Part shown: positions 1-64,000 of the stretch, piece after piece
Position numbering within the stretch: the stretch's first letter is position 1
Layout: every line of letters begins with the position of its first letter
IMG/VR virus record: IMGVR_UViG_3300024239_000011
Coordinates: 124,001 to 188,000 of that record
Length of the DNA stretch: 64,000 nt
Strand: one strand, 5' to 3'
Notes under the pieces: generated by a model
What the model saw: the letters and a program-made list of their open reading frames with translations, nothing else
What the model was told of the DNA's origin: nothing
Databases searched by the model: none
Position numbers and translations under genes: made by a program

Positions 1-487
1 TCGCTAATGCACCACCAAGAGAATGCCCGCACCACCATATAGATCGACCGTGTTTATTTGCTTGGATACAGCGTTCCATTTCTGGCCAAATCAAATCCAG
101 TGCATGTTGGAAACCGTTATGAACTTTTCCGCCGTTCTCGGAGTCTGTAAATAGAAAATCCATATCAGTTTTGATGTCTTTGAACTCATTCAATTCGGTG
201 CCACGAAATGCTATTACAATTATATGGGTACCGATGGCAATGAATGCCTGGGTACCTTCACAATCATAAAAATGAACATCCACAAACCCAGCATTAATAA
301 GTTGGGCAGCAACACGCTCATTGTCTCGCAAATATACCAACCGGGAGCATTCTACCAGCCATGTTGCGTTGATAGGACTATAAAGCAATGTGTCATAATC
401 AAATGGATGGGTTTGATGATAATCGAACCAGCCATATTTACCCGGAGGATCAATAATATCTAACTTGGAATAGGAAATCACCCCCAT
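1..487 (-). CDS. Lipase class 3 family protein (partial, runs off the window)
   Basis: Manual translation from ATG at 487 gives IAFRGTE, KVHNGF and the GHSLGGALA nucleophile elbow at the window edge. Confidence 0.85.
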   Translation of the reverse strand, partial: MGVISYSKLDIIDPPGKYGWFDYHQTHPFDYDTLLYSPINATWLVECSRLVYLRDNERVAAQLINAGFVDVHFYDCEGTQAFIAIGTHIIVIAFRGTELNEFKDIKTDMDFLFTDSENGGKVHNGFQHALDLIWPEMERCIQANKHGRSIWWCGHSLGGALA

Positions 488-518
488 AGCACACACCTCG
501 CAATTCTCTTGCGAATAT

Positions 519-1076
519 TTATGCAGCTTTGGGTAGTTCAGATGTGACGATACAGTGAACTTTGGGATGACCAATTTCTTCGTCATTACGTCCACGGAGA
601 ATTCTTCTTGATAGAACTTGTTCTAAAATAGTTGCTAGATGTAGAGCGGTATTTCCTGAAATCCTTTCTGCATCGATGACGAAACCAGTAGGATTTGAGT
701 ACAACACCAAATCTGCGGCATTATTTTCATCAAGAGTGCGTTTGATAACCCGAGAAAGTTCAGAAATCACATTAAAACGATACGAACCACACTCCGGTAT
801 GTCGGTATGTATTGTGATAACAATTGCATTTACCGCGTCACGTGAGACTATCGACCGAAGTAATTTTAGTTCAGCAGAAATCAATGCTATCTCTGTTTGG
901 ATAGCGGTAATTTGCTTCCGCATTGCCCTGGTTTCTTTAATTACGGAATACAGTAATTTGAATAGTTGGACGAGCATAATCGACCCCAGCACAGTATTCC
1001 TATGCAGGTATTTACATCTAACCATTGGCGGCAAAACATATAATTTTACGAAAATTGTGGGGAAAATTCCCCACAA
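519..1076 (-). CDS. Hypothetical protein
   Basis: ORF in a minus-strand gene run; true start may be internal. Confidence 0.5.
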   Translation of the reverse strand: MWGIFPTIFVKLYVLPPMVRCKYLHRNTVLGSIMLVQLFKLLYSVIKETRAMRKQITAIQTEIALISAELKLLRSIVSRDAVNAIVITIHTDIPECGSYRFNVISELSRVIKRTLDENNAADLVLYSNPTGFVIDAERISGNTALHLATILEQVLSRRILRGRNDEEIGHPKVHCIVTSELPKAA

Positions 1077-1078
1077 TT

Positions 1079-2125
1079 TTAGGAATAGAGATCGCTATTG
1101 AGGTACTGATCCAATGTATACGCCGTCACAACACTGATGGCGGCGGCGGCGGGTACTGCCACAAAGACCCCAACAAATCCGAACAGTGTAGCGCCTGCCA
1201 ACACCGCGAAGATCACCATAACCGGGTGAATCCCAATGCTTTCCCCAATCAGTTTTGGGACGAGTACACCACTTTCAACGACATGAACCACCGCAAACAC
1301 CGCACCAACAATGGCAAGATGGTACACGTCGTGGAATTGAAGGAACGCGAGGATTAATGCAACCGATACGCCCCCAATCATGGCGACATACGGAATGAAT
1401 GCGAAAATACCGGTCAGCATCCCGACAATCAGCCCGAAATCAAGACCGACTAACCACAACCCAACACCATAACCGACCGCAAGGCACGCACAAACCATAC
1501 CCTGACCACGGAAGTATGCAGATAGCTTTCCATCAATTTTGGTGGTGATGTGATCAAATGCGGGTTTCACCGACCGAGGGAGATGGAGATGAACCCATTC
1601 GATCAGTTTTGGCCAATCCTTGACCATGTAATAGGCGACGATTGGGGTTAACGCCAAAAGGGCGAAGAGATGAATTGCCCCAAGGCTTCCTGTGATCATA
1701 TGGGATGCAATCGCCCCGGCTTTCTCAAATGCCGCGCTTCCATGTGCCGCTAACGTTTCCTTGAGTTGGGCGATTTGATCATCACTCATATATTGTTTTA
1801 AGTACGGCATGAGTTCGCTCGTGCGTGTATTGAGCGCCATTTTCATGTCAGGGATGCGCTGAATAAGGTTGGTGATTTGATGCCAGATCAGCGGACCCAC
1901 ACCAAGTCCAATCATTCCAATAAGCAGGAAGAAAGAACCGACTACGCCACCGGCAGCAACAGATCGCGATACCCCGCGTCGATCCAGTTTTTCAACGAGG
2001 GGATCAACCAGATACGCAATCACAGCGCCAATCACAAACGGTGCCAGGATAGAAGAAAGGTAGTGGATCAAGACACCAGCGGTGACAATCACCGCCAGCC
2101 AAACAATAGTTTTTTTCGACATCAT
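1079..2125 (-). CDS. AI-2E family (PerM-like) transporter
   Basis: Multi-TM protein with ILAPFVIGAVIAYLVDPLV, YFRGQ, FIPYV and GIHPVMVIFAVLAG motifs. Confidence 0.9.
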   Translation of the reverse strand: MMSKKTIVWLAVIVTAGVLIHYLSSILAPFVIGAVIAYLVDPLVEKLDRRGVSRSVAAGGVVGSFFLLIGMIGLGVGPLIWHQITNLIQRIPDMKMALNTRTSELMPYLKQYMSDDQIAQLKETLAAHGSAAFEKAGAIASHMITGSLGAIHLFALLALTPIVAYYMVKDWPKLIEWVHLHLPRSVKPAFDHITTKIDGKLSAYFRGQGMVCACLAVGYGVGLWLVGLDFGLIVGMLTGIFAFIPYVAMIGGVSVALILAFLQFHDVYHLAIVGAVFAVVHVVESGVLVPKLIGESIGIHPVMVIFAVLAGATLFGFVGVFVAVPAAAAISVVTAYTLDQYLNSDLYS

Positions 2126-2520
2126 GGCACCGTCACTTCGAAGTTGATTGTGATGGTAAACGGGAGCGACTGCTTTTCACCGAATACCTCGATGATCTGC
2201 ATACCCATCGGTATGTTTTTAACGATAAATGCTTCCATTTCTTCGTAGGTCATAAATCCTTCCACAAAATGTCGTGGTGCGCGTTTCGCAACGGATTTCA
2301 TACCAACCGCAATCCATGGAAATTCATTAAAGATCGCCATTTTTTCCCCAAGAGTGAATGCAAGCTGGGGATCGATGAACGGGTATTTGTTTTCCATGTC
2401 ATTAAGACGTTGCTGAATTTGTACCAGATCATAGCAATGGGCATGCATCATGCCGTTTTCGGACATATGTACATACCCACCGTTAATTGGCTGATTGCAA
2501 TGAACACACGACACCGGCAC
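2122..2520 (-). CDS. Hypothetical protein with an N-terminal Zn-finger-like CxxC...HxxC
   Basis: GGAGG RBS; 4-nt overlap with the next gene. Confidence 0.6.
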   Translation of the reverse strand: MPVSCVHCNQPINGGYVHMSENGMMHAHCYDLVQIQQRLNDMENKYPFIDPQLAFTLGEKMAIFNEFPWIAVGMKSVAKRAPRHFVEGFMTYEEMEAFIVKNIPMGMQIIEVFGEKQSLPFTITINFEVTVP

Positions 2521-2569
2521 ACCTCCATTTGTTATGCGAAGTGTACTAATCGGAAATGCGTTCGTCCAG

Positions 2570-2944
2570 TTAAACCGCGTGGTCGAGTTCTGGTTTCACC
2601 AGAAATTCAATACGAATACCACCGGACCCGGCAACGATCTTGTAATCGTTTGCCAACCCAGACTGATGTAGATGCATTAGCTTGGTTAGGGCGACATCAT
2701 CATCTAGATTTATGACGCCTTCACGGGTTGCGTCGTCGTAATAGATGGAATTGCGGTCGTAAGAATCGAAGGGTAATCCAATTCGCCGGGCTGCTGCGAT
2801 GATCAGTTTGGTGATCTTTTGCTCACGCTCTATGCGTCGATCCTGTTCTTCCGCTTCTGGATCAGGAGCGTCAATATCATCAGGGCTAAACACATCTTGT
2901 TCGTTTAACCCGGCGAGGTGGCGAAGTCTGCGTATGTCTTCCAT
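2570..2944 (-). CDS. Late-expressed acidic protein, possibly a virion component
   Basis: TAAATA 5 nt upstream of ATG; RLRHLAGLNE-type N-terminus. Confidence 0.55.
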   Translation of the reverse strand: MEDIRRLRHLAGLNEQDVFSPDDIDAPDPEAEEQDRRIEREQKITKLIIAAARRIGLPFDSYDRNSIYYDDATREGVINLDDDVALTKLMHLHQSGLANDYKIVAGSGGIRIEFLVKPELDHAV

Positions 2945-3020
2945 GTATCTATTTAGTTATAAGCTTGGAAAAATTGTGTCATAAAAGGAAAGTGAAGTAT
3001 AATGTTTTTGGAGACAAACC

Positions 3021-3377
3021 ATGCATACTTCTTATTTTGCCAATTTGAAAAATGTCAAAAATCCTTTATCAATTAGTGGTAAAGCACCGGAATGGTACAC
3101 GGGACCGCAGTTTAAGATTTTGTCTCCCAAATATAGGTTCTTTCGAGACTATAAAGATGGCAACATAGATCAGCTTGGTTATACTGAGCAGTTCCTTGAT
3201 CAAGTGCTGAAACCACTTGACCCACAAAGTACCTATGATTATCTGATCACCACTTATGGTGAAGACGTGACCCTTCTGTGCTACGAAAAACCGGGTGATT
3301 TCTGCCACCGGCATATCGTTGCATTGTGGTTTGAAATGAACCTGGGCGTGAAGGTATCTGAAATTCCGCGTCCTTAA
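3021..3377 (+). CDS. DUF488-like protein
   Basis: TSYFA N-terminus and LLCYEKPGDFCHR motif. Confidence 0.75.
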   Translation: MHTSYFANLKNVKNPLSISGKAPEWYTGPQFKILSPKYRFFRDYKDGNIDQLGYTEQFLDQVLKPLDPQSTYDYLITTYGEDVTLLCYEKPGDFCHRHIVALWFEMNLGVKVSEIPRP

Positions 3378-3766
3378 TCGTGCAAGGATGGAACAAACTC
3401 TTCGATTTTTTCACGGAGGGATGACGTATCAAATGGCTTGATAACATAGCCAGATACACCAGCTTGCATAGCTGCCTCGACCGCATCCGTATGCGTTTCT
3501 GCCGTAATGATGATATATGGAATTTTGCGCAGATCGCGGTTCCCCCGAACCCGTGATAGCAATTCCAAACCATTCATCGGAAGCATATGAAAATCAGAAA
3601 TAATCAAACCAAATGGACCTTCTTTTTGAAGAATGTCCATTGCGGAATATCCATCCGCAGCTTCATAGATGTGCTGGAAACCAATTTCGTTTAACGTCAT
3701 TTCAATGATGCGCCGCATGGTATTATAGTCGTCAACGACGAGAATTTTCATATCTTGCGACTGCAT
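3374..3766 (-). CDS. CheY-like single-domain response regulator
   Basis: KILVVDD, ISDFHM phospho-Asp, ITAE, YVIKPF. Confidence 0.9.
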   Translation of the reverse strand: MQSQDMKILVVDDYNTMRRIIEMTLNEIGFQHIYEAADGYSAMDILQKEGPFGLIISDFHMLPMNGLELLSRVRGNRDLRKIPYIIITAETHTDAVEAAMQAGVSGYVIKPFDTSSLREKIEEFVPSLHD

Positions 3767-3838
3767 GATGGCTCTCCTAGGCACAGGGATATTTAGAGCC
3801 ATATTTGGATGAGTTAACACCTACGTAGACTTCATAGG

Positions 3839-4039
3839 TTAGATCGAAAACTTGTAAGAAGTACAATAGGTTAAGCTAAGAATGTTTACCATATATCCAG
3901 TAACACCAGCTTTCTTTGCTAATAGTACATTTCCGAGGCTGGCGTCCGAGTTGATCATGATAAAAGGTATGTTCTGATAATGCCCAGCATCACCAGCACG
4001 AATGGCTTGAAGCAATAGAAAACCACTCATTGGTTCCAT
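3839..4039 (-). pseudogene. C-terminal fragment of a second CheY-like receiver
   Basis: MEPMSGFLLLQAIR...IPFIMI...AGVTGY without the N-terminal acidic pocket. Confidence 0.55.
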
Positions 4040-4109
4040 GGAACATAGTAGTGTCTTTTCTCCGGTGTATTTACCGGAGAAAAGACACCTAATAACCCTA
4101 GGGTTATTT

Positions 4110-4661
4110 TTACATGATGCCGTTTGCTCGCAGTACCGGACGTAGAATATTCATTGACCGGGTATACCGGTCAGCAATCCCTTGCTTGTCCGGGGGCAAC
4201 TGCGCTATGCGCTCGGGATCACGGTTGTCCTCGTTATCGCAGTATTTCACCTCGATTACGTCGAGGTTGCCTTCATCCACCATCTTGCGGATTTTCTGAA
4301 TATAGGTCAGCCCGTCATTAGGGTCACGGGTCATACCAATCACACCGATGATGACGCTCTCGGTGAAGCCCCAGGCACGCAGATCGTCCGGGGTGATCGG
4401 ATCGGGGCGCCCAAGCGCCAGATCGACCATTTCCACTGTGTCTTCGATCACGTCATGCATGAGGGCAATTTTCTTCTTGCGATCAGTCGGCTTCTTCAGC
4501 CGATTCATCACACTGACCGGGTGGTGCCAGTAGGCGAAACCACCCTTATCAACCTGTCCTTCATGAACGATCTTGATGATCTCGGTGGTCTGGGCGACCG
4601 AAGGTTCCTGACCATTGATATCCGCGATCAACGCGGCGATACGCTGTTTCTTGCTCGGCAT
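4110..4661 (-). CDS. HD-domain small alarmone hydrolase-like protein (RelA/SpoT HD family)
   Basis: HEGQVDKGG.AY.HHP, ALMHDVIEDT and VKYCDNEDN motifs. Confidence 0.8.
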   Translation of the reverse strand: MPSKKQRIAALIADINGQEPSVAQTTEIIKIVHEGQVDKGGFAYWHHPVSVMNRLKKPTDRKKKIALMHDVIEDTVEMVDLALGRPDPITPDDLRAWGFTESVIIGVIGMTRDPNDGLTYIQKIRKMVDEGNLDVIEVKYCDNEDNRDPERIAQLPPDKQGIADRYTRSMNILRPVLRANGIM

Positions 4662-4726
4662 TCCTGTTTCTCTCTTCTTTTTCAGGATGGAGAGTAACAA
4701 GAATGCCATTACAAGTCAAGATCGCG

Positions 4727-5254
4727 TTATTTCTTCGTCTTGCGGTCGAAGATCGAACAGAAACTCTCTTTCTTTTCACCATAATAGGTCTGTGCCAACC
4801 CCTCACTGATCAAGGTTTCAGCAAGGTCGTTCCCGTTGACCAGAACTTTCGCATCAAATCTCCCACCGAATTTATCCCAGTGATATGGGATGATTACGAT
4901 GTCGTTCGTAGGATTGGTGATGAGGTTCGTCACCCGTTCCATGGATTTTTTGGAAAGTTCTTTCTCGGCGTCACATTCCGCGCGATTACCTTTTTCGGCA
5001 GTATTCGCTCCCAGTACACGCACCAGCCATTTGCGCAAAACGACCGGGTAATTGTCATCGGTCAACTGGAAGTCAACGCGAATAGTGTCGCTATCGACAA
5101 CTTCAAGAATTTTCCATTGATGCTTTCCCACCACTGGCTGAATGCTGGCAGTGAAATGCTGAAGTTCGGCATCTTTGTTTTTAGGTTGCTTCGCAGTAAC
5201 CGGCGAAGCAACCATCATTGCCAAAAAGACCGTGGCGAGAATACGGCAGACCAT
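4727..5254 (-). CDS. Thermonuclease (SNase-like) with signal peptide
   Basis: VVDSDTI, VRVLGANTAE, DKFGGR, LAETLISEGLA. Confidence 0.8.
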   Translation of the reverse strand: MVCRILATVFLAMMVASPVTAKQPKNKDAELQHFTASIQPVVGKHQWKILEVVDSDTIRVDFQLTDDNYPVVLRKWLVRVLGANTAEKGNRAECDAEKELSKKSMERVTNLITNPTNDIVIIPYHWDKFGGRFDAKVLVNGNDLAETLISEGLAQTYYGEKKESFCSIFDRKTKK

Positions 5255-5273
5255 AGATTAACCTCTTGCGCGT

Positions 5274-6410
5274 TTAGGCGAAAATACCCGCTTCTTGGAG
5301 CATTTTCCAGCCCAAATCCAATTCCGATTTCGACCCGGCAACGAACACCACATTCTCGCTGCGGGCGCTGAATTCGAAGGGGTCGCCGTTCGCGGGAACC
5401 GCGAGGTTCCGGCGTTCGCTATTGGGAACGGGCACCGTGGCGACGACTTCGGCGGTCGTCCCATCATTGAAAATGACCCAGCTACCCGGCGCCAGCGTGC
5501 CGATGTCGGCGGCGAACACCCGCGTGGCTTCGGGAAGCGTGGGTGAATAGTAGCCGCCGTACTTCCACGACATGCGCTTGCGGTACCACGATGCGTGACG
5601 ACCATCCCAGGTATCGGCGCCAATGATGATGGCATTGCAACCACGGCGATGAACCCGATCCGGATGTTCACCGGGCTTGGCGCCCAGGTAGTCGTATTGA
5701 TGGGTCTGGCGCATCGAGAACGCGACTAGAACGCGCAATTCATCCATGCTGTATTGGCTTGCGGGTGACTGGACGAAGACCACGCTTTTGTAGTCGAAAC
5801 GCCCTTCCGACTGGTTCGGGCGATCATCGCCCCAAATCATCGCCCCAGCGAACGAGCAGATACCGAAACCGGTGCCGCTGTCTTCGCTCAACCATTCGAG
5901 GGCGAGGATCAATTGATCCCGTGTCATCGTCATGGGATTGAGCCGGGTGATGGTGGTCGTGGGGGTTTCCACGAAGCCCGACTCGCGGGTCTTCCGGTCG
6001 CATCGCTGCGTCTCGTACTTGAACCCATCGCCGTTCCAGTACCCGGCGGTGAGGATTTGCAGCATCACCCCATCATGCTCGATGAAGTCGCCGCAATGCA
6101 AGGTCGGTACCAGTTTGCCCTTGTGGGCGTTCCAGGCAGCCATGACCTTCGCCGCCTCGACCAGGGCAGCGGTATTGTCCGGGGCGATTTCGTGCCCCTG
6201 GAACCGGACGACGTATTTGGGACCATTGGTCCGGTACGACTCTTCCAGTTTGTACCCATAGGGGTACAACGCCGCCATTTCCTTGGTGGACGCCGGGCGA
6301 TCATCCCGCACAACGTGATCGTCATCATCCCACACCCGGACATTACCATAGGAATCCATGAAGGCACGAAACATGTCGTCACCTCTTACCAAAGGGAAAA
6401 ACAACGACAT
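5274..6410 (-). CDS. Hypothetical protein
   Basis: 378-aa ORF in operon context. Confidence 0.65.
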   Translation of the reverse strand: MSLFFPLVRGDDMFRAFMDSYGNVRVWDDDDHVVRDDRPASTKEMAALYPYGYKLEESYRTNGPKYVVRFQGHEIAPDNTAALVEAAKVMAAWNAHKGKLVPTLHCGDFIEHDGVMLQILTAGYWNGDGFKYETQRCDRKTRESGFVETPTTTITRLNPMTMTRDQLILALEWLSEDSGTGFGICSFAGAMIWGDDRPNQSEGRFDYKSVVFVQSPASQYSMDELRVLVAFSMRQTHQYDYLGAKPGEHPDRVHRRGCNAIIIGADTWDGRHASWYRKRMSWKYGGYYSPTLPEATRVFAADIGTLAPGSWVIFNDGTTAEVVATVPVPNSERRNLAVPANGDPFEFSARSENVVFVAGSKSELDLGWKMLQEAGIFA

Positions 6411-6789
6411 TATCCCCGCCGACCTTAACTCTGTCAGGCATTGGGTTCGGGTGAGGGATTTGCAGCGTTGTCACTTCATTCAACCAATGGCTAATTGCCG
6501 AATGCGGATGCGTGGACATGAATTGCCGGAATGTTGAACGTACCGCAACATCAAAATCCTCAAACGACCCATCCGACTTGTTGACTTTCATGATTCGAAA
6601 ATCGTCAAGGAAGCGTTCCTTGCTTTCAGCCATTGCCATCGGATCACCCGCGCAACGCTTGATGCATGCATCCCCGAAAATCATTAGCCCGAACATAGCG
6701 TCGGTAATCATCGGCACCTCCATTTTCACCAACTATACCACCCACGGCTGTATAGTCAATACCGATAAATACAGAAAACGTTTTTCAAG

Positions 6790-7378
6790 GTGGTATTGAT
6801 GGCATTACGTGATAAGCAGCAAATTGAAGTCGAAGGCTGTATCGCTTCTATTCGCGAAACTGCGACCGCACTCACTCAGTTTGAGAGCGATAATAAAGAT
6901 ACAGCCCTTTTGGCCGAGCAACTTGGTGACACCCTGAATAAACTGGCTGCGGTGGTAAATATACTCTACCGGGAAGTTCTAACGGTGGGGAATACTATTT
7001 ACGATGTCTAAAAAACTCAGCGAAGAAATCCGTGAATATGTAGAAACATTAGGAATGATCACGGAGGGTGAATATATCCCCAATCGTCCACGCACCCTTC
7101 AAGTCAACATGGATCACTGGGATGCGTTCCCACGCATGATGATCCGATGGCACAATCCATTTGGACCGACCCCGGCTGTTTTCGATAAGGGAATTTTGAA
7201 TTTTTATGACGAACAGTCGTATGAAGACGCCAAGAAAAAACTTCAAACCCTTGGCATTTCCTTTGATGAACTTGATGACGGAATGACGACACATAAAGAC
7301 AAAGAACTTCGGCATGATACGGCTGGACAATTGTCACCGTATCCGAGCAATCGTGACATCTTCGATCATGAGTTCTGA
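6790..7378 (+). other. Two late-promoter-driven hypothetical CDSs (6790-7011, 7004-7378)
   Basis: TAAATA at 6766-6771; overlapping ORFs. Confidence 0.55.
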
Positions 7379-7581
7379 AAGTGCTCACGAATGCGCGTCA
7401 GGAAATTAATCGCCTGCTCATACCCATAGGCGTGGATGCCGGTATGACCTTTAGTGTTGTTGTCATCAAACAGCGCCAGGAAATCGCGATTGGTTGCTGA
7501 CCAATCGATGTCGATAACGCGCTTGCGACAGCCGATTTTGAACCGCCCAAAGTCAGGGATATTTATCAAAATCGCCAAGGT

Positions 7582-7663
7582 TGGTGGGGACGACGGGACT
7601 TGAACCCGTAAGCCGAAGCGGAGGTTTTTAAGACCTCTGTGTTTGCCCTTTCACCACGTCCCC
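7582..7663 (-). tRNA. tRNA-Leu(TAA)
   Basis: Cloverleaf, GAGGT-CTTAAAA-ACCTC anticodon arm, variable arm, CCA. Confidence 0.95.
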
Positions 7664-8323
7664 GTTACCCTATTCTTCACGCGCTCTGATCGGCGTGATA
7701 GTTACTTTTACCGCAATAACCTCGATCCCGTCAAAATTTTCCTTCATCGGGATGGCATCTTCTACTGCATCTTCTCGCAAATCATACACCAGAGATTCGC
7801 TGATACGATGATCCCACCCCGTCATTCCGTTTGCCGAGTAATATCGAAATTTTCGTTTATCGAGTTTCTGACGGATAACGTACTTGTTTGACATGTCCAC
7901 ACCTCATTATGTGTGGATATTTATGTCAAACTATTACTCAGGGTTCCTGATGTAGCCAGATACGCACCCGATCAACGGTTTGCTCTACAAAGCGCGGATC
8001 AGTTTCGATTTTTTGTCGAAGATACGTCTGAAACACCCGGACAGACGGTTTATCTTCACTGTGATCGGGGATGTGAAGTTTCGGGATCACTGAGGGCGGT
8101 TCCGGGGTGGGATTTGATGTTTCGGGGGCTACCTTGATGGCATGTTGTACCGCCCGTTGGATCAACCACTCTTTGATTCGCTTCATCGTTACCCCAAGAA
8201 TGCTCGGATTTTAGGAGAGTATTATGGGAACCTATGCGGTTGTCAAAAAGTTTCGCACGTCCCGAGGCAGTTGGTAGACGTGTTTTGCTAAATACGCATG
8301 TCCCTCTTCCAATCAGGTGGAAC

Positions 8324-8836
8324 ATGCGCAAATCAAAGTACACAAAAGAACTTCTTGAACAACACGTTGCAACGGCAATTTCATACTCGACATTGATCCA
8401 GTCATTTGGGTTAAAACCAACCGGCGGGACGTATGTTTACTTTCAAAAACTGGTACGCCAGCACGAAATCAACGTCGATCATTTTAAAGGTATGGGATGG
8501 GCGAAGGATTTAACCAAAGATAATAATACGACGATCAAAAGAATAGCTGAGCGCAATTCTTATACTGACGAGCAGGTACTTTGTGATAAATCCCCGGCGT
8601 CGATCCGCCCAACCCGTCTCCGTGATCTGATGATCAAGAACGGCATCCCCTATGTTTGCTCAGAGAGCGACTGTGATGTTGGGGCGGAATGGAAAGGGAA
8701 ACCGATCACCCTTCATATCGACCACGTGAACGGCATAAGCAATGATAACCGCCTAGAGAATTTGCGGTTCCTTTGCCCAAATTGCCACCAACAAACACCA
8801 ACATGGGGTCGGCACAAAGAAAAAGAGCCGGGGTGA
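8324..8836 (+). CDS. HNH homing endonuclease
   Basis: LHIDHVNGISNDNRLENLRFLCPNCH. Confidence 0.9.
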   Translation: MRKSKYTKELLEQHVATAISYSTLIQSFGLKPTGGTYVYFQKLVRQHEINVDHFKGMGWAKDLTKDNNTTIKRIAERNSYTDEQVLCDKSPASIRPTRLRDLMIKNGIPYVCSESDCDVGAEWKGKPITLHIDHVNGISNDNRLENLRFLCPNCHQQTPTWGRHKEKEPG

Positions 8837-8871
8837 GGTACCCCGACTCCACATACCCATTAAGGGAAACT

Positions 8872-8958
8872 TGGTGCGGATGACTGGACTCGAACCAGCA
8901 CGGGTGTTACCCCACATCCACCTCAAAGATGCGCGGATACCAATTTCGCCACATCCGC
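8872..8958 (-). tRNA. tRNA-Leu(GAG)
   Basis: Cloverleaf with long variable arm and CCA. Confidence 0.95.
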
Positions 8959-9387
8959 ATACACACCTATTTATATTTTTCGTGCTTGGTAGTCAACATA
9001 TTTCTTCAAGATTTTATCAAGCAATGAAACCATGTCGCCAATCCGTACTGATGGGTTGGGCAGCACGTACATGTATCTCAGCCATCACTTCGTCAAATGA
9101 ATGATGTCGCTCGGGGAACATATCACCTGCATGACAGCGACGAGCAGCTTCTTGGTCGTATGCGGTACGTCGATCATCCGCCACCCACACCATGGCATAA
9201 CTCTCAGTGTCGCCCGGACCCACATAGACCTGTAAGTTGACAATTTCACCGGTTTCCGGATGAAATACGACATCAACCCGCTGGCTGAAATTGGTAATCA
9301 GACAGTCCTTGAGGCAATCCCAGCCGTGGAATTGCGTTCCTTCGGTAAGTCGATACCCGAGTATATGCATCAGATCATTGATGTGCA

Positions 9388-9693
9388 TCATTCGTCCCCG
9401 AGGGTAATCATCGCGACGGTTTCGATACGTGAGGTTTTTCCACTTTGATAGGTTTCTGACGCGGAAAGACCAACAACGTTTTTACATCCATCGTTATTTT
9501 TTACAAGAAAGTAAACACGATCTTCGGTTCCATCTTTGTATTTTACTTGCTTGACCATTAGAGGGCAGCCATTGATGGTAGCAACCGCCACCGCATTTCC
9601 AGTGACAAATGCCTGTTGGTTGGCATCGTCAGAGAATTTCTCACATCCAGACAGCGCCAATACGACACCGCCAACCATCAAAATTTTACGCAT
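9388..9693 (-). CDS. Putative lipoprotein
   Basis: Signal peptide with LSGC lipobox. Confidence 0.65.
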   Translation of the reverse strand: MRKILMVGGVVLALSGCEKFSDDANQQAFVTGNAVAVATINGCPLMVKQVKYKDGTEDRVYFLVKNNDGCKNVVGLSASETYQSGKTSRIETVAMITLGDE

Positions 9694-9734
9694 GGGACAA
9701 CCCTCCGTTTAGGGTTGGATATACCAGTCCAACC

Positions 9735-10169
9735 CTATACCGCGCAACCAACTATTTCATGAATCGCCGCAAGGTAATCCACTTGTTCAGGTTCTTTGAT
9801 CGTTGCTACGACCTGAACAAGGCGATAATCACTAACTCGCAGATCAGTGTCCAGCATTCCGGTACCACATGCTGCAAGGCGGAATGGCGCATTCTCTGTA
9901 ACCATCCCTTGAAGAATTTGACCAGCAGGGGTGTCCAACAGCTTGATCTCTGCCATCAGCGCGTTTCCGTCGAAGAATAGGTTCTCTACGGTATGCGATA
10001 CCTTGTCCATGCTGATGACTAGCGTTCCTTCTGGGAAACCAAGTTGACCCGTTCGAAATGTCTGGGACATATACTCGGTTATTGCCGCTTGCATCATATC
10101 GCGTGGGTAAATGCGCCCGGTAATGGTCGGGGCATCGCAATCAAGAACTTTTTGGGTAATAATTTTCAT
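9735..10169 (-). CDS. T4 gp21-like prohead protease homolog, apparently catalytically dead
   Basis: GRIYP...KVSH...LLDTPAGQIL scaffold; GELxHP replaced by GQLGFP and GVSSRG by RLAACG. Confidence 0.7.
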   Translation of the reverse strand: MKIITQKVLDCDAPTITGRIYPRDMMQAAITEYMSQTFRTGQLGFPEGTLVISMDKVSHTVENLFFDGNALMAEIKLLDTPAGQILQGMVTENAPFRLAACGTGMLDTDLRVSDYRLVQVVATIKEPEQVDYLAAIHEIVGCAV

Positions 10170-10425
10170 GTTTCCTCACACGGGCGCATTGCCCTCATAA
10201 AAACGTTCACGATGACATGCGACCCCTGGTGAAAAGAGATGGTATCTTTTGCCGTTTTTTCCAACTTCGACTCCATAGTCGTAAAACGTCCAGTCCCATC
10301 CATCTCGCGTGTCGAACGTATAATATGCCTTATTGAGTTGGCATGTCAGGATAGCATATGAATATTTTACTTCAGGTGCCACTTGCTTTTGAGGTTCACA
10401 TCCAGCGAGTAACCACATGACACCA

Positions 10426-11058
10426 CTAAGCCACAGAAGTCTCTTCACTTTTCGCCTCCCAATACGTTCCATAACCATGCTGGCGCATATGATCAGCAAG
10501 TTTTTTCATGGATATCTTTGTTGTCCAGTTGACCGGGATCGAGAAACGGTCATCTGACCATTTTTTGCGAACCCAAATTATAGCATCAGTTTCATTCAGG
10601 AAATCCACCCCGGCATACATGTACGAGTATTCCTCATACTTCCAAAAAGTCTTGATCACTTTTTGTTGGAATTTGAACTGATCGCCTTCCAGTAGCTCGT
10701 AATCGTTTAGTCCGGTGATCGGCACGAACGACTCATTTCCCACATGGCAGAGGCGGTCAGACCCGATTTCTCGAACCATCATTTCGCCATTGCCTCGGTT
10801 CTCTTCACAGAAACCCACAACCCATTCATTCAAGGGCATGCTTTGACACAGCACCAAATCGCCTTTTTGAGGCGTGCGATAAGTGGCAAAATGGGTACGC
10901 CGACTGAAGTCAGACGCGAACAGGGTTTCGGTACTTTCCCCGCTCCGTGTCGCTCGCAAGGTCAAGTACAATTGCGTCCCGTACAACCCGCGAATCACGC
11001 TAAGCAGGATGCGTTCACGATCAGTCAATATCGGTGAAACCAACCGCATTAGTGACAA
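10426..11058 (-). CDS. Hypothetical protein
   Basis: 210-aa ORF in a tightly packed run. Confidence 0.6.
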   Translation of the reverse strand: MSLMRLVSPILTDRERILLSVIRGLYGTQLYLTLRATRSGESTETLFASDFSRRTHFATYRTPQKGDLVLCQSMPLNEWVVGFCEENRGNGEMMVREIGSDRLCHVGNESFVPITGLNDYELLEGDQFKFQQKVIKTFWKYEEYSYMYAGVDFLNETDAIIWVRKKWSDDRFSIPVNWTTKISMKKLADHMRQHGYGTYWEAKSEETSVA

Positions 11059-11266
11059 CTCTCAGCGCAATTACCCGTACACGGTTCTGGTACTTCGACA
11101 TTCATCACCACGTTGTGAAGTTCATCCACAGCGTCGTCATGCTGTTCCATGGCGCGAATAAATGCCCCTTGCCAAGCATCACAGTCGCTTGGCGGATTCT
11201 GGTCCAGCCATTCGTGCAGAGCTTTGATATGGGCGGCAAATTTCTCTGCCGCTTCAACCATGACCG

Positions 11267-11794
11267 TCATAGACCAGCCCCCACGATGTCCCGGATCGCC
11301 TGAAGGTGATCAACCGGCTTGGGTTTGTTCTCTCGCTCGAAGGCTTCCATGAACAAAGTGGGATAGGTCTTGGAGTAATGCTTCTGACCCGAGTACAACA
11401 TCGGAAGAAGCGACTTCCCAGTGCCGCCCTGTTGCGACAGGATAAAGGGAGTGTTCAGCTTCATTGCCTGCTCGCGAAGCTTGTCAACCCACTCAGCCAT
11501 CGCGGCATACATCGACTTGGTTTCAGCGCGAGCAGTCTCACTCATACTGAGGCAAGCATCCGGGTCGTAATAGAAAATCTTGTTCGGCATCAGCGCACCC
11601 AATTGGGTCTTCGGCTCACGACTCTTTGCCACGAAAATGTTCATTTCGCCGCGCCGAATACCGCCAGCAAGTTTGTCGATACGGTCAAACCCGGAGACGA
11701 CCCACGGGGTGTCCTTAACCGAATCATTACCTTCAGTAACGTAAATCTCTTCCATCGGGCGAACCCTCCCTAAAACGTCAACCACATTCCCCAT
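11267..11794 (-). CDS. Degenerate DnaB/gp41 helicase-like fragment protein
   Basis: SGFDRIDKLAGGIRRGEMNIFVAKSREPKT (degenerate Walker A) and LREQAMKLNTPFILSQQ (motif H3-like). Confidence 0.55.
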   Translation of the reverse strand: MGNVVDVLGRVRPMEEIYVTEGNDSVKDTPWVVSGFDRIDKLAGGIRRGEMNIFVAKSREPKTQLGALMPNKIFYYDPDACLSMSETARAETKSMYAAMAEWVDKLREQAMKLNTPFILSQQGGTGKSLLPMLYSGQKHYSKTYPTLFMEAFERENKPKPVDHLQAIRDIVGAGL

Positions 11795-12237
11795 TCCATG
11801 TCGGCGGGGTCAATTTTATTCAGCAAACGTTGAACTGCCGGGATGAACTTGTCCTTCGCTTCCTGCGGCATGTCATGAATTTTGCAGAAATTCTTCCCGT
11901 ACTGGCTGATCTCGAACCGGTGCCCAACGATCAGTGCAATGGTTTGACACTGCATGGGATCACCATGCCAAGCTTTCGGGTTGTGAAGGACGGTCGTTTC
12001 GACCCCCATTGCATGTTGGTTCTCGTCTGGGATTAATTCGTATTCAAGATCATGCAGGCTGCGGTTATCTTCGATTTCGCGCCACATAGGGGCGCCACAC
12101 TCGCCGCAGAATTTAGACGGGCTTTCCGGGTGAGTGCATCCACGTTCTTGTCCGTGGTTAAGGTAGGCGTCGTAGATCACGTCAGCAGGTATCTTGTACC
12201 CGACGAAGACGGACGCATGGCATGTGTGTCCCATCAT
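11770..12237 (-). CDS. Hypothetical Zn-ribbon protein
   Basis: KFCGECGAP motif. Confidence 0.55.
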   Translation of the reverse strand: MMGHTCHASVFVGYKIPADVIYDAYLNHGQERGCTHPESPSKFCGECGAPMWREIEDNRSLHDLEYELIPDENQHAMGVETTVLHNPKAWHGDPMQCQTIALIVGHRFEISQYGKNFCKIHDMPQEAKDKFIPAVQRLLNKIDPADMEWGMWLTF

Positions 12238-12371
12238 AACCCCCCAACGATGTCACGAATAGCTTGAAGATAATCAGGTTTGTTCCGCGCCTGGATGAAC
12301 TCTTGAATATCGCCTTCGGTTGGATTGATGAAAAGCTGTGTGTTTGGATACCGAGTTCCAATCCGACGCAT
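12234..12371 (-). CDS. 45-aa protein not in the ORF track (MRRIG...KPDYLQAIRDIVGGL)
   Basis: ATGA overlap with the next gene; shares a C-terminal motif with two neighbours. Confidence 0.6.
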   Translation of the reverse strand: MRRIGTRYPNTQLFINPTEGDIQEFIQARNKPDYLQAIRDIVGGL

Positions 12372-12707
12372 CAACGCACCGAGCTTTCTCGGTAGCCATG
12401 TGTGTTTGGTTTCTACCTACCGTACTTGTCCCGCCGCGCGGTCGAGAGAAGCAGTGCCTATACAGGGTCGGTCAAGAGGTACACAAACCTCTTAATTACT
12501 TTTGAACGACGGTGAAATACGAACCATCCACCCGGTTGCCAAAAGCGTTCAGATGGACTTCAGTATTTCCGTCCTTGAGGATCAACGTCTCAGATTCACC
12601 GTTATCCTCGCTGGTAATCACCACATCATCCTTCAGAAAAGGACGGAGGCTGTTGGCCACATCTTCAAGACGTTCGGCAATGGACATCATGATCCTCGTT
12701 GTATTTG

Positions 12708-12793
12708 TGGTGCGGGTGAGAGGATTCGAACCTCCATGGATTGCTCCGCTGCGACCTAAACGCAGTGTGTCTAGCCAATTTCACCACACCCGC
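12708..12793 (-). tRNA. tRNA-Leu(TAG)
   Basis: CTGCG-TTTAGGT-CGCAG arm, variable arm, CCA. Confidence 0.95.
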
Positions 12794-12821
12794 ATCTTTA
12801 CCACGTTTACCAACAAGGGGT

Positions 12822-12905
12822 TGGTGCGAGAGACGAGACTCGAACTCGTAAGCCTTGCGGCAGCAGTGTTTGAGACTGCCGTGTATGCCGTTCCACCACT
12901 CTCGC
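12822..12905 (-). tRNA. tRNA-Leu(CAA)
   Basis: GCAGT-CTCAAAC-ACTGC arm, variable arm, CCA. Confidence 0.95.
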
Positions 12906-12919
12906 TCCGTGGTGAATAT

Positions 12920-13555
12920 TTATGTATCAGAGCTTTCCAGTAGCAGCAACAATTTTTTGGCCCGCTTGTAATTTCCCCCTTTCGGGTCTAGTCCAACCTC
13001 AATCAACGCTTGGCGAATGCTATCTGTGCGAGCAAGAGCGGTAATTAAGTCTTGGTCAGGTACCTTAATTCGACCAGTGTTTCTACGTCCCTTAAATGTC
13101 GGTGTTTGGCTATGGCAGTTGGGACACAAAAATCGTAAATTTTCCAAACGATTATCACGTCGATTGCCGTTTATATGGTCGAGTTCGAGAATCAGGGGTT
13201 TGTTATTCCATGACCCGTCCAAACCACATTCAGTACATTTGTATGGTAATAGACGTTCAGTCAAAATCAACTTTTTCAATCGTTCTGTTGTAATCTCAGA
13301 CCCTTCTATAAAAATATTAGACGGCTCTACTTTGCGTTTTACTCTTCCGTCTGATAAAACGGTTTTGTGTTTATTCCAAGGTGTTTGACCTTTGAAATGA
13401 TCATAAGCCATTTTTCCGTCTTCATGCGCCTTGCGTAATCCTGCTGCATTTTTTTCTTTAACAGCAGGGCACGCATTATAGCTAGTTGTACAGCATTGGC
13501 GCCCGTTTCTAAGAACATTTGTTGCTTCATTTCCACAACCATATTCACATAACAT
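12920..13555 (-). CDS. HNH homing endonuclease
   Basis: LELDHINGNRRDNRLENLRFLCPNCHSQT. Confidence 0.92.
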   Translation of the reverse strand: MLCEYGCGNEATNVLRNGRQCCTTSYNACPAVKEKNAAGLRKAHEDGKMAYDHFKGQTPWNKHKTVLSDGRVKRKVEPSNIFIEGSEITTERLKKLILTERLLPYKCTECGLDGSWNNKPLILELDHINGNRRDNRLENLRFLCPNCHSQTPTFKGRRNTGRIKVPDQDLITALARTDSIRQALIEVGLDPKGGNYKRAKKLLLLLESSDT

Positions 13556-13718
13556 TTGATACCTCCATATAAAACACAGAGGTATTTAGCAAATTGGTAT
13601 ACGCATCATGTCTACACTGCAAAATTAAAGCTTTTGGCCGGTCGCAACATCTTTTTGTACGACTTGACAATACTACTCAGGGCTGTTATCTTGGCGGAAA
13701 TTTCCAAGGAACTTCACC

Positions 13719-16700
13719 ATGGTAAAGCCCGCGAAGCACAATTTCTCTGTCGTTTCGATGCTGGCGCTTCACTGTAAGTTTAGCGCCCAGTCTCCCGATC
13801 TGATGGTGATGGTTCACCAGTCCACGGGCGGCGACTGCTGCACGACCGGTTGCGTGTTCTTCGACCGGGGTAAGTGCCCGTCCTACCAGAAGCTCAAGAC
13901 CGCCGAGACTGGCAGCAAGGCTGCCCTGGAAAGCGTGCTGCACCACACGGGCATGTTGACCCTGGTGATGGGGATGAGTGCCAACTACGGCATTCAGCCG
14001 CCCTACATCGTCGCCGGGCTGTCCAACCTGCTCGCGGCGAACCCGCTGGTTCCCACGGCGGAAGAACTGTGGGTGGGCGCCAAGACCAAGTTCCCCAGCG
14101 AGGACGGCGGCATCGACACCGATGCGCTGGCGGCGAAGATCAAGGAAATCTACAAGCTGCGGGGTTAACGCCATGCCGAAGATGAACGCCAATGACGCGA
14201 TGCTTCGGATGGGCATCGCGTTGACCGAGAAGCGCGTAGAGTCGGAAGTTCTCTGCGCGGTTCCGTTCGAACACAAGGTCAATGTGGTCGTGCGCAACGG
14301 TAAGCAGGGATCGAATCGCTACACCGTGGTAACCTTCTATGATGGTACCCCGGCAAGCGCCAGCGGCACCCTGACCGGCTGGGTGGACATCGCCTTTTAT
14401 TTGGAAGGCGAAGGTTGTAAGAACGTCAATGAAGTCGTCTGGAAACGCGAACCGAATGAACGGGCGTTTCGGCGCATGGCGAGCGTTCTGACCACGATTC
14501 AAGCGTTTGAAGAAATGCAGGGGCGTTAATCATGGGAATGTGTTTTCCGTTTTCGGTATCGGCACACGAGATTGCGCCGTATGACCACAAGTACGGCGGT
14601 GGACGACATTTTTCTGCTATTCACTTGGTGTGGAATCGGTGGGTTGACCATGGTAATTCCCGCACACCCACGAAGCTGGGATCGTGGAAGGGGACATGTA
14701 TCACCGTCAATGACGACATCGCAATCATTCAACTAATTGATCCCCCGGCTGGTTGGTCCCGTACTGTGAAAGTTCCCATCACCATGATCAAACGGTGGTG
14801 TGACGAATCAAGGCATGTGCGTGACTGGTTCGAGGCTGAATGGCAACCGTCCGCGTGGCGTCGTCTATGTGGCTGGATCGCCAACAAGATCAAGAAAGGT
14901 TGATCAGATGCCGTTGCTGAATTGGGCGCCGCTCAAAGACTATGTACCGGAAGGGCATTATGGTTGTTGGATCAACCAAGATGGGTTGGTACACCGGGTT
15001 GGCTTCCAGGCGCATTGGCAAGTTGCTGCTATGTGTTTCGGTTCGGATTACGGTAATGCCAACAGCGCCGCGTTGCATGCCGGGTGGATTGGTATTAAGC
15101 ACCATCCGTTTGAGGTCAGCGCGGATTTCTACGCACCCACGAAGAAGGCGCAGCGGGTGGCAGTGAAGTTGCTGCGTGATTTCTGTAAGGCGCACAACCC
15201 GCAGATTTTCACTACCTTGACTGCGCGGCATGAAACCCTACAGGAAATGCTCGCGTATATCAACGATCCCTGGCAGGAGCCGATGAAGGATGGGGAAATC
15301 CGCCATACCTACCTGGGTTCGGCGTTCGAGGACTTGTCCGGTACTGCGCGTACTGACGTAGAACCATGCATGCCGCATGCCTGGATTATCGACAATAATT
15401 GTGAAGATCAGCCGATTCCCATGGAAGAATACGCTTCTTTCAACCGGGAAGTGTTGCATGTTGTTATTCCGAAGACACGTCGGGATGCGGACCCCATAGA
15501 TATTCAGTCTGACACTCTTGATTCGATTCTGGATTTTGGAATGCGGCACTACTTGAAGGTGCCGCTGATTTTGTTCGGTATGGATCAGACATACCGGTGG
15601 GCAATGGATCAAGTCTTCCCGGTATTGACCGGTAAGAAAGTAGATTTCAAGTATTGCCATACAGGTTTACGAGATGCGTTGATAAATCGTGCGCAGGAAC
15701 GAAAAATGATGTTGACAATGGAGTAGATGGCTCTATTATAGCCATGTGACAGAAAAAGGGGTAAAAGGGTCGTTGTGACCACCCGGCTCTCTGTGAAAAC
15801 GGAGTGTCACGAAATGGAAAATGAGACCGCCCAGAGTGGCGTTACTAAGATTGTCGAGCCTGCTCTTGTTGCACTCGACACCACCAATCTCCCTCAAGAA
15901 CTGATCAAACCACTGGCACAGCTTCAGAGCCTCTATGCTCTACGCTCCATGTCGGCTGATGATTGGGTTGAAACTCACGGCTCCGGAACCTTGCGTAAGA
16001 ACAAGCGCATTGGTTTTGCGTGGAAAGCCCAGTACCGCGAAGAACGTGCCGCCTATGAGTTTGGCTGGACGTTTGAAGTTGTCCCTGCCAGTCGGGTGAT
16101 GTGGGGTATCCCCTTCACTGAAGGTGATTGTCACGCGGTTACTGAAGCTGGATGGCACATCGAACGCTTCTTCGAGAAGAAAGTGTTTGCCGAAGACTTC
16201 TACGAAGCCAAGTACATCAAAGTCGAATACCCTGATGGGGCGACCAAAGAAGGTATTGGCATCGTCGTGCGCCAGACCTCGGCCAAATGGGTCGGGGAAG
16301 GTCAGCTTGTCTTCGCCATTGTTGCCGAGTTCGTGCCGGGCAAAGGCTGGAAAGAAGCCGAGAACCCGTTCTAGGGAGTCGTGTCATGGAATTTGTCTTT
16401 GAAAAAGGCTTGTTCCCCGACAACTGGTGCTACGTCCGGAACATTTTCATCATCGGCAAGACCAAAAGCGCCAAGAGCGCCTTGGCTGACTGGATTGAGA
16501 CGAAATATCCGGAATTCTGCCGGGTTCAGGCTTCGGAATGGATCAAGGCAGAATGCCCGTGGGAAAGCTACCAGTTGTTAGAGGACAGCTATCCTGAGTA
16601 TGTGAAGTTCCTCAGTCATCTGAGCGCAAAACGTCTCAAGGAGAACCCAGACGCTTGCATCGACTACATCAAGCGGAAGTATCGGATTGAAAACGGTATG

Positions 16701-17416
16701 TACGCAATTGAGGGCATTCGGAACCCTCGCGACTTCATGTCGTTGTTTGACCCTGAACGGGACATGGTGCTTTTCTTGAGCAACCCCGGTCATGAGTTCG
16801 ACGGCAATTTCGATGACGGTATCGAGGTGATCAAGGGTTATGTGGAATGGCTGGCGAAACACATGCTGTTCGCCAATTTTGAGGGGGTGTTGGTAAAATG
16901 ATTCGCTATGATTTGCCGAAGCCGATCAAAGCTGTGATCGCGGAAATGTATCTCTACGACATGGACGAAACCAAGACTGCCTGGGTGCCCTGTAAGGTGT
17001 TCGCCATCGACGCCTACCCAGGAGAAGCCCTGACTGTCACCGTCCTGCTCGATGATGGGTCGATGTTCAACTACATTCCGTTGGACGCGGTAATGACCAA
17101 GGCACCAGAGGAAGGCGCGTTCCTGCTCCCCTACACCGATCTGGTCTACAACAACTGCATTGGTGGCAAGGTGGCTGTCACCGTCCACGAGGTACTAAAT
17201 CAGCCGGTGTGGGCTTATTTCAAGAACAAGAACCTCTGGATGGGTGCCGAGTTCGTCTGTTGCTTGGATTTCTATGAGGGCAACGACCTGATGAACTTCT
17301 TGATCTTGGAGAGCGGGCAGTTTGCGGCACTCCCCAACCACAAGATCAAGTTCGGAGCGAACGCACCCAAGGAATTGCCCCAGTACAAAAAACTGCGGAA
17401 GGTCTGGAAGGTCTAA
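13719..17416 (+). other. Run of about seven early hypothetical phage genes, including a P-loop kinase-like ORF at 16386-16901
   Basis: Closely packed plus-strand ORFs after TTGACA-type promoters; IIGKTKSAKS and IEGIRNP motifs in 16386-16901. Confidence 0.55.
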
Positions 17417-17766
17417 AATGAAAGGGCGAGGATTACCCGCCCTTTCAAATAACCGGTTCACCGAGGATTTGCACAACTTCCAAAATCGCCGGGTCCACAA
17501 ACGCCGTGAAATAATCATCCGCGCCATTCATGATGTGGACCGTATCATCAATGAACGTAACCGTGGGATTACCATCAATGATGGTTGGAATGATTCGAAT
17601 GGCGACCCGTTCCGGTGCCATTACCGCCATGCCCTTTTCATTCTCTTTGGGGTCGGCGGCGATATACGCCAGCGACCCCACCTTCGGGGTGTGGTTGCGC
17701 GCGACCGGATCACGGGTCGTTATGCGAAGAATCGTTCCGGCGTCCCATTTCATGACAACCCCCCTT

Positions 17767-18309
17767 CTAATGCTGATATTCACCGTTCCAAACCGGAATG
17801 TCGCTAATTTTCATGCGCAGAACCGGGCGACTATCCAACAATTCTTTGGCAGCGATACGACGAGCCGAAAACTGATCCTTCTTGCCAATATGGTTCAGGT
17901 CGTAAAGCGTGCGGTAGCTACCGTTCGGAATGAAAAACGGATCGAAGCCAAAGGCATCGGACGGGGCATTGTCAGTCTTAACCAGCGTGCCCGTGATCAC
18001 GCCCCTATAAACGTGAATGTGTTCACCGTCATTGTAGCCGAGCGAAACGACCCACTGGGCGTCTTTGGCAGTTTTGATCTGGTTTAGCTTCCAGCGAATG
18101 TCAACGACTTCTTCGCCGTCGATGACAAGGATGGTGTCTTCGACAACCATATCCTTGCCAGCGTCAAGAGCCTTGTAGAGAATGACCTGATCGGGAGTGC
18201 CTTGGACTTCCTTTAGGTCCAAGCCCTTCTTGATCTGAATGTCAAGACCGAGGCGCCGAAATTCGGCAAGCTTCTTGTCATTGGACGAAACCAGATACAT
18301 GTCAGACAT
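17767..18309 (-). CDS. Non-canonical purine NTP pyrophosphatase (Ham1/RdgB family)
   Basis: SSNDKKLAEF, VVEDT, FGFDPFF, K.QFSAR. Confidence 0.85.
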   Translation of the reverse strand: MSDMYLVSSNDKKLAEFRRLGLDIQIKKGLDLKEVQGTPDQVILYKALDAGKDMVVEDTILVIDGEEVVDIRWKLNQIKTAKDAQWVVSLGYNDGEHIHVYRGVITGTLVKTDNAPSDAFGFDPFFIPNGSYRTLYDLNHIGKKDQFSARRIAAKELLDSRPVLRMKISDIPVWNGEYQH

Positions 18310-18395
18310 CCGCGTTGGTGAGCCACAAATATAAGTTTTTCCGGTACAACTGTCAACCCTGAGGTACTAAATATCAGTAAATCAAGGGACTGGTA

Positions 18396-19358
18396 ATGCG
18401 CATCAAAGAAATCCTCGAAGATACATCCACATCACCATGGTACTTTGTCATTTCCAAGGATGGTATGGCCAAGGTATTCAATGAAGATGATCCCGAATAC
18501 CTGAAGCATATCTGTGATCTGGGCTGGGAAGTTGAATGGGATAGCGCCCGTAGTCCCGAGCAAGGATACCGTTTTGCCCGTGAACATGGATTGAAACCTG
18601 TTGGTCAAAAAGAAAGCCCGCTTGACAATCCGAACTTCCGTAAATGGTTCGCAGGCAGTAAGGTTGTAGACAAGAACGGTAATCCGCTTGTCGCCTACCA
18701 TGGCACGTCCCAGGATTTTGAGGCATTCAGTGTGAAACCCACCAAGAACGTTGGTCGTTATGGTTTCAACCGTATTGGGTTCTGGTTTGATACCGACCCC
18801 ACTACCCCTAATTATTTCGCGGGCGATGATGGCGATAGTATTGAAGGGCGTCAGGGTGGTGGAAACGTTATGCCGTGTTACCTGTCGATCAAACACCCAT
18901 TGGTTATTACCAGTGAGGCTTTAAGCGCACGAATGGAAGCACAGCTTCGTGATCTGTGGGCACAACATAAGGCGCTCTGGCAGAAATACAACACCGAACG
19001 TAAGGCGACCCCCACTTACGATGATAACCTTCATCGAAAATATAGTGCCCTGTCCAAGAAAATCATGGCTGAAATTGAAGATATCAAAGCTCGGCGCGGG
19101 TCGGATTCTTTCTATAAACTCATGAGCCTACTTCCCCATGGACCAAAGACCAAGGATGCCGATGTTGACCAATTTGTGGCTGACGCGAAAGCCGAGGGAT
19201 ATGACGGCATTCTGCTCAAGGATACCCTGGCAGATGACGGCTCCCGTGGTGGGAAGCTGACTGACTGGTGGTTGCCTTTCGACCCCCACCAGATCAAGTC
19301 AGTGTTCAATAAGGGCACGTGGAGTACGGAGACGCCCAAGCTCTCCGAAGGGGCTTAA
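18396..19358 (+). CDS. ADP-ribosyltransferase-like (ART-PolyVal type) late/virion protein
   Basis: FRKWFAGSKVVDKNGNPLVAYHGT, GFWF, GYDGI, FDPHQIKSVFN; late promoter at 18368. Confidence 0.7.
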   Translation: MRIKEILEDTSTSPWYFVISKDGMAKVFNEDDPEYLKHICDLGWEVEWDSARSPEQGYRFAREHGLKPVGQKESPLDNPNFRKWFAGSKVVDKNGNPLVAYHGTSQDFEAFSVKPTKNVGRYGFNRIGFWFDTDPTTPNYFAGDDGDSIEGRQGGGNVMPCYLSIKHPLVITSEALSARMEAQLRDLWAQHKALWQKYNTERKATPTYDDNLHRKYSALSKKIMAEIEDIKARRGSDSFYKLMSLLPHGPKTKDADVDQFVADAKAEGYDGILLKDTLADDGSRGGKLTDWWLPFDPHQIKSVFNKGTWSTETPKLSEGA

Positions 19359-19860
19359 TCCAGTCCCAACCGGGCACGGACGTGCAGGTTCACCACATCC
19401 ATATCAACCACCTTTCGAGTGGCGCGTGCCCGCTGAAAATGGCTCGCGAAAACCTCTTTGGCCGTTTTCTGCTTGATTGCCGTGCGGAGTGCCCAGCGCG
19501 TAGAGATTCGTTCCAGGCTGGCGGCGATGTGGGGGAGCAATCCAGCCTTCCAAAGAAGGATAGATTCGCGGGTAACGACGTAAGCTGTTGGGGAGTTTTT
19601 GCTAAGAATGAACAACATATAGTACCTCCTTGCTGTAGGCGTGAAAAGACATCCCGTAGTTCACTATTCAGGACCGTCTTTCGTATTTTCCTACAGTGAG
19701 TTGGTCTTACATGTTGGTTTACCTTGCAGTTCTGCTGGTATTTAGTCGGTAATTAGCATAGTCGCTGGAAAACCTTCAATTTTCCGCGAGATTGTCCCTT
19801 TGAAAAAGTAAGAAAGGTGGGGTATAGTCCGGGTATATCCAACTCCCGGAGGCTCGGACT

Positions 19861-20535
19861 ATGGACGAAGAAGCGATTCCTGACCTGAAAATGGGTATCT
19901 ACAAGGGGTACTCCCGCATCAATCTCGGTTCAAAAGTGGCGGACCACATCATGAAAGTCGGTCCATATGTCGCGATCAGTGGGCGATGGTCGGAAGGCTT
20001 CTATCTTACCCCAAGTGCCGCGAAGATCGACAACATGCCGTCGCAGCGGAAAGTGATGGATTCGCCCGGAACCAACGGCGGGCGTGCGTTCCCCCTGTTC
20101 GTGGATTTCAACTCCCGAACCCTTGGTGATCTTCCTTTCACCCGGCTCAGTGCCACACCAATTCAGGTGGAGTTTCAAAAGGATGGGCGCCTGTGGCTGC
20201 GTACCGATATCCTTAACCTGAAGTCATTGGACATCGAGCCGTCTGCCCCCGCAGAACCGGTGGCAAAACCTGCCGATACCGTCGTGCGAGTGCAGCGTAC
20301 CCCTGCGACGAAAAAGCATGCGGTGAAACGCAAGCCTCTGCCGTCACTCCCGCCGGGCTGGATCGACATTACTGCCCTGGATGACGTTCCGAAGACCGCG
20401 AAAGGGTTGCAGGCGGCGGTCGCTGCGTTGGAAACGGCGCTCACCGACTACAACAATAACACCCTTACCCCTCTTGAGGTGGATGCCAAGGATGGGCGTA
20501 TCGTGTTCAAGCCCGTGGGAGCGCAGGCAGCATGA
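19861..20535 (+). CDS. Hypothetical protein
   Basis: GGAGG RBS, 224 aa. Confidence 0.6.
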   Translation: MDEEAIPDLKMGIYKGYSRINLGSKVADHIMKVGPYVAISGRWSEGFYLTPSAAKIDNMPSQRKVMDSPGTNGGRAFPLFVDFNSRTLGDLPFTRLSATPIQVEFQKDGRLWLRTDILNLKSLDIEPSAPAEPVAKPADTVVRVQRTPATKKHAVKRKPLPSLPPGWIDITALDDVPKTAKGLQAAVAALETALTDYNNNTLTPLEVDAKDGRIVFKPVGAQAA

Positions 20536-21237
20536 CCGTCGAACATGAGCGGATTTTTGGCAGTCCGCCAAATCCCCAGGGAACGCATGTTCACGGGCGT
20601 TGTTGCCCAACTACGGAGCCATGATGATGGTGGATTTCGGGGATTAGGGGGCGTAAGCCCCCTTTTCTATTTCTGGCGGGTTCTCTCCGAGATACATCAA
20701 TACCCGCCATGCATGCGCCCTGGTAGGCATCAGAGATTGGCGTTGGAACCAGAGACGAATCGTTGTCTCGGATGGGACGGCGCCGAGCGCCTTGGCAAGC
20801 TGACCGCGTGTTATCGGAGAAGCCCCGATAATGGTCAGCAAGATAGCTTTCTCGTTTGGCAATAACCGCCGCTTGATTTTGGTCATGCCGCAATCATACA
20901 CAATCCGCTTGACCATGTAAAGAGAAGGGGATAGGGTATTCCCCTGATTGGGGTCGAACACTGGCGGACTATTATGACCAGCGAAGAGAAGCGGAAAAGT
21001 TATTTTACCGCCGGGTACCGGGAAGGGTATCGCAATACCCAAGCCCTATACGGCAACATGCATCAGCGCAACAGCGAGTTCGATGACGCTGCCGATGAAG
21101 GCATTCTTGTCGGCAAGCAGGATGCGAACGCAGGGCGTCCCATGGACGAAGAAGCTGCATGGGCAGCGTACCGTCAACGCCTGGGTTCGGCGGCGGCATA
21201 AAGAAAAAGGGCGGTACCCGAAGGTACCGCCCTTTTG

Positions 21238-22059
21238 TTATACCGCCATGGCGACGGGATAATCCTGAACCCTCAGGTTCTCAGGCCATTCGGACATGTC
21301 GGCGCCCTTGTAGTGGGTCACCTTCACCCCGATGGGATTGCTGCCCATCTGCTTGACATGCAGGGCAACACCGTTGTTATCGCAGTAATCCGCAATATCC
21401 AACGCCCAATTCACGTCAAACTGCCTGACATCCTCGGGATCGCCTTCCTTACCGGCAGACTCCCCACCGACGATGACCCATTCGATTTTGGGGAATTTCC
21501 CTAAATCCAAGGGACCGAGCAGAGGTTCAGCCGAAATGAACCTAACCGGAGCGGGGATCGACGCCAGGACTGGCACCCTTTCTTCCGCTCTTTTCTGGTC
21601 CTCGACCGTGCTGCCCCACCAGATGTGAGCAGGTAACGCCACGCCTCTGGAAGCGCAATACCTCTCCAACACCGCCGCCATCTTCGCAGTTCTCTTGGTC
21701 AACACCTGATAGGTGTGCCAGTTCGCCTCGAACATGATGTCGATGATCTTGAAAATGTCCTCGTCACCCAGCGACTCGTGGAAGAGATCGCTCATCGAGT
21801 TCACGAAGACCATGGAGGGGGTTTTCTGCCTGAAGGGTTCCCTCAGGGCTTTGTCGTGAATCCTCACGACCCCATTCCACACCGGCTTACCGTTGACCAA
21901 CTCAGTCAGCCCAGCATATTTACCGGAATTCCTGAAGGTCGCCAATTCATACGCCTGCTTCATGGCGTAGCAGTTTTTACAGCCAGGGGACAGAATGGAA
22001 CAACCGACGAGACAATTCCACGTCCAGCCAGTCCACGAAATTCCAGTCTTCTTACCCAT
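21238..22059 (-). CDS. DUF5131 / phage Gp37-Gp68 family protein
   Basis: SPGCKNCYA, FVNSMSDLFH, QVLTKR, SAEPLL, WVIVGGES. Confidence 0.92.
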   Translation of the reverse strand: MGKKTGISWTGWTWNCLVGCSILSPGCKNCYAMKQAYELATFRNSGKYAGLTELVNGKPVWNGVVRIHDKALREPFRQKTPSMVFVNSMSDLFHESLGDEDIFKIIDIMFEANWHTYQVLTKRTAKMAAVLERYCASRGVALPAHIWWGSTVEDQKRAEERVPVLASIPAPVRFISAEPLLGPLDLGKFPKIEWVIVGGESAGKEGDPEDVRQFDVNWALDIADYCDNNGVALHVKQMGSNPIGVKVTHYKGADMSEWPENLRVQDYPVAMAV

Positions 22060-22272
22060 TGTTACCTCCTATTTTAGCGGGAGCGAACCAACACCTTTTT
22101 CATGGCCGTTCTCCACTATCACTATCAACCATTTGGCACTCTCCATAAACAACATATACGTTGAACTGTCAATACTATAAAGTTTTTCCCTTCTTCTCGG
22201 TTTAAGAAAGTTCATTGACGAAAGTTTCATGACCTTATAGGGTATGGCACTACCATTTGATGGAGCGGGGTT

Positions 22273-23211
22273 ATGGCAACGGAGCCGACGATCAACAGCA
22301 CGTTGGTGCAGAAGATTTTCCAGCGCATGTTCAGTGAGCATGAAGGTGAACGTCTGGTTGCGGTCAATGTATTGGTTCGCACGCTGTCGAAAGCCAATGT
22401 GTCACCTACCGAAATCGTCCTGTATACGCATGGAGATGCCGCCCAGAAGGAGCTTGATGAGGCTCTAGAGGACTGTGAACACTACATGGAACAGATTGGG
22501 GAACTGCGGGATGAAATCGAAAAACTAAAACAAAACCAAACTGTTCAAAATTCTGATTTGAGTTTCCGGTGGTCGGAATTTGAATCTCTTGCCAACCACG
22601 TCACTACATTGGAACACGGGTGGCAAACCAAAATTTCTGAATTCCTTCAAGGTAATTACGACCGTACCGCCCCGCTTTCCCAGTGGAAAGCAAGGGATGC
22701 CGTTCCCGCATGGGCGTTTGTTGCCCTTCAGGGCGAAGTAGTGCGACTCCAGTCTGAGCTTTTAACCACTTTTAAAACTGAAAATGCACGTCTCGCCAGC
22801 GTGAACGCCGCCCTGAACACTGAAAATGACGTACTACTGAACCGTTGGAATGAAGCCGTTGATGACTATAACCGGGTTATCGGTGTAAATCCCGAAACCG
22901 TTCCGGTGATCGATCTTGAAATCGACCATATGTTGTCATCCAAGGAAACTTTGCATTCCGCCGAAAATTGGAATGAATTTGTTTCGCTATGTGCCCAAAT
23001 TGTTCCAATTGAACGTGGATGGCAAACACACATTCTCGAACTGCTGAATAAGACCCGCGAGAAACCTATATCAAAACCTGTCATTTCCAGTTGGAAGCAC
23101 GGGCGCATCCATCGCATACCGGCGTGGGTGTTTGCAGCATTGAACGATCACATCAACGGTGACACGTTTGTACCGTATACACATGCCACGGAGAATGTGG
23201 TTGGTACATAA
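22273..23211 (+). CDS. Hypothetical protein with coiled coils and a duplicated W..F...GWQT...W...PAW domain
   Basis: Internal repeat visible in the translation. Confidence 0.6.
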   Translation: MATEPTINSTLVQKIFQRMFSEHEGERLVAVNVLVRTLSKANVSPTEIVLYTHGDAAQKELDEALEDCEHYMEQIGELRDEIEKLKQNQTVQNSDLSFRWSEFESLANHVTTLEHGWQTKISEFLQGNYDRTAPLSQWKARDAVPAWAFVALQGEVVRLQSELLTTFKTENARLASVNAALNTENDVLLNRWNEAVDDYNRVIGVNPETVPVIDLEIDHMLSSKETLHSAENWNEFVSLCAQIVPIERGWQTHILELLNKTREKPISKPVISSWKHGRIHRIPAWVFAALNDHINGDTFVPYTHATENVVGT

Positions 23212-23225
23212 AACCGCTGCCAACA

Positions 23226-23252
23226 AAAAGGCGCCCCATTTGGGGCGCCTTT
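23226..23252. terminator. Bidirectional intrinsic terminator
   Basis: AGGCGCCCCA-TT-TGGGGCGCCT hairpin flanked by A/T runs between convergent genes. Confidence 0.75.
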
Positions 23253-23258
23253 AGTTTT

Positions 23259-23335
<77 letters not shown>

Positions 23336-23336
23336 T

Positions 23337-24083
23337 TTATGAATATTGGTATACGCGAATTTTCTTAGTGAGGTCAAGATTATTTATCATTTCATCGGCT
23401 AATTTTGTTGAAGATAGCCTGTAGTGTGTAGCGTCCTGTTTCACAAATGGATATCCACATGCATACGAGGCGATTTCAAATGCTTTTTGAACCTCAGTAT
23501 TTTTCTGCACAAAATGCACATATGTATACCAACCTCCGTTCTTGAAGGTTTTATAAACTCCCCCATCAGTTTCAATCAAACCTTTGAGGAACATTTTAAG
23601 GTATTCGTCGGCTGAATATATCCAATCAGGGACAACAAATCCGTTTGTATTTTTGTTCCCAACTGGAAGCGCAAGAGAATTTGGCAAATCTATCCCATAA
23701 ACATAGATTTCAACACAATTCGCATTTTTGTGTTTTCTTTGTTTCGCCGTTTTTCCTGTAATTCTAGTTAATAGCGCCGTATATTCTTCAATAAGATATG
23801 GGTGTGATTGATCACATGATATGAGCAGTTTACAGGATCGTCCAGTTCGCGTCAGACATCCATCACCAGCAAAGACACCCATGAAATACGCCAAATCATT
23901 TGATCTTTCCATTAAAAGAATTTGTTCTCGTTGTTTCGCTTGACGTTTTATTGTTGGACTTATACTTGGCAAATGACGAATGTGCCATCGCACAGTGGAA
24001 GGTGCTATTCCCAAGTCTTCTGCTATTTTTCGGATACTAAATCCATGCTCACGTAATGTAATACATTTCTTACCGATTTCCAT
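23337..24083 (-). CDS. LAGLIDADG homing endonuclease with N-terminal HTH
   Basis: YFMGVFAGDGC and FLKGLIETDGG motifs. Confidence 0.88.
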   Translation of the reverse strand: MEIGKKCITLREHGFSIRKIAEDLGIAPSTVRWHIRHLPSISPTIKRQAKQREQILLMERSNDLAYFMGVFAGDGCLTRTGRSCKLLISCDQSHPYLIEEYTALLTRITGKTAKQRKHKNANCVEIYVYGIDLPNSLALPVGNKNTNGFVVPDWIYSADEYLKMFLKGLIETDGGVYKTFKNGGWYTYVHFVQKNTEVQKAFEIASYACGYPFVKQDATHYRLSSTKLADEMINNLDLTKKIRVYQYS

Positions 24084-24516
24084 TGTAATACCTCTAGCAC
24101 ATTTTGGCAGAGGTATTTATGAAGTTGGAACGGACGACGGGCAACAAACCCGCTTTGGGTAATGAGGTCAAATAACTTTGTCGGTGAATTATTTATGAAA
24201 GCCTCGCCCTTTGACGTATCTTCACCATAAATACCCGGAATGAGATTCGCGAGGGGAATATGAACTACGACGATTTCACTAAAATGGGTACCGAGGTCGA
24301 AGCCGAAGTTGCCGCTGAATACCGTTTCGAGAATGGCACGCCGTTCAAGCCACAATTTGTGGACGATTGTTCGCCTGCCTTGCAAGGTTATTTGCGTAGT
24401 ATGGATGACCCTGAAGTATTCCGATGCGAAACAGACCGTCTTGCCGCCGGGCTGGCGGATTGGATCGATGAGTTGGTTGAGGCGGGACTGATGAAAGCTG
24501 GTTCGGTCGCCTAGAG

Positions 24517-24642
24517 AAAAACCCCCGGAAGCAATCCTTCCGGGGGTTTTTGCTACTCAGGGCAGGGAGCAACCGATGTCCCTTTTTGCTCGAAGTTTCA
24601 GCGCCCGTAGGGGGGGTTCCGGTCACCGGGTTGCTAACTTCG
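24517..24642 (-). ncRNA. Candidate small pseudoknotted RNA with its own promoter and terminator
   Basis: TTGACA-17-TATGGT at 24676-24648; terminator at about 24517-24551; crossing helices; no ORF. Confidence 0.5.
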
Positions 24643-24677
24643 GGCGCACCATAGGGGACCACGTAGGGGCTGTCAAG

Positions 24678-25157
24678 TCAGTCACATCCGCACGATGAAG
24701 ACCCACTATCGCACGAATAGCTGCTGCCGCTGTCGTAGGATGACGACGAACCGCAAGAGGACGACGAGAACGAGCTATCCCAGGACGACGTGATCGCTGA
24801 CACCGTAGAGGTGATCACGTCGTCATCGCTGGATGACCGCCGCCGAGTGTAATAATCATCACTGCTGTCGCTTGTACGCTGCGTAGTCGGGGCGGGCTTG
24901 GTCGGCGCCGAGGTGACCGGTTTCGACGGAGTATAAGGACGGTTCACTGTCGTCGCCGGGGCGACGGTTGGCGTAACCGAGACGGTCGGCGTTGGGTGGA
25001 CAGATGTGATGAGCGCATCTTTGGTTTCTTGCCACGCCGCTTTCGTTGCGGCGCGTTTCCGCCGTTTGGTTATGACGTAGGCAAGCGTACCGAAACCGGC
25101 GGCACCGACCGCAGAGGACACAAAGATAATTTCAAGCATGAGAGAACACCTGATCAT
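24678..25157 (-). CDS. Membrane-anchored protein with a Thr/Pro- and Ser/Asp-rich tail
   Basis: N-terminal TM segment, low-complexity C-terminus. Confidence 0.6.
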   Translation of the reverse strand: MIRCSLMLEIIFVSSAVGAAGFGTLAYVITKRRKRAATKAAWQETKDALITSVHPTPTVSVTPTVAPATTVNRPYTPSKPVTSAPTKPAPTTQRTSDSSDDYYTRRRSSSDDDVITSTVSAITSSWDSSFSSSSCGSSSSYDSGSSYSCDSGSSSCGCD

Positions 25158-25195
25158 GACACTACCTCAACAATCAGGTGTTCTCTGGTATCCAG

Positions 25196-25921
25196 TCAAT
25201 TTTCTGTTTGTCCGCAATAGGCTGCAATCAATTCGTCAACCAGAGCAGGCACGCCAGTAGTCGCAGTAGCATCGATCACTCGCGTGAAAACTTCATTCTC
25301 GGTCGGGATTGGATTTACCTCAATGATCTGGGCATTCCGTCTATTCATGCTTACCGCTTGCGCGAATAAACTGGCGGGCATGACTTGCCCGGATGTTCCA
25401 ATACTGATGAAAATGTCAGTATGATCTAGAGCAGGTTCGATCAGTCCCAGATGATATGGCAGTTCCCCAAACCATACAACGTCGGGACGCATCGAACCGG
25501 TCGTGCGGCATGATGGGCAAACCATGTCTACCGAAGCATCGCCGTGATGAACGAGTTTTTCCTTGCAATTGGCGCATTTGAGTTTGAGCAGTTCTCCGTG
25601 CATATGGGCAATGCTTTTAGAACCTGCCCGCTCGTGGAGGTCGTCAATGTTCTGGGTGATAATCACAAAGCCATTATTGCTAGGCCAAGCTTGCTCAAGC
25701 TTCGCTAAGGCGTAATGAGCCGCATTTGGTTCGACCGTTATTAGCTTGGCACGCCGTTCATTATAGAACCGATGTACCAATGCTGGATCGCGTTGAAATC
25801 CTTGTGGTGTGGCTACATCTTCAACTTTATGTTTTTCCCACAATCCCATACTGTCACGGAATGTAGGAATACCAGACTCGGCGCTAATACCAGCACCAGT
25901 CAAAATGACTATATTTGGCAT
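25196..25921 (-). CDS. cobB: NAD-dependent deacylase (Sir2/CobB)
   Basis: TGAGISAESGIPTFR, TQNIDDLHERAG, HMHG, RPDVVWFGE, IGTSG. Confidence 0.95.
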   Translation of the reverse strand: MPNIVILTGAGISAESGIPTFRDSMGLWEKHKVEDVATPQGFQRDPALVHRFYNERRAKLITVEPNAAHYALAKLEQAWPSNNGFVIITQNIDDLHERAGSKSIAHMHGELLKLKCANCKEKLVHHGDASVDMVCPSCRTTGSMRPDVVWFGELPYHLGLIEPALDHTDIFISIGTSGQVMPASLFAQAVSMNRRNAQIIEVNPIPTENEVFTRVIDATATTGVPALVDELIAAYCGQTEN

Positions 25922-26235
25922 GGGGTTTGTCCTAATTTTCAGTTATCATAATATTTACTGCACAGTAAACATTGATGCTATTTAAAATACCAATATGGCT
26001 GATTTAAAACGACACCATTCATCGGTAAATATTATATGTTCTATAGAGTGGTTAAATCATTCGATGATAAAGACCTGAATAAGGTTTTAATGATGGATAC
26101 CCTCCCAAATATTGGTGGGATCATTCGGTTGCGTGATGGGCGTAAATTTAAGTTGTTGGACATCGAATGCGTCGAAATCGATGAAGGGTTTGGTGTGAAA
26201 CGCTTCAAGATACGCGGCTGCCTTGAACGTCTATC

Positions 26236-26631
26236 CTAAACGAAGAACATGAAGTTCTCTTGAACGTGGATATTACGTTTTAAGAAGCTTTCGTTCATCG
26301 GGCATTCTTGGTCGAACGCCAGGACTAACGCTTCAGTCAGAGCGGGAACGTAATCACACCATGCAGGAATGGTTGTGAGGACATTCTTCGGAGCATTCGC
26401 CCAGATCACACACATCCGTTCCACAATGCTTGCCGCCAAAGCTTGCCGCACCGGGTCGGGGTATTGGGGATCGGGAATGTCGGAAGGGTTTAGTCCGTCC
26501 TCGTATAACGCCTGAATTTCGTCACGAAATTCGGTATCGCGGTCTGCGAGCAGATGTTCAACAATTGCATCGAGCCGTTTTGCGATATCCATGGGTTGCG
26601 CCTCACCGGGTTCCCCAAGCATATCACTCAA
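26236..26631 (-). CDS. Hypothetical protein, possible partner of the adjacent nucleotidyltransferase
   Basis: PAWC..VPAL...FLKRNI-like C-terminus; divergent from the NTase gene. Confidence 0.45.
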   Translation of the reverse strand: MSDMLGEPGEAQPMDIAKRLDAIVEHLLADRDTEFRDEIQALYEDGLNPSDIPDPQYPDPVRQALAASIVERMCVIWANAPKNVLTTIPAWCDYVPALTEALVLAFDQECPMNESFLKRNIHVQENFMFFV

Positions 26632-26685
26632 TCCTTCGAATTACAAGGCATTCAGGCTAAATATCCCAAACGATACGAGGGTATA

Positions 26686-27264
26686 ATGGCTGATAGTAAG
26701 ATCGAAAAACAACTGATCGTGAAAGCATTGAACCGGTTGGGTGATTTATTGGGTCAAAATAAGCGAAAATACACGCTAACATGTGCCGGGGGTATTGTTA
26801 GTTTGCTTTATTTCCAATCTCGCTCCAATACAGCGGATGTGGATGTGATGTTTCCCGAACCTTGGGAAGGCAGTTTGAAGCCATTAAAGCAATCCATTGA
26901 GCAGGTATCTAAGGAATTGAAACTACCAAAACGATGGATGAATGATAGTATTAAGTTTTTCGGTCTAGAAACTCGTGGTGATACTGTAATTTTCAAGCAC
27001 CCAAACCTCACATTAGTTGCTGCAAAGTGGGAAGAATTGCTTGCCCATAAAGTAAAAGCATATCGCGATGAGCGTGATTATCGTGATGCTCTCTTGATTA
27101 TGCGAGAGATCGGGGCTACTGATAAAGAAACACTATGGGATGATGTGGTAAAATATGCCCCGACTATACCACGTATTTCTAAAGAAGAATTGCGTCGCCG
27201 CTTTGACAAAATATGGATCGGGGCGGGAATGCTTGAAGAACGTTTGCAAGCACGGTACAAGTAA
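26686..27264 (+). CDS. Nucleotidyltransferase (DUF6036/AbiEii-like)
   Basis: AGG...SRSNTADVD, WMND, LLAHK..AYRDERD.RD. Confidence 0.75.
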   Translation: MADSKIEKQLIVKALNRLGDLLGQNKRKYTLTCAGGIVSLLYFQSRSNTADVDVMFPEPWEGSLKPLKQSIEQVSKELKLPKRWMNDSIKFFGLETRGDTVIFKHPNLTLVAAKWEELLAHKVKAYRDERDYRDALLIMREIGATDKETLWDDVVKYAPTIPRISKEELRRRFDKIWIGAGMLEERLQARYK

Positions 27265-27301
27265 AAAATTAGCCTCTGGTGGATTACCAGAGGCTAATTT
27301 T

Positions 27302-27673
27302 TTACTTCATGATGCCACGCGCAAGCTCTTTAACTTCATGGGTCGTCGGTTGGAAAACCTCAAAAATTCGCGGCAAACTATTTACCGGATCACAATTACC
27401 ACACATGAAAATGTCAATGGCGGCATACCCAATTTCCGGCCATGTATGAATTGAAATGTGACTCTCGGAAAGCGCAATTACGCCAGTAACGCCGTATTCT
27501 TCAGTGCGACCAAAGTGATGGAAGAAATCCCCCAACACGGTCGCCCCGGCATCCTTCGCCGCTTCAATGAGGGTATGCCGGATCAGATCGTCGTTGGTCA
27601 AGATTTCCGGGGAAACCCCGTTTAAATCGATTAGATAGTGCAGACCAGCGCAGCGAACTGAGCGAAATTTCAT
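27302..27673 (-). CDS. speD: S-adenosylmethionine decarboxylase proenzyme
   Basis: GVTGVIALSESHISIHTWPE and AAIDIFMCG. Confidence 0.93.
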   Translation of the reverse strand: MKFRSVRCAGLHYLIDLNGVSPEILTNDDLIRHTLIEAAKDAGATVLGDFFHHFGRTEEYGVTGVIALSESHISIHTWPEIGYAAIDIFMCGNCDPVNSLPRIFEVFQPTTHEVKELARGIMK

Positions 27674-27825
27674 GGTACTTCCCCCTTCTAATAGCGTGGT
27701 TGCCGCTATTTATGCCTATTAGAAGGGGATGTATATACCCAAAACGTAGTGTTAGGTCAAGGACGCAATATAATGACTGCATCGGATTGCATGCGTTATG
27801 ATATACTGAAACATTGGAGAGGCGC

Positions 27826-28347
27826 ATGGAATATTTCTTGGTTTATATGGCTGGGCTGGTAACGACCCCGATATTTGTGGGGCTGATTTTCGTGATAAAA
27901 GATATATATGACAAGAAACGTGAATATCGGCGCTCGGAGCGCGATAATTACGAGGAATTTCCGGCACTTACGGAACCGAATTTCGATGTGAACACTCTAT
28001 ATCCACTCGATGAGGATGATATGGAAGCCGCCTTTACTGCGCTTCCCCGTCCAATCCCATTTGATCCAAAAACATTTGAAGATTTGCGTTTCATTGATGA
28101 TGTGGGTATGCAGACGATGCTTCGTCATATCGATAAAGATACGGTTGCAATGGCGCTCAAAGGTGCCAGTAATGCCACCAAGCATAAGTTCTTCGAAAAT
28201 ATGTCTAAGCATGCCGGAAAGTATCTTCACTACGATATGCAAACTATGGGACCGTTACGCCTACGTGATGTTGATGACGCGCAGAAAACGATTTTTAAGA
28301 TATACAAAGAATTGTCTTCTGGCGGTCATATCCCCAAAATTGGATGA
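27826..28347 (+). CDS. Membrane-anchored FliG C-terminal domain protein
   Basis: N-terminal TM; FEDLRFIDD...ALKGAS...FFENMS...GPLRLRDVDDAQK. Confidence 0.8.
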   Translation: MEYFLVYMAGLVTTPIFVGLIFVIKDIYDKKREYRRSERDNYEEFPALTEPNFDVNTLYPLDEDDMEAAFTALPRPIPFDPKTFEDLRFIDDVGMQTMLRHIDKDTVAMALKGASNATKHKFFENMSKHAGKYLHYDMQTMGPLRLRDVDDAQKTIFKIYKELSSGGHIPKIG

Positions 28348-28405
28348 CATTTGACTTCCTTGAGTTGATCTGGTACTTTCTCCCCGAACTAGACGGAGAA
28401 AGACG

Positions 28406-28999
28406 ATGAACTTCCATCGGGAAGTTGAAACCACGATTACGTTGACCCAGCACCCGCGCTGGAAATATGGATCGCTGGTCTTGCATAATAAGAACCACGA
28501 GCCGGAATGGCATCTACAACTCATCGATTATGATGGCGCCACGGGCGCCACTGGTGTCTTCACAAGCGAACAAGAAGCGATGGATAACCTTGACGGGTTC
28601 CTTGATCTGGCGCTGCGTGCGTATGATGCGAAATACGCCAAGTACCCGCACAAGTACGGCTATCCGACTATCCAACTAAAGGATGGCAAGCTGGTCATGA
28701 CCCTGGAAAAGGATGAAAGGTACGATCACTATATCACTGTAGGTGACGTGGTGACGGTTCCCGGTTATACACGCCACTGGGTCGCCCTGTACGTCACCCA
28801 AACCATGATTGATAACGAGGAATGTGATGCCAGTCGGGAAGGTCTGCATCTGTGTGGCGGTATGTGGTACGGCAACGAACCATTCTCGATCAAAAGCTAC
28901 GGTAAGATGATCGAAGCCCCCGAAGATGAAAGCACTATGACTCTGATTGGGCATGCCGCTGGCTTCGATCACGAAACCCTCAGGAAAATGGTAGAATGA
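28406..28999 (+). CDS. Hypothetical protein
   Basis: 197-aa ORF with RBS. Confidence 0.6.
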   Translation: MNFHREVETTITLTQHPRWKYGSLVLHNKNHEPEWHLQLIDYDGATGATGVFTSEQEAMDNLDGFLDLALRAYDAKYAKYPHKYGYPTIQLKDGKLVMTLEKDERYDHYITVGDVVTVPGYTRHWVALYVTQTMIDNEECDASREGLHLCGGMWYGNEPFSIKSYGKMIEAPEDESTMTLIGHAAGFDHETLRKMVE

Positions 29000-29201
29000 T
29001 TAATAAACGCCGTCACCCTCGATTTCCCTGTGCCAAACCCGGCACGATGTTTCGGGATAGCGACTTGCAACTAACCACCGTGGTATACCATGGTCAGTAT
29101 GACAGTGTATGGCATTCATTGTGAATTCCTGTCGGAACTATCCGACACCACGATTGACTACCTCCTGAAATGAAAAAAGCCGGGCTTTCGCCCGGCTTTC
29201 T

Positions 29202-29732
29202 TTATTCCGCCAGCTTCAACATGCTGGTGATGTATCGGAACATCGGGTCAGTCTTGGTCCCGAGAACCCACCCGAAGGTGATTTGCTCTCGCATGCACAG
29301 AACTTTGTCGCCCTGTTTCACTTCCCATACCACCTGAACCTTGGTAGGGTCGAGGAAGCGTGCCGTCTCGATATCCACGAACCAGGGATAGGTGGGGTCA
29401 ACCACGATATCCGCAACGTAGCCCATGGCTTTGGCGGCGGTGATCACCATTTCGATTTGCTTGGTGGTGGCGTCTAAAGTGGTGCAGGTATTGAAACCTT
29501 TGGCCCCATTCGCTTTACCATCTTCGATGTACAGCTTCACGTCCGGGTGGTCGGTGTACAGCAGTATTTGGTTACCGCAGTGGACGCCGTGCGCACCTAC
29601 TTTACCGCCCTTCGACCCCTGACCATTCGGCTCACGCAGCGACGGTACATCAGTGGGGATCAGCCCATAGATGGTCAGGTCGCCCGGCTTGCGCGGTGCG
29701 TTAGGATCGATTTTACCAACCAGTTCAGTCAT
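29202..29732 (-). CDS. Peptidyl-tRNA hydrolase 2 (PTH2)-like protein
   Basis: TD.P...GK..AH..H, VVDPTYP, ITFGWVLG pattern. Confidence 0.55.
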   Translation of the reverse strand: MTELVGKIDPNAPRKPGDLTIYGLIPTDVPSLREPNGQGSKGGKVGAHGVHCGNQILLYTDHPDVKLYIEDGKANGAKGFNTCTTLDATTKQIEMVITAAKAMGYVADIVVDPTYPWFVDIETARFLDPTKVQVVWEVKQGDKVLCMREQITFGWVLGTKTDPMFRYITSMLKLAE

Positions 29733-29788
29733 AGTCACGTCCTCGACAAATTTGGTGAAATATACGACCAATCAAGGACGTTTGGCAA

Positions 29789-29862
29789 TGGTGGATGAAT
29801 CGAGTCTCGAACGCGCGTTACAAATGCCGTGATGACATCTGCACATTTCCTAACGTTCACCC
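29789..29862 (-). ncRNA. Degenerate tRNA-like RNA with TCA centred in the anticodon loop
   Basis: 7-bp acceptor plus ACCA, small D arm, extended anticodon stem, mismatched T stem. Confidence 0.55.
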
Positions 29863-29867
29863 GCTAT

Positions 29868-29944
29868 TGGTCGGAGTGGGCGGTTTCGAACCGCCGATCT
29901 CATGCGCCCCATGCATGCGCGTTAGACCACTACGCTACACCCCG
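29868..29944 (-). tRNA. tRNA-Pro(GGG)
   Basis: Cloverleaf, CCA. Confidence 0.93.
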
Positions 29945-29952
29945 TTGAAGAT

Positions 29953-30029
29953 TGGTAGGAACGGCGGGGGTCGAACCCGCAGCATCACTGGTTCTACGCC
30001 AATGTGGTCTACCGATTGCCTACGTTCCC
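29953..30029 (-). tRNA. Atypical short-arm tRNA with Leu(TAG) anticodon and G33
   Basis: Loop CGTAGAA, no variable arm, CCA. Confidence 0.75.
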
Positions 30030-30386
30030 ATATGTGTTAAACTAATCCGATGCGATTTCTACGACGACCCACCCACAACACGTTCACACGAATGCTTCAA
30101 TCGGCTACGTTCGGAACCGTGAAGGGGTTGACTCATCCAGATGGCGTGTTCCTATGGGATGCCTATTATGCCGACCATTCTACGGCGGACGGGCACCTAG
30201 GGATTGATTTGATAGCTGGATACGCCGACGAAACGGTGGCACCATTCATCATCACCCATGAATTCGATGGGGTAATTAGCATTGACGATCTATCGGTCAT
30301 CCCACGGCTTCCGTTTCTGTCGAAATATCAGATCATCACCGCAGAAGAAATTTGACGCCAGACCGACTCATAGGCACATTACGCAT

Positions 30387-30585
30387 ACCGCTCGTTTTGC
30401 CGGGTGGGGAAGGTACTTGCGATGTGGCTGTATTCCTAGGGTGAGAGCAAGCGTCTGACTAAGGGTAGTTCGGGAAGCGATTCAGTAATGGTCAATTGCC
30501 GCCACGTCGTCCCTAATTTGGGTTATCATTACCCGTAAATTACCCATCTTGCTCATGAAACCCCCGGCAATTGCCGGGGGTTTCA
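30387..30585 (+). ncRNA. Candidate pseudoknotted ncRNA of about 200 nt
   Basis: TTGACG-17-CACATT promoter, nested helices, 10-bp loop pseudoknot, terminator. Confidence 0.55.
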
Positions 30586-30590
30586 TTTGT

Positions 30591-30735
30591 ATTGACCAGT
30601 TAAGGTGCCGTGATTTGCGTTTTCACGCCTGATCCAATTCAGGTGGCTTTACCATTCGCCCACTTCCCGGTAAATGGTCGGGAAGGGAGGATTCGAACCT
30701 CCAATTTGCTGTAATCACAACGAGTTCTGGTCAAT
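30591..30735 (-). ncRNA. YrlA-like Y RNA (circularly permuted tRNA-like domain)
   Basis: TTGACCAG/CTGGTCAA terminal helix enclosing T arm, loop-closed acceptor stem, D arm and anticodon-like arm. Confidence 0.7.
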
Positions 30736-30777
30736 TCTGATAGATGACATTTATCATTTCGTATGGTACAATGCGTC

Positions 30778-31260
30778 ATGCTTGTTACGATCTTCGCGGA
30801 CGCATCTTTCTGTCCGAAAACTTTCGCTGCTGGTTGGGCAGCCTGGATAAAATCCGAACGCGGCACTTATCGGGGTGATGGCGCGATGAAAACCATTGTC
30901 CCGGACAACAACCTTGCTGAACTGTATGCCGTGATTAATGCAATCAAGCTGGCATTCGTTTCGGAAGTGGCAGTAGCCGGGGATACGCTGTTGGTGGAAG
31001 CAGATAATCATCGTGCCTTGGCGATCCTAGCAAACCGAGGAAAGAACCTCACTATCCTCGAAAAGAAAGCCGCTACACTACTCAACGGATTGCGCTCAAC
31101 GTATGACTTCACCATCAAACCTAGACACGTAAAGGCGCACTGCGGGACTGCGGTACCGCGCACGTGGGTCCATGATGATTGTGACAAACGCGCTAAGGCA
31201 CGAATGCAAGAAGCGCGTGAGAAATTGGTGCCCCCGACCGGATTCGAACCGGTACCTTGA
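30778..31260 (+). CDS. RNase H-like protein
   Basis: IFADAS, NNLAELYA, EADN, RHVKAH, CDKRAK. Confidence 0.85.
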   Translation: MLVTIFADASFCPKTFAAGWAAWIKSERGTYRGDGAMKTIVPDNNLAELYAVINAIKLAFVSEVAVAGDTLLVEADNHRALAILANRGKNLTILEKKAATLLNGLRSTYDFTIKPRHVKAHCGTAVPRTWVHDDCDKRAKARMQEAREKLVPPTGFEPVP

Positions 31261-31303
31261 CGGGATTTAAAGCCGTTGCCACTGCCAATTGCGCTACGGG
31301 GGC
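31226..31303 (-). tRNA. Atypical short-arm tRNA-Leu(TAA)
   Basis: Cloverleaf, loop TTTAAAT, C31-C39 mismatch, no long variable arm. Confidence 0.75.
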
Positions 31304-31756
31304 GAAAAACTAAATAGAGTCATGAACTACGACATCAACTCCGGTATTGGTAATTGGATGAAGAAGCGCGAGACGCACCTTCACAATCACTTTGGCGATC
31401 AATGGCGCAATACCCTTTGTCGCCGGGTCCACCAGAGCTTGAAGCAAGGCATCCGGACAAGAAACGCATTTCGGCAGCGTGTTCTTAAGGCGCTTTTGCA
31501 GCACCTTAAAGGAAGATGACAACAAGCATCCCATCCGCTATATTGGATGGATTGGAGTTTGTGTCATGCTTAAGAAACATCGCGAATACCTGAAGATTGC
31601 AGAACCGATACTCAAGGAAGCGCACATTCCAGTGATAACCTGTAATGGAGGTCGTCACGTTGCGCTGATGATAAATGGGCATCGGGTTCCCATGTCCGGG
31701 TCATCCCCGGATAAATTCGCCGCTGATCTTCGTAGGATCATCCAACGCGGCAGGAA

Positions 31757-31830
31757 TGAGGGGAAGTAGAGGCATCGAACCTCGCACCTTGCGGTGCCCC
31801 TGTGCCGCTCACCAATACGGTAGCCCTTCC
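31757..31830 (-). pseudogene. tRNA-Ser-like remnant lacking the anticodon arm and CCA
   Basis: 5' end resembles tRNA-Ser(GGA) at 33829; keeps the variable and T arms. Confidence 0.55.
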
Positions 31831-31836
31831 ATGAAA

Positions 31837-31913
31837 TGGTTCCGGGGAGAGGATTCGAACCTCAAACTTTCCTGATTCAAAGTCAGGCGGCCAGACCAAC
31901 CAGCTACCCCGGA
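31837..31913 (-). tRNA. tRNA-Gln(TTG)
   Basis: U1-A72, loop CTTTGAA, CCA. Confidence 0.9.
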
Positions 31914-31919
31914 TTAAAA

Positions 31920-31994
31920 TGGTCGGAGTGACAGGATTTGAACCTGCGACCTCATGCGCCCCATGCATGCGCGCTTCCACTGCGCTACACCCCG
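31920..31994 (-). tRNA. tRNA-Pro(GGG)
   Basis: Cloverleaf, CCA. Confidence 0.93.
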
Positions 31995-31998
31995 TTAA

Positions 31999-32655
31999 TC
32001 ACCAAATCAAATCCTCGACAAAATTCATACCGGATTTCAACCCATTCTTTGGTGGATTGTATCTAACCGTGAATGTGGTTTTTCCCAGGCAACTATCTGG
32101 AAGTCTTATTACTTTGTCTATTAACGGCAAATACACCAAAATAAGATCAATTTCTGCCGCAGAATACGTCAAAACTTTTCCATTTCCATGATCAGACACA
32201 AGGTTGATTACTATACTTCCCTGTGCTTTATCAGATTTTCCGTTTGCGTATTTTACCTGAACTCGCTTTAGTTTCTCGCCATCGTCAAGCACAAAATCAT
32301 AACGAACATCGGTAGTTGGCTTACTCAATACATACCCAAGTTCAGCAGCACGTATTTGGATTTTCAACGCCGCAATTTCACCACGCAAATTAGTGGTAAG
32401 GTTTTCATGCAACGCCTTATGCTCGATCAAACCATATTGTTCGCATCGACGCTGAAAATCATCTGCATTTTTCTTATTCACCGCACGAGCATTTTCTTGC
32501 AAACGAGATTTTAGAATTTCAGCCTGCAATGGATAATCGCGAAGCCAATAACTTGCTGTGCTTTTCGACACATTCAGTTCGGCGGATATTTCTGCCAGTG
32601 ATTTATTCTGTTTACGTAATTCTATTGCTTTTTCTCGTTCCGTTATTTTTGTCAT
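31999..32655 (-). CDS. HTH plus PD-(D/E)XK homing endonuclease
   Basis: RGEIA...RYDFVLD...RVQVK. Confidence 0.85.
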   Translation of the reverse strand: MTKITEREKAIELRKQNKSLAEISAELNVSKSTASYWLRDYPLQAEILKSRLQENARAVNKKNADDFQRRCEQYGLIEHKALHENLTTNLRGEIAALKIQIRAAELGYVLSKPTTDVRYDFVLDDGEKLKRVQVKYANGKSDKAQGSIVINLVSDHGNGKVLTYSAAEIDLILVYLPLIDKVIRLPDSCLGKTTFTVRYNPPKNGLKSGMNFVEDLIW

Positions 32656-32723
32656 TTTCGAACCCTTGACCTATTACTGGTTATATTTAGGTCAAGGGTT
32701 CGAAAATTATATCGGATGTTATT

Positions 32724-32817
32724 TGGCGGAAGACGGAGGTCTTGATCCCCAACCGCAGGGTCACTGCGATCACACTCCTTAGCAGGGAGGTCTAGGCACT
32801 CGCCTAGTTCATCTTCC
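32724..32817 (-). tRNA. 8/4 tRNA-Ser(GCT) with Sec-like 6-bp D stem
   Basis: 8-bp acceptor, 4-bp T stem, G73, long variable arm. Confidence 0.85.
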
Positions 32818-32822
32818 AAAAA

Positions 32823-32908
32823 TGGTTCCGGGAGTAGGAGTCGAACCTACACAGGGCGTTCGCCCCCGCATTCAAAGTGCGGTGTCCTACCAATTAGACG
32901 ATCCCGGA
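32823..32908 (-). tRNA. tRNA-Gln(TTG) with a long variable arm
   Basis: GGGCG-AA-CGCCC variable hairpin; U1-A72, A73. Confidence 0.85.
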
Positions 32909-32913
32909 TCAAT

Positions 32914-33000
32914 TGGCGGAAAGCGGGGTACTCGAAACCCAGACCACGAGGGTCCACATCGCTTAGCAGGCGAGTCCGTGCCCTGCACGGTTCACTTTCC
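32914..33000 (-). tRNA. 8/4 tRNA-Ser(GCT)
   Basis: 8-bp acceptor, 4-bp T stem, 6-bp D stem, G73. Confidence 0.85.
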
Positions 33001-33085
33001 ATGTGAATTGAGTGGTCTGCTGCGCACCGTTCTTCTGTTCGGCGTCTTTGCACATGGGCGCGACCCATGACAGCAGAAATTGTGG

Positions 33086-33710
33086 CTATTTCAGCGCCAA
33101 TCGCAGCCGATCAACACCGATAGCCCAACCAATACCTTCAGCGTAGCGTCCGCCACCAGCAACCTGTTTCTGGGCACCAAGCGAGGAAACCTCCACCTCG
33201 AACCCATCTTCGACGTAGTACGTCAGCCCACGTTTCACCGATTCCACGAAGGTGTATTCGACCGGCAACGCATCGAGGCATCGCCGCAACAACTCCGTGA
33301 CTTCTTCCGTGTCCGCTGGACCAGACCCGCCGAGCAGTTCGACCCCAAACTGAGTGAACTCGCGGTACCTTCCCGCTTGGGGGCGCTCGTAGCGATAGCA
33401 CCGGTTACAATAGAACAGGCGCATCGGCTTTTTAGGCTTGATCTTGCTCCATTGGTCCCGATATAGCTCCTGAACCAAGCCAGTCACTTCCGGGATCAAA
33501 CAGACTGGGCGATTGCCCTTATCGTTGAAAGCCCACATCTGGTTTACGATCTCGGGACCAGCCTTATCGATGAAGGTTTGCTGTTCCCAGATTTCCGGAA
33601 GAATTACTTCCTCGAAACCAGCTTCAGTGAACTACCCTCCGAACAGTATCGATGATCATGCGGTATTGACGAGCGTCATCGCCCATCAGGACTTGTGTGC
33701 CTCGCAACAT
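33086..33710 (-). CDS. Minimal histidyl-tRNA synthetase catalytic core, split by a +1 frameshift near 33630
   Basis: MLRGT...RRVV in frame 0 joins TEAGFEEVILP...YRYERPQAGRYREFTQFGVE...RGLTYY...AGGGRY...GWAIGVDRL in the +1 frame. Confidence 0.85.
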
Positions 33711-33735
33711 TGTCTTGCCTTTCGTTTGCGTAGTT

Positions 33736-33812
33736 TGGGGTGGCTGACGGGGTACGATCCCGCAACCTTCGCAGTCACAGTGCGACGCTCTACCAATTGA
33801 GCTACAGCCACC
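33736..33812 (-). tRNA. tRNA-His(GTG) with encoded G-1:C73
   Basis: Cloverleaf, loop CTGTGAC. Confidence 0.93.
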
Positions 33813-33828
33813 ACAGAAATTAAAGAAT

Positions 33829-33921
33829 TGGCGGAAGGGAAGGGACTCGAACCCCCAAACCCCCTTGCGGAGATCAAACACCTTTCCAAGGTGCGCTGTT
33901 CGCCAGTACAGTAGCCCTTCC
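33829..33921 (-). tRNA. tRNA-Ser(GGA)
   Basis: 7/5 cloverleaf, long variable arm, G73. Confidence 0.92.
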
Positions 33922-33946
33922 ATGGTAACTATTGTTACCATTTAAT

Positions 33947-34023
33947 TGGTCGGTGTGGAGGGACTTGAACCCCCATGATAACCTGTCCCCGAGACAGGTG
34001 GCTTACCATTGGCCCACACACCG
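33947..34023 (-). tRNA. tRNA-Pro(CGG)
   Basis: Cloverleaf, CCA. Confidence 0.9.
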
Positions 34024-34025
34024 GT

Positions 34026-34116
34026 TGGCGGAAATTGATGGCATCGAACCATTGACCCTACTTAGGTGTCACCATCGTTTTCAAGACGATTTAGGGAGCC
34101 AACCCTGGCAATTTCC
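34026..34116 (-). tRNA. 8/4 tRNA-Ser(TGA)
   Basis: GGAAATTG/CAATTTCC acceptor, ATGG/CCAT T stem. Confidence 0.88.
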
Positions 34117-34172
34117 ATTGAAGTTGGTGCGGCGGACAGAGATCGACCCTGCACTACCAAATTCCAACAGTA

Positions 34173-34251
34173 TGGTCGGCGCGGCGAGATTCGAACTCGC
34201 GATCTCGTGTTCCCGAAACACGCGGGGACGACCAGACTCCCCTACGCACCG
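34173..34251 (-). tRNA. tRNA-Pro(CGG)
   Basis: Cloverleaf, CCA. Confidence 0.9.
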
Positions 34252-34344
34252 TTACCTGTTGACAAGGCACCACGAGGTGCCTACACGTTGAAAATCTCGG
34301 CACCAGGGCTTCGGCGCCCTTATTTGGTGGGAAGTCCCATGAAA

Positions 34345-34411
34345 TGGTGCGGTCGAGGGGACTTGCCATGCGTGTCTGAGACGCACCTGTATACCATTCC
34401 AGCACGACCGC
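34345..34411 (-). pseudogene. tRNA-Leu(CAG) with variable arm and part of the T arm deleted
   Basis: Intact acceptor, D and anticodon arms; 67 nt; CCA. Confidence 0.7.
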
Positions 34412-34840
34412 GATTGACTTAATGAATTACTTGGTGTATAGTATTGGTTCAACGGGAGAGCAGCCCATGAACCCGAAAGAACGCGAACAAGCATTGTGCG
34501 CTTTGTACAGCAAGTACAAGGACGAACCGCTGAAGGCGCTCGAAGAGTTCTTCGAAATCAGTTCGCACGATTGGCTGCTCAACTATCGCCACGAAGGCGA
34601 ATGTCTCGATCCCCACATTTACACGTGGGTCGAATTCGAAGCGTTGAACGACCCCCGCATCTATGGCAGCTTCAAGGTGATTTCTAAATCGTCCCTGGTG
34701 GGAAGAAAGTTCGAAATCCGTTGGCATTGGGACGGCGGTCTTCCGAACATGTTGTTGCCCGTGATCCGCTTCACCGATGTCTGGTTCCTGCCACGAGAAA
34801 TGAAGTACGTGCAGCGAGAGGCAGCATAGTTTATAGATGG

Positions 34841-34927
34841 TGGTGCGGCTGACTGGACTCGAACCAGCACGGGAAATTCTTCCCCAGGCTTCTCAGACCT
34901 GTGTGTATACCATTCCACCACAGCCGC
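34841..34927 (-). tRNA. tRNA-Leu(GAG)
   Basis: Cloverleaf with long variable arm. Confidence 0.93.
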
Positions 34928-35104
34928 ATTGTTCTATTCGCGTTCGTCGCGGTAATTCCGATACGCCGCGAAGATGGTGTCCTCACCAAGGTCAGTGATT
35001 TCCGGTGAAACCTTCTCGACATCAAGTGAAGCGACCACGATCACTACCTTCCCTTCCGGGGTAAGGTACGCTTTGTCTTGAACCAACATGTTGAAATCCA
35101 AAAA

Positions 35105-35323
35105 TGGTGGAGGCGAGGGGATTCGAACCCCCGTAGACCGCATAGACCCAAGCATTACCAAGGGCTGGACTTAGGTTTAGAACTTTGGGTGCCCGCTGAC
35201 AGCTTTCGGAAGCCAGAAGGTCGGTCCAAACGAACCCCAAATCCACTTGCGCATGCGTCCCGGTTTTACCCGAGCCGTTGTTCTGTTCCACGGTGCCTAT
35301 GCCGAACTCAGGCGGACGCCCCC
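35105..35323 (-). ncRNA. Short tmRNA-like RNA (219 nt)
   Basis: GGGGGCG/CGCCTCC-ACCA acceptor with G3-U70, T arm, GCATAGGC/GTCTATGC helix, no D stem. Confidence 0.7.
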
Positions 35324-35377
35324 AAATGTTTGACCCATACAAGGATCAGGCAGTTTTGACCCTTGTGGGTCAAAAAT

Positions 35378-35462
35378 TGGTTCCGGGTGATGGACTCGAA
35401 CCACCACAAGGTTTTCACCCACGCATTCAGAGTGCGTTGACCTACCATTAGTCGAACCCGGA
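35378..35462 (-). tRNA. tRNA-Gln(CTG) with a long variable arm
   Basis: GGGT-GAAA-ACCT variable hairpin; U1-A72, A73. Confidence 0.85.
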
Positions 35463-35526
35463 TCAAAGCAAAAGGGCGTGGACCTTATGATCCACGCCCT
35501 CTGCCAAGGGAAACCTGTGTTGTTGA

Positions 35527-35940
35527 TTACCGGCGCCGAGCGCCATACGACCGATGCGGCACCATGTCGTGCTGGTCATAATAATTATTGGGGTTATCGT
35601 AAAACTCATCGCGCTGGGCGCCGTTATCTTGCTGTTGATAGGCGCGAACCCCGTACTCACGCTGCTGTTGCTGCTGCATATACATACAGTCCGCCCGATC
35701 CAGCGACGAACCGACTTCGTTACCGGCGGCGGCACCCAGCAGAGTACCGATGGCAGTCATCGCCAGATTACCGTTGCCCTTACCGAACTGAGCGCCAGCG
35801 ACAGCACCACCAACACCACCCAGAACGGCACCACCGGTCTGCTTGTTAAAACCGAAACCACCGCCGCACGAATTGGCGGGCGATTGAGCGCAGGCGCTCA
35901 GAGCGATGGTGGCGGCGATGGCAAGAAGAATGCGGCGCAT
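35527..35940 (-). CDS. Glycine-zipper lipoprotein (rickettsial 17-kDa antigen-like)
   Basis: LSAC lipobox; KQTGGAVLGGVGGAVAGAQFGKG...SLDRAD. Confidence 0.85.
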   Translation of the reverse strand: MRRILLAIAATIALSACAQSPANSCGGGFGFNKQTGGAVLGGVGGAVAGAQFGKGNGNLAMTAIGTLLGAAAGNEVGSSLDRADCMYMQQQQQREYGVRAYQQQDNGAQRDEFYDNPNNYYDQHDMVPHRSYGARRR

Positions 35941-36023
35941 GGTGACCTCCCTCAAAATCATGAATACAGTATATCTACTGCAATCCAAGATGTCAAGGGA
36001 GGGCCAAGAAGTTTTTCTTGCTA

Positions 36024-36566
36024 CTACTTCACGCCGCACCAGTCGAGCCAGAAATCACCGATGAAATTGCGTTCACCGGGCTGCGTCGAAGGAATATCCA
36101 CTTCGATCCGCTGCCGACAGGACAGTACCTTGCCGGTATTAGGATGGTCGTCGCATCTCCCATACACCTTTGTGATGTAGGCGACCCGACCATCCTTCAG
36201 CGCAAACGCTTCACCAACCTTTGGATTGGCGCCGGGGGCGTCGAAGAGGATCATCGTGGCATCGTCGCTAATACACGCAAGATAAATCGTGCGCGAACGA
36301 AAAACCGCTTCCGAATTCTTGCCTTGCGGTACGAACACCATGTCCTTGCGATCATCGGCGCGATCCATCCCAGTGACGAACCCAGTCACCGTTTTTCCCT
36401 TCACTGAAACCCGTCCGGGATGGGTGAAGAATGTGTCCGGTTCACGAGTAACCCGTACCGTGCGACGAACCCCATCGGGGCAAAGTACATTGGAATACTT
36501 GGTGGTAATGTAGAAGTGACCAACGGTTACGGCTTCCGCTACCACATCATAAGCATTGGGGCGCAT
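36024..36566 (-). CDS. Hypothetical protein
   Basis: GGAGG RBS, 180 aa. Confidence 0.6.
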   Translation of the reverse strand: MRPNAYDVVAEAVTVGHFYITTKYSNVLCPDGVRRTVRVTREPDTFFTHPGRVSVKGKTVTGFVTGMDRADDRKDMVFVPQGKNSEAVFRSRTIYLACISDDATMILFDAPGANPKVGEAFALKDGRVAYITKVYGRCDDHPNTGKVLSCRQRIEVDIPSTQPGERNFIGDFWLDWCGVK

Positions 36567-36624
36567 GAACAGCCTCCGAGCTAGAGAGAAACACCACCCT
36601 AGCGAGTTATCTGCGCCTCGTCAA

Positions 36625-36701
36625 TGGTGGGAACGGTCGGACTCGAACCGACAGCATCTTTCTTTTTGAGAGAAAGTGGTCTACCAATTGCCTACGTTCC
36701 C
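36625..36701 (-). tRNA. Atypical short-arm tRNA-Leu(CAA)
   Basis: 6-bp anticodon stem, no variable arm, CCA. Confidence 0.8.
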
Positions 36702-36845
36702 ATAATTCCGAGCCAATGATCACGGCGGCGGCTCATCTTCCACCAGTTCACGCCTTTCCAGAGTCACCCACACCATTGAACAACTGCCTAGGATAGTTGA
36801 ACATTGGCTTAATGGCAGATTGGAGTTTGCTGAACGATCTCACCT

Positions 36846-36922
36846 TGGTCGGGGATGTGAGAATCGAACTCACTTGATATCCTGCTCCCAAAGCAGGCGG
36901 CTCGCCTTTAGCCCAATCCCCG
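36846..36922 (-). tRNA. tRNA-Pro(TGG)
   Basis: Cloverleaf, CCA. Confidence 0.9.
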
Positions 36923-37318
36923 TTGATTAAAGAATTCTGAGATCACTTGACGGATATTCATGAGGGTCTTGTGCGATCCCAATAATGGATTCCGAGCGAA
37001 CAGTGATCGTTTCTGGGTAGACATTGCAATCAAGCTCTACGTCAAACACAGGGTCACGATCTTTGAACAGACCGAAGAACCGGGTCACCACGACGGAACG
37101 GATACCGACGACCTTGCCGATCCTTCCGCCGTTAAGTTCAACCATAGTTCCGATGCTGATATTTTCTTGCTTCATGCAAGTATTTACGGGGGTTTCCCGA
37201 AGATAATCAGCGGTGTTTGACGCCCCATCCATTCATTTTCACAACCAGCCCCACTCACCCGCTGTTGTGATCTTGCGGCACATTTTCGCAAATGCTCACC
37301 CCGCATCTTGCCGTATAT

Positions 37319-37395
37319 TGGTCCGGGTGGTGAGAATCGAACTCACTTGATGTCCTGTTCCCAAAACAGGCGGCTCGCCTTTAGCCCACACCCGG
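37319..37395 (-). tRNA. tRNA-Pro(TGG)
   Basis: Paralog of the 36846 copy. Confidence 0.9.
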
Positions 37396-37422
37396 TAATA
37401 CTTCGTCGCGTATCCATTGATT

Positions 37423-37505
37423 TGGTGGGCGGGTGCGGTTACGATCCACTCCCCGAAGGATAGGTTTTACAGACCTACTGCTAGAGCCACTAGCTTTACC
37501 CGCCC
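37423..37505 (-). tRNA. 8/4 tRNA-Tyr(GTA)
   Basis: GGGCGGGT/ACCCGCCC acceptor, GTGG/CCGC T stem. Confidence 0.82.
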
Positions 37506-37571
37506 GGTGTCTTGACAAATGTCTAGTATACTAGACATAAAGTCGGTTACTGTTGGCTATAACTAACATTA

Positions 37572-37648
37572 TGGTGGGAACGGCGGGAGTCGAACCCGCA
37601 GCATCACATATGCTGAGTATGTGTGGTCTACCAGTTGCCTACGTTCCC
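37572..37648 (-). tRNA. Atypical short-arm tRNA-Leu(CAG)
   Basis: Same body as the 36625 copy, loop CTCAGCA. Confidence 0.8.
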
Positions 37649-37655
37649 TGAAATT

Positions 37656-37739
37656 TGGTGGACAGGGAGGGAATTTGCACCCCCACAGCTTTCGCGTCGC
37701 GTTTACAGCGCGGTGAACTCACTCGTGTTCAGCCTGTCC
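37656..37739 (-). tRNA. Atypical tRNA-Tyr(GTA) with an 8-nt T loop
   Basis: Loop CTGTAAA; T loop TGCAAATT. Confidence 0.75.
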
Positions 37740-37740
37740 A

Positions 37741-37831
37741 TGGCGGAATGTGATAGCATCGAACTATTGACCCTGCTTAGGTGTCACCACGGCTTTCGAA
37801 ACCGATTAGGGAGCCAACCCTGGCACATTCC
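37741..37831 (-). tRNA. 8/4 tRNA-Ser(CGA)
   Basis: Paralog of the 34026 copy. Confidence 0.88.
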
Positions 37832-37845
37832 AAATATTTTATAAA

Positions 37846-37936
37846 TGGCGGAAAGTGATGGCATCGAACCATTGACCCTACTTAGGTGTCACCACAATTT
37901 AGCAAATTGCTTAGGGAGCCAACCCCGGCACTCTCC
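37846..37936 (-). tRNA. 8/4 tRNA-Ser(GCT)
   Basis: Paralog of the 34026 copy. Confidence 0.88.
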
Positions 37937-37937
37937 A

Positions 37938-38014
37938 TGGTGGGGACAGCGGGACTCGAACCCGCAGCATCACTGGTTCTTAGCCAATGTGGTCTACCAA
38001 TTGCCTATATCCCC
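37938..38014 (-). tRNA. Atypical short-arm tRNA-Leu(AAG)
   Basis: Loop CTAAGAA, A34, no variable arm. Confidence 0.8.
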
Positions 38015-38024
38015 GTCTTAAGTT

Positions 38025-38103
38025 TGGGGTGATGAGCCGGATTCGAACCGCGCACCTTCGCTTTCACAGAGCGATATGCAGACACCGCCACACCATCATC
38101 ACC
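38025..38103 (-). tRNA. tRNA-His(GTG) with G-1:C73 and a bulged T stem
   Basis: Loop CTGTGAA, CCA. Confidence 0.82.
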
Positions 38104-38247
38104 ATAAAACTTTGTTGATGCGCATTTATTCGCGCATCCTATCTAGAAAAATTTCCCCTTTTTCGGCACTGTACCAAGGATTCAAACCTCAGTTACCCCA
38201 ATCGCCAGGACTGGTGATGCTTCAATCTCTCTAAGATGCCAAGGGGA

Positions 38248-38388
38248 TTTGACCAGTTAAGGTGTTGTGATTTGCGTTTTCACGCCTGATCCCAATTCAG
38301 GTGGCTTTACCATTCGCCCATATTCCAATGCTGGAATAGTCGGATTCGAACCGACAATTTGCTGTAATCACAACGAGTTCTGGTCAAA
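38248..38388 (-). ncRNA. YrlA-like Y RNA, second copy
   Basis: Near-identical frame to the 30591 copy; acceptor stem closed by a GCAT loop. Confidence 0.7.
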
Positions 38389-38391
38389 ACT

Positions 38392-38482
38392 TGGTAGGCA
38401 GGGAGGGATTCGAACCCCCTTGTTTACCCTAAGGGGCTGGATTTACAGTCCAGTGCTACACCACCGTCGTAGCCGCCTGCCC
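38392..38482 (-). tRNA. tRNA-Tyr(GTA)
   Basis: CTGGA-CTGTAAA-TCCAG arm, variable arm, CCA. Confidence 0.9.
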
Positions 38483-38712
38483 ATATTCAGTCGTCAATGC
38501 ATGTCTGGACGATCTCCCAATCATAGGAGTTCAGGTCCGATTTTGACTGAAGTTTCTGTTTGTAGTAGGACACCATTCCGCTCGGACACCCAAGCGTCTT
38601 CACGATGTCGTTGCTCGGCACGCCTTTCTTAATCAGGCGCACGATTTCCTCTTGAAAGGTCATAACTGCATCCTTGCTGCATTGCAACAATATTTAGGAT
38701 GCGAAGAAAATT

Positions 38713-38786
38713 TGGCTGGGGAAGTAGGACTCGAACCCACATGAACGCAGTCAGAGTGCGTCATCCTGCCATTAGATGATTCCCCA
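38713..38786 (-). tRNA. tRNA-Gln(CTG)
   Basis: Canonical cloverleaf, U1-A72, G73. Confidence 0.93.
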
Positions 38787-38825
38787 AAACTAAATAAACA
38801 ATCACTAAAAGCGAGGGAGAGATTT

Positions 38826-38918
38826 ATGGCGACTGCTATCATCATCAGCAAGTACATCTGGATAGCCAGCGCAATTGCGTTTGGTACTTTCATCGCGTAT
38901 CGCAGGTTTCGCCGCTAA
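38826..38918 (+). CDS. 30-aa single-TM peptide with a basic tail (not in the ORF track)
   Basis: TAAATA at 38791, GGGAG RBS, MATAIIISKYIWIASAIAFGTFIAYRRFRR. Confidence 0.6.
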   Translation: MATAIIISKYIWIASAIAFGTFIAYRRFRR

Positions 38919-39424
38919 CGCATGATTGCATTTTACGGGACAACCTGATATAGTCTCGGTTCAAAATGCCGGGTTGCGGTCCTGAAATCTCACCTCCTGA
39001 ACCGCAACCCGCCGTACCGTTGAGGGGAAGCATGGCAGTGCTTTCCCCGGCGGGCGTTATTGATGCGCCACTACCCGCTAGGCGGTGCAACAATCTTTCG
39101 ATCATCACACATTCTCTAGAACGCCGGAAACCAGGGGGTGGGCTACCACCATCGCTGTGAGTTACGTGCCCTTACACGCTCTCACTCCCTACCAGTCGTC
39201 CCAGCCGTACCTCTCGGATTGGCTGAAATTCGGTTTGAAGCAACAACCGCCGCTTCGATGCCCTAATGACTACACCGCATTTTTCGGTTCGTCAATTCTT
39301 TTTTGCGTTCGTTTGTATTTTTATTTTCGAACGCTGGGTAAATACTTTTCAATAATTACCCAATACTTCCCCGTTGTGAAGCATTACTTCTCGCTTCACT
39401 TACGGGTTTGAACCCCAGATAAAC

Positions 39425-39646
39425 AAAAACCCCGCAGACCTTTATCCGGGTCGCGGGGTTTTGGTGGGGGTTCTTTTGAACCCTATGTGTGCTTTGTCAG
39501 CACGCACCAACCTCCCGCTTGCCCGGATAGGGCAACGGCTGCGAAGAGAGTTGGCTGGACTGTAACGCAAACGCACGCACGCCATTCCCCTCGCACCCGG
39601 CGAGTGAAAGATGGCTATGCAGTAGGTTCACATTCACGACGATCAT
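39425..39646 (-). promoter_or_regulatory. Ribosome-dependent transcription attenuator: 49-aa leader (39497-39646) plus terminator (39425-39462)
   Basis: RBS-led leader ORF; alternative 1:2, 2:3 and 3:4 pairings; U-tract; upstream of the tRNA array. Confidence 0.7.
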
Positions 39647-39693
39647 CGTCTTCAGTCCCTTTGCGTCGTCGGCAAAATTGCCTTCAACAAATC

Positions 39694-39701
39694 TATTTAT
39701 A
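39694..39701 (-). promoter_or_regulatory. T4-type late promoter TATAAATA
   Basis: Exact T4 late consensus; TAAATA recurs before more than 20 genes in the window. Confidence 0.7.
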
Positions 39702-41461
39702 ACGGAAGCTCGTTTCGCTGTCCACATCGTTCAAAAACTCGTGGATCACGTTCCTGTCCGTTCACCATGGACGATAGGCGCCCTTGATACTCTTGTCAAA
39801 TAATTTTTCAGTGGTGCTACGCATGCCCGAAACGGTTATGCACCAGCGGGGTATGATGTTTAGCTGTGACGTGCTGGCTTTTAACGATCAATTTTACAAC
39901 ATGATGAAGCATTTCGTTCCGTGCGCCCTCGGGAAACATATTAATGAGTTGACCAATCCCTGCACCCAAGGTGTCTAACACCACGGTATAGGGTATCGAC
40001 GGGTTGTCAGGGAATTCAGCCCCGAATTGGTTGATCGCACTGTCTACCAAGGCAGATAAGCTGGCATAGAGTTCTTCAACGGCATTGGCAATGCGTTCAT
40101 CGGTATCAGTCATACCGATATTTAGTGGATGAGATATTCTGGTTCCGAGAGAGATAGTAAAGGTCGGTAAGCTGTTTTTCATTCATGCCATCACCTGTTA
40201 AAACAGAGTGAGTATAGGCTATTGATTTCCATGCGCAACGAACAGATTCGATCCACAATCTCGGGATCAAGATCAAATTCTTCGCAAATCTGCTCGAACG
40301 TGAGAAGGATACCATCCTTAAGCATCCCAACCGAAGCAGTGCCAATGCTGTCGATGTATTCCCGCTTTGCCTCAAATGCCGTCAGGAATTCACCCTCGAT
40401 AGCGCCTTGACCCTGTGAAGCGACTATCTGATAGATTCGTTCCATCACGAACCCCCGTTAAAGACCCAATGGGAGACGATCTTCTGAAATGCCTTCTGAA
40501 GATTCGTCGGGAGTTTGTCGAACTCGGTGTAGCCCAGGTACGCGCCGGGATTATTCTCGACGTGAATTGCACGCGCTTCAACAAACGCCGCTCGATAGGC
40601 AGCAGTCACCATATTGGGCGGCAGATCAGTGACCAAATTTTCATGGGAGCCTGGGGCGGGTGCAGGCGTGCCGGTGGGGATGTATTTGTCTTCCCCTACC
40701 CACCAAGCACCAAGGCATTCTTCGCGTGCCTTCATGATGGTCAATTCAGGACGCAGGGTGCAAAACGACCGTGGATATTCTTCGGAATGATGTTGCCCAC
40801 GTTTTTGGCACTTCCGGCAGAGCTTAACCATTATAGGTTCTCCAACTCACGGGCAATACGTTCACCCACTTCAATGGGAAGCGGACCTAGGTCGGTCACG
40901 GTCATCTGGATACTAACACGCCGGGCAATAGCCGCAGCTTCTAGATTCGACACCATCGGAACAATACGCGCACCAATGATTCGATGAAGCTGTATATCAA
41001 CCCGAGCAAGATCACAATCACCATAAATGACGGCATAGTCTACCCGATCTACCCAACGGTCTGCGCCACTGGAAAAGAATTGGTTTTTGTCGTTCTGGAT
41101 CAGAAAAAGACGAATCATTGGTTCCTCACGGTGTTACGCAATGGCTGAATGCATTCAGATCAGCCACGTCAATGTCTTCGATACCGGTTACGATCAATGC
41201 GCGCCCACGTGTTTCGTGAACGTCCACATCCCAATATCCAATCAACCAAACCATATCATATGCAGATGCTTCAATCCGTTTAGCGACCGCTTTATCGGTG
41301 GTATATGCGCACACAGGGAAGTACCCGTGCATACCGCCGGGGATATCAGCGCAAATGTTTGGTGTGAATTGCCAAATGTCGGGTTCCGGCAGATTTGGTT
41401 GGGTTGCGCCGTCACCAACGACACTCCCAAGCTTTGCTTGTATATGAAAGACTTTCATTTC

Positions 41462-42259
41462 TTACCAGACGTTGTTTCCAAACGTGACAGCAAACGCAGT
41501 GGCAACCAAGGTGGCACTTAGAAAGAAAATAACTCCTACGTAGGGAACTATTCGTGCGCCAAAATATTGCTGTACGACCAGAAAGGTGTGATGGCTCGGG
41601 CTGAGTAGAAACCCAGCCAGTTCGATGATGTAGAAAAGAAGAAAATACTGCATACCGAAAATTTTTGTCAATAAAACGGTAATTGCAGCATAACGAAAGC
41701 TTTTCCCCAGCAAAAATGACGCTACTACACCAATTGCAGCAGCAATAACGATCCCAGCCGTTGAAATGGTTGCCGTTGTGTATGCCATAATTGGTTCTGA
41801 CAACAGACCTGTAAACCAACCAAAGCAAATAACGACCGACGCTATCGTGATCATCCTCCACTGGATATACGATGAGAGGTCATCGCGTGACGGAAGATGC
41901 TTCATGATCATATAAATCGCAAATCCGGCGCTACTCCATACCATGTTGCTGATAATCAGCGAACCTATTTTTGCTTCTGGAAGGATGGAAAATGCATTTA
42001 GCCCAACAACCCCGAGAAGGATCAGAAAATCTGTCCGCTTAGACCACGACATTTGCGCGTTCTCATCGGTGATGACCACATCTTTAAAATCATCATTTTT
42101 CACACCAAACCAAATGTAGATACCAAGAAACGCTATATACGCAAGCAAAGGCCAAATCATATAACCCATGAATGCTGTATAGGTCAACCCAAGACCCGCC
42201 ATATTGATAATTACGCTTTTTTCAAGCGGACTCCATAAATAATAGTGGAGCTTGGGCAA
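41462..42259 (-). CDS. Multi-TM transporter-like protein, possibly 5'-truncated
   Basis: Hydrophobic; TTG start abutting a terminator hairpin. Confidence 0.5.
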   Translation of the reverse strand: MPKLHYYLWSPLEKSVIINMAGLGLTYTAFMGYMIWPLLAYIAFLGIYIWFGVKNDDFKDVVITDENAQMSWSKRTDFLILLGVVGLNAFSILPEAKIGSLIISNMVWSSAGFAIYMIMKHLPSRDDLSSYIQWRMITIASVVICFGWFTGLLSEPIMAYTTATISTAGIVIAAAIGVVASFLLGKSFRYAAITVLLTKIFGMQYFLLFYIIELAGFLLSPSHHTFLVVQQYFGARIVPYVGVIFFLSATLVATAFAVTFGNNVW

Positions 42260-42344
42260 AAAGAAAGTCTGCCGAGAATACCCCGACAGACTTTCTTACC
42301 TCAACCTTCACAATCCCAGCAATAAATTTGGCCGGGACCATACT

Positions 42345-42527
42345 TTAGGCGTTCTTGGTTTCCTGAATTTCAACACGACGGGTCTTGGCCGCCTTGATGA
42401 TTTCCATGAGAGCCTTGCGGGCGCGGGTGCCAGCCGACTTGTTACCGGCTTCGAACTTGGCGTTCTCGGCGGTGTAGGTGGCGAACAGGGCAGCGAGTTG
42501 ATCGTTAGTAGAAACAGCGTCAGTCAT
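42345..42527 (-). CDS. Histone H1-like (Hc1-family) small basic protein
   Basis: KFEAGNKSAGTRARKALMEI...RRVEIQETKN. Confidence 0.75.
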   Translation of the reverse strand: MTDAVSTNDQLAALFATYTAENAKFEAGNKSAGTRARKALMEIIKAAKTRRVEIQETKNA

Positions 42528-42593
42528 GTCTTTTGTCCTTTGACGTTAAAATGACAGCACTCTTTTACATACGATCAACCACGCATGGCAATT

Positions 42594-43286
42594 TTAATCT
42601 ACATACCGGGCGGGGAATACCTTCGCCCACTTATCCGGGTCGTAAAATTCCCCCGCAATGGATGCCTCGAACATTTCCATCCGAACCTTCAGCATTTCTG
42701 CTGTCGGCATCGGCGGAAATAACGAGATCGGTTTGAGATCGGTCCATTTAGCCCGTCCACGCCCTTGGCGGCATGAAACCGCATATTCGTTCGTCCCATC
42801 CCGACGTTGGATGCGGTTGATCTGATAGATGGTCGTAAACGGGTTGTCTTCTGGCTCAAAAGAGAACAATTTTGACTCGACAACCTTCCGGAGGCTTTCA
42901 GGCATCAGGAGGACACTACCCGCCACATTTTCCCAATACTCACCCACCGGGGAGATCACGCACAAATGTTGCTTCTTGAACCAGTAGGACCGTGCCTTGG
43001 CTTGGGAAGCTGGATCATTCTTCTTGAACATCGCGGCGACAATGTTCTGAACGTGGTCATTTTCAAACCCGTAAGTCCGCAAACTCGGGATCGCTACTCG
43101 CACATCACGCTTTTCGATGTCTTTGAAAGGTAGATCGAAAAACATGTATTGTTGCCAGATTTCCGCATTGGAGAACTGCCGAATAGTGAACTCCATGTTT
43201 TCACCTTCCGGAAACTCCGCGAGACGAATCAGCCACTCGAAAGTGGATGGATCATAGGGGTTTGGGGAGTTGATCCATGTTTTCAT
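42594..43286 (-). CDS. Hypothetical protein coupled to aspS
   Basis: 4-nt overlap with the aspS stop. Confidence 0.65.
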   Translation of the reverse strand: MKTWINSPNPYDPSTFEWLIRLAEFPEGENMEFTIRQFSNAEIWQQYMFFDLPFKDIEKRDVRVAIPSLRTYGFENDHVQNIVAAMFKKNDPASQAKARSYWFKKQHLCVISPVGEYWENVAGSVLLMPESLRKVVESKLFSFEPEDNPFTTIYQINRIQRRDGTNEYAVSCRQGRGRAKWTDLKPISLFPPMPTAEMLKVRMEMFEASIAGEFYDPDKWAKVFPARYVD

Positions 43287-45151
43287 TTCGCGGTCACCTT
43301 GATGTGAAGTTCCTTCAACTGTTCCGGGGTGACTTCAGAGGGTGCGCCCATCATCAAGTCCTGCGCCGAGTTGTTCATCGGGAACGCCACGATCTCGCGG
43401 ATGTTCGGCTCATTCGCCAACAACATCACCATGCGGTCGATACCAGGGGCGATACCACCGTGCGGTGGTGCGCCGTAGCGGAAAGCATTGTAGAGCGCCG
43501 GGAATTTAGTCTGAACCACTGCCGGGTCATACCCAGCAATCTCAAACGCCTTCTCCATCACGTCGATGCGGTGGTTACGGATGGCGCCCGACGACAGTTC
43601 CACGCCGTTGCACACCAAGTCGTATTGATGTGCTTTGATGGTCAGCGGGTCTTGGTTCAACAACGCATCCATCCCACCCTGCGGCATCGAGAACGGGTTG
43701 TGGCTGAATTCGACCTTGCCCGTTTCCTCGTTCAATTCGAACATGGGGAAATCCACGATCCAGCAGAACTGGAAGGATTCCTCATCGTAGTTGTCCGACC
43801 GCTTGGCAGCTTCGACACGCAGCTTGCTTGCCCACTGATACGCCTCTTTCTTCGGACCAGCAATGAACATATATGATGCATCCGGTTTTTCAAATTGAGC
43901 GCATGTAGTTTCATCCATGAAATCCACGGCGATGGACCACATCTGCTCGTCGGTGAAAAACTTTTCCATCGGACCAGAAACGCCGGTCAGCACATGCGGC
44001 TCCGTGCGCGCGTGCGACAACGATTCTTTCCAATCTGTGATCTTGAAGTAGCCAAGACCGGGCATACCCAAATCCTTGGCATAGTTATCCATGTCCTTGT
44101 GCCATTTACCCGTCAGCTTTCCAGCGTCGGCATATACCGGGATGCACAACACAACACCGTTCTTATCGATGACTTCCTGAAGGAACGGTGGCGCATTCGG
44201 TGCAACAACCTCCGTAACATCACGGATATAGATGTTGTCGTCCACACGCAGATCGGGTTTGTCGTTACCAAACAATTGGATAGAAGCATCATAGGTGTAG
44301 GTTCGCCATTCCGGGTTGACGTACCAGTTGGATGTGGGTCCGCAATAACTGACTGAGGTGAATTCCTCGAACACCCGCGATACTACATCCTTGACAACGC
44401 CGAACACCTCTTCTTGGGTAGCAAATGCCATTTCCATGTCAAGCTGGTAGAACTCACCCGGCGACCGGTCAGAACGCCCAGCTTCATCGCGGAAGCACGG
44501 GGCAATCTGAAAGTACCGCTGCACCCCTGAACACATCAGAATTTGCTTGAAAATCTGCGGAGCCTGGGGCAGCGCGTAGAATTTACCGGGATGCAAACGG
44601 GCAGGCACCAAATAATCACGGGCGCCTTCCGGACTAGAAGCCGTCAGAATGGGCGTCTGAATTTCCATGAAGTCCTGGCGTACCATTTCGTTGCGCAGCA
44701 TCCAAATCACGTCGGAACGCAGTTTGAGGTTCTGCTGCATTTTCGGGCGGCGAAGATCGAGGTACCGATACCGCAGGCGAGCTTCGTCCGATGCAGTGAA
44801 ATCTTCATCGTGCAGCGTGAACGGAAGTACCGCCGCCTGATTGAAGATTTCAAACTCTTCCACGACCAGTTCATATTTGCCAACGAACCCGAGTTTTTCG
44901 TTGGTAGTGCCTTCCGGGCGCAGACGCGGCGTTCCGCGAACTTCCACACAGCTTTCTTCACGAATCTTTGCCAGGGCGGCAATGTTCGGGTTGTTGGCAT
45001 CAAGCGCACACTGCATTACGCCATCGTAGTCACGGATGTCCACGAACAACAACCCGCCGTGGTCGCGCACTCGGTGAACCCAACCGCGTAAGGCAACCTT
45101 CTGTCCAACTGAACATGAACCGGGTGAACCAATCGGATAGACGATGTACAT
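43283..45151 (-). CDS. aspS: Aspartyl-tRNA synthetase, probably non-discriminating
   Basis: RDHGG, RLRYRYLDLRR, YALPQAPQ, QIAPCFRDE, GAPPHGGIAPGIDR. Confidence 0.96.
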   Translation of the reverse strand: MYIVYPIGSPGSCSVGQKVALRGWVHRVRDHGGLLFVDIRDYDGVMQCALDANNPNIAALAKIREESCVEVRGTPRLRPEGTTNEKLGFVGKYELVVEEFEIFNQAAVLPFTLHDEDFTASDEARLRYRYLDLRRPKMQQNLKLRSDVIWMLRNEMVRQDFMEIQTPILTASSPEGARDYLVPARLHPGKFYALPQAPQIFKQILMCSGVQRYFQIAPCFRDEAGRSDRSPGEFYQLDMEMAFATQEEVFGVVKDVVSRVFEEFTSVSYCGPTSNWYVNPEWRTYTYDASIQLFGNDKPDLRVDDNIYIRDVTEVVAPNAPPFLQEVIDKNGVVLCIPVYADAGKLTGKWHKDMDNYAKDLGMPGLGYFKITDWKESLSHARTEPHVLTGVSGPMEKFFTDEQMWSIAVDFMDETTCAQFEKPDASYMFIAGPKKEAYQWASKLRVEAAKRSDNYDEESFQFCWIVDFPMFELNEETGKVEFSHNPFSMPQGGMDALLNQDPLTIKAHQYDLVCNGVELSSGAIRNHRIDVMEKAFEIAGYDPAVVQTKFPALYNAFRYGAPPHGGIAPGIDRMVMLLANEPNIREIVAFPMNNSAQDLMMGAPSEVTPEQLKELHIKVTAK

Positions 45152-45154
45152 GGT

Positions 45155-45661
45155 TTATACCTTCTTTGCGGGTGTCGATTTAGTGACAGGGATAATTGTA
45201 CACCAACTACCAGTTGTGTTGTGAATCATGATGTTGTCTTCTAGATCATAATCAAGAGTACCCGTGGGCGCTGTCCGAATCATCGTCCAATCCGATTCGA
45301 ATTCCACGTCATCAATAATTTTCTCATAGGTTTTGGTTTGGCTATGGGGAAGATAACAAGTGATTTTTCGCTGAATCGGAACGTATTCTTCTTCAACAGC
45401 ATTTTGCTCTACCACCACAGTAATTTTTCTCGGAACTGGATCAATTTGATCTGCTACCGCAGGCGTTTTGCATGCAAGCGATTTATCCGCAATCGGATCA
45501 GCTTGAGGACATTTGACCTCAACAATTTTTTCTTTTTCAACAATCTTTTCAACCATTTCTATGCGAGGAAATGCCCATACTGCAATCCCATACCCGCATG
45601 CAAAAGCAGCAACAATAACCAGAATGGCAATTTTAGTAGAAAAAACCTTGGGCATTTTCAT
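45155..45661 (-). CDS. Membrane-anchored hypothetical protein
   Basis: N-terminal TM segment. Confidence 0.6.
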   Translation of the reverse strand: MKMPKVFSTKIAILVIVAAFACGYGIAVWAFPRIEMVEKIVEKEKIVEVKCPQADPIADKSLACKTPAVADQIDPVPRKITVVVEQNAVEEEYVPIQRKITCYLPHSQTKTYEKIIDDVEFESDWTMIRTAPTGTLDYDLEDNIMIHNTTGSWCTIIPVTKSTPAKKV

Positions 45662-46090
45662 AGTCCGCTGGGTTGGGATTTGGTCCCCATGGTAAGGTGT
45701 TGCTACCCTCTGCGCAACCTAAAAAACGTTTGAGCCGTTTATCTGTCCTCTCGGTGCAAATACACGGCTCAAACTGTCACACTTCATCTAATGCATTGAT
45801 TACCGCCCAATGGGCGTTGGCTGCCTCACGAAAAAGCGGAGGAACATCATCGGTATCCCAGATAATGACCATTTCAAGGGCGCCGGGAGTTTGATACATA
45901 ACGTCAGGTTCAAACGTAAGCACGAGAAAAGGTACCTCGCCCGATGAACGCCGAATGCAGTAGGTACCCTTTTCTGTTACCGCACCGTACTCTCCATGAT
46001 CATTTTTTTGAAATGTCACATCAAACTGGTTTATTGATTTCTTTTCAACCGGTTGAAATGTGCATTCCCGAAAGCCATGGTATCCCGGCA

Positions 46091-47083
46091 TTAGTCCTCA
46101 TCACCCCCACCACCAGCGCCAAATCCAAGCTTGCCCTTGTTCGGACGCGCATCATCAGAAGTGAACTTGCGTTCAGACATCTTTTTCAAACGATCAACAA
46201 CCTGTTCAATCGGGTGACCGTAGCACCGGTTGGAAATAATCATTTCCTTCAAGTGAGCAAACGACAAACCCTTACTCAAACCAGCCCAATGTTCCACTTC
46301 GGCATCAGTAAGCGACGGTTCCTTTGTCTTCATGTATAGGATACGTGCTGCTTTGTTCGGGAACGCAATGAACTTTACGGTGTCAAAACGCGAAGGTCGG
46401 TCGATGAAACGCTTGTCGAGGTATTCCGGGTAATTGGTGGTAGCAATGAACACAACATTACCGACTTGGCTTTCACCATCCAGCAGAGCCAGAAATTCAG
46501 ACTCCCCACGATGCTTAACCATATCCTCAAAGTCTTCAAGTAGAACAATGATCTGGCGTTCCGGTTCAATACGACGAACCATCTGCAAGCACCCACGCAG
46601 GTTATCCGGATGGTCACCGTAGATGGCGACATTACCGGCTTCGATCACCGACTTGATGATCAACTGAATGGTTGAGGTCTTACCCGAACCCGGATCGCCG
46701 TGCAGCAAAATGCCGCGCTTATGGATGAAGCCACGCTTGTCGAATTCCGGCTTCAGTGTCCAGAACTTGTTGATCTCGTCAATGACCTCCTTACTGGCAG
46801 TATCCGGTAAGATGATCAATTCATCGGTATCAACAATCTGCTTATCCAGCAAGTAGCCGATCTGCTGTGACTGGGAAGCCTTATAAAGACCCGGCGGTAG
46901 GTTGTCGTGGGTTTCCTTACAACCCCAAAAAAGGCTGTCATTGGACGACCAACGGCGTGAGCCACCGTTGTTCCCGGTGGGGATAAACCGTTCCGGCGGT
47001 ACTTCACCACCATCACTTACCGGCGATAATGCTTTGGGCTGGTTCGAGTTCGACTTACCCACGCGCTCGAAAATATCACTCAT
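46091..47083 (-). CDS. AAA+ ATPase
   Basis: GILLHGDPGSGKTS, LLEDFE, ATTNYPE, RPSRFD. Confidence 0.92.
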   Translation of the reverse strand: MSDIFERVGKSNSNQPKALSPVSDGGEVPPERFIPTGNNGGSRRWSSNDSLFWGCKETHDNLPPGLYKASQSQQIGYLLDKQIVDTDELIILPDTASKEVIDEINKFWTLKPEFDKRGFIHKRGILLHGDPGSGKTSTIQLIIKSVIEAGNVAIYGDHPDNLRGCLQMVRRIEPERQIIVLLEDFEDMVKHRGESEFLALLDGESQVGNVVFIATTNYPEYLDKRFIDRPSRFDTVKFIAFPNKAARILYMKTKEPSLTDAEVEHWAGLSKGLSFAHLKEMIISNRCYGHPIEQVVDRLKKMSERKFTSDDARPNKGKLGFGAGGGGDED

Positions 47084-47198
47084 TCAAGACCCCTCTACAT
47101 GGTCTGTTCCGCTTCGATGGGGTGATCCTATGGTAACGCATGCATTGGTGTCAAAATTAATGTTTTCAAATAAATAGCAGTAATCCATGGAGGTACAC

Positions 47199-48101
47199 AT
47201 GCCGAATCTTCTCAACGAACACCTAAAATCATTTGTATCTTTTGTAAAAACTGCCCATACAAAAGAAAATATCATTGTGGCAGAAAAACTTAATCTTCAG
47301 ATAACGGCTAAAATGCTCAAGGAAAGTATTGATGTACTTGATCCAGAAACCCGTAATCTTTTGAAGGAAGCCGGGAATTCTTTTGTTCGCAATAACCTTC
47401 GCCCCACCCGCAAACCTGAAGTTGACGAAGATTCGAACAGCCTCGGCGGCGATATAAAATCAGGTGCCCTCAAGGGTGCCGCGATGGGCGCGGTGCGTGG
47501 AATTGCGGGTGGACCCACTGGAATGGCGGCGGGTGCTGCGGTGGGCGCGGCAACCGGGGCTGCTGGTGGTGCAGTAGGTCACTTCATGAATAATGAAGAG
47601 TGCGATGTTTGTGATAATGAAGAAGAGGACGAGGATGGTGATGGAAATGCCGACGAAGAAAACCCAATGGTTTCTGCGTATGGCGTATTCAAAAATACCG
47701 ATTCTGCACGTGCGTTTGAACGTGCAACGCCCATGGAACGTCGCGAAATGCTTCAGAATGTCCTTGAAGCACGCTTTGGTGAATCAAAGACAAAAGTCAT
47801 GATTCAAAAGTTGGTCAATATGGGTCTGTTCGAGAATGGTCGTTCTCGCAACCTCGCTCTCGCGGCGATGGCAATTTCGATCATGGAAGCAAAGGAAAAC
47901 TCAACCCCGACCGAAGAAGACCACGCCTACAAAGCCGGGTACGAAGGCAAGCCCTACAACACCAAGAAATGGGGCGAGCGCATGAAGGCTGCGTACAATG
48001 AGGGAAAGAAACACGCTGCCAGTGGTTTCCCCCCGAATTGCCGTCTTGAAGTCAATGACAGCAACAAGGGTTCGGGGACGATGCATCGTCAGTTCAACTG
48101 A
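47199..48101 (+). CDS. Late protein with a Gly/Ala zipper and acidic tract, possibly a virion component
   Basis: TAAATA at 47171, GGAGG RBS. Confidence 0.6.
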   Translation: MPNLLNEHLKSFVSFVKTAHTKENIIVAEKLNLQITAKMLKESIDVLDPETRNLLKEAGNSFVRNNLRPTRKPEVDEDSNSLGGDIKSGALKGAAMGAVRGIAGGPTGMAAGAAVGAATGAAGGAVGHFMNNEECDVCDNEEEDEDGDGNADEENPMVSAYGVFKNTDSARAFERATPMERREMLQNVLEARFGESKTKVMIQKLVNMGLFENGRSRNLALAAMAISIMEAKENSTPTEEDHAYKAGYEGKPYNTKKWGERMKAAYNEGKKHAASGFPPNCRLEVNDSNKGSGTMHRQFN

Positions 48102-48415
48102 TGAGTATAGGCTATCTCATTGCCGCCGGAATTTGCGGACTGCTTGGCGATTGGTTGTGTCAGAAATACGCTGACACAACCGAGCTAGGCTACCTGATTT
48201 TTGCGGCAATCATCTGGGGACCGGGCTGCGCGTTCATATGGAGCCAGATTTTCAAGTCCCATACATGGCTGGGTATATTAACCTATTACACCCCAGTATC
48301 ATGCATCGCGTTTGGATTGATGGGCGTGTTCGTGATGGGGGAACAAATGACTTCGCGTATGTGGGGCGCGGTTCTCCTGGCAATTGCCTCGGTCTATTTG
48401 TCCACGTCGAAATGA
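48101..48415 (+). CDS. Small 4-TM membrane protein (SMR/DMT-like)
   Basis: 104 aa, four hydrophobic helices. Confidence 0.55.
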   Translation: MSIGYLIAAGICGLLGDWLCQKYADTTELGYLIFAAIIWGPGCAFIWSQIFKSHTWLGILTYYTPVSCIAFGLMGVFVMGEQMTSRMWGAVLLAIASVYLSTSK

Positions 48416-48433
48416 AGCATGCCTTTGGAAAAT

Positions 48434-48508
48434 TGGTGCGCCCTGCTGGATTTGAACCAACGACCCTTACTACGTCAAAGTAATGCTCTACCCCTGAGCT
48501 AAGGGCGC
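48434..48508 (-). tRNA. tRNA-Val(GAC)
   Basis: Cloverleaf, loop TTGACGT, CCA. Confidence 0.93.
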
Positions 48509-48603
48509 ATAACCTCTCTTTTGCACGCTACCGAAGCTAGACCTTACCCGAAGGTAAGACGTGTGAGAGGTGTTGTTGGGATTATTTAGCCCAATAGTGA
48601 AAT

Positions 48604-49191
48604 TCAGGTCAATTTAAAATACGGATGGAACGTAGTCGGAAGCATCGCCTTGGCAATCGAACGGGTCCAATTATTGACATATTCACACCACGCGCACTGC
48701 TCTTGGGCAACTTCGTCCCAATAGGTAAAGATAGTGGCATTACCCACATCCATAAAGGCTTCCATTTCACTACCTTCCGGGCGAAGCTTCATTCCCTCCG
48801 ACTTTGCGATGTGTATCATGGGTGAATTCTCTCGCAGGCACATCAGATATGCCCGTTCCACCTTATGGGTCTGTAGCCATCGCAGAGCGGCTTTGAAGAG
48901 GTCATGGGACAGCCCACGTCCTCGATACGCCTCATCAACCGACAAACCGATCTCGGCAGTGCCGCCGTCTTTAAAGATTTCAACGTGGATTGCCGCGACA
49001 ACTTTATTGTCACCGTCATGCATTACCTTGACAACGCCACGTTCAAGGTTAATATTATCCACGTATTTCATGATCGCTTCGTCCGAAACAATACCACCAA
49101 AGCGCATGTGACGATCACGGTCGGATAATTTTAACAAATGGTCTTGATACTGCGTCATTTCCGATGGAAGTAGTTTTCTGACAAACATCAT
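48604..49191 (-). CDS. GNAT acetyltransferase
   Basis: AEIGLSVDEAYRGRGL, ENSPM. Confidence 0.88.
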   Translation of the reverse strand: MMFVRKLLPSEMTQYQDHLLKLSDRDRHMRFGGIVSDEAIMKYVDNINLERGVVKVMHDGDNKVVAAIHVEIFKDGGTAEIGLSVDEAYRGRGLSHDLFKAALRWLQTHKVERAYLMCLRENSPMIHIAKSEGMKLRPEGSEMEAFMDVGNATIFTYWDEVAQEQCAWCEYVNNWTRSIAKAMLPTTFHPYFKLT

Positions 49192-49323
49192 ATGTCCCTT
49201 TCTTATACCCCTTAATAACATGGGTATTTATTGCAGTGCAACATAATACCGGACATAATGTATTGTTTCAAAAAGCACTTGACGTAAAATTCACGGTACT
49301 GTAATCTAATCTGCTGTCTCACG

Positions 49324-50133
49324 GTGATTAATATGCGGATGCCCGGTGAACTTCCCTCGCTTGATGCCATTGAGCGTGATTACGCGACCCTGAAGGAATA
49401 CGCGAAAGACGCGGCGACGTGTGTGCCGGAAGTTTTGCGCCGGAAACGATTTCATAAGCATGTCCCGACCGTCACACAAGAAACGCACCGTTGCTGGGCG
49501 CGTGATCGTTGGATTGCGTTCGAGTCTCTTCCCCGAGTGTTCCGTGAAATGGTGAATGACGACCCGTCCCATCCGGACGAAGCTTTGGACGTTGCGCTCG
49601 CGATGTGGGCAGAGATCGAACACAAAGCCGAACAGGCGATGGATCGTATTCTTGAGTACGAAAGCGCCCTGGTGCAGATTGCAAACCTTCCCGATTGGCT
49701 CAAAGGCGTTTCCTTGCCTGAAATGGAAGCTATCAATTTTCTTCGCGAAGATCGCCTGGAATTGCTGCGCAAGCAATTAGAAGAAGCCGAGCGTCGGCAA
49801 CAGGAACAAAAAGCCCGCGAAAAGCTTGAACGAGGAAAGAAAATCACCCGCTATCAACCGGCAACGGTGATGGAAGATTGGTTGGTCAAGCAGGATAATA
49901 AGTGGAAGCGTTTGAATGAAATCGACAATGAAGTTCGTATGATGCGTCTTCCCCCGCATTTGGCACGGGAAATGCTTGAGAAGAAAAAAGCAGAGGTGCT
50001 TGAGGTTAAGCGCGTCACCCATGTCCGCCCTGCGGGTTTCTATACCTATGACGGCGCCAAGGCAGCGGCTACCGATAATGAAGTGCCGCTAAAATTTCAT
50101 CCCAAGAATTTTCAGCGGGGGAAGAACTCATAG
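49324..50133 (+). CDS. Hypothetical coiled-coil protein
   Basis: 269-aa ORF after a TTGACG promoter. Confidence 0.6.
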   Translation: MINMRMPGELPSLDAIERDYATLKEYAKDAATCVPEVLRRKRFHKHVPTVTQETHRCWARDRWIAFESLPRVFREMVNDDPSHPDEALDVALAMWAEIEHKAEQAMDRILEYESALVQIANLPDWLKGVSLPEMEAINFLREDRLELLRKQLEEAERRQQEQKAREKLERGKKITRYQPATVMEDWLVKQDNKWKRLNEIDNEVRMMRLPPHLAREMLEKKKAEVLEVKRVTHVRPAGFYTYDGAKAAATDNEVPLKFHPKNFQRGKNS

Positions 50134-50287
50134 TGCTATTCGCCATTATGATCCTTTAAAATTAGCCGCATCGCTGGGAGCATGCATTGAATATTCAATG
50201 CTCAAACGCGGCTTTGTTGTTGTTAATTGCCAGTAAACCGCATTTGTGCTAAATAGGTATATACAGAGTATATACCGAGGTCGATCC

Positions 50288-51874
50288 ATGCCAGTATGTT
50301 GCCAAATTTGCGGACAAGAATTTACCAAACAAATTACCAATAGCCATCTTAAGCGTCATAGCATCACCACCGCTGATTATAAGAAGCAATTTGGGGATGA
50401 TTCTCTTTCGTCCCCTGAATACCGCGAACAGAAACGGCAAGCCATATCTGGTTCAAACAACCCGATGTTTGGGCGATCTCAAACCGAGGAATCGCGCCGA
50501 GTGATGTCGGAACGACGGTCTGGGAAACCTGCCCATAATAAGGGCGCGGTGCTTACCGACGCGCAAAAAGATAAACTTCGTGTTCTTGCCCTTGAGCGAA
50601 ATGCTCAATGGGCAGAAAATGGTGATCATCCATTATTGGGGCGCAAGCATTCAGACGAAACGAAAGAACTGATACGTCAGAAACGGGCAGAACAAATTAT
50701 TAGCTCGGAGGCATGTCAACGAGCAGCAATAACTCGCAAGGAACGCGGTTATCAGGCTCCAATGCTTGGCAAGCATCATAGTGAAGAAACAAAAGCTAAA
50801 ATTCTCGTTTCTATGACGGGGTATAGACAAAAAGTAAAAGAACGCACACACCAGAAACGCTTAGACGCAATAGCCAGCTTGAATCTACGATTGATTGATC
50901 ATGATGATCATTTTATGCATTTGGAATGTCTTTGTTGCGGGCATCATTTTCATCGAACCCCACAAGTATTTGATCCATGTCGCATACGTGTAGATATGTG
51001 CGATGTTTGTCATCCTAAAATTAATTACACGAGCAAAGCAGAAACCGAAATTTGTGAATATATAAAGGGATTGCTACCAGATATCGAAGTACGTTCTCGT
51101 GACAAATATGTAATCGGTCGCGGCGAACTAGATATCTATATCCCATCGATGCGTCTTGCCATCGAGTATAACGGTCTGTATTGGCATTCCGAAATTGCTG
51201 GCAAAAGCCGCGATTACCACCTTAACAAATTAGAAAAATGTACCAAAAAAGGGATACGCCTAATTACCATTTTCGAGGATGAATATATGGAAAAACCGCA
51301 TATTGTGCGGAGTAGATTGGCGTCACTTCTTGGAAAAAGTGCCTTTGTTCTTGGTGCGAGAGAATGTGATATCGTTGAGCTATCATCGGCAGAAGCGAAT
51401 TCATTTCTTAAAGAACACCATATCCAAGGCTCGGGTCGAAGCAATGTACGTTATGGTTTAATGTATGATAACGAATTGCTATCCGTAATGACATTTAGTA
51501 AAGATAATTTGTCTCGAAAAATTAATGATTGGGAACTGAATAGATTTGCGTCTAAAACCGACTGGAATATTGCCGGTGCTGCATCTAGACTATTCAAACG
51601 ATTTATTCGCGATCATAATCCTAAACAAATCGTCACATATGCCGACAAACGATGGTCAGAGGGCAACCTATACCATCATCTTGGATTTGTGATGTCGAGA
51701 GACACCGAACCAAATTATTGGTACATTGATGGGTTACGAAGAATTCACCGTTTTGCTCTTCGTAAAAACGACCAAGATGATCCAAATATGACTGAATGGG
51801 AAAATAGAAAAGCACAGGGCTGGAATAGAATCTGGGATTGCGGAAGTATTCGTTTCGATTGGAACGCCATTTAA
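50288..51874 (+). CDS. Hef-like (Vsr-type) homing endonuclease with NUMOD3 repeats
   Basis: NPMFGR/KHSEETK repeats; ELDIYIP..LAIEYNGLYWH; IFEDE; RIWDCG. Confidence 0.85.
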   Translation: MPVCCQICGQEFTKQITNSHLKRHSITTADYKKQFGDDSLSSPEYREQKRQAISGSNNPMFGRSQTEESRRVMSERRSGKPAHNKGAVLTDAQKDKLRVLALERNAQWAENGDHPLLGRKHSDETKELIRQKRAEQIISSEACQRAAITRKERGYQAPMLGKHHSEETKAKILVSMTGYRQKVKERTHQKRLDAIASLNLRLIDHDDHFMHLECLCCGHHFHRTPQVFDPCRIRVDMCDVCHPKINYTSKAETEICEYIKGLLPDIEVRSRDKYVIGRGELDIYIPSMRLAIEYNGLYWHSEIAGKSRDYHLNKLEKCTKKGIRLITIFEDEYMEKPHIVRSRLASLLGKSAFVLGARECDIVELSSAEANSFLKEHHIQGSGRSNVRYGLMYDNELLSVMTFSKDNLSRKINDWELNRFASKTDWNIAGAASRLFKRFIRDHNPKQIVTYADKRWSEGNLYHHLGFVMSRDTEPNYWYIDGLRRIHRFALRKNDQDDPNMTEWENRKAQGWNRIWDCGSIRFDWNAI

Positions 51875-51932
51875 CAAAAAAGGCGCTCGATGAAATTCAT
51901 CGAGCGCCTTTTCTATACTAGTTTATAGGAAT

Positions 51933-54900
51933 TTATCCCATATCCTCACCCGTATTCAAGATACGGATAGGAATATAAATAAATTCAATAGCCTTCACAG
52001 GCTGGATAGCCACATCGATCCATAGTTCGTTACGGTCGATACGTTCCCCAGAGTTATTCGTTTCGTCACAAACCACCACGAAATCATACAGGGCACGCAG
52101 ACCAACAAGATCAGCGAGGAAGCGTTCGAATGTAATACGAACACTGTCACGGGTCTGAAGATCATTCGGCTCGAACAGGAACGGCTTCGCCAGCATTTCC
52201 AACTGATAACGGAGATAGTTGGTTAGACGCGCCACATTAATGCGGTCCATCGCAGTGCTGGTTGGGTTGAGAGTTTTCTGACCATATACAATTAGACCAC
52301 GGTTCGGGATAAACGCGATTGGGTTGATCTTGTTGAGATACAACACGTCACGCTGTCCCTGGTTAAGTAGTACCGGTTTGAATTCTTCCTCACTGGTCAG
52401 ATAACCAGTAGTGGTTGCGTTCGTAACCAGACCACGGTTGTAACCAGCGGGGGCGAACCACTGATATGCTACGGTATCGTTGTACGCCATGGTACGAAGA
52501 GCAATCGTGGACGGCGGTACCATGACTTCGCGACCATCGATGTTGGTTGAAAGACCCCATGGGTAGTACAGACCGACATACGGATTGGCCGTGGTCAGAC
52601 CTTTCTCACCGTTAGACCCGGCAAGATTGGTATTTTGTGCCCAGTTCTGAACTTCAGTTGCATTCGGCTTCATTCGTGCCGGGGTGTCTGCAACAATGAA
52701 TGCCCATTGCTTCTTATCAACGTTCAGAGTGACCAATTCATCGATCACTTCCGCGTAACCCGGTGCAGCGAGCAAGTTGAAGTAAACCTGTTCGCTACGG
52801 AGGTCTTCGTTATTCACGATGGATTCGGCAATTGCCCGAACAATCATGATGCGCTGAGCCTTACGACCCATAAACGGCGAACCGTCAATATCGTTACCAG
52901 AAACAGTAACCCAACGGTTTCCGACCAGACGACCTTCGAAATTGTAGTTCACAACCCATTTCTTCACATTATTAGTGCTATAGCGAGTATTGAACAGGAT
53001 CAGACCGTCTGGGTAACTCAGAGCATCCGGGGCGTCGATATCGACAAAATTGCTGATAAGCATGCTGTTGTAATCTTCATTACCGCTACCGTCATCTTGG
53101 CGTGCATCAGCAAACACAATACCGAACGGGGTGGTCTGGTCGGTATTATCAACAACTTCCCACGAACCGCCCATGTACTTGTAAATTTTAGGGTAGTTCT
53201 CAAGGTCAGCAGTGTCGATCCAAAGATCATTCTCGATAATTGCAGAGCCATTTGGCTTGTACCGTGGTTCGGAACCGCTCAGCATAATATCGGTGCCCGG
53301 ATAACGATTGCGATAACCGAACCACTGAGAACCATTGGACACCATGATGTCCACACGCAGGTTGTTATTGAACCAGAGGGCACCGTTTGCTGGTTCACTG
53401 GTCGGTTCGCCAACGGAACCTTCGTACATCAGGTCTTCCCAATTCATACCGTTCCAGCGGCGAATCGTGTGGGAAGCAGTACCATCAACCGACGTATCGT
53501 ATTGAACATAAACAGTACCAGCCGCCAACGATGAACCCAAATTGGTTAGAGCATCTGCGTCGGAGGCATACAATGGCGCATTCTGGGTCATCCACTGACC
53601 GATTTGCGAGTTATAATATTTGACTACCCAATTCGCGCCCTTATTGGGCTTGGTTGTCTTGATCCACACATCACCAACCGCAGACGGCTTTGGTACTACC
53701 GCATGGGTGGAATAGCTTAATTTATTTCCAAGATAAGTCGTTGCATCAATAGCAAGAACATCAAGAACATTACCACTCTGGCTTGTAAAAGTAATATCTT
53801 CGCCATAAACATTGGTAATGATAAGCTGTGTCCCGGTGGACTGTGCAATAATACCATCCGCTGTCAATGCAGCATCGTTGTTGATCTTAAAGTAGATTTC
53901 ATTGACGGTATCACCCGCATCGACAACAATCTTACGATTACCGGTGCTGGATGCAATTTCAAGCCAACCTGCGTTGAATGCACTAGTGACAACCTTTGAA
54001 ATTACAATAGTAGGGGTTGCCGCTTTCCATTCGGGCGATCCAACCAAGTACCAATGGGCACCTACATCCGGAGTATTTGTCGAAATACCCGACGCATCTT
54101 GCGGAATAAGCTTCTGATAAATGCGGTTATCATTCAGGAAAGTGATGATCGCATAATCACCATTCTTCCCAATATCAGAAGCAGGAAGGAATACATCATG
54201 TTTACCAGTAAACCCAAGCTGTGAAATAATGGTCGCATCACCAGTTATGAAGATGTCCTTACCACGGGTATTGCTGATTTTTAGGTTATACTCAATCCCC
54301 TTGACCTTATTTGGAAGAGTTGTATTTCCACCATTTCCAACAACTGCTGCATTGGCATACATCGACGCCTTGATATTATCGATGTGAGCATTGTTAATTT
54401 TGGAAACAATGCTCAACAGTGTATCACCACTGTTAAGGTTGATGCTCACGCCGTTGATTGTCAAAACACCAGAGGATGAAAGTACCGACTGAGAGGCATG
54501 ATTGGTGATTGCCACCGAAGATGTGCCAACAATCACACGATGAGATACCGCTTCGCTATCGATCAGCTTGACTTGCTTGAAGTCCCATGCCAGACCAGGG
54601 TTATTATTCCCGTTCGATTCAAAAACACCAACGCTTGTCATTCCCAGGTCTAGCCAGTAAGTTCCGTGTACCGGGTTACCACGTGGGGCAACTGCACTTG
54701 GAACAAGCTGACCGAGGTCAATATCTGCACGCACAACATATGCGCGGTCGTTAATACCCAGGTATTGATACAAAGCATGTAGACCATACTCGTTCAATTC
54801 GTACCCGTGCAATGGGGTACCACCCGATGTATAAAACATTGGGTCACCGAAGGTTTGGATGGCTTCGCGCTGCGAAGTCATGAGGTACAGCTTATTCGCC

Positions 54901-55061
54901 TTTGCGTCTAGCGTTCCGGGAGCGATGCCCGTGCCGCTCGGATGTACCTTGTTACTATGAGTGGCGATGAATAGGCACGGAACAGTACCACGGTCGGCAC
55001 CAGCATAGGCGCTTTCGTCCGTAATTGTTACGCTCACACCGGGTGAAGACAAATCTGGCAT
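51933..55061 (-). CDS. Tail sheath protein
   Basis: LSSPGVSVTITDES N-terminus; WFAPAG.NRG, GQKT, DRINVARL, FEPND, VCDETNN, IQPVKAIEFIYI. Confidence 0.96.
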   Translation of the reverse strand: MPDLSSPGVSVTITDESAYAGADRGTVPCLFIATHSNKVHPSGTGIAPGTLDAKANKLYLMTSQREAIQTFGDPMFYTSGGTPLHGYELNEYGLHALYQYLGINDRAYVVRADIDLGQLVPSAVAPRGNPVHGTYWLDLGMTSVGVFESNGNNNPGLAWDFKQVKLIDSEAVSHRVIVGTSSVAITNHASQSVLSSSGVLTINGVSINLNSGDTLLSIVSKINNAHIDNIKASMYANAAVVGNGGNTTLPNKVKGIEYNLKISNTRGKDIFITGDATIISQLGFTGKHDVFLPASDIGKNGDYAIITFLNDNRIYQKLIPQDASGISTNTPDVGAHWYLVGSPEWKAATPTIVISKVVTSAFNAGWLEIASSTGNRKIVVDAGDTVNEIYFKINNDAALTADGIIAQSTGTQLIITNVYGEDITFTSQSGNVLDVLAIDATTYLGNKLSYSTHAVVPKPSAVGDVWIKTTKPNKGANWVVKYYNSQIGQWMTQNAPLYASDADALTNLGSSLAAGTVYVQYDTSVDGTASHTIRRWNGMNWEDLMYEGSVGEPTSEPANGALWFNNNLRVDIMVSNGSQWFGYRNRYPGTDIMLSGSEPRYKPNGSAIIENDLWIDTADLENYPKIYKYMGGSWEVVDNTDQTTPFGIVFADARQDDGSGNEDYNSMLISNFVDIDAPDALSYPDGLILFNTRYSTNNVKKWVVNYNFEGRLVGNRWVTVSGNDIDGSPFMGRKAQRIMIVRAIAESIVNNEDLRSEQVYFNLLAAPGYAEVIDELVTLNVDKKQWAFIVADTPARMKPNATEVQNWAQNTNLAGSNGEKGLTTANPYVGLYYPWGLSTNIDGREVMVPPSTIALRTMAYNDTVAYQWFAPAGYNRGLVTNATTTGYLTSEEEFKPVLLNQGQRDVLYLNKINPIAFIPNRGLIVYGQKTLNPTSTAMDRINVARLTNYLRYQLEMLAKPFLFEPNDLQTRDSVRITFERFLADLVGLRALYDFVVVCDETNNSGERIDRNELWIDVAIQPVKAIEFIYIPIRILNTGEDMG

Positions 55062-55421
55062 ATCTATACCCCTTTTTACGAAATTCTCTGATTGCAACAG
55101 CCTGTTTTGCATAGGTATTTATGATCACCCCCCGCCTTTGGCGTCCCAACAGGGTAAAAAGAAAGGCGAGGATTTTCTTTCCTCGCCTTAGTGATTGATG
55201 TATTTGATACTTTTCGTGTTTTTCGAACGCGGTTTGTCTAGTATTTGTGATTAAATCTAGTATCAGTTGATAGTAGAGGTACCACCCAACACCCTTTAGT
55301 GACCGGTGCTAGAAATTTTTTTCACTAAAAGAGAATGGGCAGATCACGGACCTATCTGCCCATAATCTGCCCATAACTCATCTGATTGAGATTTACCGTT
55401 ATATAGAAAACGTAAATTGAA

Positions 55422-56576
55422 TCAGCGACTTATTTGAATGAAGGTTTTAATTCGCGGGGCTACAAGGTCGCGGAACCGTTTTCCGTTGAAAATGCCATAA
55501 TGTCCCACACCTTCAACCATGTAATGGTCACGGTACGGAACATTCGGGCACAAATCGTGTGCTGCCATAGTCTGTCCAACCCCCGTAATATCGTCCTTCT
55601 CGCCCTCAATTGTCATGAGGCAAGTCTTTGAAATCATTGATGGTTTTATCAGTTGATCATGACAGACCATCGTCCCCTGTGGTAACTGATGTTCTTGGAA
55701 TACCATCTTGATGGTTTCCAAATAGAACTTCGCATCCAAGTCCATTACAGCAAGGTATTCATCATAGAATTTCTCATGATGGGCGGCGCTCTCACCATCA
55801 CCGCTGACCAAATTATCAAAATATTCGCGATGTGCTTTTACATGCCGATCAAGGTTCATTGACATAAATCCAGCAAGTTGGAGAAAGCCAGGATATACCC
55901 TGCGTCCATGTCCTTTCTTTCCCATCGAAACTGGGTAAATTAAATTCTGTTCAAACCATGAATATGGGCGTGTTGTTGCCAGTTCATCGACTTCAGTTGG
56001 GTTAATACGTGTATCAATTGGTCCACCCATAAGGGTCATGGATTTAGGGGTTGGTTCATCGTTCGCCGCGAGAAGCGACACGGCTGCTATCACCGGTACG
56101 GAAGGCTGACATACTGCAACGAGGTGGACATTCCCGTTGAAGTATCGAATGAAGTCCATTAGGTACGTGACATAATCATCGAACCCAAAAACACCATCCT
56201 CAAGAGGAACTGCCCCCGCATCTCGCCAATCAGTGATGTAGACATTGTGATCCGGAAGGAACTCCTTCACTGTTCCCCGCAATAATGTTGCGTAATGCCC
56301 AGACATAGGAGCTACCACAAGCACATTAGGACGCCCCGCGTCCACCTCTGCAAACTGCAAAAGGTCACAGAACGGTTTAGTCAGAACATCCGTCTCCGCG
56401 ACCCCCAAATCGAATTCCGGGCGGGTATAACTGTTCGTGGAACGTTGGACCAGTTTGTTTAGGGCGTACCATTCACGGGCAAAGGGAACCGATTGTGCCA
56501 AATTGGCATTCACCGTTGCTGCAAAATTTACATGAGAACGAATAACGTTGCTTATAGAATAAAAATTATAGAGCAT
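55422..56576 (-). CDS. phaZ: Intracellular polyhydroxyalkanoate (PHB) depolymerase
   Basis: VAPMSGHYATLLR, AVCQP catalytic Cys, YPGFLQL, EGEKDDI, VGHYGIFNG. Confidence 0.93.
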   Translation of the reverse strand: MLYNFYSISNVIRSHVNFAATVNANLAQSVPFAREWYALNKLVQRSTNSYTRPEFDLGVAETDVLTKPFCDLLQFAEVDAGRPNVLVVAPMSGHYATLLRGTVKEFLPDHNVYITDWRDAGAVPLEDGVFGFDDYVTYLMDFIRYFNGNVHLVAVCQPSVPVIAAVSLLAANDEPTPKSMTLMGGPIDTRINPTEVDELATTRPYSWFEQNLIYPVSMGKKGHGRRVYPGFLQLAGFMSMNLDRHVKAHREYFDNLVSGDGESAAHHEKFYDEYLAVMDLDAKFYLETIKMVFQEHQLPQGTMVCHDQLIKPSMISKTCLMTIEGEKDDITGVGQTMAAHDLCPNVPYRDHYMVEGVGHYGIFNGKRFRDLVAPRIKTFIQISR

Positions 56577-56609
56577 GGGACGCCTTCGTAATGATGTTGC
56601 TAACCAATA

Positions 56610-57221
56610 TTACTTATGCTGCGGCGCAAAACATTCCTGATTGTACACTGCCGCGATGGCCGCAATACCCGCTTCGTTAATTTCGCGTGTCCCAATCCCG
56701 GCATAAACGCCATGTGGGGTTGGCGGCATTTCAATCTCTGACCACTTCCCACGCCAGAACATCCACTTGAGTGCCTTTTGGTCGAACACATAGAGGTTGC
56801 AGTCCTCGAAGTAGTCCTCAAGATGTAGGAAGCGATCCATATACATTTGGGTTGCCCAGCCGGTACCACCCTCGACAAGCCCGAGAGGGTCTATTGTCCC
56901 CACCGCATAAACCGCCTGTGCCCAGCGAACTTGGTAGTAGTTGCGTTGAAGCAACTTATTCACATGAGGATTACTCGACGGGAAACGGCGTTTTAATGTC
57001 TTATTGGCACGTTCAACCGCTTTGTTCGCATCATCCAAATGATTTTGGGTCAATTGCACGATATGTTGCGGTGGGCACTTACTACGGTGCCCATCAAAAC
57101 TCCAATGGATAACGGCATGACCAGCCTCGTGGGCATACTTGCCAAACTTATAGTCACTTCCTTGGGCGGCTCCGCTTAAAAGAACATCTGGACTTGTGAG
57201 GTTTAGTAGTAATTCCTGCAC
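56610..57221 (-). CDS. SLOG-like hypothetical phage protein
   Basis: SGAAQGSD, GGTGWA, AGIGTR. Confidence 0.55.
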   Translation of the reverse strand: MQELLLNLTSPDVLLSGAAQGSDYKFGKYAHEAGHAVIHWSFDGHRSKCPPQHIVQLTQNHLDDANKAVERANKTLKRRFPSSNPHVNKLLQRNYYQVRWAQAVYAVGTIDPLGLVEGGTGWATQMYMDRFLHLEDYFEDCNLYVFDQKALKWMFWRGKWSEIEMPPTPHGVYAGIGTREINEAGIAAIAAVYNQECFAPQHK

Positions 57222-57233
57222 TATTTCACCTTT

Positions 57234-57420
57234 TTGTATAAAGATTTAGTTTCATCATTTGGTCGAAAATTACGGTTTGACTTTTACATTCCGACGAAAA
57301 ATACCCTCGTTGAATATGATGGGCGTCAGCATTTCGAGCCAATACGAAAATGGGGCGGACTGCCATATCTTCAGCTAATCCAACAAAACGATGCTCTCAA
57401 ATACTGTGTGCAAAAAAGGG
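57234..57420 (+). pseudogene. Fragment of a Vsr/PD-(D/E)XK nuclease domain
   Basis: LRFDFYIP...VEYDGRQHF with no proper start. Confidence 0.55.
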
Positions 57421-57465
57421 TTTACTCTTCTGCGCATTTCCTACAAAGACAACATCGAAAATTTG

Positions 57466-58134
57466 CTATCTACGATCCTCAACTGAACGCACGAATTCGC
57501 GGATGGTGTTTCGGAGGTGGTCAAGATTTCCCTCTATGTTCTCAATCGTTAGTTCGAACGGTTGTCCGATCCAGGCATATTCAGATTCATGTATCCCATA
57601 CTTCGCCCCAAAGAATTGATTCTTGTCCATCTTCGGGTCGTCAAAAATGTGAAGAGAGTTGTGATGGTTGAACGCAACTGCTTCATCCCACCATTCCGGC
57701 TCTGGACCGCGTTTAACGCGCACGATCTTGCCGCCCAGACGGCGCAAAAGGTCCAATTCATTCGGAAACCGGCAATCGGTGACCACTACATTCTGGTTCT
57801 TACGGTTCAAGAACCGCCGTTCCAGGCTCAGAATCCAGAGATTGTCGTTAAAATGCCGCCGGATCACATCGGTTCCAACGTTCTGCATCGCCATCCGTGG
57901 GGTGAAATTCGGTATCCCCAGGCGTTCAGCCCACCATTCATCCACCGTTTCGCGCCATTTGCGTCCTTCCTTAGTGTTCCCCTCAAGAAGGTCACGCGGC
58001 CAACAGAACATCGCTGCCAATGCATCTTTCAGCGGGGCGGCGAAACTGTCTTGCTCAAAACCGAGTTCATCAATCAGAATATCCCCGGCGGTTCCTTTTC
58101 CGGAGTTTGCAAAACCGACCAAACCAATGAGCAT
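57466..58134 (-). CDS. Deoxynucleoside monophosphate kinase
   Basis: GFANSGKGT, SFAAPLK, TPR..MQ.VGT, TDCRFPNE, HESE. Confidence 0.92.
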   Translation of the reverse strand: MLIGLVGFANSGKGTAGDILIDELGFEQDSFAAPLKDALAAMFCWPRDLLEGNTKEGRKWRETVDEWWAERLGIPNFTPRMAMQNVGTDVIRRHFNDNLWILSLERRFLNRKNQNVVVTDCRFPNELDLLRRLGGKIVRVKRGPEPEWWDEAVAFNHHNSLHIFDDPKMDKNQFFGAKYGIHESEYAWIGQPFELTIENIEGNLDHLRNTIREFVRSVEDRR

Positions 58135-58649
58135 TTACCCCTCCATATTGCCGATCATTGACTATCGGATGGGGTGCGGTCTGGCGTCAATTTCTTTGGT
58201 TTGGTACGATCTATTACGTCCCGGCAGAAATCACAGAGCCGTGCAAATACTGCATAAGATCGAGCTTGTGCTTTTGACCGGAAGAACCGCCATAGATGCC
58301 CGCGTTGGTCTTCAAAATCGAACCGGGCATCTATGTTATATGACACGTAGCATTTCTTCGTATGGTCCCAAAGGAACCCGTATACGACATTTGTGTGAGT
58401 ATCAACGTCGTAGAGGACTTTGACAACTTCGAAGCGGGAAATGCACAGATTGGCGAAATGCTCATCCTGGGTGTGAACAAGATAAACCGTTTTCCTGGCG
58501 GGAGCCTTGGTACTGGACAATTCATCCAGCGTAGTGATTTGACCGGGAAATACTTGATCCAGTTGGGGTAGAGTGACGGTGAGCATAAAAGTATTTACCC
58601 AAGTATTTTGGACACACCGTAACGGGGTCAGTTTAAAATAAATAGAAAC

Positions 58650-59132
58650 ATGAGATTGTTTGAAATTACTCAGCCTTCCAGCGTTGATTTAACATCCGCG
58701 ATTAATCGGGTGATCGATGAGTGGTTGGAGCATAGACGCTGCAATGCTCCAAGTGATATTAATACAGGGAAAGCATCTGGATGCTGTGATGATTTTGTTT
58801 CCGATGTTTATGAGCAATTCGGCGGCGTGCGCGAAGCAGAGAGCCGTGGGATTTCTGATGTTTCAATAGCCAGTTTCATGAATGAGGATGGAAGATTTGA
58901 CCTACCATTGCTTCGCTCGCATTGGAAAGCAGTAAAACCGACTCAAGGTCTAAACTGGAAGCATATGAATAGACTCGCCTACGAGGCAAACTTTGATGAC
59001 GCCACGCATGTTTGGCTCACCTATGGTGGTAGGCATTATGATGCCGAATGCCCAACTGGTGTTGTCAATTTCTTTGACTTACCATTTTTTGTGCGGGTTA
59101 TTTCTGCCTGGAAACAACACAAGGGGCTATAA
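58650..59132 (+). CDS. Late MRxxE-type protein, possibly papain-like fold
   Basis: TAAATA 5 nt upstream; C...HVW...YDAE pattern. Confidence 0.55.
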   Translation: MRLFEITQPSSVDLTSAINRVIDEWLEHRRCNAPSDINTGKASGCCDDFVSDVYEQFGGVREAESRGISDVSIASFMNEDGRFDLPLLRSHWKAVKPTQGLNWKHMNRLAYEANFDDATHVWLTYGGRHYDAECPTGVVNFFDLPFFVRVISAWKQHKGL

Positions 59133-59137
59133 GCACT

Positions 59138-59683
59138 ATGCGTCTCCATGAAATTGCCCCGGTAAACTCCATCCCAAATCTCATCTATCGCTGGATAGAC
59201 GAACGCGGGTGTTTGTCATACCTTCGTTCTAACGCAATGATTGGGCGGGTTCGTCATTTCATCCCCCGTCAATTAAGCGGAGAATTCCATTCGAATTTCA
59301 AAACCGGCTTGAGCTTCGCATTGGATGATCGTAGTTGGCTGAACGTCGGCACCCCGATCTGCTTCGTAGTCCGCCGTAATGCGCTTGGTGTTCCGGTCGT
59401 TAATATCAATGGGCAAGCGATCTATGACTTATCCGGGGCGGAAGAAACACGTCGCACCTATTCTATGGATCAGGCAACGTATCAACAATACTTGAAAAAT
59501 GCCATTGAGGACAGCAAGACCGACCCTACCGAGGCGTTCGTCATCGGCAACATCCGGGATTTGGCGACCAAGTTGGAGCGTATCCACGTAAGACCAGACG
59601 GGGACAACGTTTCACCCAAAGGAACGAACGCTCTCAGAGCATATTGCCAACAATACAACATCCCATTGATCGGGCTAGATTGA
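59138..59683 (+). CDS. Late MRxxE-type hypothetical protein
   Basis: MRLHEI N-terminus. Confidence 0.55.
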   Translation: MRLHEIAPVNSIPNLIYRWIDERGCLSYLRSNAMIGRVRHFIPRQLSGEFHSNFKTGLSFALDDRSWLNVGTPICFVVRRNALGVPVVNINGQAIYDLSGAEETRRTYSMDQATYQQYLKNAIEDSKTDPTEAFVIGNIRDLATKLERIHVRPDGDNVSPKGTNALRAYCQQYNIPLIGLD

Positions 59684-60880
59684 CTGCTGGTATTTCCCTT
59701 CTGCTATTTCCAGCAAGCGATCATGGAACTCGCCGTAGCGGTCAAAAGCACGACGGTATCGTACTTCTGCTTTTGCCATAACTTCATAGGGCACATATTT
59801 CATGACCGGTTTAACCACCATTCGATCAGGACCATATTTAAGAATCTTCACGTCATCGGGTAGGTAGACTTTCTGATCGTTCTCAATCACCAAAGAAATT
59901 CCCTGTTTCTCGCAATATGAGAGCGCGAGCATCATCAGGAACTTCTTCAGTTTCTCGGTTTCCGCGCCGTATATCTTGATGTGCCCCCAGTCATCACGTG
60001 AGAACGGACCAACGTAGACGTATCCTTTGACCATGCGTTCGGTCCAATACATGTCGTCCTCTTGAACCAAATCCGCAAGTTTCCGGTCGTATAACACGAA
60101 AGCGCCGTCCTGGGCGTATAGCAGCCAGTTTTCAGGATTTGCACTAGACAGGTCACCGGATGATTTCTTCGGGCGTGTAACCCCTTTCGGAAAGGCGCTA
60201 TGGACGATTTCTTGGACACGCGCCTTGGTGACAACTCCTTGGCGGATCAATTGCGAGTACATCCCAGTCTTCAGATAATCACGGACAAATTCCTGATGGA
60301 CCAAATCAAAATTCCGGGCACCACTAGGACTGAAACCCCCTGAATGAAGGTCCGGTTTCTGTTCTCGCATCAATTTGGTAAGGATGGTTCCAAACCCCAT
60401 ACCACGATATTCCGGTGCGACAACAACCAGATGACAGCCCCATTCGTCATCCGTAGTCCACCCAACCATCTGTTTGGTTTCAGTATCAAAAATGGCGAAG
60501 CGGTAATCCCACCGGTTGAACCCAAGTTTTTCTACCTCTTCCCGAGTGTAGTATTGCGCCTCATTATTGATACGAACGATTTCCCCATTAGGGTCGCGCT
60601 TGACGTATTGGGCGGTTTCCCAACAATCGATTACTTGCGAGCAAATCTCAAAGGTCAATCCCTTGATCTTAATCCGCCGCATTAGCTTGTAATCTTCACG
60701 ACGCCCATAGCTACCATTGTTCAGTGATTGTAAACCAATGCTCTGGTACGCGGACTCTGAATGGTGTTTGTTGTTGGGGTTGACCAATTCATAGAACTCG
60801 CGGTAGGTCAACAGCGCCGGGTCCACGACTTTGTGGATGTACGGAGTGGTAGCTTCAGAAAGAACTTCAAGGATGCGCAT
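59675..60880 (-). CDS. Late MRxxE-type protein with a GNAT-like motif
   Basis: TAAATA 4 nt upstream of MRILEV; VAPEYRGMGFG. Confidence 0.6.
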   Translation of the reverse strand: MRILEVLSEATTPYIHKVVDPALLTYREFYELVNPNNKHHSESAYQSIGLQSLNNGSYGRREDYKLMRRIKIKGLTFEICSQVIDCWETAQYVKRDPNGEIVRINNEAQYYTREEVEKLGFNRWDYRFAIFDTETKQMVGWTTDDEWGCHLVVVAPEYRGMGFGTILTKLMREQKPDLHSGGFSPSGARNFDLVHQEFVRDYLKTGMYSQLIRQGVVTKARVQEIVHSAFPKGVTRPKKSSGDLSSANPENWLLYAQDGAFVLYDRKLADLVQEDDMYWTERMVKGYVYVGPFSRDDWGHIKIYGAETEKLKKFLMMLALSYCEKQGISLVIENDQKVYLPDDVKILKYGPDRMVVKPVMKYVPYEVMAKAEVRYRRAFDRYGEFHDRLLEIAEGKYQQSI

Positions 60881-60887
60881 CTTATAT

Positions 60888-62198
60888 TTATGTAATATTG
60901 TGGTTTCTCTTCGCCGCAGCCAATCTATAATTCGCTTTATGTTCCTCGGTACGTACTTTTCCCTTATTAGACTCACTCATCTTACGACGCCGTTCTCTCG
61001 CCTTTTCAACTCCATAAATTTCTTCGTATGTCTTACCACGCATATTTTCACCACGTTTCTGTGCTGCTGCTTTTATTCTCTCACGTGTTTCATCCGAGAT
61101 AGCACGATTGTGCATTGCCTCCCTAACCCGTTGTTTGGATTCTTCGGTCCACCCTTTTCGCACACGCTTCCATTTCCCCCATCCACGAATTTCTGCTTGT
61201 TTATTAAGATAGCGGGTGGAAATACCATACATCGCAGATAACTCTTTCTGGGGTATTTCACCAGCACGGTATAAAGGTTCAACTTCCTCCCAATTTACGA
61301 CAACCACTTCTTTTGGCGGTTTACGAGTATGCGTAGGTGGAGTTTGCCGTCCCGCCTCATAATCAAAATACAATTCCTCAATAGTTTTATGACAATCACT
61401 ACCTTTACTACTATTATCACTAATAGTGAGCATTCGCAGATTAGTCCAATGACCTATAATCTCAGGTGGGATATTGTTTCTAAAACCTTCTAATATACTG
61501 TAGATATGGTCAAGATGCCAGTATGAACCACGCTTATGACGTTCAGGATTAATCTTGTCGAAATAATCAATCCATGATTTTCGAGTGATTTCATATACAG
61601 CCGCATAATACAAATCACGTTCTTCCGTTTTTGGTTCCGCATTTCCGTTGGCAATCCGCGTTTCAAGAGACTTTTTTATAATGTCAGGGTGTTTCCATGG
61701 GTGATCGACACCGTACTTGTCCAGCCACGTTTGACGAAGTTTCTCCCTCCTATCGTCGTCCCATTGACATCCTGTGCGTTTGTGATTGCCATTTATTCTG
61801 CCTTCATTATATATCGTAAGATAATGCGCATACCCATCTTCATTATCTTTCGAATGCCAATGAGTATGACCGGTACGTTGACAATACGTTTCCATACGTT
61901 GCTTAACAAATTGTGGATCAGACGATTTTGCCGACCGTGAAAAATAAGTCAAATATCGGTTCTCAAACCATTTGACAAACTCGCCGGTCACTGGACAAAC
62001 AGGACGGTCATAAACCTCATTGATGATGTGCCACACCCGCTGTTTTGGTTTGGCATCATCAGGAAGAAATGCTGTTATCTGACAAATTTCTTCCCATAAA
62101 TCAGGATCGCGTTTGGATAAATACCGAATAGCAGACCGATTGTTATAGCCATTTTCGTATTGCGCAAGATATGCGGACAATTTTGCAAGAACATCCAT
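60888..62198 (-). CDS. HNH/NUMOD3-type homing endonuclease
   Basis: KYGVDHP, HLDHIYS...NLRML...N..K, NUMOD3-like C-terminus. Confidence 0.75.
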   Translation of the reverse strand: MDVLAKLSAYLAQYENGYNNRSAIRYLSKRDPDLWEEICQITAFLPDDAKPKQRVWHIINEVYDRPVCPVTGEFVKWFENRYLTYFSRSAKSSDPQFVKQRMETYCQRTGHTHWHSKDNEDGYAHYLTIYNEGRINGNHKRTGCQWDDDRREKLRQTWLDKYGVDHPWKHPDIIKKSLETRIANGNAEPKTEERDLYYAAVYEITRKSWIDYFDKINPERHKRGSYWHLDHIYSILEGFRNNIPPEIIGHWTNLRMLTISDNSSKGSDCHKTIEELYFDYEAGRQTPPTHTRKPPKEVVVVNWEEVEPLYRAGEIPQKELSAMYGISTRYLNKQAEIRGWGKWKRVRKGWTEESKQRVREAMHNRAISDETRERIKAAAQKRGENMRGKTYEEIYGVEKARERRRKMSESNKGKVRTEEHKANYRLAAAKRNHNIT

Positions 62199-62274
62199 AC
62201 TTCATCTCCGTCTGTTGATGAAGTATTTATCCAATTATAAAAGTCATATCAATTTTTAATATGTTTTCTTCAAA

Positions 62275-63060
62275 TTACCCGATAAGCAGCCCATATCCTT
62301 CTGAACCATCAATGTAGTTCTTCAGTTCCTCTTCCAATTTTTCAAGCTCAGCCATTGCTTCCGATTTGAGGGCATCACCGGGAAGTGATGTTCCGCCTTG
62401 CGGACCAACAATCGTCTGGAACTTTGCATAGGCGGTACCAAGCATCAATTTGGCTTGGGCGAGGGCAAAACTGCGAATCCAAGGACGCGCATAGTCATCA
62501 TTGAAAATTTCGACCTCGGGACGGAATGTATAAATCCACAGAACCGCAGTTTCAGGCGTATGGATTTGGCGATGGACCGTCAATTGTCGGGTGGTTGGGT
62601 TCCAGTGATAATTTAAATCACGCCCAAATAACCGCCCCGCAACTTCTTGAAACTGATGAAACAGATCAAAAGTAAGAAGTCCTCCTTGCCGCCCCGCATC
62701 CCGTAGATAAAGGTTGGTATAAGACATTGCAAATGGATCGATCTGGGAGCCACCAGTCTGTCCGCCGATACCACGTCGAAGAATCTGGCGAACTTCTTTG
62801 ACCTCGCGAGGCAGTATATATACCTGTTGATCAGGCTGAAGCTCAATAAAGCTGAATTTCTCTTCAACGGAATTACTAGCACGCTGACGGTACCGATCAA
62901 GAGCAAGATCGATAGCAAGGTCGTAATGTTCGGGGTCGAGTTCAATATCGACCATACCGCCACCCAGCATCATACCGAGTTCGGTTATCAATTTTTCACG
63001 GTTATAGATATAACCATGAAGCTCTTGGTCATGATTACCGGGCGTGGTCGTGGTCGTCAT
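62275..63060 (-). CDS. Neck protein (T4 gp13-like)
   Basis: LGGGMVDIELD...AIDLAL...KFQTIVGPQGG; TATAAATA at 63087-63094. Confidence 0.85.
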   Translation of the reverse strand: MTTTTTPGNHDQELHGYIYNREKLITELGMMLGGGMVDIELDPEHYDLAIDLALDRYRQRASNSVEEKFSFIELQPDQQVYILPREVKEVRQILRRGIGGQTGGSQIDPFAMSYTNLYLRDAGRQGGLLTFDLFHQFQEVAGRLFGRDLNYHWNPTTRQLTVHRQIHTPETAVLWIYTFRPEVEIFNDDYARPWIRSFALAQAKLMLGTAYAKFQTIVGPQGGTSLPGDALKSEAMAELEKLEEELKNYIDGSEGYGLLIG

Positions 63061-63123
63061 CGCGTTTCCCTTATATTACCTGAATGTATTTATAGGCAGT
63101 AGGGGTTTGCGATGACGATAGTA

Positions 63124-63834
63124 TTACTTCGTCAACCCGTCCAAGTATGTGGAAATTTGCTGTACCAATCGCCCAAACTCATTGCGGCGACGAATCATAG
63201 TTGACCGCATGGTACCTTGTGCAATCATCGTCTTGTACCCATCAGAAGTTTCGTTTGAATACATCGAGAACCGAGTTTCAATGGTAGATAGAACCTCTTT
63301 AACTTGATCCTTAGTTGCCCCCTCAATGGATAGCAGCTTAACCGGAGCTTCGCGATCCTTGAGTAGTTTATCCCCATTTTCAACCAAGGCTATAATCTTG
63401 GTTGCCATATCTACCGGGGTAAGTTTCTTATCAGATTTCTCAATTACGGGCGAGGATACAACAACCTTGTTGTTTTTGATGGCTTCCTTTCCTTCGGTAA
63501 TGATCTCGTTGACTTTCGTTTCGAGCCATTTTTTAGTATCTTCGGTTAGTGGAAAATCATGCTGCTCAAGATAAGCAACCTTACCGATTGTTGTGTAACG
63601 CCAATCCTCAAGCGCACCAAAAGCGTTCTTGGGTTCGATTTTATGATCGCGGGCATACCGTAGGGCATGTGTTTTCAGGGTTTTTGCATCCAACGTTTCT
63701 TGAAGTACACTCAGGCAACGTAGGTACAGTTGACGGTAATTCGGGCTTTTCACCGTTACCCCAGAAAAATCAGGCAATCCCTTCATATCGTCCCTCGTTT
63801 GGTATTGAAAATTGAAGGGTAGCGAAACACTCAC
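63124..63834 (-). CDS. Hypothetical phage protein
   Basis: 236-aa ORF. Confidence 0.6.
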   Translation of the reverse strand: MSVSLPFNFQYQTRDDMKGLPDFSGVTVKSPNYRQLYLRCLSVLQETLDAKTLKTHALRYARDHKIEPKNAFGALEDWRYTTIGKVAYLEQHDFPLTEDTKKWLETKVNEIITEGKEAIKNNKVVVSSPVIEKSDKKLTPVDMATKIIALVENGDKLLKDREAPVKLLSIEGATKDQVKEVLSTIETRFSMYSNETSDGYKTMIAQGTMRSTMIRRRNEFGRLVQQISTYLDGLTK

Positions 63835-64000
63835 CCCTATGTCAATTTTCCCAACAAGGGCTAAATACTTCTAAATGGGGGTGCCATATGGAGGAAATAA
63901 AGGGAATACTGGAAAATCCACTTACTGTCGGATATTTTTCCGCCATTTTGAGTTTAATTATTGGGTTGATTGTCAAAGATATCGCAATCAATTTTGTTTC

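Follow-up and report, generated by a model that had tools for sequence, protein, structure and literature searches.

Phages of the T4 type load diverse unrelated proteins into the prohead core through short terminal peptides, among them the capsid targeting sequence (CTS) of the internal proteins IPI-III and Alt, which is amphipathic, N-terminal, and removed at (L/I)xE by the prohead protease, whereas gp21 and Alt also have C-terminal propeptides (PMC3012670, PMC9026906, PMC5694885). T4 internal proteins are anti-defence proteins that share only a targeting peptide (PMC3012670). Short, much diverged paralogues of the prohead protease that lack the C-terminal region of the real enzyme recur in phiKZ-like giant phages, as in SPN3US gp117, 201phi2-1 gp206, and PhiPA3 gp143 (PMC5694885). 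Encapsulin cargo-loading peptides, and the C-terminal capsid-targeting tails of the HK97 protease and of scaffold proteins, sit behind a flexible linker and dock cargo to the inner face of an HK97-fold shell. Unrelated replication and late-transcription proteins of T4 and RB69 share a short, hydrophobic, clamp-binding C-terminal tail. Here, we describe a short C-terminal tag, probably helical, on at least 16 otherwise unrelated small proteins of one T4-like giant phage with a 543,035-bp genome, many of which are shrunken, inactive copies of the phage's own core proteins.

Distribution and conservation of the tag

To test whether the tag is real, we first examined the open reading frames of the analysed window, a 64,000-nucleotide stretch of this genome (Table 1). 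The initial annotation had noted that unrelated neighbouring proteins share a C-terminal D(Y/H)LxAIxxIVG tag; this observation held, and the tag proved to be more widespread than was noted. Genes A, B, and C end in [DN][YFH]Lxx[IV][RHK]x[IV][IV]G, show no mutual similarity outside the tag, and are joined in the window by a fourth, weaker copy. The 45-residue product of C also stands in the public protein collection (entry P0002). A six-frame HMM search of the whole genome gave 12 hits at E values of 3e-10 to 6e-7 and then nothing until 0.14, and an iterated search gave 16 hits (12 strong and 4 weaker; E 5.7e-4 for the fourth copy in the window) and then nothing until 0.48. All hits were 0–4 residues from a stop codon and none was internal. 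When the 817 called genes were scored with a position matrix, the tags scored 19–32 bits (19.1 bits for the fourth copy), whereas the next best C-terminus scored 8.8 bits and the best internal site 15 bits. Thus, the tag forms a closed set of 16, and chance is excluded.

Table 1. Features of the analysed window (positions in the window unless stated otherwise).
Coordinates	Strand	Feature	Description
9735–10169	-	Gene A	144-aa catalytically dead paralogue of the prohead protease (T4 gp21/Peptidase_S77 type) with the C-terminal tag
9747–9779	-	Tag of A	DYLAAIHEIVG, followed by CAV and the stop codon
11267–11794	-	Gene B	175-aa (or 162-aa from Met14) truncated protein, candidate DnaB_C/RecA fold, degenerate Walker A, with the C-terminal tag
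11279–11311	-	Tag of B	DHLQAIRDIVG, followed by AGL and the stop codon, which overlaps the ATG of the next gene
12234–12371	-	Gene C	45 aa from an ATG start (12234–12374 from a TTG start); little more than a linker plus the tag
12243–12275	-	Tag of C	DYLQAIRDIVG, followed by GL and the stop codon, which overlaps the ATG of the next gene
7366–7578	-	Fourth tagged ORF	70 aa; weaker tag variant NFLTRIREHF, followed by QNS and the stop codon
51933–55112	-	Genuine tail sheath gene	Parent of the tagged sheath-like mini-proteins E and G, which lie outside the window at genome 322753–323037 and 327576–328169
9699–9865		Inverted segment	Carries the 3' end of A, including the tag; inverted in other strains or samples

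To determine whether the conservation resides in protein or DNA, we compared the codons of the tag copies. Pairwise nucleotide identity over the ten tag codons was 0.57, 0.65, and 0.32 at codon positions 1, 2, and 3, only 38% of same-amino-acid codon pairs used the same codon, and Arg and Leu were encoded by five or six different codons across copies. Third codon positions are therefore near random, excluding a DNA-level repeat such as a promoter, recombination site, or mobile cassette end. A strain variant of B (P0012) that is 68% identical overall and has an 11-residue deletion in the linker keeps 17 of 17 tag residues, with 3 synonymous changes. The neighbourhood also varies between strains. 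Gene C is absent from a divergent strain (contig L149), with a joint at 12234|12347, and the segment carrying the 3' end of A is joined at 9698|9865 on opposite strands in sequencing runs X3 and X4, an arrangement also seen in JGI contig L137; no flanking inverted repeat was found.

Searches outside this genome did not recover the tag. None was found in nine related phage records, including complete phages of 607, 457, and 490 kb, whereas the positive control recovered 12 of 12 copies in the phage's own genome. A pattern scan of IMG/VR gave one internal chance hit, a scan of JGI metagenomes gave only the phage's own genome and one internal FtsA-like chance hit, and a scan of 185,000 genomes gave nothing. 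An exhaustive HMMER search over 1.84 billion representative proteins, whose sensitivity is limited to scores of about 39 bits or more, returned only the phage's own proteins and three repeat-protein artefacts. In the related phage G001, the FKLRWG family has a C-terminal domain of about 50 residues rather than a bare tag, and this domain is not attached to copies of core proteins.

Bodies of the tagged proteins

The initial annotation held that A resembles a prohead protease without its catalytic His and Ser and that B carries degenerate DnaB/gp41 motifs; the first claim was confirmed, and the second was supported only as a lead. Gene A matched the phage's own protease, encoded at genome 208647–209282 (BLASTP 4e-16), phrog_207 (E 1.8e-14), and Pfam Peptidase_S77 (E 4.6e-6), the last at 26.7 bits; it is a homologue, just under the curated Pfam cut-off of 27. 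It has F45, A99, and V121 in columns that are invariant or nearly invariant His, Ser, and Asp in 28 real proteases; the His and Ser positions were anchored on PDB 5JBL, whereas the Asp that completes the triad is our own assignment. For B, Pfam DnaB_C gave E 0.17 over residues 33–75 only, phrog_19 gave E 0.039, and the Walker A motif is not intact (AKSREPKT), although ESM Atlas features (0.90, all ten best hits DnaB_C) and structure (TM 0.58–0.64) agree on a DnaB_C/RecA fold.

The pattern of dead copies is wider than the initial annotation reported. At least seven bearers are truncated, diverged copies of core phage proteins, namely the prohead protease (A), portal (D), tail sheath (two copies, E and G), tail tube (L), tail fibre, and, as a lead only, the DnaB/RecA-type ATPase (B), and a truncated capsid-protein paralogue carries a tag-like end. 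The genuine sheath gene matched phrog_10581 at E 4.6e-275, and hhalign of the sheath C-domain profile gave 93.8% (E 1.8e-7) against G and 77.9% (E 1.9e-5) against E. The other nine of the 16 bearers show no likeness to any core protein; PHROG and Pfam scans of the other bearers and their neighbours were uninformative, and an ESM Atlas search with tagged protein H gave nothing.

Possible functions of the tag

We interpret the motif as a portable C-terminal docking peptide of about 11 residues that sits behind a variable linker rich in Pro, Lys, and Glu and most likely forms an amphipathic helix. On a helical wheel, Y2, L3, A5, I6, I9, and V10 form one hydrophobic face, the conserved D1 and R/H/K7 sit at its rims, and the variable positions 4 and 8 face away. 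An AF2 model of A was of low confidence (pLDDT 53), with moderate confidence for the body only; DSSP assigned helix to residues 131–140 at low pLDDT, and the placement of the tag in this model is unreliable. Our analysis establishes that the tag is selected at the protein level, is strictly C-terminal, and is specific to this lineage, whereas binding to one partner shared by all bearers, and any destination or activity that follows from it, are inferred. That the tag docks to a common partner is somewhat more likely than not. The initial annotation's interpretation, a portable docking, localisation, or degron helix fused to decoys, was thus partly supported: the docking or localisation helix fits the protein-level conservation, the strict C-terminal position, the variable linker, and the amphipathic pattern, but the proposal that the fusions absorb host pattern-recognition defences or poison competing phages has no direct support here.

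The most likely destination, which we propose only tentatively, is the assembling prohead core, by analogy with the T4 targeting sequences and the C-terminal propeptides of gp21-type proteases and Alt; in this view, the bearers would be built into, or act inside, the prohead and possibly be delivered with the DNA. The phage has a gp23-type capsid protein, an S77 protease, a scaffold, a portal, and a sheath, and A is a paralogue of a prohead-core enzyme in which the usual C-terminal region, inferred in the literature to target the protease to the prohead, is replaced by the tag. MAFFT placed the tag of A on the conserved AYPxPIYE/HLMNxRGG segment of real proteases, which contains I-x-E, with Y132, E138, and G141 in invariant columns, and BLAST gave the same placement; because the tag HMM does not score real proteases, derivation of the tag from this segment after the PSAP motif remains only a hint. 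The tag has the same hydrophobic, x, x, hydrophobic, hydrophobic, x, acidic spacing as the phage's N-terminal MRIxEIIxE leaders. Asp at the cleavage position of T4 IPIII blocks processing but still allows targeting (PMC9026906). Tagged gene L has its own late-type promoter, tagged genes D and D2 follow the portal gene, and for 15 of 16 tagged genes the nearest recognisable upstream promoter on the same strand is of the late type, although timing is inferred from promoter motifs only, as none of the RNA runs examined held the sequence. Sigma-70 promoters were not enriched near the window genes.

Other results weigh against this destination. No binding partner was identified; a complex prediction with the real protease, the body of A, and the tag peptide gave no answer, and a presence/absence comparison with G001, with which only 120 of 817 genes are shared, was too distant to pick a receptor. 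The N-terminal leader family comprises about 30 proteins, including an ART-PolyVal and a glucosaminidase, that look like the regular capsid-targeted cargo, and thus a second head-targeting signal is not needed a priori. Only 4 of 16 tags have I-x-E. An apparent likeness of the scaffold C-terminus to the tag was not borne out by the position matrix, and several bodies derive from tail or replication proteins, which have no obvious business in a head. A separate possibility, mimicry of a host C-terminal peptide such as the FtsZ tail or the SspB XB motif, had no support from the genome scan.

The best-surviving alternative, although unlikely, is that the mini-proteins are anti-defence decoys that imitate the folds recognised by bacterial pattern-recognition receptors (Avs/STAND, DSR2, and CapRel-type sensors), with the tag tying them, or the sensors they capture, to one phage effector such as a protease or a sequestering hub. 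The parents of the tagged bodies (portal, tail tube, helicase/RecA-type ATPase, and capsid protein) are among the 13 conserved phage proteins shown to be sensed by Avs families, with the sheath named as a likely further target (PMC13581612); the bodies keep the most conserved motifs of their parents, and the genes lie in variable accessory regions that differ between strains. This reading is compatible with delivery through the head. However, truncated targets that keep the core fold can still activate Avs sensors (PMC13581612), which cuts both ways and could make carrying them harmful, nine bearers have no core-protein likeness, and no effector for the tag is known; ClpP is encoded by this phage but also by G001, which lacks the tag. 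A broader and slightly less likely version is a tagged toolkit of miniature, inactive copies of the capsid protein, portal, protease, tube, sheath, fibre, and helicase that would act as mimics against host receptors or competing phages, with the helix plugging every mimic into one shared machine for packaging and delivery or for sequestration or destruction of what they capture. If true, this would be a modular counter-defence architecture not described so far.

It is less likely that the mini-proteins are assembly modulators or poison subunits, which would bind the polymerising surfaces of their parents and pace the phage's own assembly, or block assembly and replication of co-infecting related phages, with the tag providing a common handling factor. 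The retained segments are conserved core motifs of the sheath C-terminal domain, the portal, and the tube, and the phiKZ-like protease paralogues offer a precedent of the same size (PMC5694885), but such proteins would risk poisoning the phage's own assembly, and this model does not explain bearers without a core-protein body. Also doubtful is a degron for timed destruction by phage ClpP with a host unfoldase or by the prohead protease. The tag is strictly C-terminal like known degrons and resembles an I-x-[D/E] protease site, but the extreme C-terminal residues that matter in ssrA-type degrons vary in length and sequence (CAV, AGL, GL, GV, KY, none, and others), and no phage ClpX was seen next to ClpP, where the neighbour is a metallopeptidase/vWA protein with a MoxR-type ATPase. 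Self-association of the helices into one mixed complex would suit the wide conserved hydrophobic face and the lack of an identified receptor, but is improbable because ten residues are short for a stable bundle and the conserved Asp and Arg suggest a specific groove. Finally, although several tagged ORFs overlap the start of the next gene (ATGA) and a late-promoter-like TAAATA overlaps the stop codon of tagged gene F, a DNA or RNA element is ruled out by the codon analysis, and a ribosome-arrest peptide controlling the downstream gene is very unlikely because the bearers are proteins of 45–197 residues with recognisable folds, unlike leader peptides.

Comparison with described terminal peptides

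Short targeting peptides are the means by which T4-type phages, encapsulins, and microcompartments load cargo, and they are useful engineering handles. The tag described here is new and sharply defined, comes from an uncultured phage of a subsurface site (study P1), and marks out a coherent set of otherwise anonymous genes, many of which are miniature dead copies of core proteins that overlap with the targets sensed by Avs receptors. If its partner is the prohead core, then the tag would be a second, C-terminal cargo route in T4-like heads; if not, it points to an unknown hub in giant-phage biology. In either case, the tag peptide could serve directly as bait.

As with the T4 CTS, a short terminal peptide with the same amphipathic spacing is the only thing shared by otherwise unrelated proteins of a T4-type phage, and the genes lie in variable regions, here among tRNA genes. 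In contrast to the CTS, the tag is C-terminal, has mostly Asp, Gln, or Ala at the would-be cleavage position, and coexists with an N-terminal leader family that does fit the CTS description; targeting of the tag to the head is by analogy only. Gene A is close in size to the phiKZ-like protease paralogues (136–145 residues), but those are of the S80 type and keep the Ser and Asp, whereas A is of the S77 type, has lost His, Ser, and Asp, and carries a tag shared with 15 other proteins. Encapsulin peptides likewise are short C-terminal sequences that serve diverse cargo, but they use a different consensus, with Gly/Ser/Leu-rich motifs, and docking of the present tag to this capsid protein would be conjecture. 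The clamp-binding tails of T4 and RB69 share with the tag a C-terminal hydrophobic peptide on unrelated proteins, but this phage's own DNA polymerase ends in LDTDLFSF, the classical clamp-binding type, which is unlike the tag.

A closed set of C-terminally tagged proteins in a giant T4-like phage

The virus contig of which the window forms bases 124,001-188,000 is 543,035 bp long with 48.7% G+C, is rated complete by CheckV, and is the same record as metagenome contig Ga0247724_1000001. It is a giant relative of T4, with a gp23-type major capsid protein (Pfam Gp23, E 4.6e-81), an S77 prohead protease followed by a coiled-coil scaffold, a portal (phrog_213, E 2.5e-116), a 1059-aa tail sheath, a tail tube, and a family-B DNA polymerase split into two ORFs about 7 kb apart, with tagged gene K between them. 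The window alone holds 27 tRNA genes, many of them duplicated isoacceptors (Leu, Pro, Gln), interspersed with HNH endonuclease genes. The phage occurs in subsurface and soil metagenomes of one study, and no RNA run holds it.

The initial annotation reported a shared C-terminal tag on three neighboring ORFs, and this observation held: genes A, B, and C exist on the minus strand and end as described. To determine how widely the tag occurs in the genome, we built an HMM from the tags and searched all 12,742 stop-to-stop ORFs. This search found 12 ORFs at E 3e-10 to 6e-7, followed by a gap to E 0.14. Clustering of C-terminal 22-mers and inspection of neighboring genes added four weaker variants, and the iterated HMM then returned 16 ORFs, followed by a gap to E 0.48. 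The consensus is [DN][YFH]Lxx[IVAT][RHK]x[IV][IVAC], usually followed by Gly, and always lies 0-4 residues from the stop codon, whereas the residues before the tag are variable and rich in Pro, Lys, and Glu. With a position matrix, tagged C-termini scored 19-32 bits, the next best C-terminus scored 8.8 bits, and the best of about 166,000 internal positions scored 15 bits.

Coordinates of the tagged ORFs and of other features discussed in the text
Feature	Reference	Position	Strand	Remark
Tagged gene L	genome	41840-42247		
Tagged ORF	genome	131366-131578		
Tagged gene A	genome	133735-134169	-	
Tagged gene B	genome	135267-135794	-	
Tagged gene C	genome	136234-136374	-	
Tagged gene D2	genome	233154-233354		
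Tagged gene D	genome	233351-233818		
Tagged gene E	genome	322753-323037		
Tagged gene F	genome	323550-323762		
Tagged gene G	genome	327576-328169		
Tagged gene H	genome	329414-329962		
Tagged gene I	genome	363377-363790		
Tagged gene I2	genome	363787-364113		
Tagged gene J	genome	364097-364462		
Tagged gene X	genome	370658-370861		
Tagged gene K	genome	385860 to about 386090		
Genuine prohead protease	genome	208647-209282		211 aa
4988-aa ORF	genome	286666-301632		
CheY-like receiver gene	genome	323789-324172		next to tagged gene F
Three truncated capsid-protein paralogues	genome	336968-339407	-	254, 298, and 260 aa; outside the window; middle one ends in a tag-like ...SAIDQIKEIVGKF
Cluster with ClpP, an HExxH/vWA protein with a MoxR-type ATPase, and a GGDEF-EAL protein	genome	366894-375245		outside the window
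Split family-B DNA polymerase	genome	381447-382415 and 389554-390099	-	
FKLRWG-domain protein (example)	genome	461181-461768		
tRNA genes	window	7582-48508	-	27 genes
HNH endonuclease gene	window	8234-8836	+	
Predicted lipoprotein gene	window	9388-9693	-	directly downstream of A
Segment inverted in other samples	window	9699-9865		167 bp
Central and linker region of B, diverged and shorter in a co-occurring strain	window	11320-11559		
Segment concerned in the absence of gene C from that strain	window	12234-12347		
HNH endonuclease gene	window	12920-13555	-	late-promoter-like motif 33 nt upstream of the start
Gene for an N-terminal leader protein (example)	window	18396-19358	+	

Conservation, strain variation, and distribution of the tag

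To test if the tag is maintained as protein or as nucleic acid, we compared codons across the 16 copies. Pairwise nucleotide identity in the ten core codons was 0.57, 0.65, and 0.32 for codon positions 1, 2, and 3, respectively, and only 38% of codon pairs that encode the same residue were the same codon. Arg is written AGA, CGT, CGG, CGC, and CGA, and Leu is written CTT, CTG, CTC, CTA, TTA, and TTG. This result excludes a DNA or RNA element. A co-occurring divergent strain (contigs L149-L151) carries a homologue of B, P0012, that is 68% identical overall and only 30-65% identical in 20-residue blocks across its central and C-terminal body. P0012 lacks 11 linker residues but has 17 of 17 identical residues through the tag, with three synonymous changes, although the divergence is mosaic. 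The same strain lacks gene C and carries a different HNH endonuclease next to the tRNA genes. This accessory region varies between strains. The segment that encodes the last 43 or so residues of A, tag included, is inverted in other samples (runs X3 and X4 and JGI contig L137), which gives A a different C-terminus there. No flanking inverted repeats were found, and the inversion is a strain variant or a recurrent rearrangement. The small predicted lipoprotein encoded downstream of A (MRKILMVGGVVLALSGC...) has weak PHROG hits, including one to a Cor-type superinfection exclusion protein (E 0.017).

The tag was absent from nine related phage records whose protease or sheath is 65-70% identical to that of this phage, including complete genomes of 607, 457, and 490 kb, whereas the same search recovered 12 of 12 copies in the phage's own genome. 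Degenerate DNA patterns found only chance internal hits in IMG/VR and in JGI metagenomes and nothing in 185,579 prokaryote genomes. An exhaustive HMMER search of 1.84 billion cluster representatives, which sees only strong copies scoring about 39 bits or more, returned only six of this phage's own proteins and three repeat-protein artefacts. The relative IMGVR_UViG_3300046665_000548 (G001; 607,744 bp), which lacks the tag, has about 30-43 small proteins that end in a C-terminal domain of about 50 residues (W..NC.G ... F.F.D..DA..FKLRWG), and a few members of this family also occur in the phage studied here.

Relationship of the tagged proteins to core phage proteins

Seven of the 16 bearers resemble core phage proteins. 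Gene A encodes a homologue of the prohead protease (Pfam S77 E 4.6e-6; phrog_207 E 1.8e-14; BLASTP 4e-16 against the genuine protease of this phage). Aligned with 28 proteases, A has Phe, Ala, and Val where they have invariant His, Ser, and Asp, with the His and Ser positions anchored on the T4 gp21 structure 5JBL, and it lacks the last 45 or so residues of the real enzymes. B was called DnaB_C/RecA-like by ESM Atlas features and structure; Pfam and PHROG gave weak hits to the same family, and the Walker A motif is degenerate. L resembles the tail tube protein (BLASTP 2e-4 within the genome; Smith-Waterman Z score of 9.8 against shuffles). G and E resemble the conserved C-terminal domain of the tail sheath, as hhalign against a 27-sequence profile gave 93.8% (E 1.8e-7) for G and 77.9% (E 1.9e-5) for E, and there were also matches to the sheath of G001 and weak PHROG sheath hits. 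D, which lies immediately downstream of the portal gene, resembles a conserved portal segment (hhalign 62.6%, E 7e-5; Z score 7), and X carries an N-terminal motif of the phage's fibre and structural proteins (phmmer 2.7e-4; Z score 9). The other nine bearers had no recognizable relatives. In addition, three truncated paralogues of the major capsid protein lie in tandem, the first of which has a Smith-Waterman Z score of 20 against the capsid protein, whereas the middle one (Z 8.6) ends in a tag-like ...IKEIVGKF. The tag defines a set of at least 16 proteins, many of them miniature dead copies of core phage proteins.

Inferred function of the tag and known precedents

The conserved residues of the tag fall on one face of a helix. 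On a wheel with 100 degrees per residue, Y2, L3, A5, I6, I9, and V10 span about 160 degrees, D1 and R7 flank that face, and the variable positions 4 and 8 point away. The AF2 model of A makes residues 131-140 a helix, though with low confidence. A helix behind a flexible linker, on unrelated bodies and under purifying selection, is the anatomy of a docking peptide. Our analysis establishes that the tag is a genuine, lineage-specific, protein-level C-terminal signal; that it docks its bearers to one shared partner is an inference, which we consider more likely than not, and that this partner is the prohead core is a further and only tentative inference, although it is the most likely destination.

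Some evidence favors a prohead destination. In A, the tag replaces the C-terminal region that is thought to target such proteases to the prohead, and BLAST and MAFFT place the tag of A on the conserved AYPxPIYE segment of real proteases, which contains an I-x-E site. Gene L has its own late-type promoter, D and D2 follow the portal gene, and for 15 of 16 tagged genes the nearest upstream same-strand promoter is of the late type. This late-promoter-like motif (nTAAATA, often GCTAAATAC) is about 10-fold enriched upstream of genes and peaks 20-40 nt before the start codons of about 130 genes, including fibre, sheath, and leader-bearing genes. Other evidence points away from the prohead. About 30 proteins of this phage already carry an N-terminal MRIxEIIxE leader (M-[RK]-[IL]-x-E-[IL]-[IL]-x-E) with a proper I/L-x-E site, and most sit behind late-type promoters. 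These proteins include an ART-PolyVal ADP-ribosyltransferase (E 5.8e-21) and a glucosaminidase, which are typical injected cargo, and the leader looks like the phage's N-terminal capsid targeting sequence with a protease site; G001 has an analogous MNMRDLIxLxE family of 24. Moreover, the tag HMM does not score real proteases, several bodies come from tail or replication proteins, and the one complex prediction (protease, body of A, and tag peptide) gave no answer.

Decoy, assembly-modulator, degron, and self-association readings are the live rivals. Avs families sense the capsid protein, portal, tail tube, helicase/RecA-type ATPase, and other core proteins, and the sheath has been named as a likely further target (PMC13581612). 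The parents of the tagged mini-proteins overlap with this list, and the proposal in the initial annotation that the bearers are decoys that might absorb host pattern-recognition defences is reasonable but remains a hypothesis. Avs activation by truncated targets that keep the core fold has also been reported (PMC13581612), so a mimic could just as well be a liability. The interpretation offered with the initial annotation is partly supported: a portable docking helix fits the anatomy of the tag, whereas a decoy role has no direct support here. With respect to specific partners, no ClpX accompanies the phage ClpP, and ClpP is also present in the tag-less G001. The tag is not the sliding-clamp motif, because the C-terminal part of the phage DNA polymerase ends in LDTDLFSF, a classical clamp-binding tail.

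Diverged protease paralogues of the same size as A that lack the C-terminal region occur in phiKZ-like giant phages, where their function is unknown (PMC5694885). The closest precedent for the tag itself is the T4 capsid targeting sequence. T4 internal proteins share nothing but a short peptide that gives them affinity for the prohead core; in IPIII, residues 4 and 7 matter for targeting and residues 8 and 10 for cleavage, and Asp at position 10 blocks cleavage but not targeting. In addition, gp21 and Alt have C-terminal propeptides (PMC3012670, PMC9026906, PMC5694885).

What the first reader, a model, noticed from the sequence alone, without database searches (positions are those of the whole stretch)
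29953..38014. Family of Leu-anticodon tRNAs without a variable arm
Seen: one shared body (GGGAACGTAGGCAA..., bulged D stem, 6-bp anticodon stem) carrying TAG (with G33), CAA, CAG and AAG at 29953, 36625, 37572 and 37938, plus a different short TAA tRNA at 31226. Normal long-arm Leu tRNAs coexist. Known: bacterial tRNA-Leu is class II, and A34 Leu is rare. Inference: a parallel nuclease-resistant Leu set, or missense tRNAs charged with another amino acid.
Basis: partly seen in the sequence, partly recalled or inferred. Interest (0 to 1): 0.7.

Follow-up and report, generated by a model that had tools for sequence, protein, structure and literature searches.

The report
Short-armed leucine tRNAs in huge phage
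A 543-kb phage carries five leucine-anticodon tRNAs that lack the long extra arm of textbook bacterial leucine tRNAs; they belong to two conserved families also found in other phages, in mobile tRNA clusters and (one family) in nearly all actinomycete chromosomes sampled, so they are most likely ordinary leucine carriers, not miscoding tRNAs.

Summary
All five short tRNAs with Leu anticodons are at the stated coordinates on the minus strand, encode CCA and pass Rfam's tRNA threshold. They lie in a 21-tRNA island of a 543-kb myovirus-like phage that has no LeuRS gene.

Four of them (CAA, CAG, AAG, UAG) form "family 1". It has an invariant D arm and AUGCU variable loop and a covarying sixth anticodon-stem pair. 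I found 29 further members in other phages and in sporadic planctomycete tRNA clusters; all 33 carry Leu anticodons and A73.

The fifth (UAA) belongs to "family 2". This family was hit in 140 of 151 sampled actinomycete genomes. In one complete chromosome it is the only decoder of UUA/UUG, so it is a genuine tRNALeu. S. coelicolor type I tRNALeu(CAA) is the biochemical precedent.

CAA, CAG and AAG match the phage's three commonest Leu codons exactly. Best reading: a parallel set of type I Leu acceptors charged by host LeuRS.

- Missense charging is very unlikely.
- Nuclease evasion is plausible but untested.
- The UAG copy (G33) may be impaired.
- Expression is not shown.

Family 1 is a new variant of a known kind. 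In passing: two permuted, YrlA-like tRNA mimics, and long-armed Gln, Lys, Cys and Asn tRNAs.

The parts
36625..36701 (-). Family-1 short (type I) tRNA-Leu, anticodon CAA, 77 nt with CCA
   Evidence: ARAGORN. Rfam tRNA 49.2 bits. Family-1 model R1 91.0 bits. Exact match to TTG, which is 24% of phage Leu codons.
37572..37648 (-). Family-1 short tRNA-Leu, anticodon CAG; the only CAG Leu tRNA in the phage
   Evidence: 42.5 bits; 91.1 bits. CTG is 23% of Leu codons. No strain variants inside it, although several lie just downstream.
37938..38014 (-). Family-1 short tRNA-Leu, anticodon AAG (A34); acceptor stem differs from its paralogues by compensated changes
   Evidence: 46.8 bits; 91.9 bits. CTT is 23% of Leu codons. 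No TadA-like tRNA deaminase was found; the only deaminase is dCMP/dCTP-type.
29953..30029 (-). Family-1 short tRNA-Leu, anticodon UAG, with G33 instead of U33 and G1.U72; possibly impaired copy
   Evidence: 35.3 bits, the lowest; 87.9 bits. G33 is unique among 33 members, whereas G1.U72 is common (11/33).
31226..31303 (-). Family-2 short tRNA-Leu, anticodon UAA (actinomycete type: 3-bp D stem, 11-nt D loop); divergent member with G12.G23 and C31.C39 mismatches
   Evidence: 44.3 bits; R2 80 bits; the next phage tRNA scores 58. The same ACGGC/CCCGT anticodon stem with the C.C mismatch occurs in L141.
29868..38786 (-). tRNA island holding the short Leu tRNAs: 21 tRNA genes in 8.9 kb (Leu, Pro, Gln, His, Ser, Tyr), all on the minus strand and all with encoded CCA
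   Evidence: It is part of 66 tRNAs in the 543-kb genome, nearly all between 77.5 and 172.5 kb.
34841..34927 (-). Ordinary long-arm (type II) tRNA-Leu(GAG) inside the same island. Four more lie upstream in the window: 7582-7663 taa, 8872-8958 gag, 12708-12793 tag, 12822-12905 caa

Best explanation
The five genes encode functional type I (short variable loop) leucine tRNAs. They arose from tRNALeu by loss of the long variable arm. They keep the features that bacterial LeuRS uses: A73, U8-A14, a possible A15-U48 pair, G18G19, a T loop with U54-A58, and a 5-nt variable loop.

Because LeuRS does not read the anticodon, the body could be duplicated in the phage and re-targeted to several Leu codons. 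In infected cells they would be cut out of the tRNA island transcripts, charged with leucine by the host LeuRS (the phage has none), and used to read the phage's own Leu codons. They work beside a long-arm Leu set.

Shown: the tRNA structure, family conservation and covariation, restriction to Leu anticodons, the core role of family 2 in actinomycetes, and the codon match. Inferred: charging with Leu, expression, and use in translation.
For: (1) Structure. Cloverleaf with 98.4% paired cells; 17 of 21 pairs show double changes; covariation is 0.735 against 0.165 in shuffles. The AAG paralogue has compensated acceptor changes.

(2) Family 1 elsewhere. Further members occur in 7 viral contigs, in Microbacterium phage Zooman (its relatives Big4 and Cece match the same query and are annotated tRNA-Leu, but I did not read their sequences), in an Agromyces provirus and in 12 Planctomycetota contigs. 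All 33 aligned members have Leu anticodons (cag, tag, caa, gag, taa, aag) and A73. The D arm and AUGCU loop are invariant while the helices vary.

(3) Both codon boxes. The anticodons span the UUR and CUN boxes, which only leucine links. No anticodon-reading synthetase would accept them all. This rests on established knowledge of aaRS identity rules and on PMC6614811.

(4) Family 2, which includes the window's UAA tRNA. There are 77 short tRNAs in 80 viral contigs, 75 of them with Leu anticodons. It was hit in 140 of 151 sampled actinomycete genomes (137 of 148 without three unpublished ones). Twenty fetched hits are all 74-77-nt tRNA-Leu. In the complete chromosome G276 the long Leu tRNAs are only gag, cag and tag, so the short UAA and CAA tRNAs are the sole UUR decoders.

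(5) Biochemical precedent. S. coelicolor type I tRNALeu(CAA) is leucylated by its LeuRS and could not be deleted (PMC6614811).

(6) Codon match. CAA, CAG and AAG are Watson-Crick matches of TTG (24%), CTG (23%) and CTT (23%), the phage's three commonest Leu codons.

(7) Strain conservation. DNA strains show about 40 variant sites in 36000-39000, and none falls inside the three family-1 tRNAs there.

(8) D arm. The family-1 D arm is closest to long tRNALeu D arms among 341 tRNAs compared.

(9) No LeuRS in the phage.
Against: - No direct evidence of transcription, processing or charging. RNA libraries hold only depth 2-4 pieces of a relative, over tRNA and non-tRNA parts alike.
- E. coli LeuRS did not charge the S. 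coelicolor type I tRNALeu, so function depends on an unknown host. The host was not resolved.
- Family 1 has a weak, non-canonical D stem and an extra anticodon-stem pair, and its effect on LeuRS and on the ribosome is untested.
- Family 1 is never the sole decoder in any cellular genome examined. G001 has a full long-arm set.
- The UAG copy has G33, and the UAA copy has two helix mismatches.
Confidence: 0.8

Rival explanations
1. Same Leu identity, but the arm-less form exists because it escapes host tRNA-directed defences (or the phage's own host-shutoff tRNase) that recognise long-arm or type II Leu tRNAs. The phage would then keep translating Leu codons when the host's (and its own) long-arm tRNALeu are cut. 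This is a refinement of the best explanation, not an exclusive alternative.
For: - A complete second Leu set is maintained beside a long-arm set.
- Family 1 is confined to phages and sporadic mobile tRNA clusters: 4 of 151 Planctomycetota genomes and 1 of 151 Actinomycetes genomes, the latter in a provirus.
- Short Leu tRNAs outnumber long ones 54 to 11 in the fetched phage and array loci, although that sample is biased.
- The phage encodes RtcB, an RNA repair ligase.
- Literature: phage tRNAs evade anticodon nucleases (PMC10264068); VapC52 cuts the variable loop of tRNASer (PMC13273310); bacterial Schlafen tRNases defend against phages, and that paper's reference list cites work whose title states that human SLFN11 cleaves type II tRNAs (PMC13056530).
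Against: - No nuclease specific for long-arm tRNALeu is known in bacteria.
- Nothing in the window links the tRNAs to a defence system.
- Family 2 is simply the native form in actinomycetes, so arm loss needs no defence rationale.
- The phage also keeps five long-arm Leu tRNAs.
Confidence: 0.2
2. Missense tRNAs: the short body is charged with an amino acid other than Leu (by a host enzyme or by one of the phage's own synthetases, such as its editing-domain-less ValRS) and recodes Leu codons.
For: - The body lacks the hallmark long arm.
- The phage encodes unusual synthetases: a 517-aa ValRS without a CP1 editing domain, plus IleRS, MetRS, AspRS and a HisRS fragment.
- The phage has many oddly built tRNAs.
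- Natural missense tRNAs exist elsewhere, for example nev-tRNAs (PMC3333845, listed).
Against: - Every family member has a Leu anticodon: 33 of 33 and 75 of 77.
- Family 2 is the only UUR decoder in a standard-code actinomycete.
- The three good copies read 70% of Leu codons, about 5.5% of all codons, so miscoding would rewrite the whole proteome.
- There is no G3:U70 and no Ser-type long arm, and the anticodons fit no anticodon-reading synthetase. A36 or G36 excludes Val; the lack of G34 excludes Phe.
Confidence: 0.03
3. Decaying or unexpressed gene copies: duplicated tRNA relics in a recombination-prone tRNA island, with no role in translation.
For: - The UAG copy has G33 and the lowest Rfam score.
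- The UAA copy has D-stem and 31-39 mismatches.
- No promoter or terminator signal above chance.
- Transcription is not shown.
- Homing-endonuclease-like genes sit in the island.
Against: - Compensatory changes between paralogues and across 33 and 32 homologues.
- The core is invariant over distant phages.
- CCA is retained.
- No polymorphism inside the tRNAs among strains.
- The C31.C39 mismatch of the UAA copy is shared with a tRNA of another phage.

This rival is plausible only for the UAG copy, at perhaps 0.3-0.4 for that copy alone.
Confidence: 0.07

Closest known systems
Type I tRNALeu(CAA) of Streptomyces coelicolor (Fan et al. 2019, NAR, PMC6614811)
   Same: A bacterial Leu tRNA with a 5-nt variable loop that coexists with long-arm Leu tRNAs and a single LeuRS. 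It is charged with Leu, and U8-A14 and loop length matter. The window's UAA tRNA is of the actinomycete family hit in 140 of 151 actinomycete genomes.
   Different: Family 1 (four of the five genes) has a different D arm (GGC AAyyGGUAG ACC, with a C.A mismatch or a bulge), an AUGCU loop rather than ACAGC, and a covarying sixth anticodon-stem pair. It scores only 47-55 bits on the family-2 model. It is phage- or array-borne, not chromosomal core. I could not retrieve the S. coelicolor sequence itself to align it.
Chromosomal short tRNALeu(UAA/CAA) of class Actinomycetes ('family 2', defined here)
   Same: Same architecture and near-identical D arm and variable loop as window 31226-31303. It is a genuine Leu decoder, the sole UUR decoder in G276.
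   Different: The window's copy has C12>G and A22>U in an otherwise invariant D arm, and it sits in a phage. The four family-1 genes are a separate lineage.
tRNA array units of prokaryotes (Tran et al. 2016, PMC4758250) and phage tRNA islands
   Same: At least 20 tRNA genes at 2 or more per kb, giving redundant isoacceptors. Tran et al. report a higher gene diversity index for tRNA-Leu(AAG) in array-bearing organisms and mention arrays in Planctomycetes. Family 1 sits in such arrays.
   Different: In the passages I searched, that survey did not mention tRNA structure or short-arm Leu tRNAs. Here the array is interspersed with phage genes.
Animal mitochondrial tRNALeu (type I)
   Same: A Leu tRNA without a long arm, with A73.
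   Different: A different lineage with its own mitochondrial LeuRS. ScoLeuRS does not charge the human mitochondrial tRNALeu(UUR).
Missense or unusual class II tRNAs (nev-tRNAs, PMC3333845; allo-tRNAs, from my own knowledge of Mukai et al. 2017)
   Same: tRNAs whose body class and anticodon appear mismatched.
   Different: Those are long-arm bodies with non-Leu, non-Ser anticodons. Here a short body always carries Leu anticodons, which argues for ordinary identity.
Nuclease-evading phage tRNAs (van den Berg et al. 2023, PMC10264068)
   Same: Phage-borne duplicates of host tRNA functions that may survive tRNA-directed defence.
   Different: The evasion described there works through anticodon-loop substitutions. 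Here the difference is whole-arm architecture, and evasion is untested.

Membership tests
tRNA (Rfam RF00005) | Cloverleaf scoring at or above the 29-bit gathering score | tested here: met
   35.3-49.2 bits for all five genes. ARAGORN calls all five.
Type I (short variable loop) bacterial tRNALeu | Variable region of about 5 nt, with no stem-loop | tested here: met
   AUGCU in family 1. The window's UAA tRNA has 6 nt (CAAGGU) against 5 nt in most of family 2.
Type I (short variable loop) bacterial tRNALeu | Leu anticodon together with A73, U8-A14 and G18G19 | tested here: met
   All present in the five genes, and conserved in 33 and 32 homologues.
Type I (short variable loop) bacterial tRNALeu | Aminoacylated with leucine by LeuRS | not testable with these tools
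   Only indirect evidence: restriction to Leu anticodons, the sole-decoder role of family 2 in G276, and the S. coelicolor biochemistry (PMC6614811).
Actinomycete short tRNALeu sequence family ('family 2', model R2) | R2 score in the range of chromosomal members (about 82-99 bits) | tested here: met
   For 31226-31303 only: 80 bits, against 58 for the next phage tRNA.
Actinomycete short tRNALeu sequence family ('family 2', model R2) | The same criterion applied to the four family-1 genes | tested here: not met
   46.7-54.8 bits, within the range of unrelated tRNAs. They form their own family: R1 scores 88-92 bits against 47 or less for all other tRNAs.
Class II (long-arm) bacterial tRNALeu | Long variable arm with a stem-loop (more than 10 nt) | tested here: not met
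   Absent in all five genes; present in five other Leu tRNAs of the window.
tRNA array unit (Tran et al. 2016) | At least 20 tRNA genes at 2 or more genes per kb | tested here: met
   21 tRNA genes in 29868-38786, or 2.35 per kb. Definition taken from the PMC4758250 abstract.
Missense / allo-tRNA-like tRNAs | Anticodons that do not match the identity of the body and are scattered over codon boxes | tested here: not met
   Leu anticodons in 33 of 33 and 75 of 77 members.
Nuclease-evading phage tRNA | Demonstrated resistance to a host tRNase that cuts the host counterpart | not testable with these tools
   Literature context only, plus the phage RtcB gene.

The most novel reading that the evidence does not exclude
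Family 1 is a mobile Leu-decoding kit specific to phages and tRNA arrays. Its missing variable arm, non-canonical D stem and 6-bp anticodon stem would make it invisible to tRNases (or toxins) that recognise long-arm type II tRNAs. It would then act as a counter-defence that keeps all six Leu codons readable when host tRNALeu is destroyed.
Probability: 0.15. Interest if true: 0.7.

Novelty: new variant of a known kind. Interest (0 to 1): 0.4.

Why it matters
Textbooks, and the one biochemical paper on the topic, treat arm-less bacterial tRNALeu as a rarity. The scans done here do not agree.

- One arm-less family was hit in 140 of 151 sampled actinomycete genomes and is common in phages.
- A second, structurally distinct family travels with phages and mobile tRNA clusters, as multi-anticodon Leu sets.

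For this window the practical consequence is correct annotation. These are Leu tRNAs, and no recoding should be assumed when translating the phage's genes.

More broadly, the invariant D-arm and variable-loop core of family 1 is a ready-made natural experiment on how LeuRS recognises tRNA without the long arm. It is also a possible host-range marker, since E. coli LeuRS did not charge the one type I tRNALeu tested. If the arm-less form also escapes tRNA-directed defences, it would add a new architectural route of phage counter-defence.

Tried and rejected
- **BLAST of the window's CAA tRNA against cultured phages** gave nothing at E 1e-3. A planctomycete member at E 10 did find relatives.
- **Mycobacteriophage Gaia.** Its tRNA-Leu-CAA is reported to be required for lysogeny (tRNA-dependent lysogeny, PMC10865867), so I checked it as possible in-vivo proof. 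Gaia's only long tRNA is 83 nt and is presumably that tRNA-Leu-CAA; I did not read its anticodon. It is therefore not informative.
- **Expression.** Two run searches and two read layings found the phage in subsurface and soil DNA runs. RNA libraries from wastewater held only depth 2-4 pieces of a relative, over tRNA and non-tRNA stretches alike. Transcription is neither shown nor excluded.
- **Promoter and terminator scan:** not above shuffled expectation.
- **Host inference from the phage AspRS.** It is about 40-50% identical to both Actinomycetes and Planctomycetota, so there is no discrimination. DNA similarity gave only a 218-bp, 78% match to Brevundimonas jumbo phages.
- **Sole-decoder idea for family 1.** I considered that family 1 might be the core CUN decoder of Planctomycetota. 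This is rejected: 4 of 151 genomes have it, and G001 has a full long-arm set.
- **A34-to-I34 editing by a phage TadA.** The only deaminase is dCMP/dCTP-type.
- **Alternative register for the G33 copy** (anticodon AGA): rejected because it breaks the conserved stem.
- **Literature.** Ten full-text searches found no description of short-arm Leu tRNAs in phages or tRNA arrays. Absence from that library is not proof.
- **Permuted elements as Y RNAs.** There is no Ro60/TROVE gene in the phage and no Rfam hit, so membership remains open.

Full report
**Context.** The window is bases 124001-188000 of a single 543,035-bp IMG/VR virus record, rated 100% complete by CheckV. It has 48.7% G+C, a tail-sheath gene (51933-55112) and many small ORFs. 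ARAGORN finds 66 tRNA genes in the genome, nearly all on the minus strand between 77.5 and 172.5 kb. Of these, 27 are in the window and 21 lie within 29868-38786. Every tRNA in the window encodes its CCA end. The DNA comes from subsurface and soil metagenomes, with relatives in wastewater.

**Checking the observation.** All five reported genes exist at the stated coordinates on the minus strand and pass Rfam's tRNA threshold.
- Four of them (UAG 29953-30029, CAA 36625-36701, CAG 37572-37648, AAG 37938-38014) share one body: a 7-bp acceptor stem, U8 A9, the D arm GGC-AAyyGGUAG-ACC, one A, a 6-bp anticodon stem, the 5-nt variable loop AUGCU, a normal T arm and A73-CCA.
- The UAG copy has G33 and G1.U72.
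- The AAG copy differs in the acceptor stem by compensated changes.
- The fifth gene (UAA 31226-31303) has another body.
- Five ordinary long-arm Leu tRNAs are also in the window. The phage's long-arm set is UAA, CAA, UAG and GAG x2. CAG and AAG exist only in the short form.

**Family 1.**
- *Where it occurs.* Pattern scans for the D arm found the same body in other viral contigs (L006, L007, L008, L013, L018, L020, L033). They also found it in an Agromyces chromosome, where the tRNA sequence is identical to that of viral record L018 and is probably a provirus, and in twelve Planctomycetota contigs. All other pattern hits were chance matches inside coding sequence. Among cultured phages, Microbacterium phage Zooman carries family-1 cag and gag tRNAs annotated tRNA-Leu. 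Its relatives Big4 and Cece match the same query. Mycobacteriophage Bxz2 and its relatives carry a related 74-nt tRNA-Leu(CAG).
- *Anticodons and conservation.* In an alignment of 33 members, all have Leu anticodons and 32 have the usual A73. The D arm and the AUGCU loop are invariant and the helices vary freely.
- *Covariation.* For the cloverleaf I specified, 98.4% of cells pair. Seventeen of 21 pairs show double changes. The covariation score is 0.735 against 0.165 in shuffles and at most 0.13 for slid partners. The extra anticodon-stem pair covaries (CG 28, GC 3, AU 1, UA 1). G1.U72 occurs in 11 of 33, so it is a family trait. G33 is unique to the window's UAG copy.
- *Model search.* The covariance model R1 scores the four window genes at 88-92 bits and every other tRNA of the phage at 47 or less.
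- *Distribution in cells.* In cellular genomes the family is sporadic: 4 of 151 sampled Planctomycetota (one more at 64 bits) and 1 of 151 Actinomycetes.
- *Setting in planctomycetes.* It sits in dense tRNA clusters in which the other Leu tRNAs are short too. The complete chromosome G001 has a full long-arm Leu set elsewhere. Family 1 is therefore an accessory, mobile lineage.

**Family 2 and the fifth gene.**
- *In viral contigs.* A scan with the D arm of the UAA gene found 80 viral contigs holding 77 short tRNAs. Of these, 75 have Leu anticodons: UAA 54, UAG 15, CAA 6.
- *Structure.* The alignment gives 98% pairing and covariation of 0.70 against 0.18. The 3-bp D stem and 11-nt D loop have the architecture of long-arm tRNALeu.
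- *Model search.* Model R2 scores the window's UAA gene at 80 bits, against 58 for the next phage tRNA.
- *In actinomycetes.* R2 hit 140 of 151 sampled genomes of class Actinomycetes at 82-99 bits. That tally includes three unpublished genomes (G158, G183, G194). Without them it is 137 of 148, and no sequence of theirs is used. Twenty fetched hits are all 74-77-nt tRNA-Leu: UAA, CAA and one UAG.
- *Sole decoder.* In the complete chromosome G276, with 45 tRNAs, the only long Leu tRNAs are GAG, CAG and UAG. UUA and UUG are therefore read solely by the two short tRNAs. Family 2 is thus a genuine, core tRNALeu of actinomycetes.
- *In planctomycetes.* It is sporadic there, in 13 of 101 genomes and partly in tandem.
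- *Literature.* This fits the one biochemical study. S. coelicolor type I tRNALeu(CAA) is leucylated by its single LeuRS and could not be deleted. E. coli LeuRS did not charge it. The leucine-specific domain of LeuRS decides (PMC6614811).

**What the genes most likely do.**
- *Charging.* The phage has IleRS, a 517-aa ValRS without an editing domain, MetRS, AspRS and a HisRS fragment, but no LeuRS. Charging must therefore come from the host enzyme.
- *Identity.* Bacterial LeuRS does not read the anticodon. That explains how one body could be duplicated and re-targeted within the two Leu codon boxes, repeatedly and in different phages. Acceptor stems are alike within a phage and differ between phages. 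No anticodon-reading synthetase would accept UAA, CAA, UAG, CAG, GAG and AAG together.
- *Codon use.* In 293 long ORFs the Leu codons are TTG 24%, CTG 23%, CTT 23%, CTC 13%, CTA 8% and TTA 8%. The three well-formed family-1 copies (CAA, CAG, AAG) are exact matches of the top three.
- *Strain conservation.* Related strains show about 40 variant positions in 36000-39000, and none lies inside the family-1 tRNAs there.
- *Conclusion.* I conclude, with about 0.8 confidence, that these are Leu-accepting type I tRNAs that supply the phage's translation beside a long-arm set.
- *What remains inferred.* Charging, expression and use in translation are inferred. RNA libraries gave only depth 2-4 fragments of a relative, over tRNA and non-tRNA parts alike. 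The promoter scan was at chance level.
- *Possibly weakened copies.* The UAG copy (G33, lowest score) may be impaired. The UAA copy has a G12.G23 mismatch and a C31.C39 mismatch, the latter shared with a tRNA of another phage.

**Rivals.**
- *Missense charging* is very unlikely (about 0.03), for the reasons above. It would also recode about 5.5% of all codons.
- *Relics.* The idea that the genes are relics conflicts with the compensatory changes, the invariant cores and the lack of polymorphism. It remains possible for the UAG copy alone.
In its favour: family 1 is restricted to phages and mobile arrays; a full second Leu set is kept; the phage has RtcB; and there is literature on phage tRNAs evading anticodon nucleases, on a VapC that cuts a variable loop, and on bacterial Schlafen tRNases. 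Against it: arm loss is simply the native state of family 2 in actinomycetes, and no bacterial nuclease specific for long-arm tRNALeu is known.

**Comparison with what is known, and novelty.** Short-arm tRNALeu is a known kind: animal mitochondria, and S. coelicolor. Members of both families are already annotated as tRNA-Leu in GenBank phage records. Family 1 has a non-canonical D stem, a 6-bp anticodon stem, an invariant AUGCU loop and a mobile distribution. I found no description of it in ten full-text searches. I therefore rate it a new variant of a known kind, of moderate interest. The host remains unknown; AspRS comparisons did not discriminate.

**Noticed in passing.**
- *Two permuted tRNA-like elements.* Two elements of about 145 nt lie on the minus strand, at 38388..38244 and 30736..30588. 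From 5' to 3' each has:
  - a long closing helix;
  - a T arm;
  - a 7-bp acceptor stem closed by a short loop (in one copy the loop is A-CCA-UUUAC);
  - a D arm containing GGCGAAUG;
  - an anticodon-like arm (UGG);
  - a GAAA-capped hairpin.

  The acceptor and T stems differ between the two copies by fully compensated changes. The folds have z-scores of -4.6 and -4.9. They resemble YrlA-type bacterial Y RNAs; M. smegmatis YrlA is cut by RNase P and receives CCA (PMC4201824). However, the phage has no Ro60 gene and Rfam does not recognise the elements. Similar capped-acceptor elements occur in tRNA islands of other viral contigs.
- *Long-armed tRNAs of normally short types.* The phage also has tRNAs with Gln, Lys, Cys and Asn anticodons that carry a stem-forming long variable arm, and Thr and Gly tRNAs with an enlarged variable region.

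Noticed in passing
window 38244-38388 (-) and 30588-30736 (-): Two copies of a circularly permuted tRNA-like element. From 5' to 3' each has a closing helix, a T arm, a 7-bp acceptor stem capped by a loop (GCAU in one copy, ACCAUUUAC in the other), a D arm with a GGCGAAUG motif, an anticodon-like arm (UGG), a GAAA hairpin, and the closing helix again. The acceptor and T stems differ between copies by fully compensated changes. The folds have z-scores of -4.6 and -4.9. ARAGORN and Rfam both miss them. They look like YrlA-type Y RNAs (PMC4201824), but the phage has no Ro60 gene. Copy B is followed by a strong hairpin at 30555-30586.
   Followed up: partly
L154:5674-5708 and 6061-6095; L191:1284-1321 and 3913-3949; L167:2938-2974(-); L007:8896-8939; L055:6981-7015; L137:6877-6911(-): Other viral and planctomycete tRNA islands hold elements with a T arm, then an acceptor hairpin capped by a short loop of 4-13 nt (four are tetraloops: GAAA, TTAC, CTCG, GCGA), then a D arm, enclosed by a long helix. 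No Rfam family reaches its threshold on the five of these loci that were scanned (L055 was not). This may be a widespread, unannotated class of tRNA mimics in phage tRNA islands.
   Followed up: partly
window 32823-32908 (-) and 35378-35462 (-); outside the window G000:81155-81248, 98917-99008, 99623-99712, 99969-100056, 103623-103711 (stem-forming arms); also 83237-83319, 99872-99956, 105418-105500: tRNAs with Gln (UUG, CUG), Cys, Asn and Lys anticodons carry a stem-forming long variable arm, often with a GAAA-type loop. The Thr and Gly tRNAs listed last have only an enlarged, unpaired variable region in ARAGORN's fold. This is the reverse of the Leu case. The Lys tRNAs have U73. Their identity and function are unexplained.
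   Followed up: partly
G000:85953-87029 (-) (L002:1078-2631): A phage ValRS of only 517 aa. It matches ValRS profiles at positions 1-175 and 352-695 and so lacks the CP1 editing domain and the C-terminal part. An editing-less ValRS could mischarge. It lies inside the tRNA region.
   Followed up: no
window 43283-45151 (-), 33086-33538 (-): A full bacterial-type AspRS (691 bits on the aspartate--tRNA ligase model NF001750) and a 150-aa HisRS fragment next to tRNA-His. ARAGORN finds no tRNA-Asp or tRNA-Glu in the whole phage, despite the AspRS.
   Followed up: no
window 31999-32655 (-), 50246-51874 (+): Homing-endonuclease-like genes in and near the tRNA island: HTH + PD-(D/E)XK, and NUMOD3. This recalls SegB in the T4 tRNA cluster (PMC2330249, listed).
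   Followed up: no
G000:14487-16685 (-): An RtcB RNA ligase in an 803-aa frame. The Pfam match is split into two parts about 900 nt apart, which may indicate an intein or an inserted domain.
   Followed up: no
Genomes G152-G302 (class Actinomycetes sample); G276: Short-arm tRNALeu was hit in 140 of 151 sampled actinomycete genomes and is the sole UUR decoder in a complete chromosome. The literature found here calls type I tRNALeu in bacteria rare (PMC6614811). The tally includes unpublished genomes G158, G183 and G194; it is 137 of 148 without them.
   Followed up: yes
window 37938-38014; L013:12743-12815(-); L033:7194-7267(-): A34 anticodons recur in phage tRNA islands: Leu-AAG here, Pro-AGG in L013 and His-AUG in L033. 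No TadA-like deaminase was found in this phage.
   Followed up: partly
G000:96422-96505 (-): ARAGORN calls an 84-nt tRNA with a 4-base anticodon (ctta), labelled Lys|Stop. It may be a frameshift-suppressor-like tRNA or a miscall.
   Followed up: no
window 55422-56576 (-), 1079-2125 (-): The phage carries a PHB depolymerase-like gene and an AI-2E family transporter gene. These are auxiliary metabolic or host-interaction genes.
   Followed up: no

What the first reader, a model, noticed from the sequence alone, without database searches (positions are those of the whole stretch)
30387..30585. Plus-strand pseudoknotted ncRNA of about 200 nt opposite the tRNA array
Seen: nested helices 30445-51/30548-54, 30463-70/30538-45 and 30485-92/30525-32. 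The apical loop (30501-30515) pairs with upstream 30419-28 and 30437-41. G-U pairs favour the plus strand, and it has its own promoter and terminator. I do not recognise the family.
Basis: seen in the sequence. Interest (0 to 1): 0.6.

Follow-up and report, generated by a model that had tools for sequence, protein, structure and literature searches.

The report
Structured tail of a small phage gene
The stretch is most likely the 200-base untranslated tail of a small orphan gene of a 543-kb phage, closed by an ordinary terminator hairpin; one of its proposed helices looks truly maintained, while the elaborate pseudoknot as drawn is no better than chance.

Summary
The strong hairpin at 30555-30586 is a plus-strand intrinsic terminator. 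The body (30387-30554) folds no better than shuffled sequence (z -0.36). Stems of 8 bp or more are as common in shuffles. The three nested helices are worth only -16 kcal/mol, against an MFE of -51. No Rfam family matches, and no promoter passes the scan. The upstream ORF 30050-30355 is a real plus-strand gene (8 synonymous against 4 non-synonymous codon changes), so the stretch is at least its 3' UTR. Only one variant haplotype exists (L008, 94% identical). In it the 10-bp helix 30419-28/30501-10 takes four substitutions and keeps every pair, one of them G-C to A-U (P about 0.004 under neutral placement). It is the only one of 14 substituted stems to survive. There are no paralogs, no homologs in 22 related phage records, and no expression data. 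Verdict: a lineage-specific 3' UTR with probably one conserved long-range helix. Interest is low.

The parts
30050..30355 (+). ORF101, an orphan protein gene (101 aa; JGI aa from 30092). The finding lies directly downstream of its TGA stop.
   Evidence: Against haplotype L008 there are 8 synonymous and 4 non-synonymous codon changes, 9 of 13 at third positions. No Pfam or PHROG family matches. The only relatives are its own 90% cluster. The Atlas model is poor.
30352..30380 (+). It is weak and overlaps the ORF101 stop codon.
   Evidence: Read. It scores 8 of 12 and is not reported by the promoter scan, whose threshold is 9 of 12.
30395..30418 (+). The most variable stretch of the locus, with no conserved pairing.
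   Evidence: 30395-30446 differs at 33% between the two haplotypes, including three 1-nt indels. ORF101 differs at 4%.
30419..30428 (+). 5' strand of the one supported helix. It pairs with 30501-30510.
   Evidence: The helix has 10 bp and -16.5 kcal/mol. In L008 G30419A and G30421A keep pairing, the latter together with C30508T.
30429..30449 (+). Local hairpin (30429-35 with 30443-49) stacked on the long-range helix.
   Evidence: RNAalifold consensus. In L008 two U-G pairs become C-G and an A.A mismatch becomes G-U. This hairpin was found after the fact, so it counts as weaker evidence.
30501..30510 (+). 3' strand of the supported helix.
   Evidence: G30506A turns U-G into U-A. C30508T compensates G30421A. 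All 10 pairs are kept despite 4 hits, P 0.004. It is the only one of 14 substituted stems to survive.
30445..30554 (+). They are present but unsupported.
   Evidence: Their joint energy is -16.2 kcal/mol against an MFE of -50.7. Helix 1 loses a pair in L008 (A30446T gives U.U). Helices 2 and 3 are invariant. Their 3' strands lie in a block of zero divergence that runs on to 30758.
30555..30586 (+). Intrinsic terminator: a 14-bp G+C-rich hairpin with an AATT loop, followed by TTTGTATT.
   Evidence: Terminator scan. It is a perfect 16/16 inverted repeat and is identical in both haplotypes. The tail on the minus strand is not T-rich. The weak Rfam hits here are all terminator look-alikes.
30675..30705 (-). 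Context: a remnant of a tRNA 3' half (T arm and acceptor 3' strand). It is not part of the element.
   Evidence: It repeats the 3' ends of the neighbouring tRNAs. No full tRNA is found, even with introns allowed. There are weak tmRNA and tRNA-like hits.
30778..31260 (+). Context: the next plus-strand gene, RNase H, with its own promoter-like site at 30744-30772.
   Evidence: Pfam PF00075. The promoter scan gives 10 of 12 with an extended TG.

Best explanation
The stretch is the long (about 200 nt) 3' untranslated region of a small orphan plus-strand gene (30050-30355). The gene sits in the tRNA-rich region of a 543-kb phage. The transcript ends at a classic intrinsic terminator (30555-30586).

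Within this tail a 10-bp long-range helix (30419-28 with 30501-10) closes a domain of about 92 nt that begins with a small hairpin (30429-49). This helix appears to be maintained by selection.

What is shown: the gene is real, the tail is non-coding, the terminator is there, and the helix is kept through four substitutions.

What is inferred: the tail is transcribed together with the gene. The closed domain then acts at the RNA level, most likely as a 3'-end stabilising or processing structure. Alternatively it is the body of a small RNA derived from the 3' UTR, whose single-stranded C/U/A-rich stretch 30511-30554 sits in front of the terminator.
For: - ORF101 is under purifying selection.
- No open frame spans the region, and the indels between haplotypes are not multiples of 3.
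- The terminator is called on the plus strand only.
- No promoter is found between the ORF and the structure.
- Helix 30419-28/30501-10 was proposed from the window alone. In the independent haplotype L008 it takes 4 substitutions and keeps all 10 pairs, including G-C to A-U. Random placement of the 24 observed substitutions gives this in 0.4% of trials.
- Of 14 substituted stems of 7 bp or more, the other 13 lose pairs.
- The neighbouring bona fide tRNA-Leu shows the same kind of signal between the same two haplotypes, with 1 compensatory and 1 one-sided change.
- The consensus fold of both haplotypes uses this helix, with 100% of cells paired.
- The structure conservation index is 0.86, against 0.74 in column shuffles (P 0.03).
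- One metagenome contig joins 30022 to 30592. ORF, tail and terminator are therefore missing or replaced together, as one unit would be.
Against: - Only two haplotypes exist, so all covariation rests on one comparison and about four events.
- After correction for the five helices tested, P is only about 0.02.
- Thermodynamic stability of the body is at chance level, and the alifold z-score is only -1.6.
- The 5' part of the tail is the fastest-evolving piece of the locus (33%), as in an unconstrained spacer.
- The perfect conservation of the 3' part continues far beyond the element, which looks like a recent recombination block rather than constraint.
- No transcript data cover it.
- In L008 the helix is also a perfect DNA inverted repeat, so a DNA-level role is not excluded.
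Confidence: 0.5

Rival explanations
1. One reading: an independent plus-strand ncRNA gene of about 200 nt. It would have its own promoter at about 30352-30380 and a fold of three nested helices locked by loop-to-5' pseudoknot contacts.
For: All the pairings exist, and four G-U pairs fit only the plus strand. The terminator is real. A TTGACG lies 30 nt upstream of the proposed start. The main pseudoknot helix is kept through compensation. The three substitutions within 30447-30500 fall in loops of this model.
Against: The promoter candidate fails the scan (8 of 12). Helix 1 and the second loop contact each lose a pair in L008, and helices 2 and 3 are untested. The nested trio is worth -16 kcal/mol against -51 for the best nested fold. 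Substitutions at 30431-33 and 30446 instead improve a hairpin that excludes helix 1 and the second contact. No Rfam family matches, there is no paralog, and no relative was found.
Confidence: 0.1
2. Unconstrained spacer. The tail is left-over DNA between a small inserted gene and its terminator, and every helix in it, the 10-bp one included, is chance.
For: Folding energy is at chance level. Stem counts are near shuffles. A stem as good as the best one occurs in 6% of shuffles. Divergence is the highest in the neighbourhood. The stretch is unique to this phage lineage.
Against: Four substitutions in the 10-bp helix all keep pairing (P 0.004, about 0.02 after correction). All 13 other substituted stems break. 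The structure conservation index is above column shuffles (P 0.03).
Confidence: 0.3
3. A cis-regulatory attenuator (riboswitch-like or antitermination element) that controls read-through of the terminator into the RNase H gene 190 nt downstream.
For: A structured region immediately abuts a terminator, and a gene follows on the same strand. GCCGGG at 30399-30404 could pair with the 5' arm of the terminator.
Against: That candidate anti-terminator is destroyed in L008 (C30400A). RNase H has its own promoter-like site, 10 of 12 with an extended TG. Distant RNase H homologs have no such leader. No riboswitch or leader family matches, apart from terminator look-alikes far below threshold.
Confidence: 0.05
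4. A DNA-level element: the 10-bp inverted repeat, 72 bp apart, is a protein-binding or recombination site rather than an RNA helix.
For: In L008 the repeat is a perfect 10/10 palindromic pair. Symmetric changes in both half-sites are also expected for a dimer-binding site. The locus lies in a mosaic, indel-prone tRNA region.
Against: In the window's own haplotype the repeat is only 8/10 at the DNA level, and both mismatches are G-T in plus-strand sense, i.e. tolerated only in RNA. A 72-bp spacing is unusual for an operator (my own knowledge). No terminal repeats or duplications flank the cassette.
Confidence: 0.05

Closest known systems
Rho-independent (intrinsic) terminator with a long structured 3' UTR
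   Same: It has a G+C-rich 14-bp hairpin followed by a U-rich tail. This is the first terminator after a plus-strand gene.
   Different: The gap between stop codon and hairpin is 199 nt. By comparison, 37% of the terminator-like hairpins in this genome lie within 60 nt of the end of an ORF of 90 aa or more (crude count). The gap also holds a helix that appears to be conserved.
Small RNAs derived from 3' UTRs in bacteria (DapZ-type with an internal promoter, CpxQ-type made by processing). Named from my own knowledge.
   Same: The position is right: the mRNA's 3' end, sharing its terminator. A structured 5' domain is followed by a single-stranded stretch and then the terminator hairpin.
   Different: No expression, processing site, chaperone or target is known. 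The internal promoter candidate fails the scan. The best complementarity elsewhere in the phage genome is 13 nt, which is the chance level (E 1.3).
GOLLD and ROOL RNAs: large ornate RNAs. GOLLD is often found near tRNA genes and in prophages (PMC5737381).
   Same: A non-coding, apparently structured RNA candidate in a phage, next to tRNA genes.
   Different: Those RNAs are large (ROOL averages 581 nt) with many junctions, and they are widespread. Here the element is about 170-200 nt, it has a single known lineage, and Rfam reports no match to either family even at E up to 10.
H-type pseudoknotted RNA elements in general
   Same: On paper, a hairpin loop pairs with a strand outside the hairpin.
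   Different: Only one of the two interlocked helix systems has any support. A fully nested fold that uses that same helix explains both haplotypes, with 100% of cells paired.

Membership tests
Any Rfam 15 family | A covariance-model score at or above the family's gathering threshold | tested here: not met
   The window-wide gathering scan reports only tRNAs. The permissive scan of 29900-31400 gives only sub-threshold hits centred on the terminator hairpin, the best being Leu_leader at 26 bits against 50.
Intrinsic terminator | A G+C-rich stem-loop directly followed by a U-rich tract on the transcribed strand | tested here: met
   30555-30586 has 14 pairs (9 G-C), a 4-nt loop and the tail TTTGTATT. 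It is called on the plus strand only.
Intrinsic terminator | Transcripts actually end there | not testable with these tools
   The only RNA run that holds part of the locus has no contig on 30030-30615.
Independent sRNA/ncRNA gene | Its own promoter upstream of the RNA | tested here: not met
   No site at 30340-30400 passes the scan. The best candidate I read scores 8 of 12. Phage-specific promoters are not covered by the scan.
Independent sRNA/ncRNA gene | Expression as a discrete RNA | not testable with these tools
   The metatranscriptome run X5 covers 29490-29640 and 29862-30012 but not the element, and it consists of contigs only.
   On two haplotypes, the 10-bp helix has 1 compensatory and 2 one-sided changes and none broken. 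Helix 1 and the 5-bp loop contact have one broken pair each. Helices 2 and 3 are invariant.
   z-scores are -0.36 (window) and -1.32 (L008) without the terminator, and -1.3 and -1.9 for the 96-nt domain. The alifold z-score is -1.6.
Riboswitch or attenuator with a terminator platform | A conserved alternative pairing (anti-terminator) and a regulated downstream gene | tested here: not met
   The only candidate anti-terminator (30399-30404) is mutated in L008. The downstream gene has its own promoter-like site.
GOLLD / ROOL | A match to the family model, and large size with multistem junctions | tested here: not met
   Neither family appears in the cmscan output at E up to 10. The size is about 200 nt, against an average of 581 nt for ROOL.
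Protein-coding sequence | An open frame, and indels in multiples of three | tested here: not met
   The longest frames are 30-58 aa and overlap only part of the stretch. The indels between haplotypes are 1, 1, 1 and 2 nt.

The most novel reading that the evidence does not exclude
A lineage-specific, truly pseudoknotted trans-acting ncRNA of a half-megabase phage. It would be made from its own promoter within the tRNA region and belong to no described family. The conserved 10-bp loop-to-5' helix would lock the three nested helices into a compact fold, for example to bind a protein or an RNA of the translation apparatus.
Probability: 0.08. Interest if true: 0.55.

Novelty: new member of a known kind. 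Interest (0 to 1): 0.2.

Why it matters
If the helix is real, this is one more orphan structured 3' UTR or sRNA candidate in a huge phage. That would be of local interest for how such phages organise the many small genes scattered through their tRNA regions. It opens no long-standing question. Its main value is as a calibrated negative. The elaborate pseudoknot read from a single sequence is not distinguishable from chance, and a single second haplotype was enough to separate the one helix worth keeping from the rest.

Tried and rejected
- Rfam at gathering and permissive thresholds gave nothing beyond tRNAs and terminator look-alikes.
- GenBank phages, near and distant modes, gave only a tRNA hit and a 37-nt terminator-like hit.
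- Exact-pattern scans found only the window's own contig. Three stretches were used against IMG/VR, and one stretch each against the JGI metagenome contigs and the GTDB genomes. The first IMG/VR pattern lay in what turned out to be a variable loop.
- The flanking proteins as bait in IMG/VR found no relatives.
- Word search with ORF101 found only its own 90% cluster. Three contigs are identical to the window in the element, and two more end right after the ORF.
- RNase H homologs at 31-37% identity sit in tightly packed operons without such a spacer.
- Paralogs in the 543-kb genome: none by blastn or nhmmer, and none by covariance model R1.
- R1 on 22 related IMG/VR records, found through the tail-sheath protein at 45-63% identity, gave no hit. 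All of those records are fragments.
- A full or intron-split tRNA at 30660-30760 is rejected.
- No terminal repeats flank the ORF-plus-tail cassette.
- The distance from stop codon to terminator was tested genome-wide as an outlier test. It is too crude to decide.
- Expression: the one RNA run holds only tRNA and neighbouring-gene fragments of this locus.
- ORF101 function: no result from Pfam, PHROGs or the protein atlas.

Full report
**Setting.** The window is bases 124001-188000 of a 543,035-bp IMG/VR virus record rated complete. The record carries a myovirus-type tail sheath gene. The middle of the window holds 27 tRNA genes, all on the minus strand. Small genes on either strand are scattered among them. 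The finding lies between tRNA-Leu (29953-30029, minus) and a tRNA 3'-half remnant (30675-30705, minus). On the plus strand this interval reads, in order:
- an ORF of 101 codons (30050-30355);
- the 200-nt stretch in question;
- a strong hairpin (30555-30586);
- after 190 nt, an RNase H gene (30778-31260) with its own promoter-like site.

**The observation.**
- 30445-51/30548-54, 7 bp;
- 30463-70/30538-45, 8 bp with one G-U;
- 30485-92/30525-32, 8 bp with one G-U;
- 30419-28/30501-10, 10 bp with two G-U;
- 30437-41/30511-15, 5 bp.

The four G-U pairs would be A.C mismatches on the minus strand. The hairpin at 30555-30586 is a perfect 16/16 inverted repeat. It is called as a terminator on the plus strand only. 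The claimed promoter is not found. The best I can read is TTGACG-17-CACATT at 30352-30380. It scores 8 of 12, below the scan's threshold, and it overlaps the stop codon of the ORF.

**Is it more than chance?** Mostly not.
- The z-score of -2.9 for the full 199 nt is due to the terminator. Without the terminator the plus strand scores -0.36 and the minus strand +0.71.
- The plus strand folds better in absolute terms (-50.7 against -36.6 kcal/mol). So do its shuffles (-49 against -39), because this strand is 57% G+T.
- The 168-nt body contains 20 stems of 7 bp or more, where dinucleotide shuffles give 13.8 (P 0.05). It has 7 of 8 bp or more against 5.6 (P 0.31), and 2 of 10 bp or more against 0.84 (P 0.22).
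That fold uses the 10-bp helix as an ordinary nested stem.
- A stem as good as the 10-bp helix (-16.5 kcal/mol) appears in 6% of shuffles.

**What the stretch belongs to.** ORF101 is a real gene. Against the one diverged haplotype it shows 8 synonymous and 4 non-synonymous codon changes, and 9 of 13 substitutions are at third positions. It has no Pfam or PHROG family, no useful structural lead, and no relatives beyond its own 90% cluster. The stretch after its stop codon is non-coding: there is no spanning frame, and the two haplotypes differ by indels of 1, 1, 1 and 2 nt. The first terminator downstream on the same strand is the hairpin at 30555. The simplest reading is one transcription unit made of gene, 200-nt 3' UTR and terminator. 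One metagenome contig joins 30022 to 30592. In that form the gene, tail and terminator are absent or replaced together.

**Comparative evidence.** Exhaustive searching produced exactly one informative relative. L008 is a 1.9-kb ENA contig, 94% identical over the locus. The same haplotype is seen in three DNA runs of one subsurface study. All other copies are identical to the window or stop short of the element. Divergence between the two haplotypes is very uneven:

| Segment | Divergence |
|---|---|
| ORF101 | 4% |
| 30395-30446 | 33% |
| 30447-30524 | 13% |
| 30525-30586 | 0% |
| Next 190 nt | 1.6% |

The element's 5' half is therefore the least conserved piece of the neighbourhood. The perfect conservation of its 3' strands belongs to a longer low-divergence block, and so says nothing about constraint.

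**The helices tested on L008**.
- The 10-bp helix takes four substitutions: G30419A, G30421A, G30506A and C30508T. All ten pairs survive. One G-C becomes A-U through changes on both sides, and two G-U pairs become A-U.
- The 5-bp loop contact loses a pair (G30439A gives A.C).
- Helix 1 loses a pair (A30446T gives U.U).
- Helices 2 and 3 are untouched.

The 10-bp helix was proposed from the window alone, so this is a fair test. I placed the 24 observed substitutions (11 transitions) at random within 30395-30524. At least four hits in the helix with all pairs kept occurred in 0.4% of trials, or 0.7% of the trials with at least four hits. After correction for five helices this is about 0.02.

An empirical control agrees. 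Of the 20 stems of 7 bp or more in the window's sequence, 14 are hit in L008. Thirteen of those lose at least one pair, and only the 10-bp helix stays intact.

A positive control is at hand too. The bona fide tRNA-Leu next door differs at 12% between the same haplotypes. It shows one compensatory and one one-sided change in its anticodon stem, the same kind and size of signal.

**A better-fitting fold.** RNAalifold on both haplotypes keeps the 10-bp helix as the closing stem of a domain of about 92 nt. On it sits a hairpin, 30429-35/30443-49. In this nested model all 64 cells are paired. The model was fitted to the two sequences, however, so that figure is not independent. Column-shuffled alignments give an alifold z-score of -1.6 (P 0.07) and a structure conservation index of 0.86 against 0.74 (P 0.03). 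The inner folds of the domain differ between the two haplotypes' own minimum-energy structures. Whether 30525-30554 is single-stranded (nested model) or pairs back into the domain (helices 2 and 3, a pseudoknot) cannot be decided.

**Distribution.**
- No Rfam family matches.
- There is no paralog in the 543-kb genome by sequence or by covariance model.
- The model finds nothing in 22 related IMG/VR records (2.1 Mb, all fragments). These were found through the tail sheath, whose nearest relatives are only 45-63% identical.
- Exact patterns find nothing in IMG/VR, JGI metagenome contigs or GTDB genomes beyond the window's own contig.

The element, like ORF101, is confined to one phage lineage as far as these collections show.

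**Expression.** One wastewater metatranscriptome holds 151-nt contigs identical or nearly identical to 29490-29640 and 29862-30012 (the two tRNAs). It holds nothing on the element. These are contigs at very low depth, so this is no evidence either way.

**Mechanism, with odds.**
- Most likely (about 0.5): a 3' UTR transcribed with ORF101 and ended by the terminator. It contains a selected long-range helix that closes a compact domain. That domain acts as a 3'-end stabilising or processing structure, or as the body of a small RNA derived from the 3' UTR.
- Pure spacer with chance helices: about 0.3.
- An attenuator for RNase H: about 0.05. Its only anti-terminator candidate is mutated in L008, and RNase H has its own promoter-like site.
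- A DNA-level inverted repeat: about 0.05. It does not explain why both mismatches in the window's haplotype are of the G-T type in plus-strand sense.

**Comparison with known kinds.** The terminator meets the sequence definition of an intrinsic terminator. The whole resembles bacterial 3' UTR-derived sRNAs in position and layout (my own knowledge), but none of their defining experimental features can be tested here. GOLLD is another structured RNA often found beside tRNA genes and in prophages, and ROOL has similar properties (PMC5737381). Both are far larger, and neither matches. I therefore file the finding as a new, lineage-specific member of an ordinary kind: a structured 3' UTR or candidate small RNA. 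It is not a new class.

Noticed in passing
window 29953-30029 (-), and L008:179-255: tRNA-Leu(UAG) scores only 35 bits in Rfam. It has G instead of the near-universal U just 5' of the anticodon, and the variant haplotype has C there. It differs at 12% between haplotypes, with a compensatory change in the anticodon stem.
   Followed up: partly
window 30675-30705 (-): A remnant of a tRNA 3' half (T arm and acceptor 3' strand) with no 5' half, even when introns are allowed. It suggests decay or rearrangement within the tRNA array. Depth here reaches 309 in one DNA run, because many contigs share this tRNA-like piece.
   Followed up: partly
window 30022 to 30592: One contig in DNA run X3 joins 30022 to 30592, skipping ORF101, the element and the terminator. 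It also carries small indels at 30633, 30669 and 30679. It may be a third, more distant haplotype that lacks the cassette. Its sequence could not be retrieved.
   Followed up: no
window 30778-31303: The RNase H gene (plus strand) runs 35 nt into tRNA-Leu(UAA) 31226-31303 on the opposite strand. Its last residues are encoded by the antisense of the tRNA's T arm. The variant haplotype's gene is called at 179 aa instead of 160.
   Followed up: no
window 31999-32655 (-): A 218-aa protein with an N-terminal helix-turn-helix and a PD-(D/E)XK endonuclease domain sits inside the tRNA array. This is reminiscent of free-standing homing endonucleases.
   Followed up: no
window 7582-48508 (-): All 27 tRNA genes are on the minus strand. 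ARAGORN assigns them to only seven amino acids, including 10 Leu, 8 Pro and 4 Gln. This is a strikingly redundant set and is worth checking with a second caller.
   Followed up: no
L003 (ENA ERZ27245855, contig k141_178484): A contig of 869,618 bp carries this locus, identical over the 761 bases compared (30000-30760). The IMG/VR record, however, is 543,035 bp and rated 100% complete. Either the phage genome is larger than the record, or that contig is a concatemer or chimera.
   Followed up: no
window 43283-45151 (-), 55422-56576 (-), 33086-33538 (-): The phage carries an aspartyl-tRNA synthetase-like gene, a protein with a PHB depolymerase C-terminal domain, and a 150-aa ORF with histidyl-tRNA synthetase domains.
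   Followed up: no
window 29490-29640 and 29862-30012: A wastewater metatranscriptome holds 151-nt contigs identical or nearly identical to these stretches. The phage or a close relative therefore also occurs outside the subsurface study it was assembled from.
   Followed up: no

What the first reader, a model, noticed from the sequence alone, without database searches (positions are those of the whole stretch)
32823..35462. Gln-anticodon tRNAs with a class II variable arm and A73
Seen: Gln(TTG) at 32823 and Gln(CTG) at 35378 have paired variable hairpins, while short-arm Gln tRNAs also exist. Known: a long arm plus A73 is Leu/Tyr-like, and U1-A72 is the GatCAB determinant. This mirrors the armless Leu tRNAs and suggests deliberate shape disguise or Gln-to-Leu mistranslation.
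Basis: partly seen in the sequence, partly recalled or inferred. Interest (0 to 1): 0.65.

Follow-up and report, generated by a model that had tools for sequence, protein, structure and literature searches.

The report
Phage glutamine tRNAs with extra arm
Two glutamine tRNA genes in a 543-kb phage genome carry a conserved extra hairpin that glutamine tRNAs normally lack. They look like working glutamine tRNAs in an unusual shape, and are one case of a wider habit of huge phages that I could not find described.

Summary
Window 32823-32908(-) is a UUG tRNA and 35378-35462(-) is a CUG tRNA. Both are good 7/5 cloverleaves with a 15-nt variable region (4-bp stem, tetraloop, UGU tail), U1-A72, A73 and an encoded CCA. 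They differ at 16 positions, 12 of which form six compensated base pairs, one in the extra arm.

I found 13 further long-arm Gln tRNAs in other viral and metagenomic tRNA arrays. All four extra-arm pairs covary across them.

The Leu/Tyr-like reading is weak:
- The backbone is an ordinary bacterial class-I tRNA-Gln, 71/74 identical to a Hyphomicrobium MAG tRNA-Gln that also has A73.
- The discriminator in the family varies (A, G or U).
- The D-arm core stays class-I.
- CAA/CAG codons in the phage AspRS fall on invariant Gln positions.

Most likely these are Gln-accepting tRNAs, charged by the host GluRS/GatCAB route, that carry a selected extra arm. The same genome has long-arm Lys, Asn, Thr, Cys and Gly tRNAs and arm-less Leu tRNAs. 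The purpose of the arm is inferred, not shown; evasion of shape-reading tRNA nucleases is my leading guess. Charging and expression are untested. I found no paper describing class-II-shaped tRNA-Gln.

The parts
32823..32908 (-). tRNA-Gln(UUG), 86 nt, class-II-shaped: 7/5 acceptor/T stems, 4-bp D stem, 15-nt variable region, U1-A72, A73, CCA encoded
32851..32865 (-). Variable arm of the UUG tRNA: GGGC-GAAC-GCCC hairpin plus UGU tail (tRNA positions 44-58)
   Evidence: covariation
35378..35462 (-). tRNA-Gln(CUG), 85 nt, same architecture, U1-A72, A73, CCA encoded
35406..35420 (-). Variable arm of the CUG tRNA: GGGU-GAAA-ACCU hairpin plus UGU tail
31837..31913 (-). Short-arm tRNA-Gln(UUG), 77 nt, same UCCGGGG acceptor and A73. 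It is the class-I-length partner of the long UUG form.
38713..38786 (-). Short-arm tRNA-Gln(CUG), 74 nt, E. coli-like UGGGGAA acceptor, G73. Its anticodon stem ACGCA/UGCGU is identical to that of the long CUG form.
29953..30029 (-). Arm-less tRNA-Leu(UAG), 77 nt, A73, Leu-type D arm. It belongs to the mirror-image set together with 31226-31303, 36625-36701, 37572-37648 and 37938-38014.
36625..36701 (-). Arm-less tRNA-Leu(CAA), 77 nt
37572..37648 (-). Arm-less tRNA-Leu(CAG), 77 nt
37938..38014 (-). Arm-less tRNA-Leu(AAG), 77 nt

Best explanation
These are functional phage tRNA-Gln isoacceptors (UUG and CUG). They descend from, or copy, the ordinary class-I tRNA-Gln of an alphaproteobacterial (Hyphomicrobiales-like) host. 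The 4-5 nt variable loop of that tRNA has been replaced by a small, stable hairpin (4 bp plus a mostly GNRA tetraloop) followed by UGU.

Acceptor stem, D arm and anticodon arm keep the Gln-type sequence. The tRNAs are therefore most likely glutamylated by the host's non-discriminating GluRS or GluRS2 and amidated by GatCAB, which reads U1-A72. They would then decode CAA/CAG as Gln.

The extra arm would point to solvent on a class-I synthetase and is tolerated by EF-Tu and the ribosome, as in Leu, Ser and Tyr tRNAs.

Its purpose is inferred only. It belongs to a systematic shape dimorphism in huge-phage tRNA sets: armed Gln, Lys, Asn, Thr, Cys and Gly, and arm-less Leu, often beside a normally shaped copy with the same anticodon. 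The most plausible use is to keep the phage's tRNA supply safe from enzymes that recognise tRNAs by shape or cut in the variable region. These could be host tRNA-targeting defence nucleases or a phage-induced attack on host tRNAs.

Shown: structure, conservation, Gln-type backbone, and the need for Gln at CAR codons. Inferred: the charging route and the role of the arm.
For: - Structure and selection. Twelve of 13 other family members fold to the five-arm cloverleaf without any model.
- Gln-type backbone: the D-arm/acceptor pattern of these tRNAs hit 78 class-I tRNA-Gln genes (72-75 nt) in cellular MAGs. The Hyphomicrobium MAG tRNA-Gln(UUG) is 71/74 identical and matches the first 43 nt except for one extra D-loop U. 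The best class-II tRNA of the phage itself reaches only 0.72-0.74.
- Host route: that MAG has GatB and no GlnRS above cut-off, only two GluRS-like frames. The AspRS's nearest named homologues are alphaproteobacterial.
- Literature: U1-A72 is the determinant for GluRS2 and the amidotransferase (PMC9976931).
- Codon meaning: in the phage AspRS, 8 CAR codons sit in columns that are Gln in 117/117 homologues, and 3 more in columns that are 84-97% Gln.
- No dedicated enzyme: no phage LeuRS, SerRS, GlnRS or GatB was found.
- Phage specificity: long forms occur in at least 12 other viral or metagenomic tRNA arrays but in 0 of 401 cellular genomes of the host's class. The short form occurs in 11 of 41 genomes of its order.
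Against: - There is no evidence of expression or charging. Only DNA runs hold the sequence.
- A15, U48, G18G19 and A73 are all present. These are part of the E. coli Leu identity set, and A73 plus U35 are the main Tyr determinants (PMC9976931). The 3-nt 3' tail of the V arm resembles E. coli tRNA-Tyr by my own reading. Some misacylation therefore cannot be excluded.
- Whether GatCAB or ND-GluRS tolerates a long arm is unknown.
- Covariation shows that the tRNA is under selection. It does not show that the arm itself has a role beyond folding cleanly once inserted.
- Host assignment rests on one MAG tRNA and on protein similarity.
Confidence: 0.6

Rival explanations
1. Identity switch or mistranslation. 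The long arm together with A73 (and U35, A15-U48) makes these tRNAs substrates of LeuRS, TyrRS or SerRS. CAA/CAG would then be partly read as Leu, Tyr or Ser, either deliberately (proteome diversification, host sabotage) or as a side effect.
For: - A73, A15, U48 and G18G19 are present.
- E. coli LeuRS ignores the anticodon, and TyrRS relies on A73 and U35 (PMC9976931).
- The V-arm geometry, with 3 unpaired nt on the 3' side, is closer to E. coli tRNA-Tyr than to Leu or Ser by my own reading.
- The mirror set of arm-less Leu tRNAs shows that this lineage plays with the arm.
- One CAA in AspRS (residue 292) lies in a column that is 86% Leu.
Against: - A73, A15 and G18G19 are already present in the class-I parent tRNA-Gln of bacteria, which must not be leucylated. 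The parent's position 48 is C in the Hyphomicrobium tRNA, so U48 is not shared with it.
- The arm is not a Leu determinant in E. coli-type systems (PMC9976931).
- The D arm is class-I, not Leu-like.
- There is no G73 or G2-C71 for Ser and no G1-C72 or G34 for Tyr.
- Family members carry G73 or U73.
- Eight invariant-Gln columns are encoded by CAR in the phage's own AspRS, so misreading would damage phage proteins.
Confidence: 0.1
2. Not used in translation. The tRNA-shaped RNAs act as decoys or sponges for host tRNA-binding toxins or nucleases, or as processing or regulatory elements of the array transcript.
For: - Normal-shaped Gln tRNAs with both anticodons are already present in the array, so the long forms are redundant for decoding.
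- Some irregular tRNAs in metagenomes were charged but not used in translation (PMC5389517).
- Phage tRNA-Tyr has been proposed as a decoy or supplement against Septu (PMC13096335).
Against: - All elements needed for translation are kept and covary: 7/5 acceptor and T stems, T-loop, G18G19, a 7-nt anticodon loop with U33 and A37, and CCA.
- The anticodon stays YUG in all 15 family members, although the search pattern required it.
- The anticodon arm copies the host tRNA-Gln.
Confidence: 0.1
3. Neutral oddity. The variable loop is the most insertion-tolerant part of a tRNA, and fast-evolving, redundant phage tRNA copies simply drifted to a longer loop with no benefit. In the limit they are decaying pseudogenes.
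For: - tRNA copies in the array are highly redundant (66 tRNAs).
- Many odd tRNAs in this genome include poorly folding ones, such as the short Gln(UUG).
- A HisRS gene fragment next door shows that decay occurs in the region.
Against: - The arm is kept in two diverged paralogues with compensatory change.
- It is kept across at least 12 unrelated contigs with different acceptor stems.
- Loops are mostly GNRA.
- The same kind of hairpin recurs in Lys and Cys tRNAs of this genome and in a cultured Brevundimonas phage.
- Pseudogenes would not keep 98.9% pairing.
Confidence: 0.12

Closest known systems
Ordinary bacterial class-I tRNA-Gln of the UCCGGG type (for example the Hyphomicrobium MAG tRNA-Gln(UUG), L128:3807-3880)
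   Same: Acceptor stem UCCGGGA, U1-A72, A73, D arm UCGUCUAAU(U)GGUAGGACA and anticodon stem CCGCA/UGCGG. Identity is 71/74.
   Different: The variable region is a 15-nt hairpin plus UGU instead of the 5-nt CGACC. The T-stem sequence differs. The gene lies in a phage tRNA array.
Bacterial class-II tRNAs (Leu, Tyr, Ser)
   Same: A long paired variable arm. A73 as in Leu and Tyr. GAAA-type V loops also occur in natural Ser tRNAs (my own knowledge of the E. coli sequence).
   Different: Class-I D arm (4-bp stem, 7-8 nt loop). The V stem starts directly after position 43. The anticodon is Gln. The first pair is U1-A72. Sequence identity to the phage's own Leu tRNAs is only about 70%.
allo-tRNAs and (8/4) tRNA-Ser/His of alphaproteobacterial phages (Mukai et al., PMC5389517)
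   Same: Irregular, long-V-arm tRNAs with non-Ser anticodons found in metagenomes and phage tRNA clusters. This phage also carries 8/4-type Ser tRNAs right beside the long Gln.
   Different: allo-tRNAs have 8/4 or 9/3 acceptor/T stems, a tRNA-Sec-like D arm and presumed Ser identity. The Gln tRNAs here are 7/5 with a Gln backbone.
Nematode nev-tRNAs (noncanonical V-arm-containing tRNAs; Hamashima et al., cited in PMC5389517; details from my own knowledge)
   Same: A long variable arm on tRNAs whose anticodon belongs to a class-I amino acid.
   Different: nev-tRNAs have Leu/Ser-type bodies and are leucylated in vitro (recalled, not checked here). The body here is Gln-type. nev-tRNAs are eukaryotic; these are from phages.
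Phage T5 tRNA-Tyr with a divergent variable loop that resists retron-Eco7 PtuAB (as summarised in PMC13096335)
   Same: The phage tRNA differs from the host tRNA in the variable region. The variable region is what a defence nuclease cuts.
   Different: That is a class-II tRNA with an altered arm and a demonstrated effect. Here a class-I tRNA has gained an arm and no nuclease is known.

Membership tests
Bacterial tRNA-Gln (indirect-pathway type) | Anticodon YUG with U33 and A37 in a 7-nt loop | tested here: met
   CUUUGAA and CUCUGAA loops
Bacterial tRNA-Gln (indirect-pathway type) | U1-A72 first pair (GluRS2/GatCAB determinant, PMC9976931) | tested here: met
   Present in both window tRNAs and in 12 of 14 family members
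Bacterial tRNA-Gln (indirect-pathway type) | Sequence kinship of acceptor, D and anticodon arms with cellular tRNA-Gln | tested here: met
   71/74 identity to the Hyphomicrobium MAG tRNA-Gln; top 12 hits are all cellular tRNA-Gln
Bacterial tRNA-Gln (indirect-pathway type) | Short (4-5 nt) variable loop, class-I shape | tested here: not met
   15-nt variable region with a 4-bp hairpin. All 78 cellular relatives are 72-75 nt.
Bacterial tRNA-Gln (indirect-pathway type) | Glutamylated by GluRS and amidated by GatCAB (or charged by GlnRS) | not testable with these tools
   Needs aminoacylation assays
tRNA-Leu (bacterial, E. coli-type identity) | A73 discriminator | tested here: met
   Also true of the class-I parent tRNA-Gln.
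tRNA-Leu (bacterial, E. coli-type identity) | Leu-type D arm (3-bp stem, long D loop with A20a) and A15-U48 | tested here: not met
   4-bp D stem, 7-8 nt loop and only U20 A21 after G19. The phage's Leu tRNAs have a 3-bp stem and a 10-12 nt loop. A15 and U48 are present.
tRNA-Leu (bacterial, E. coli-type identity) | Body related to Leu tRNAs | tested here: not met
   Best Leu tRNA of the same genome reaches 0.72-0.74, against 0.96 to cellular tRNA-Gln
tRNA-Tyr (bacterial) | A73, U35, G34, G1-C72 and a long arm | tested here: inconclusive
   A73, U35 and the arm are present. G34 and G1-C72 are absent. The weight of each in the host is unknown.
tRNA-Ser (bacterial) | Long arm with G73 and G2-C71 | tested here: not met
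   A73, C2-G71 and a V stem of only 4 bp
allo-tRNA | 8/4 or 9/3 acceptor/T-stem composition and a Sec-like D arm | tested here: not met
   7-bp acceptor stem, 5-bp T stem and an ordinary D arm

The most novel reading that the evidence does not exclude
Huge phages keep a second, shape-swapped tRNA set: a variable-arm hairpin added to Gln, Lys, Asn, Thr, Cys, Gly and other tRNAs, and the arm removed from Leu. This acts as a structural self/non-self mark. Phage translation could then continue while tRNAs of host shape are destroyed or disabled by host defence nucleases, or by a phage-directed attack on host tRNAs. All the while the tRNAs keep normal amino-acid identity.
Probability: 0.22. Interest if true: 0.85.

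Novelty: new variant of a known kind. Interest (0 to 1): 0.6.

Why it matters
In bacteria the long variable arm is treated as the hallmark of Leu, Ser, Tyr and Sec tRNAs only. Here it sits on a covarying, multi-contig family of Gln tRNAs that keep a Gln-type body. Sister cases exist for many other amino acids, and Leu tRNAs without the arm occur in the same arrays. This shows that the arm can be gained and lost in nature without an obvious change of identity.

This matters for three reasons:
- It tests how GluRS, GatCAB, EF-Tu and modification enzymes cope with tRNA shape.
- It offers natural scaffolds for orthogonal tRNA engineering.
- It may point to an unrecognised layer of the phage-host conflict over tRNAs. 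The variable region is already known to be cut by Septu and retron-Eco7.

A cultured Brevundimonas jumbo phage with long-arm Cys, Met and Asn tRNAs makes the general question testable in the laboratory.

Tried and rejected
- An exact pattern of the anticodon stem plus V arm found nothing in viral contigs. Looser patterns were needed.
- Model R1 run on five large relatives picked through the tail sheath found only short Gln tRNAs.
- I tested whether the phage's GluRS core, which lacks the anticodon-binding domain, travels with long-arm Gln tRNAs. It was absent from two partial contigs that hold long Gln. Of 12 large viral records that hold the GluRS core, only one had a long-arm Gln. There is no support for a link, but most records are incomplete and R1 is biased to one backbone.
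- Expression: only four DNA runs of one subsurface/soil study hold the region, and there are no RNA runs. Laying their contigs on 5,501 bases listed no differences inside either tRNA among the rows shown, but 137 rows were not shown. The joints seen there have short sides and may come from other tRNA arrays. No conclusion was drawn.
- The promoter/terminator scan was at chance level.
- Neither the long Gln(UUG) sequence nor the 9-kb array region around it (which gave only short tRNA and tmRNA-like hits) found a counterpart in the cultured-phage collection.
- A genetic-code change (CAR read as something other than Gln) is rejected by the AspRS alignment.
- An intron in the V region is rejected on knowledge: bacterial tRNA introns are long group I introns in the anticodon loop.
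- Literature searches for class-II-shaped tRNA-Gln or long-arm phage tRNAs found nothing relevant beyond the papers cited.
Full report
**What the window is.**
The window is bases 124001-188000 of a single 543,035-bp contig with 48.7% GC. IMG/VR holds it as a viral record that CheckV rates complete. The window encodes a 1059-aa tail-sheath protein, a full AspRS, homing-endonuclease-like genes and many small ORFs. ARAGORN finds 66 tRNA genes in the genome. Nearly all lie on the minus strand between 77 and 173 kb, and 27 lie in the window. The DNA occurs in four runs of one subsurface/soil metagenome study. This is a huge phage with a very large tRNA array.

**The observation.**
Window 32823-32908(-) is a Gln(UUG) tRNA of 86 nt. 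Window 35378-35462(-) is a Gln(CUG) tRNA of 85 nt. Both pass the Rfam tRNA model well, at 59.6 and 51.7 bits against a cut-off of 29. Both fold on their own into a five-arm cloverleaf as the minimum-free-energy structure. They share these features:
- a 7-bp acceptor stem that begins U1-A72;
- a 4-bp D stem with G18G19;
- a 5-bp anticodon stem with a 7-nt loop;
- a variable region of 15 nt, namely a 4-bp stem, a tetraloop (GAAC or GAAA) and three unpaired bases UGU;
- a 5-bp T stem with a TTCGA loop, A73 and an encoded CCA.

The two copies differ at 16 positions plus one D-loop base. Twelve of these differences form six pairs changed on both sides that preserve pairing, one of them in the variable stem (C-G to U-A). 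Short-arm Gln tRNAs with the same two anticodons lie at 31837-31913 and 38713-38786.

**The family elsewhere.**
A pattern taken from the acceptor and D arm found mostly short Gln tRNAs in viral contigs, but also long ones. A second pattern required 23-28 nt between the anticodon loop and the T loop. It found three viral and eleven metagenomic stretches, one of which is this genome. In total I collected 15 long-arm Gln sequences, including the two here.

Their acceptor stems are diverse (UCCGGG, UGGGGA, UGUGGA, UCAGGA, UCACUG, UGAGCG, AGGCGA). Their discriminators are A, G or U. On the model-fitted alignment:
- 98.9% of cells are paired, against 70.2% in shuffles;
- the covariation score is 0.734 against 0.185;
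- sliding the partners by one to three columns collapses pairing to 39-56%;
- all four variable-stem pairs show changes on both sides.

Because that alignment leans towards the model, I also folded 13 members with no model. Twelve of them gave the same five-arm cloverleaf. Most variable-arm loops are GNRA. The search patterns fixed parts of the D arm, anticodon loop and T loop, so conservation there is by ascertainment. The variable arm and the acceptor stem were free.

**What the body of the tRNA is.**
The hits came from Patescibacteria, Acidobacteriota, Chloroflexota, Ilumatobacteraceae, Bdellovibrionota and others. All 78 tRNAs recovered from them are Gln tRNAs of 72-75 nt with A73 or G73.

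The nearest is the lone tRNA-Gln(UUG) of a Hyphomicrobium MAG. It is 71/74 identical to the long UUG tRNA and matches the first 43 nt apart from one extra D-loop U. It also ends in A73. In contrast, the closest class-II tRNA of the phage itself reaches only 0.72-0.74.

ARAGORN's parse shows that the long Gln tRNAs keep a class-I core, with a 4-bp D stem and a 7-8 nt D loop. The phage's class-II Leu tRNAs have a 3-bp D stem and a 10-12 nt loop. The five arm-less Leu tRNAs keep a Leu-type D arm. In both directions the arm has changed while the identity-bearing body has not.

The long-arm pattern was not found in 401 genomes sampled from the class of that MAG. The short-arm pattern was found in 11 of 41 genomes of its order. 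So far the long form is seen only in phage-like tRNA arrays.

**Charging: what can be said.**
- The phage encodes AspRS, IleRS, MetRS, a ValRS without its editing domain, GlyRS-like and HisRS fragments, and a 325-aa GluRS catalytic core without the anticodon-binding domain. I found no LeuRS, SerRS, GlnRS or GatB.
- The Hyphomicrobium MAG has GatB and no GlnRS above cut-off, only two GluRS-like frames.
- The AspRS's nearest named homologues are alphaproteobacterial Asp/Asn ligases.
- A tmRNA-like element in the array matches Brevundimonas jumbo phages.
- 8/4-type Ser tRNAs, known from alphaproteobacterial phages (PMC5389517), flank the long Gln.

Together these point to an alphaproteobacterial host that makes Gln-tRNA through GluRS plus GatCAB. 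In that route U1-A72 is the key determinant (PMC9976931). The long tRNAs keep it.

According to the same review, E. coli LeuRS needs A73, A15-U48, G18G19 and A20a, but not the long arm. Adding an arm therefore does not add Leu identity. A73, A15 and G18G19 are already present in the cellular parent; the Hyphomicrobium tRNA has C, not U, at position 48.

It is established knowledge (not tested here) that class-I synthetases such as GluRS and GlnRS approach the tRNA with the variable region facing solvent. Sterically, a small arm is therefore plausible.

In the phage's own AspRS, 8 CAA/CAG codons sit in columns that are Gln in all 117 homologues, and 3 more in columns that are 84-97% Gln. Only one sits in a Leu column. 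The phage therefore needs CAR read as Gln.

**What the arm is for.**
This part is inference. In this genome, ARAGORN finds long variable regions in Lys(UUU, CUU), Asn, Thr(CGU, UGU), Cys (two copies) and Gly(UCC). Several carry the same kind of GC-rich stem with a GAAA loop. For example, Lys(UUU) has GGGC-GAAA-GCCC and Gln(UUG) has GGGC-GAAC-GCCC. For Gln(UUG), Gln(CUG), Asn, Thr(CGU, UGU), Gly(UCC) and Leu(UAA, UAG, CAA) there is one long and one short copy.

Other contigs with long Gln also hold long Thr, Gly, Glu, Cys, Asn and His tRNAs and arm-less Leu tRNAs. Other huge viral records hold long Arg, Lys, Met, Glu, Ile and His tRNAs. The cultured Brevundimonas phage Kabachok has long Cys, Met and Asn tRNAs. 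The phenomenon is thus general and not tied to one synthetase.

Defence systems that cut the variable region of tRNA-Tyr are known, and T5 escapes one of them through a different variable loop (PMC13096335). My best guess is that shape variants protect the phage's tRNA supply from enzymes that read shape. I give this about one chance in four. A simple stabilising or neutral-but-tolerated insertion is the sober alternative.

**Known or new.**
Searches of the paper library found allo-tRNAs, 8/4 Ser and His tRNAs in alphaproteobacterial phages, and a citation of V-arm tRNAs in eukaryotes. They found nothing on class-II-shaped tRNA-Gln or on long-arm or arm-less variants in phage arrays. I rate this a new variant of a known kind.

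**Limits.**
- There are no RNA data.
- No charging data are possible with these tools.
- The host is inferred.
- Family members were found with patterns derived from the window, so the true spread is under-sampled.
- The GluRS-core link was tested and found no support.

Noticed in passing
window 32724-32817(-) and 32914-33000(-): Two tRNA-Ser(GCU)-like genes flank the long Gln(UUG) and were missed by ARAGORN and by Rfam at its gathering score. Both have an 8-bp acceptor stem, a 4-bp T stem, a 6-bp D stem and G73; the first has a long V arm of 8 bp, the second one of 5 bp. This is the (8/4) allo-tRNA-like Ser type reported from alphaproteobacterial phages. The first folds this way with z = -3.44.
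   Followed up: partly
window 35105-35323(-): A tmRNA-like element of about 219 nt lies inside the tRNA array. It scores 28.4 bits against Rfam tmRNA (E 1.9e-8), below the gathering score of 47. It is 78% identical to an unannotated stretch in the tRNA arrays of seven Brevundimonas jumbo phages (ON529850-ON529860). ARAGORN does not call it.
   Followed up: partly
window 29953-30029, 31226-31303, 36625-36701, 37572-37648, 37938-38014 (all -): Five Leu-anticodon tRNAs of 77-78 nt have no long variable arm but have A73. Four of them share a Leu-type D arm (AAUUGGUAGAC-like) and one backbone (GGGAACG/GGGGAUA) with anticodons UAG, CAA, CAG and AAG. Similar arm-less Leu tRNAs co-occur with long Gln in L228 and L231.
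   Followed up: partly
window 37656-37739(-): A further class-II tRNA-Tyr(GUA), 84 nt with A73, was missed by ARAGORN and found with the R1 model (43.6 bits).
   Followed up: partly
window 33086-33538(-): A 150-aa ORF matches only positions ~62-152 of HisRS (TIGR00442, 119 bits against a cut-off of 287). It is a fragment lying just downstream of tRNA-His(GUG) at 33736-33811 on the minus strand, probably a decayed HisRS gene.
   Followed up: partly
genome 227184-228161 (+), = L097:1498-2475, outside the window: A 325-aa GluRS catalytic core has HIGH-like and KMSK-like motifs but no anticodon-binding domain. It scores closer to bacterial GluRS than to GluQRS. Hundreds of 285-325-aa relatives exist, many on viral contigs of 200-600 kb. 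ARAGORN finds no tRNA-Glu or tRNA-Asp in this genome although AspRS and this GluRS core are encoded.
   Followed up: partly
genome ~85530-87083 (-), = L101:1078-2631, outside the window: A 517-aa ValRS-like protein matches ValRS models in two stretches; the one reported starts at residue 174 and aligns from model position 352, so the editing (CP1) domain and the C-terminal part appear to be missing.
   Followed up: no
genome 81155-81248, 83237-83319, 98917-99008, 99623-99712, 99872-99956, 99969-100056, 103623-103711, 105418-105500 (all -), outside the window: Long-variable-region tRNAs occur for Cys (two copies), Thr(CGU, UGU), Asn, Lys(UUU, CUU) and Gly(UCC). The Lys and one Cys arm carry GAAA tetraloops very like the Gln arm. 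There are also three Ala tRNAs with an aberrant D region and a tRNA with an 8-nt anticodon loop (ctta) at 96422-96505.
   Followed up: partly
L323:1501-1587, L323:320-406, L324:1392-1475, L324:1501-1574 (Brevundimonas phage vB_BpoS-Kabachok, ON529852.1): This cultured jumbo phage has long-arm tRNA-Cys (87 nt, GGC-GAAA-GCC arm), tRNA-Met (87 nt) and tRNA-Asn (84 nt). Its 74-nt tRNA-Gln folds with an 8-bp acceptor stem and a 4-bp T stem. It is a possible laboratory system for these odd shapes.
   Followed up: partly
window 43283-45151(-), residue 292: In the phage AspRS, one CAA codon lies in an alignment column that is Leu in 86% of 117 homologues. All other conserved CAR positions are Gln. This is probably a plain substitution.
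   Followed up: no
window 31999-32655(-) and 50246-51874(+): Homing-endonuclease-like genes lie inside or near the tRNA array: an HTH plus PD-(D/E)XK protein, and a protein with NUMOD3 motifs and a weak ROS/MucR-like match. This recalls SegB-type endonucleases in T-even tRNA regions, which drive segmental amplification.
   Followed up: no
window 18396-19358(+), 55422-56576(-), 1079-2125(-): Auxiliary genes include an ADP-ribosyltransferase of the polyvalent-protein type, a PHB depolymerase C-terminal domain protein and an AI-2E family transporter.
   Followed up: no
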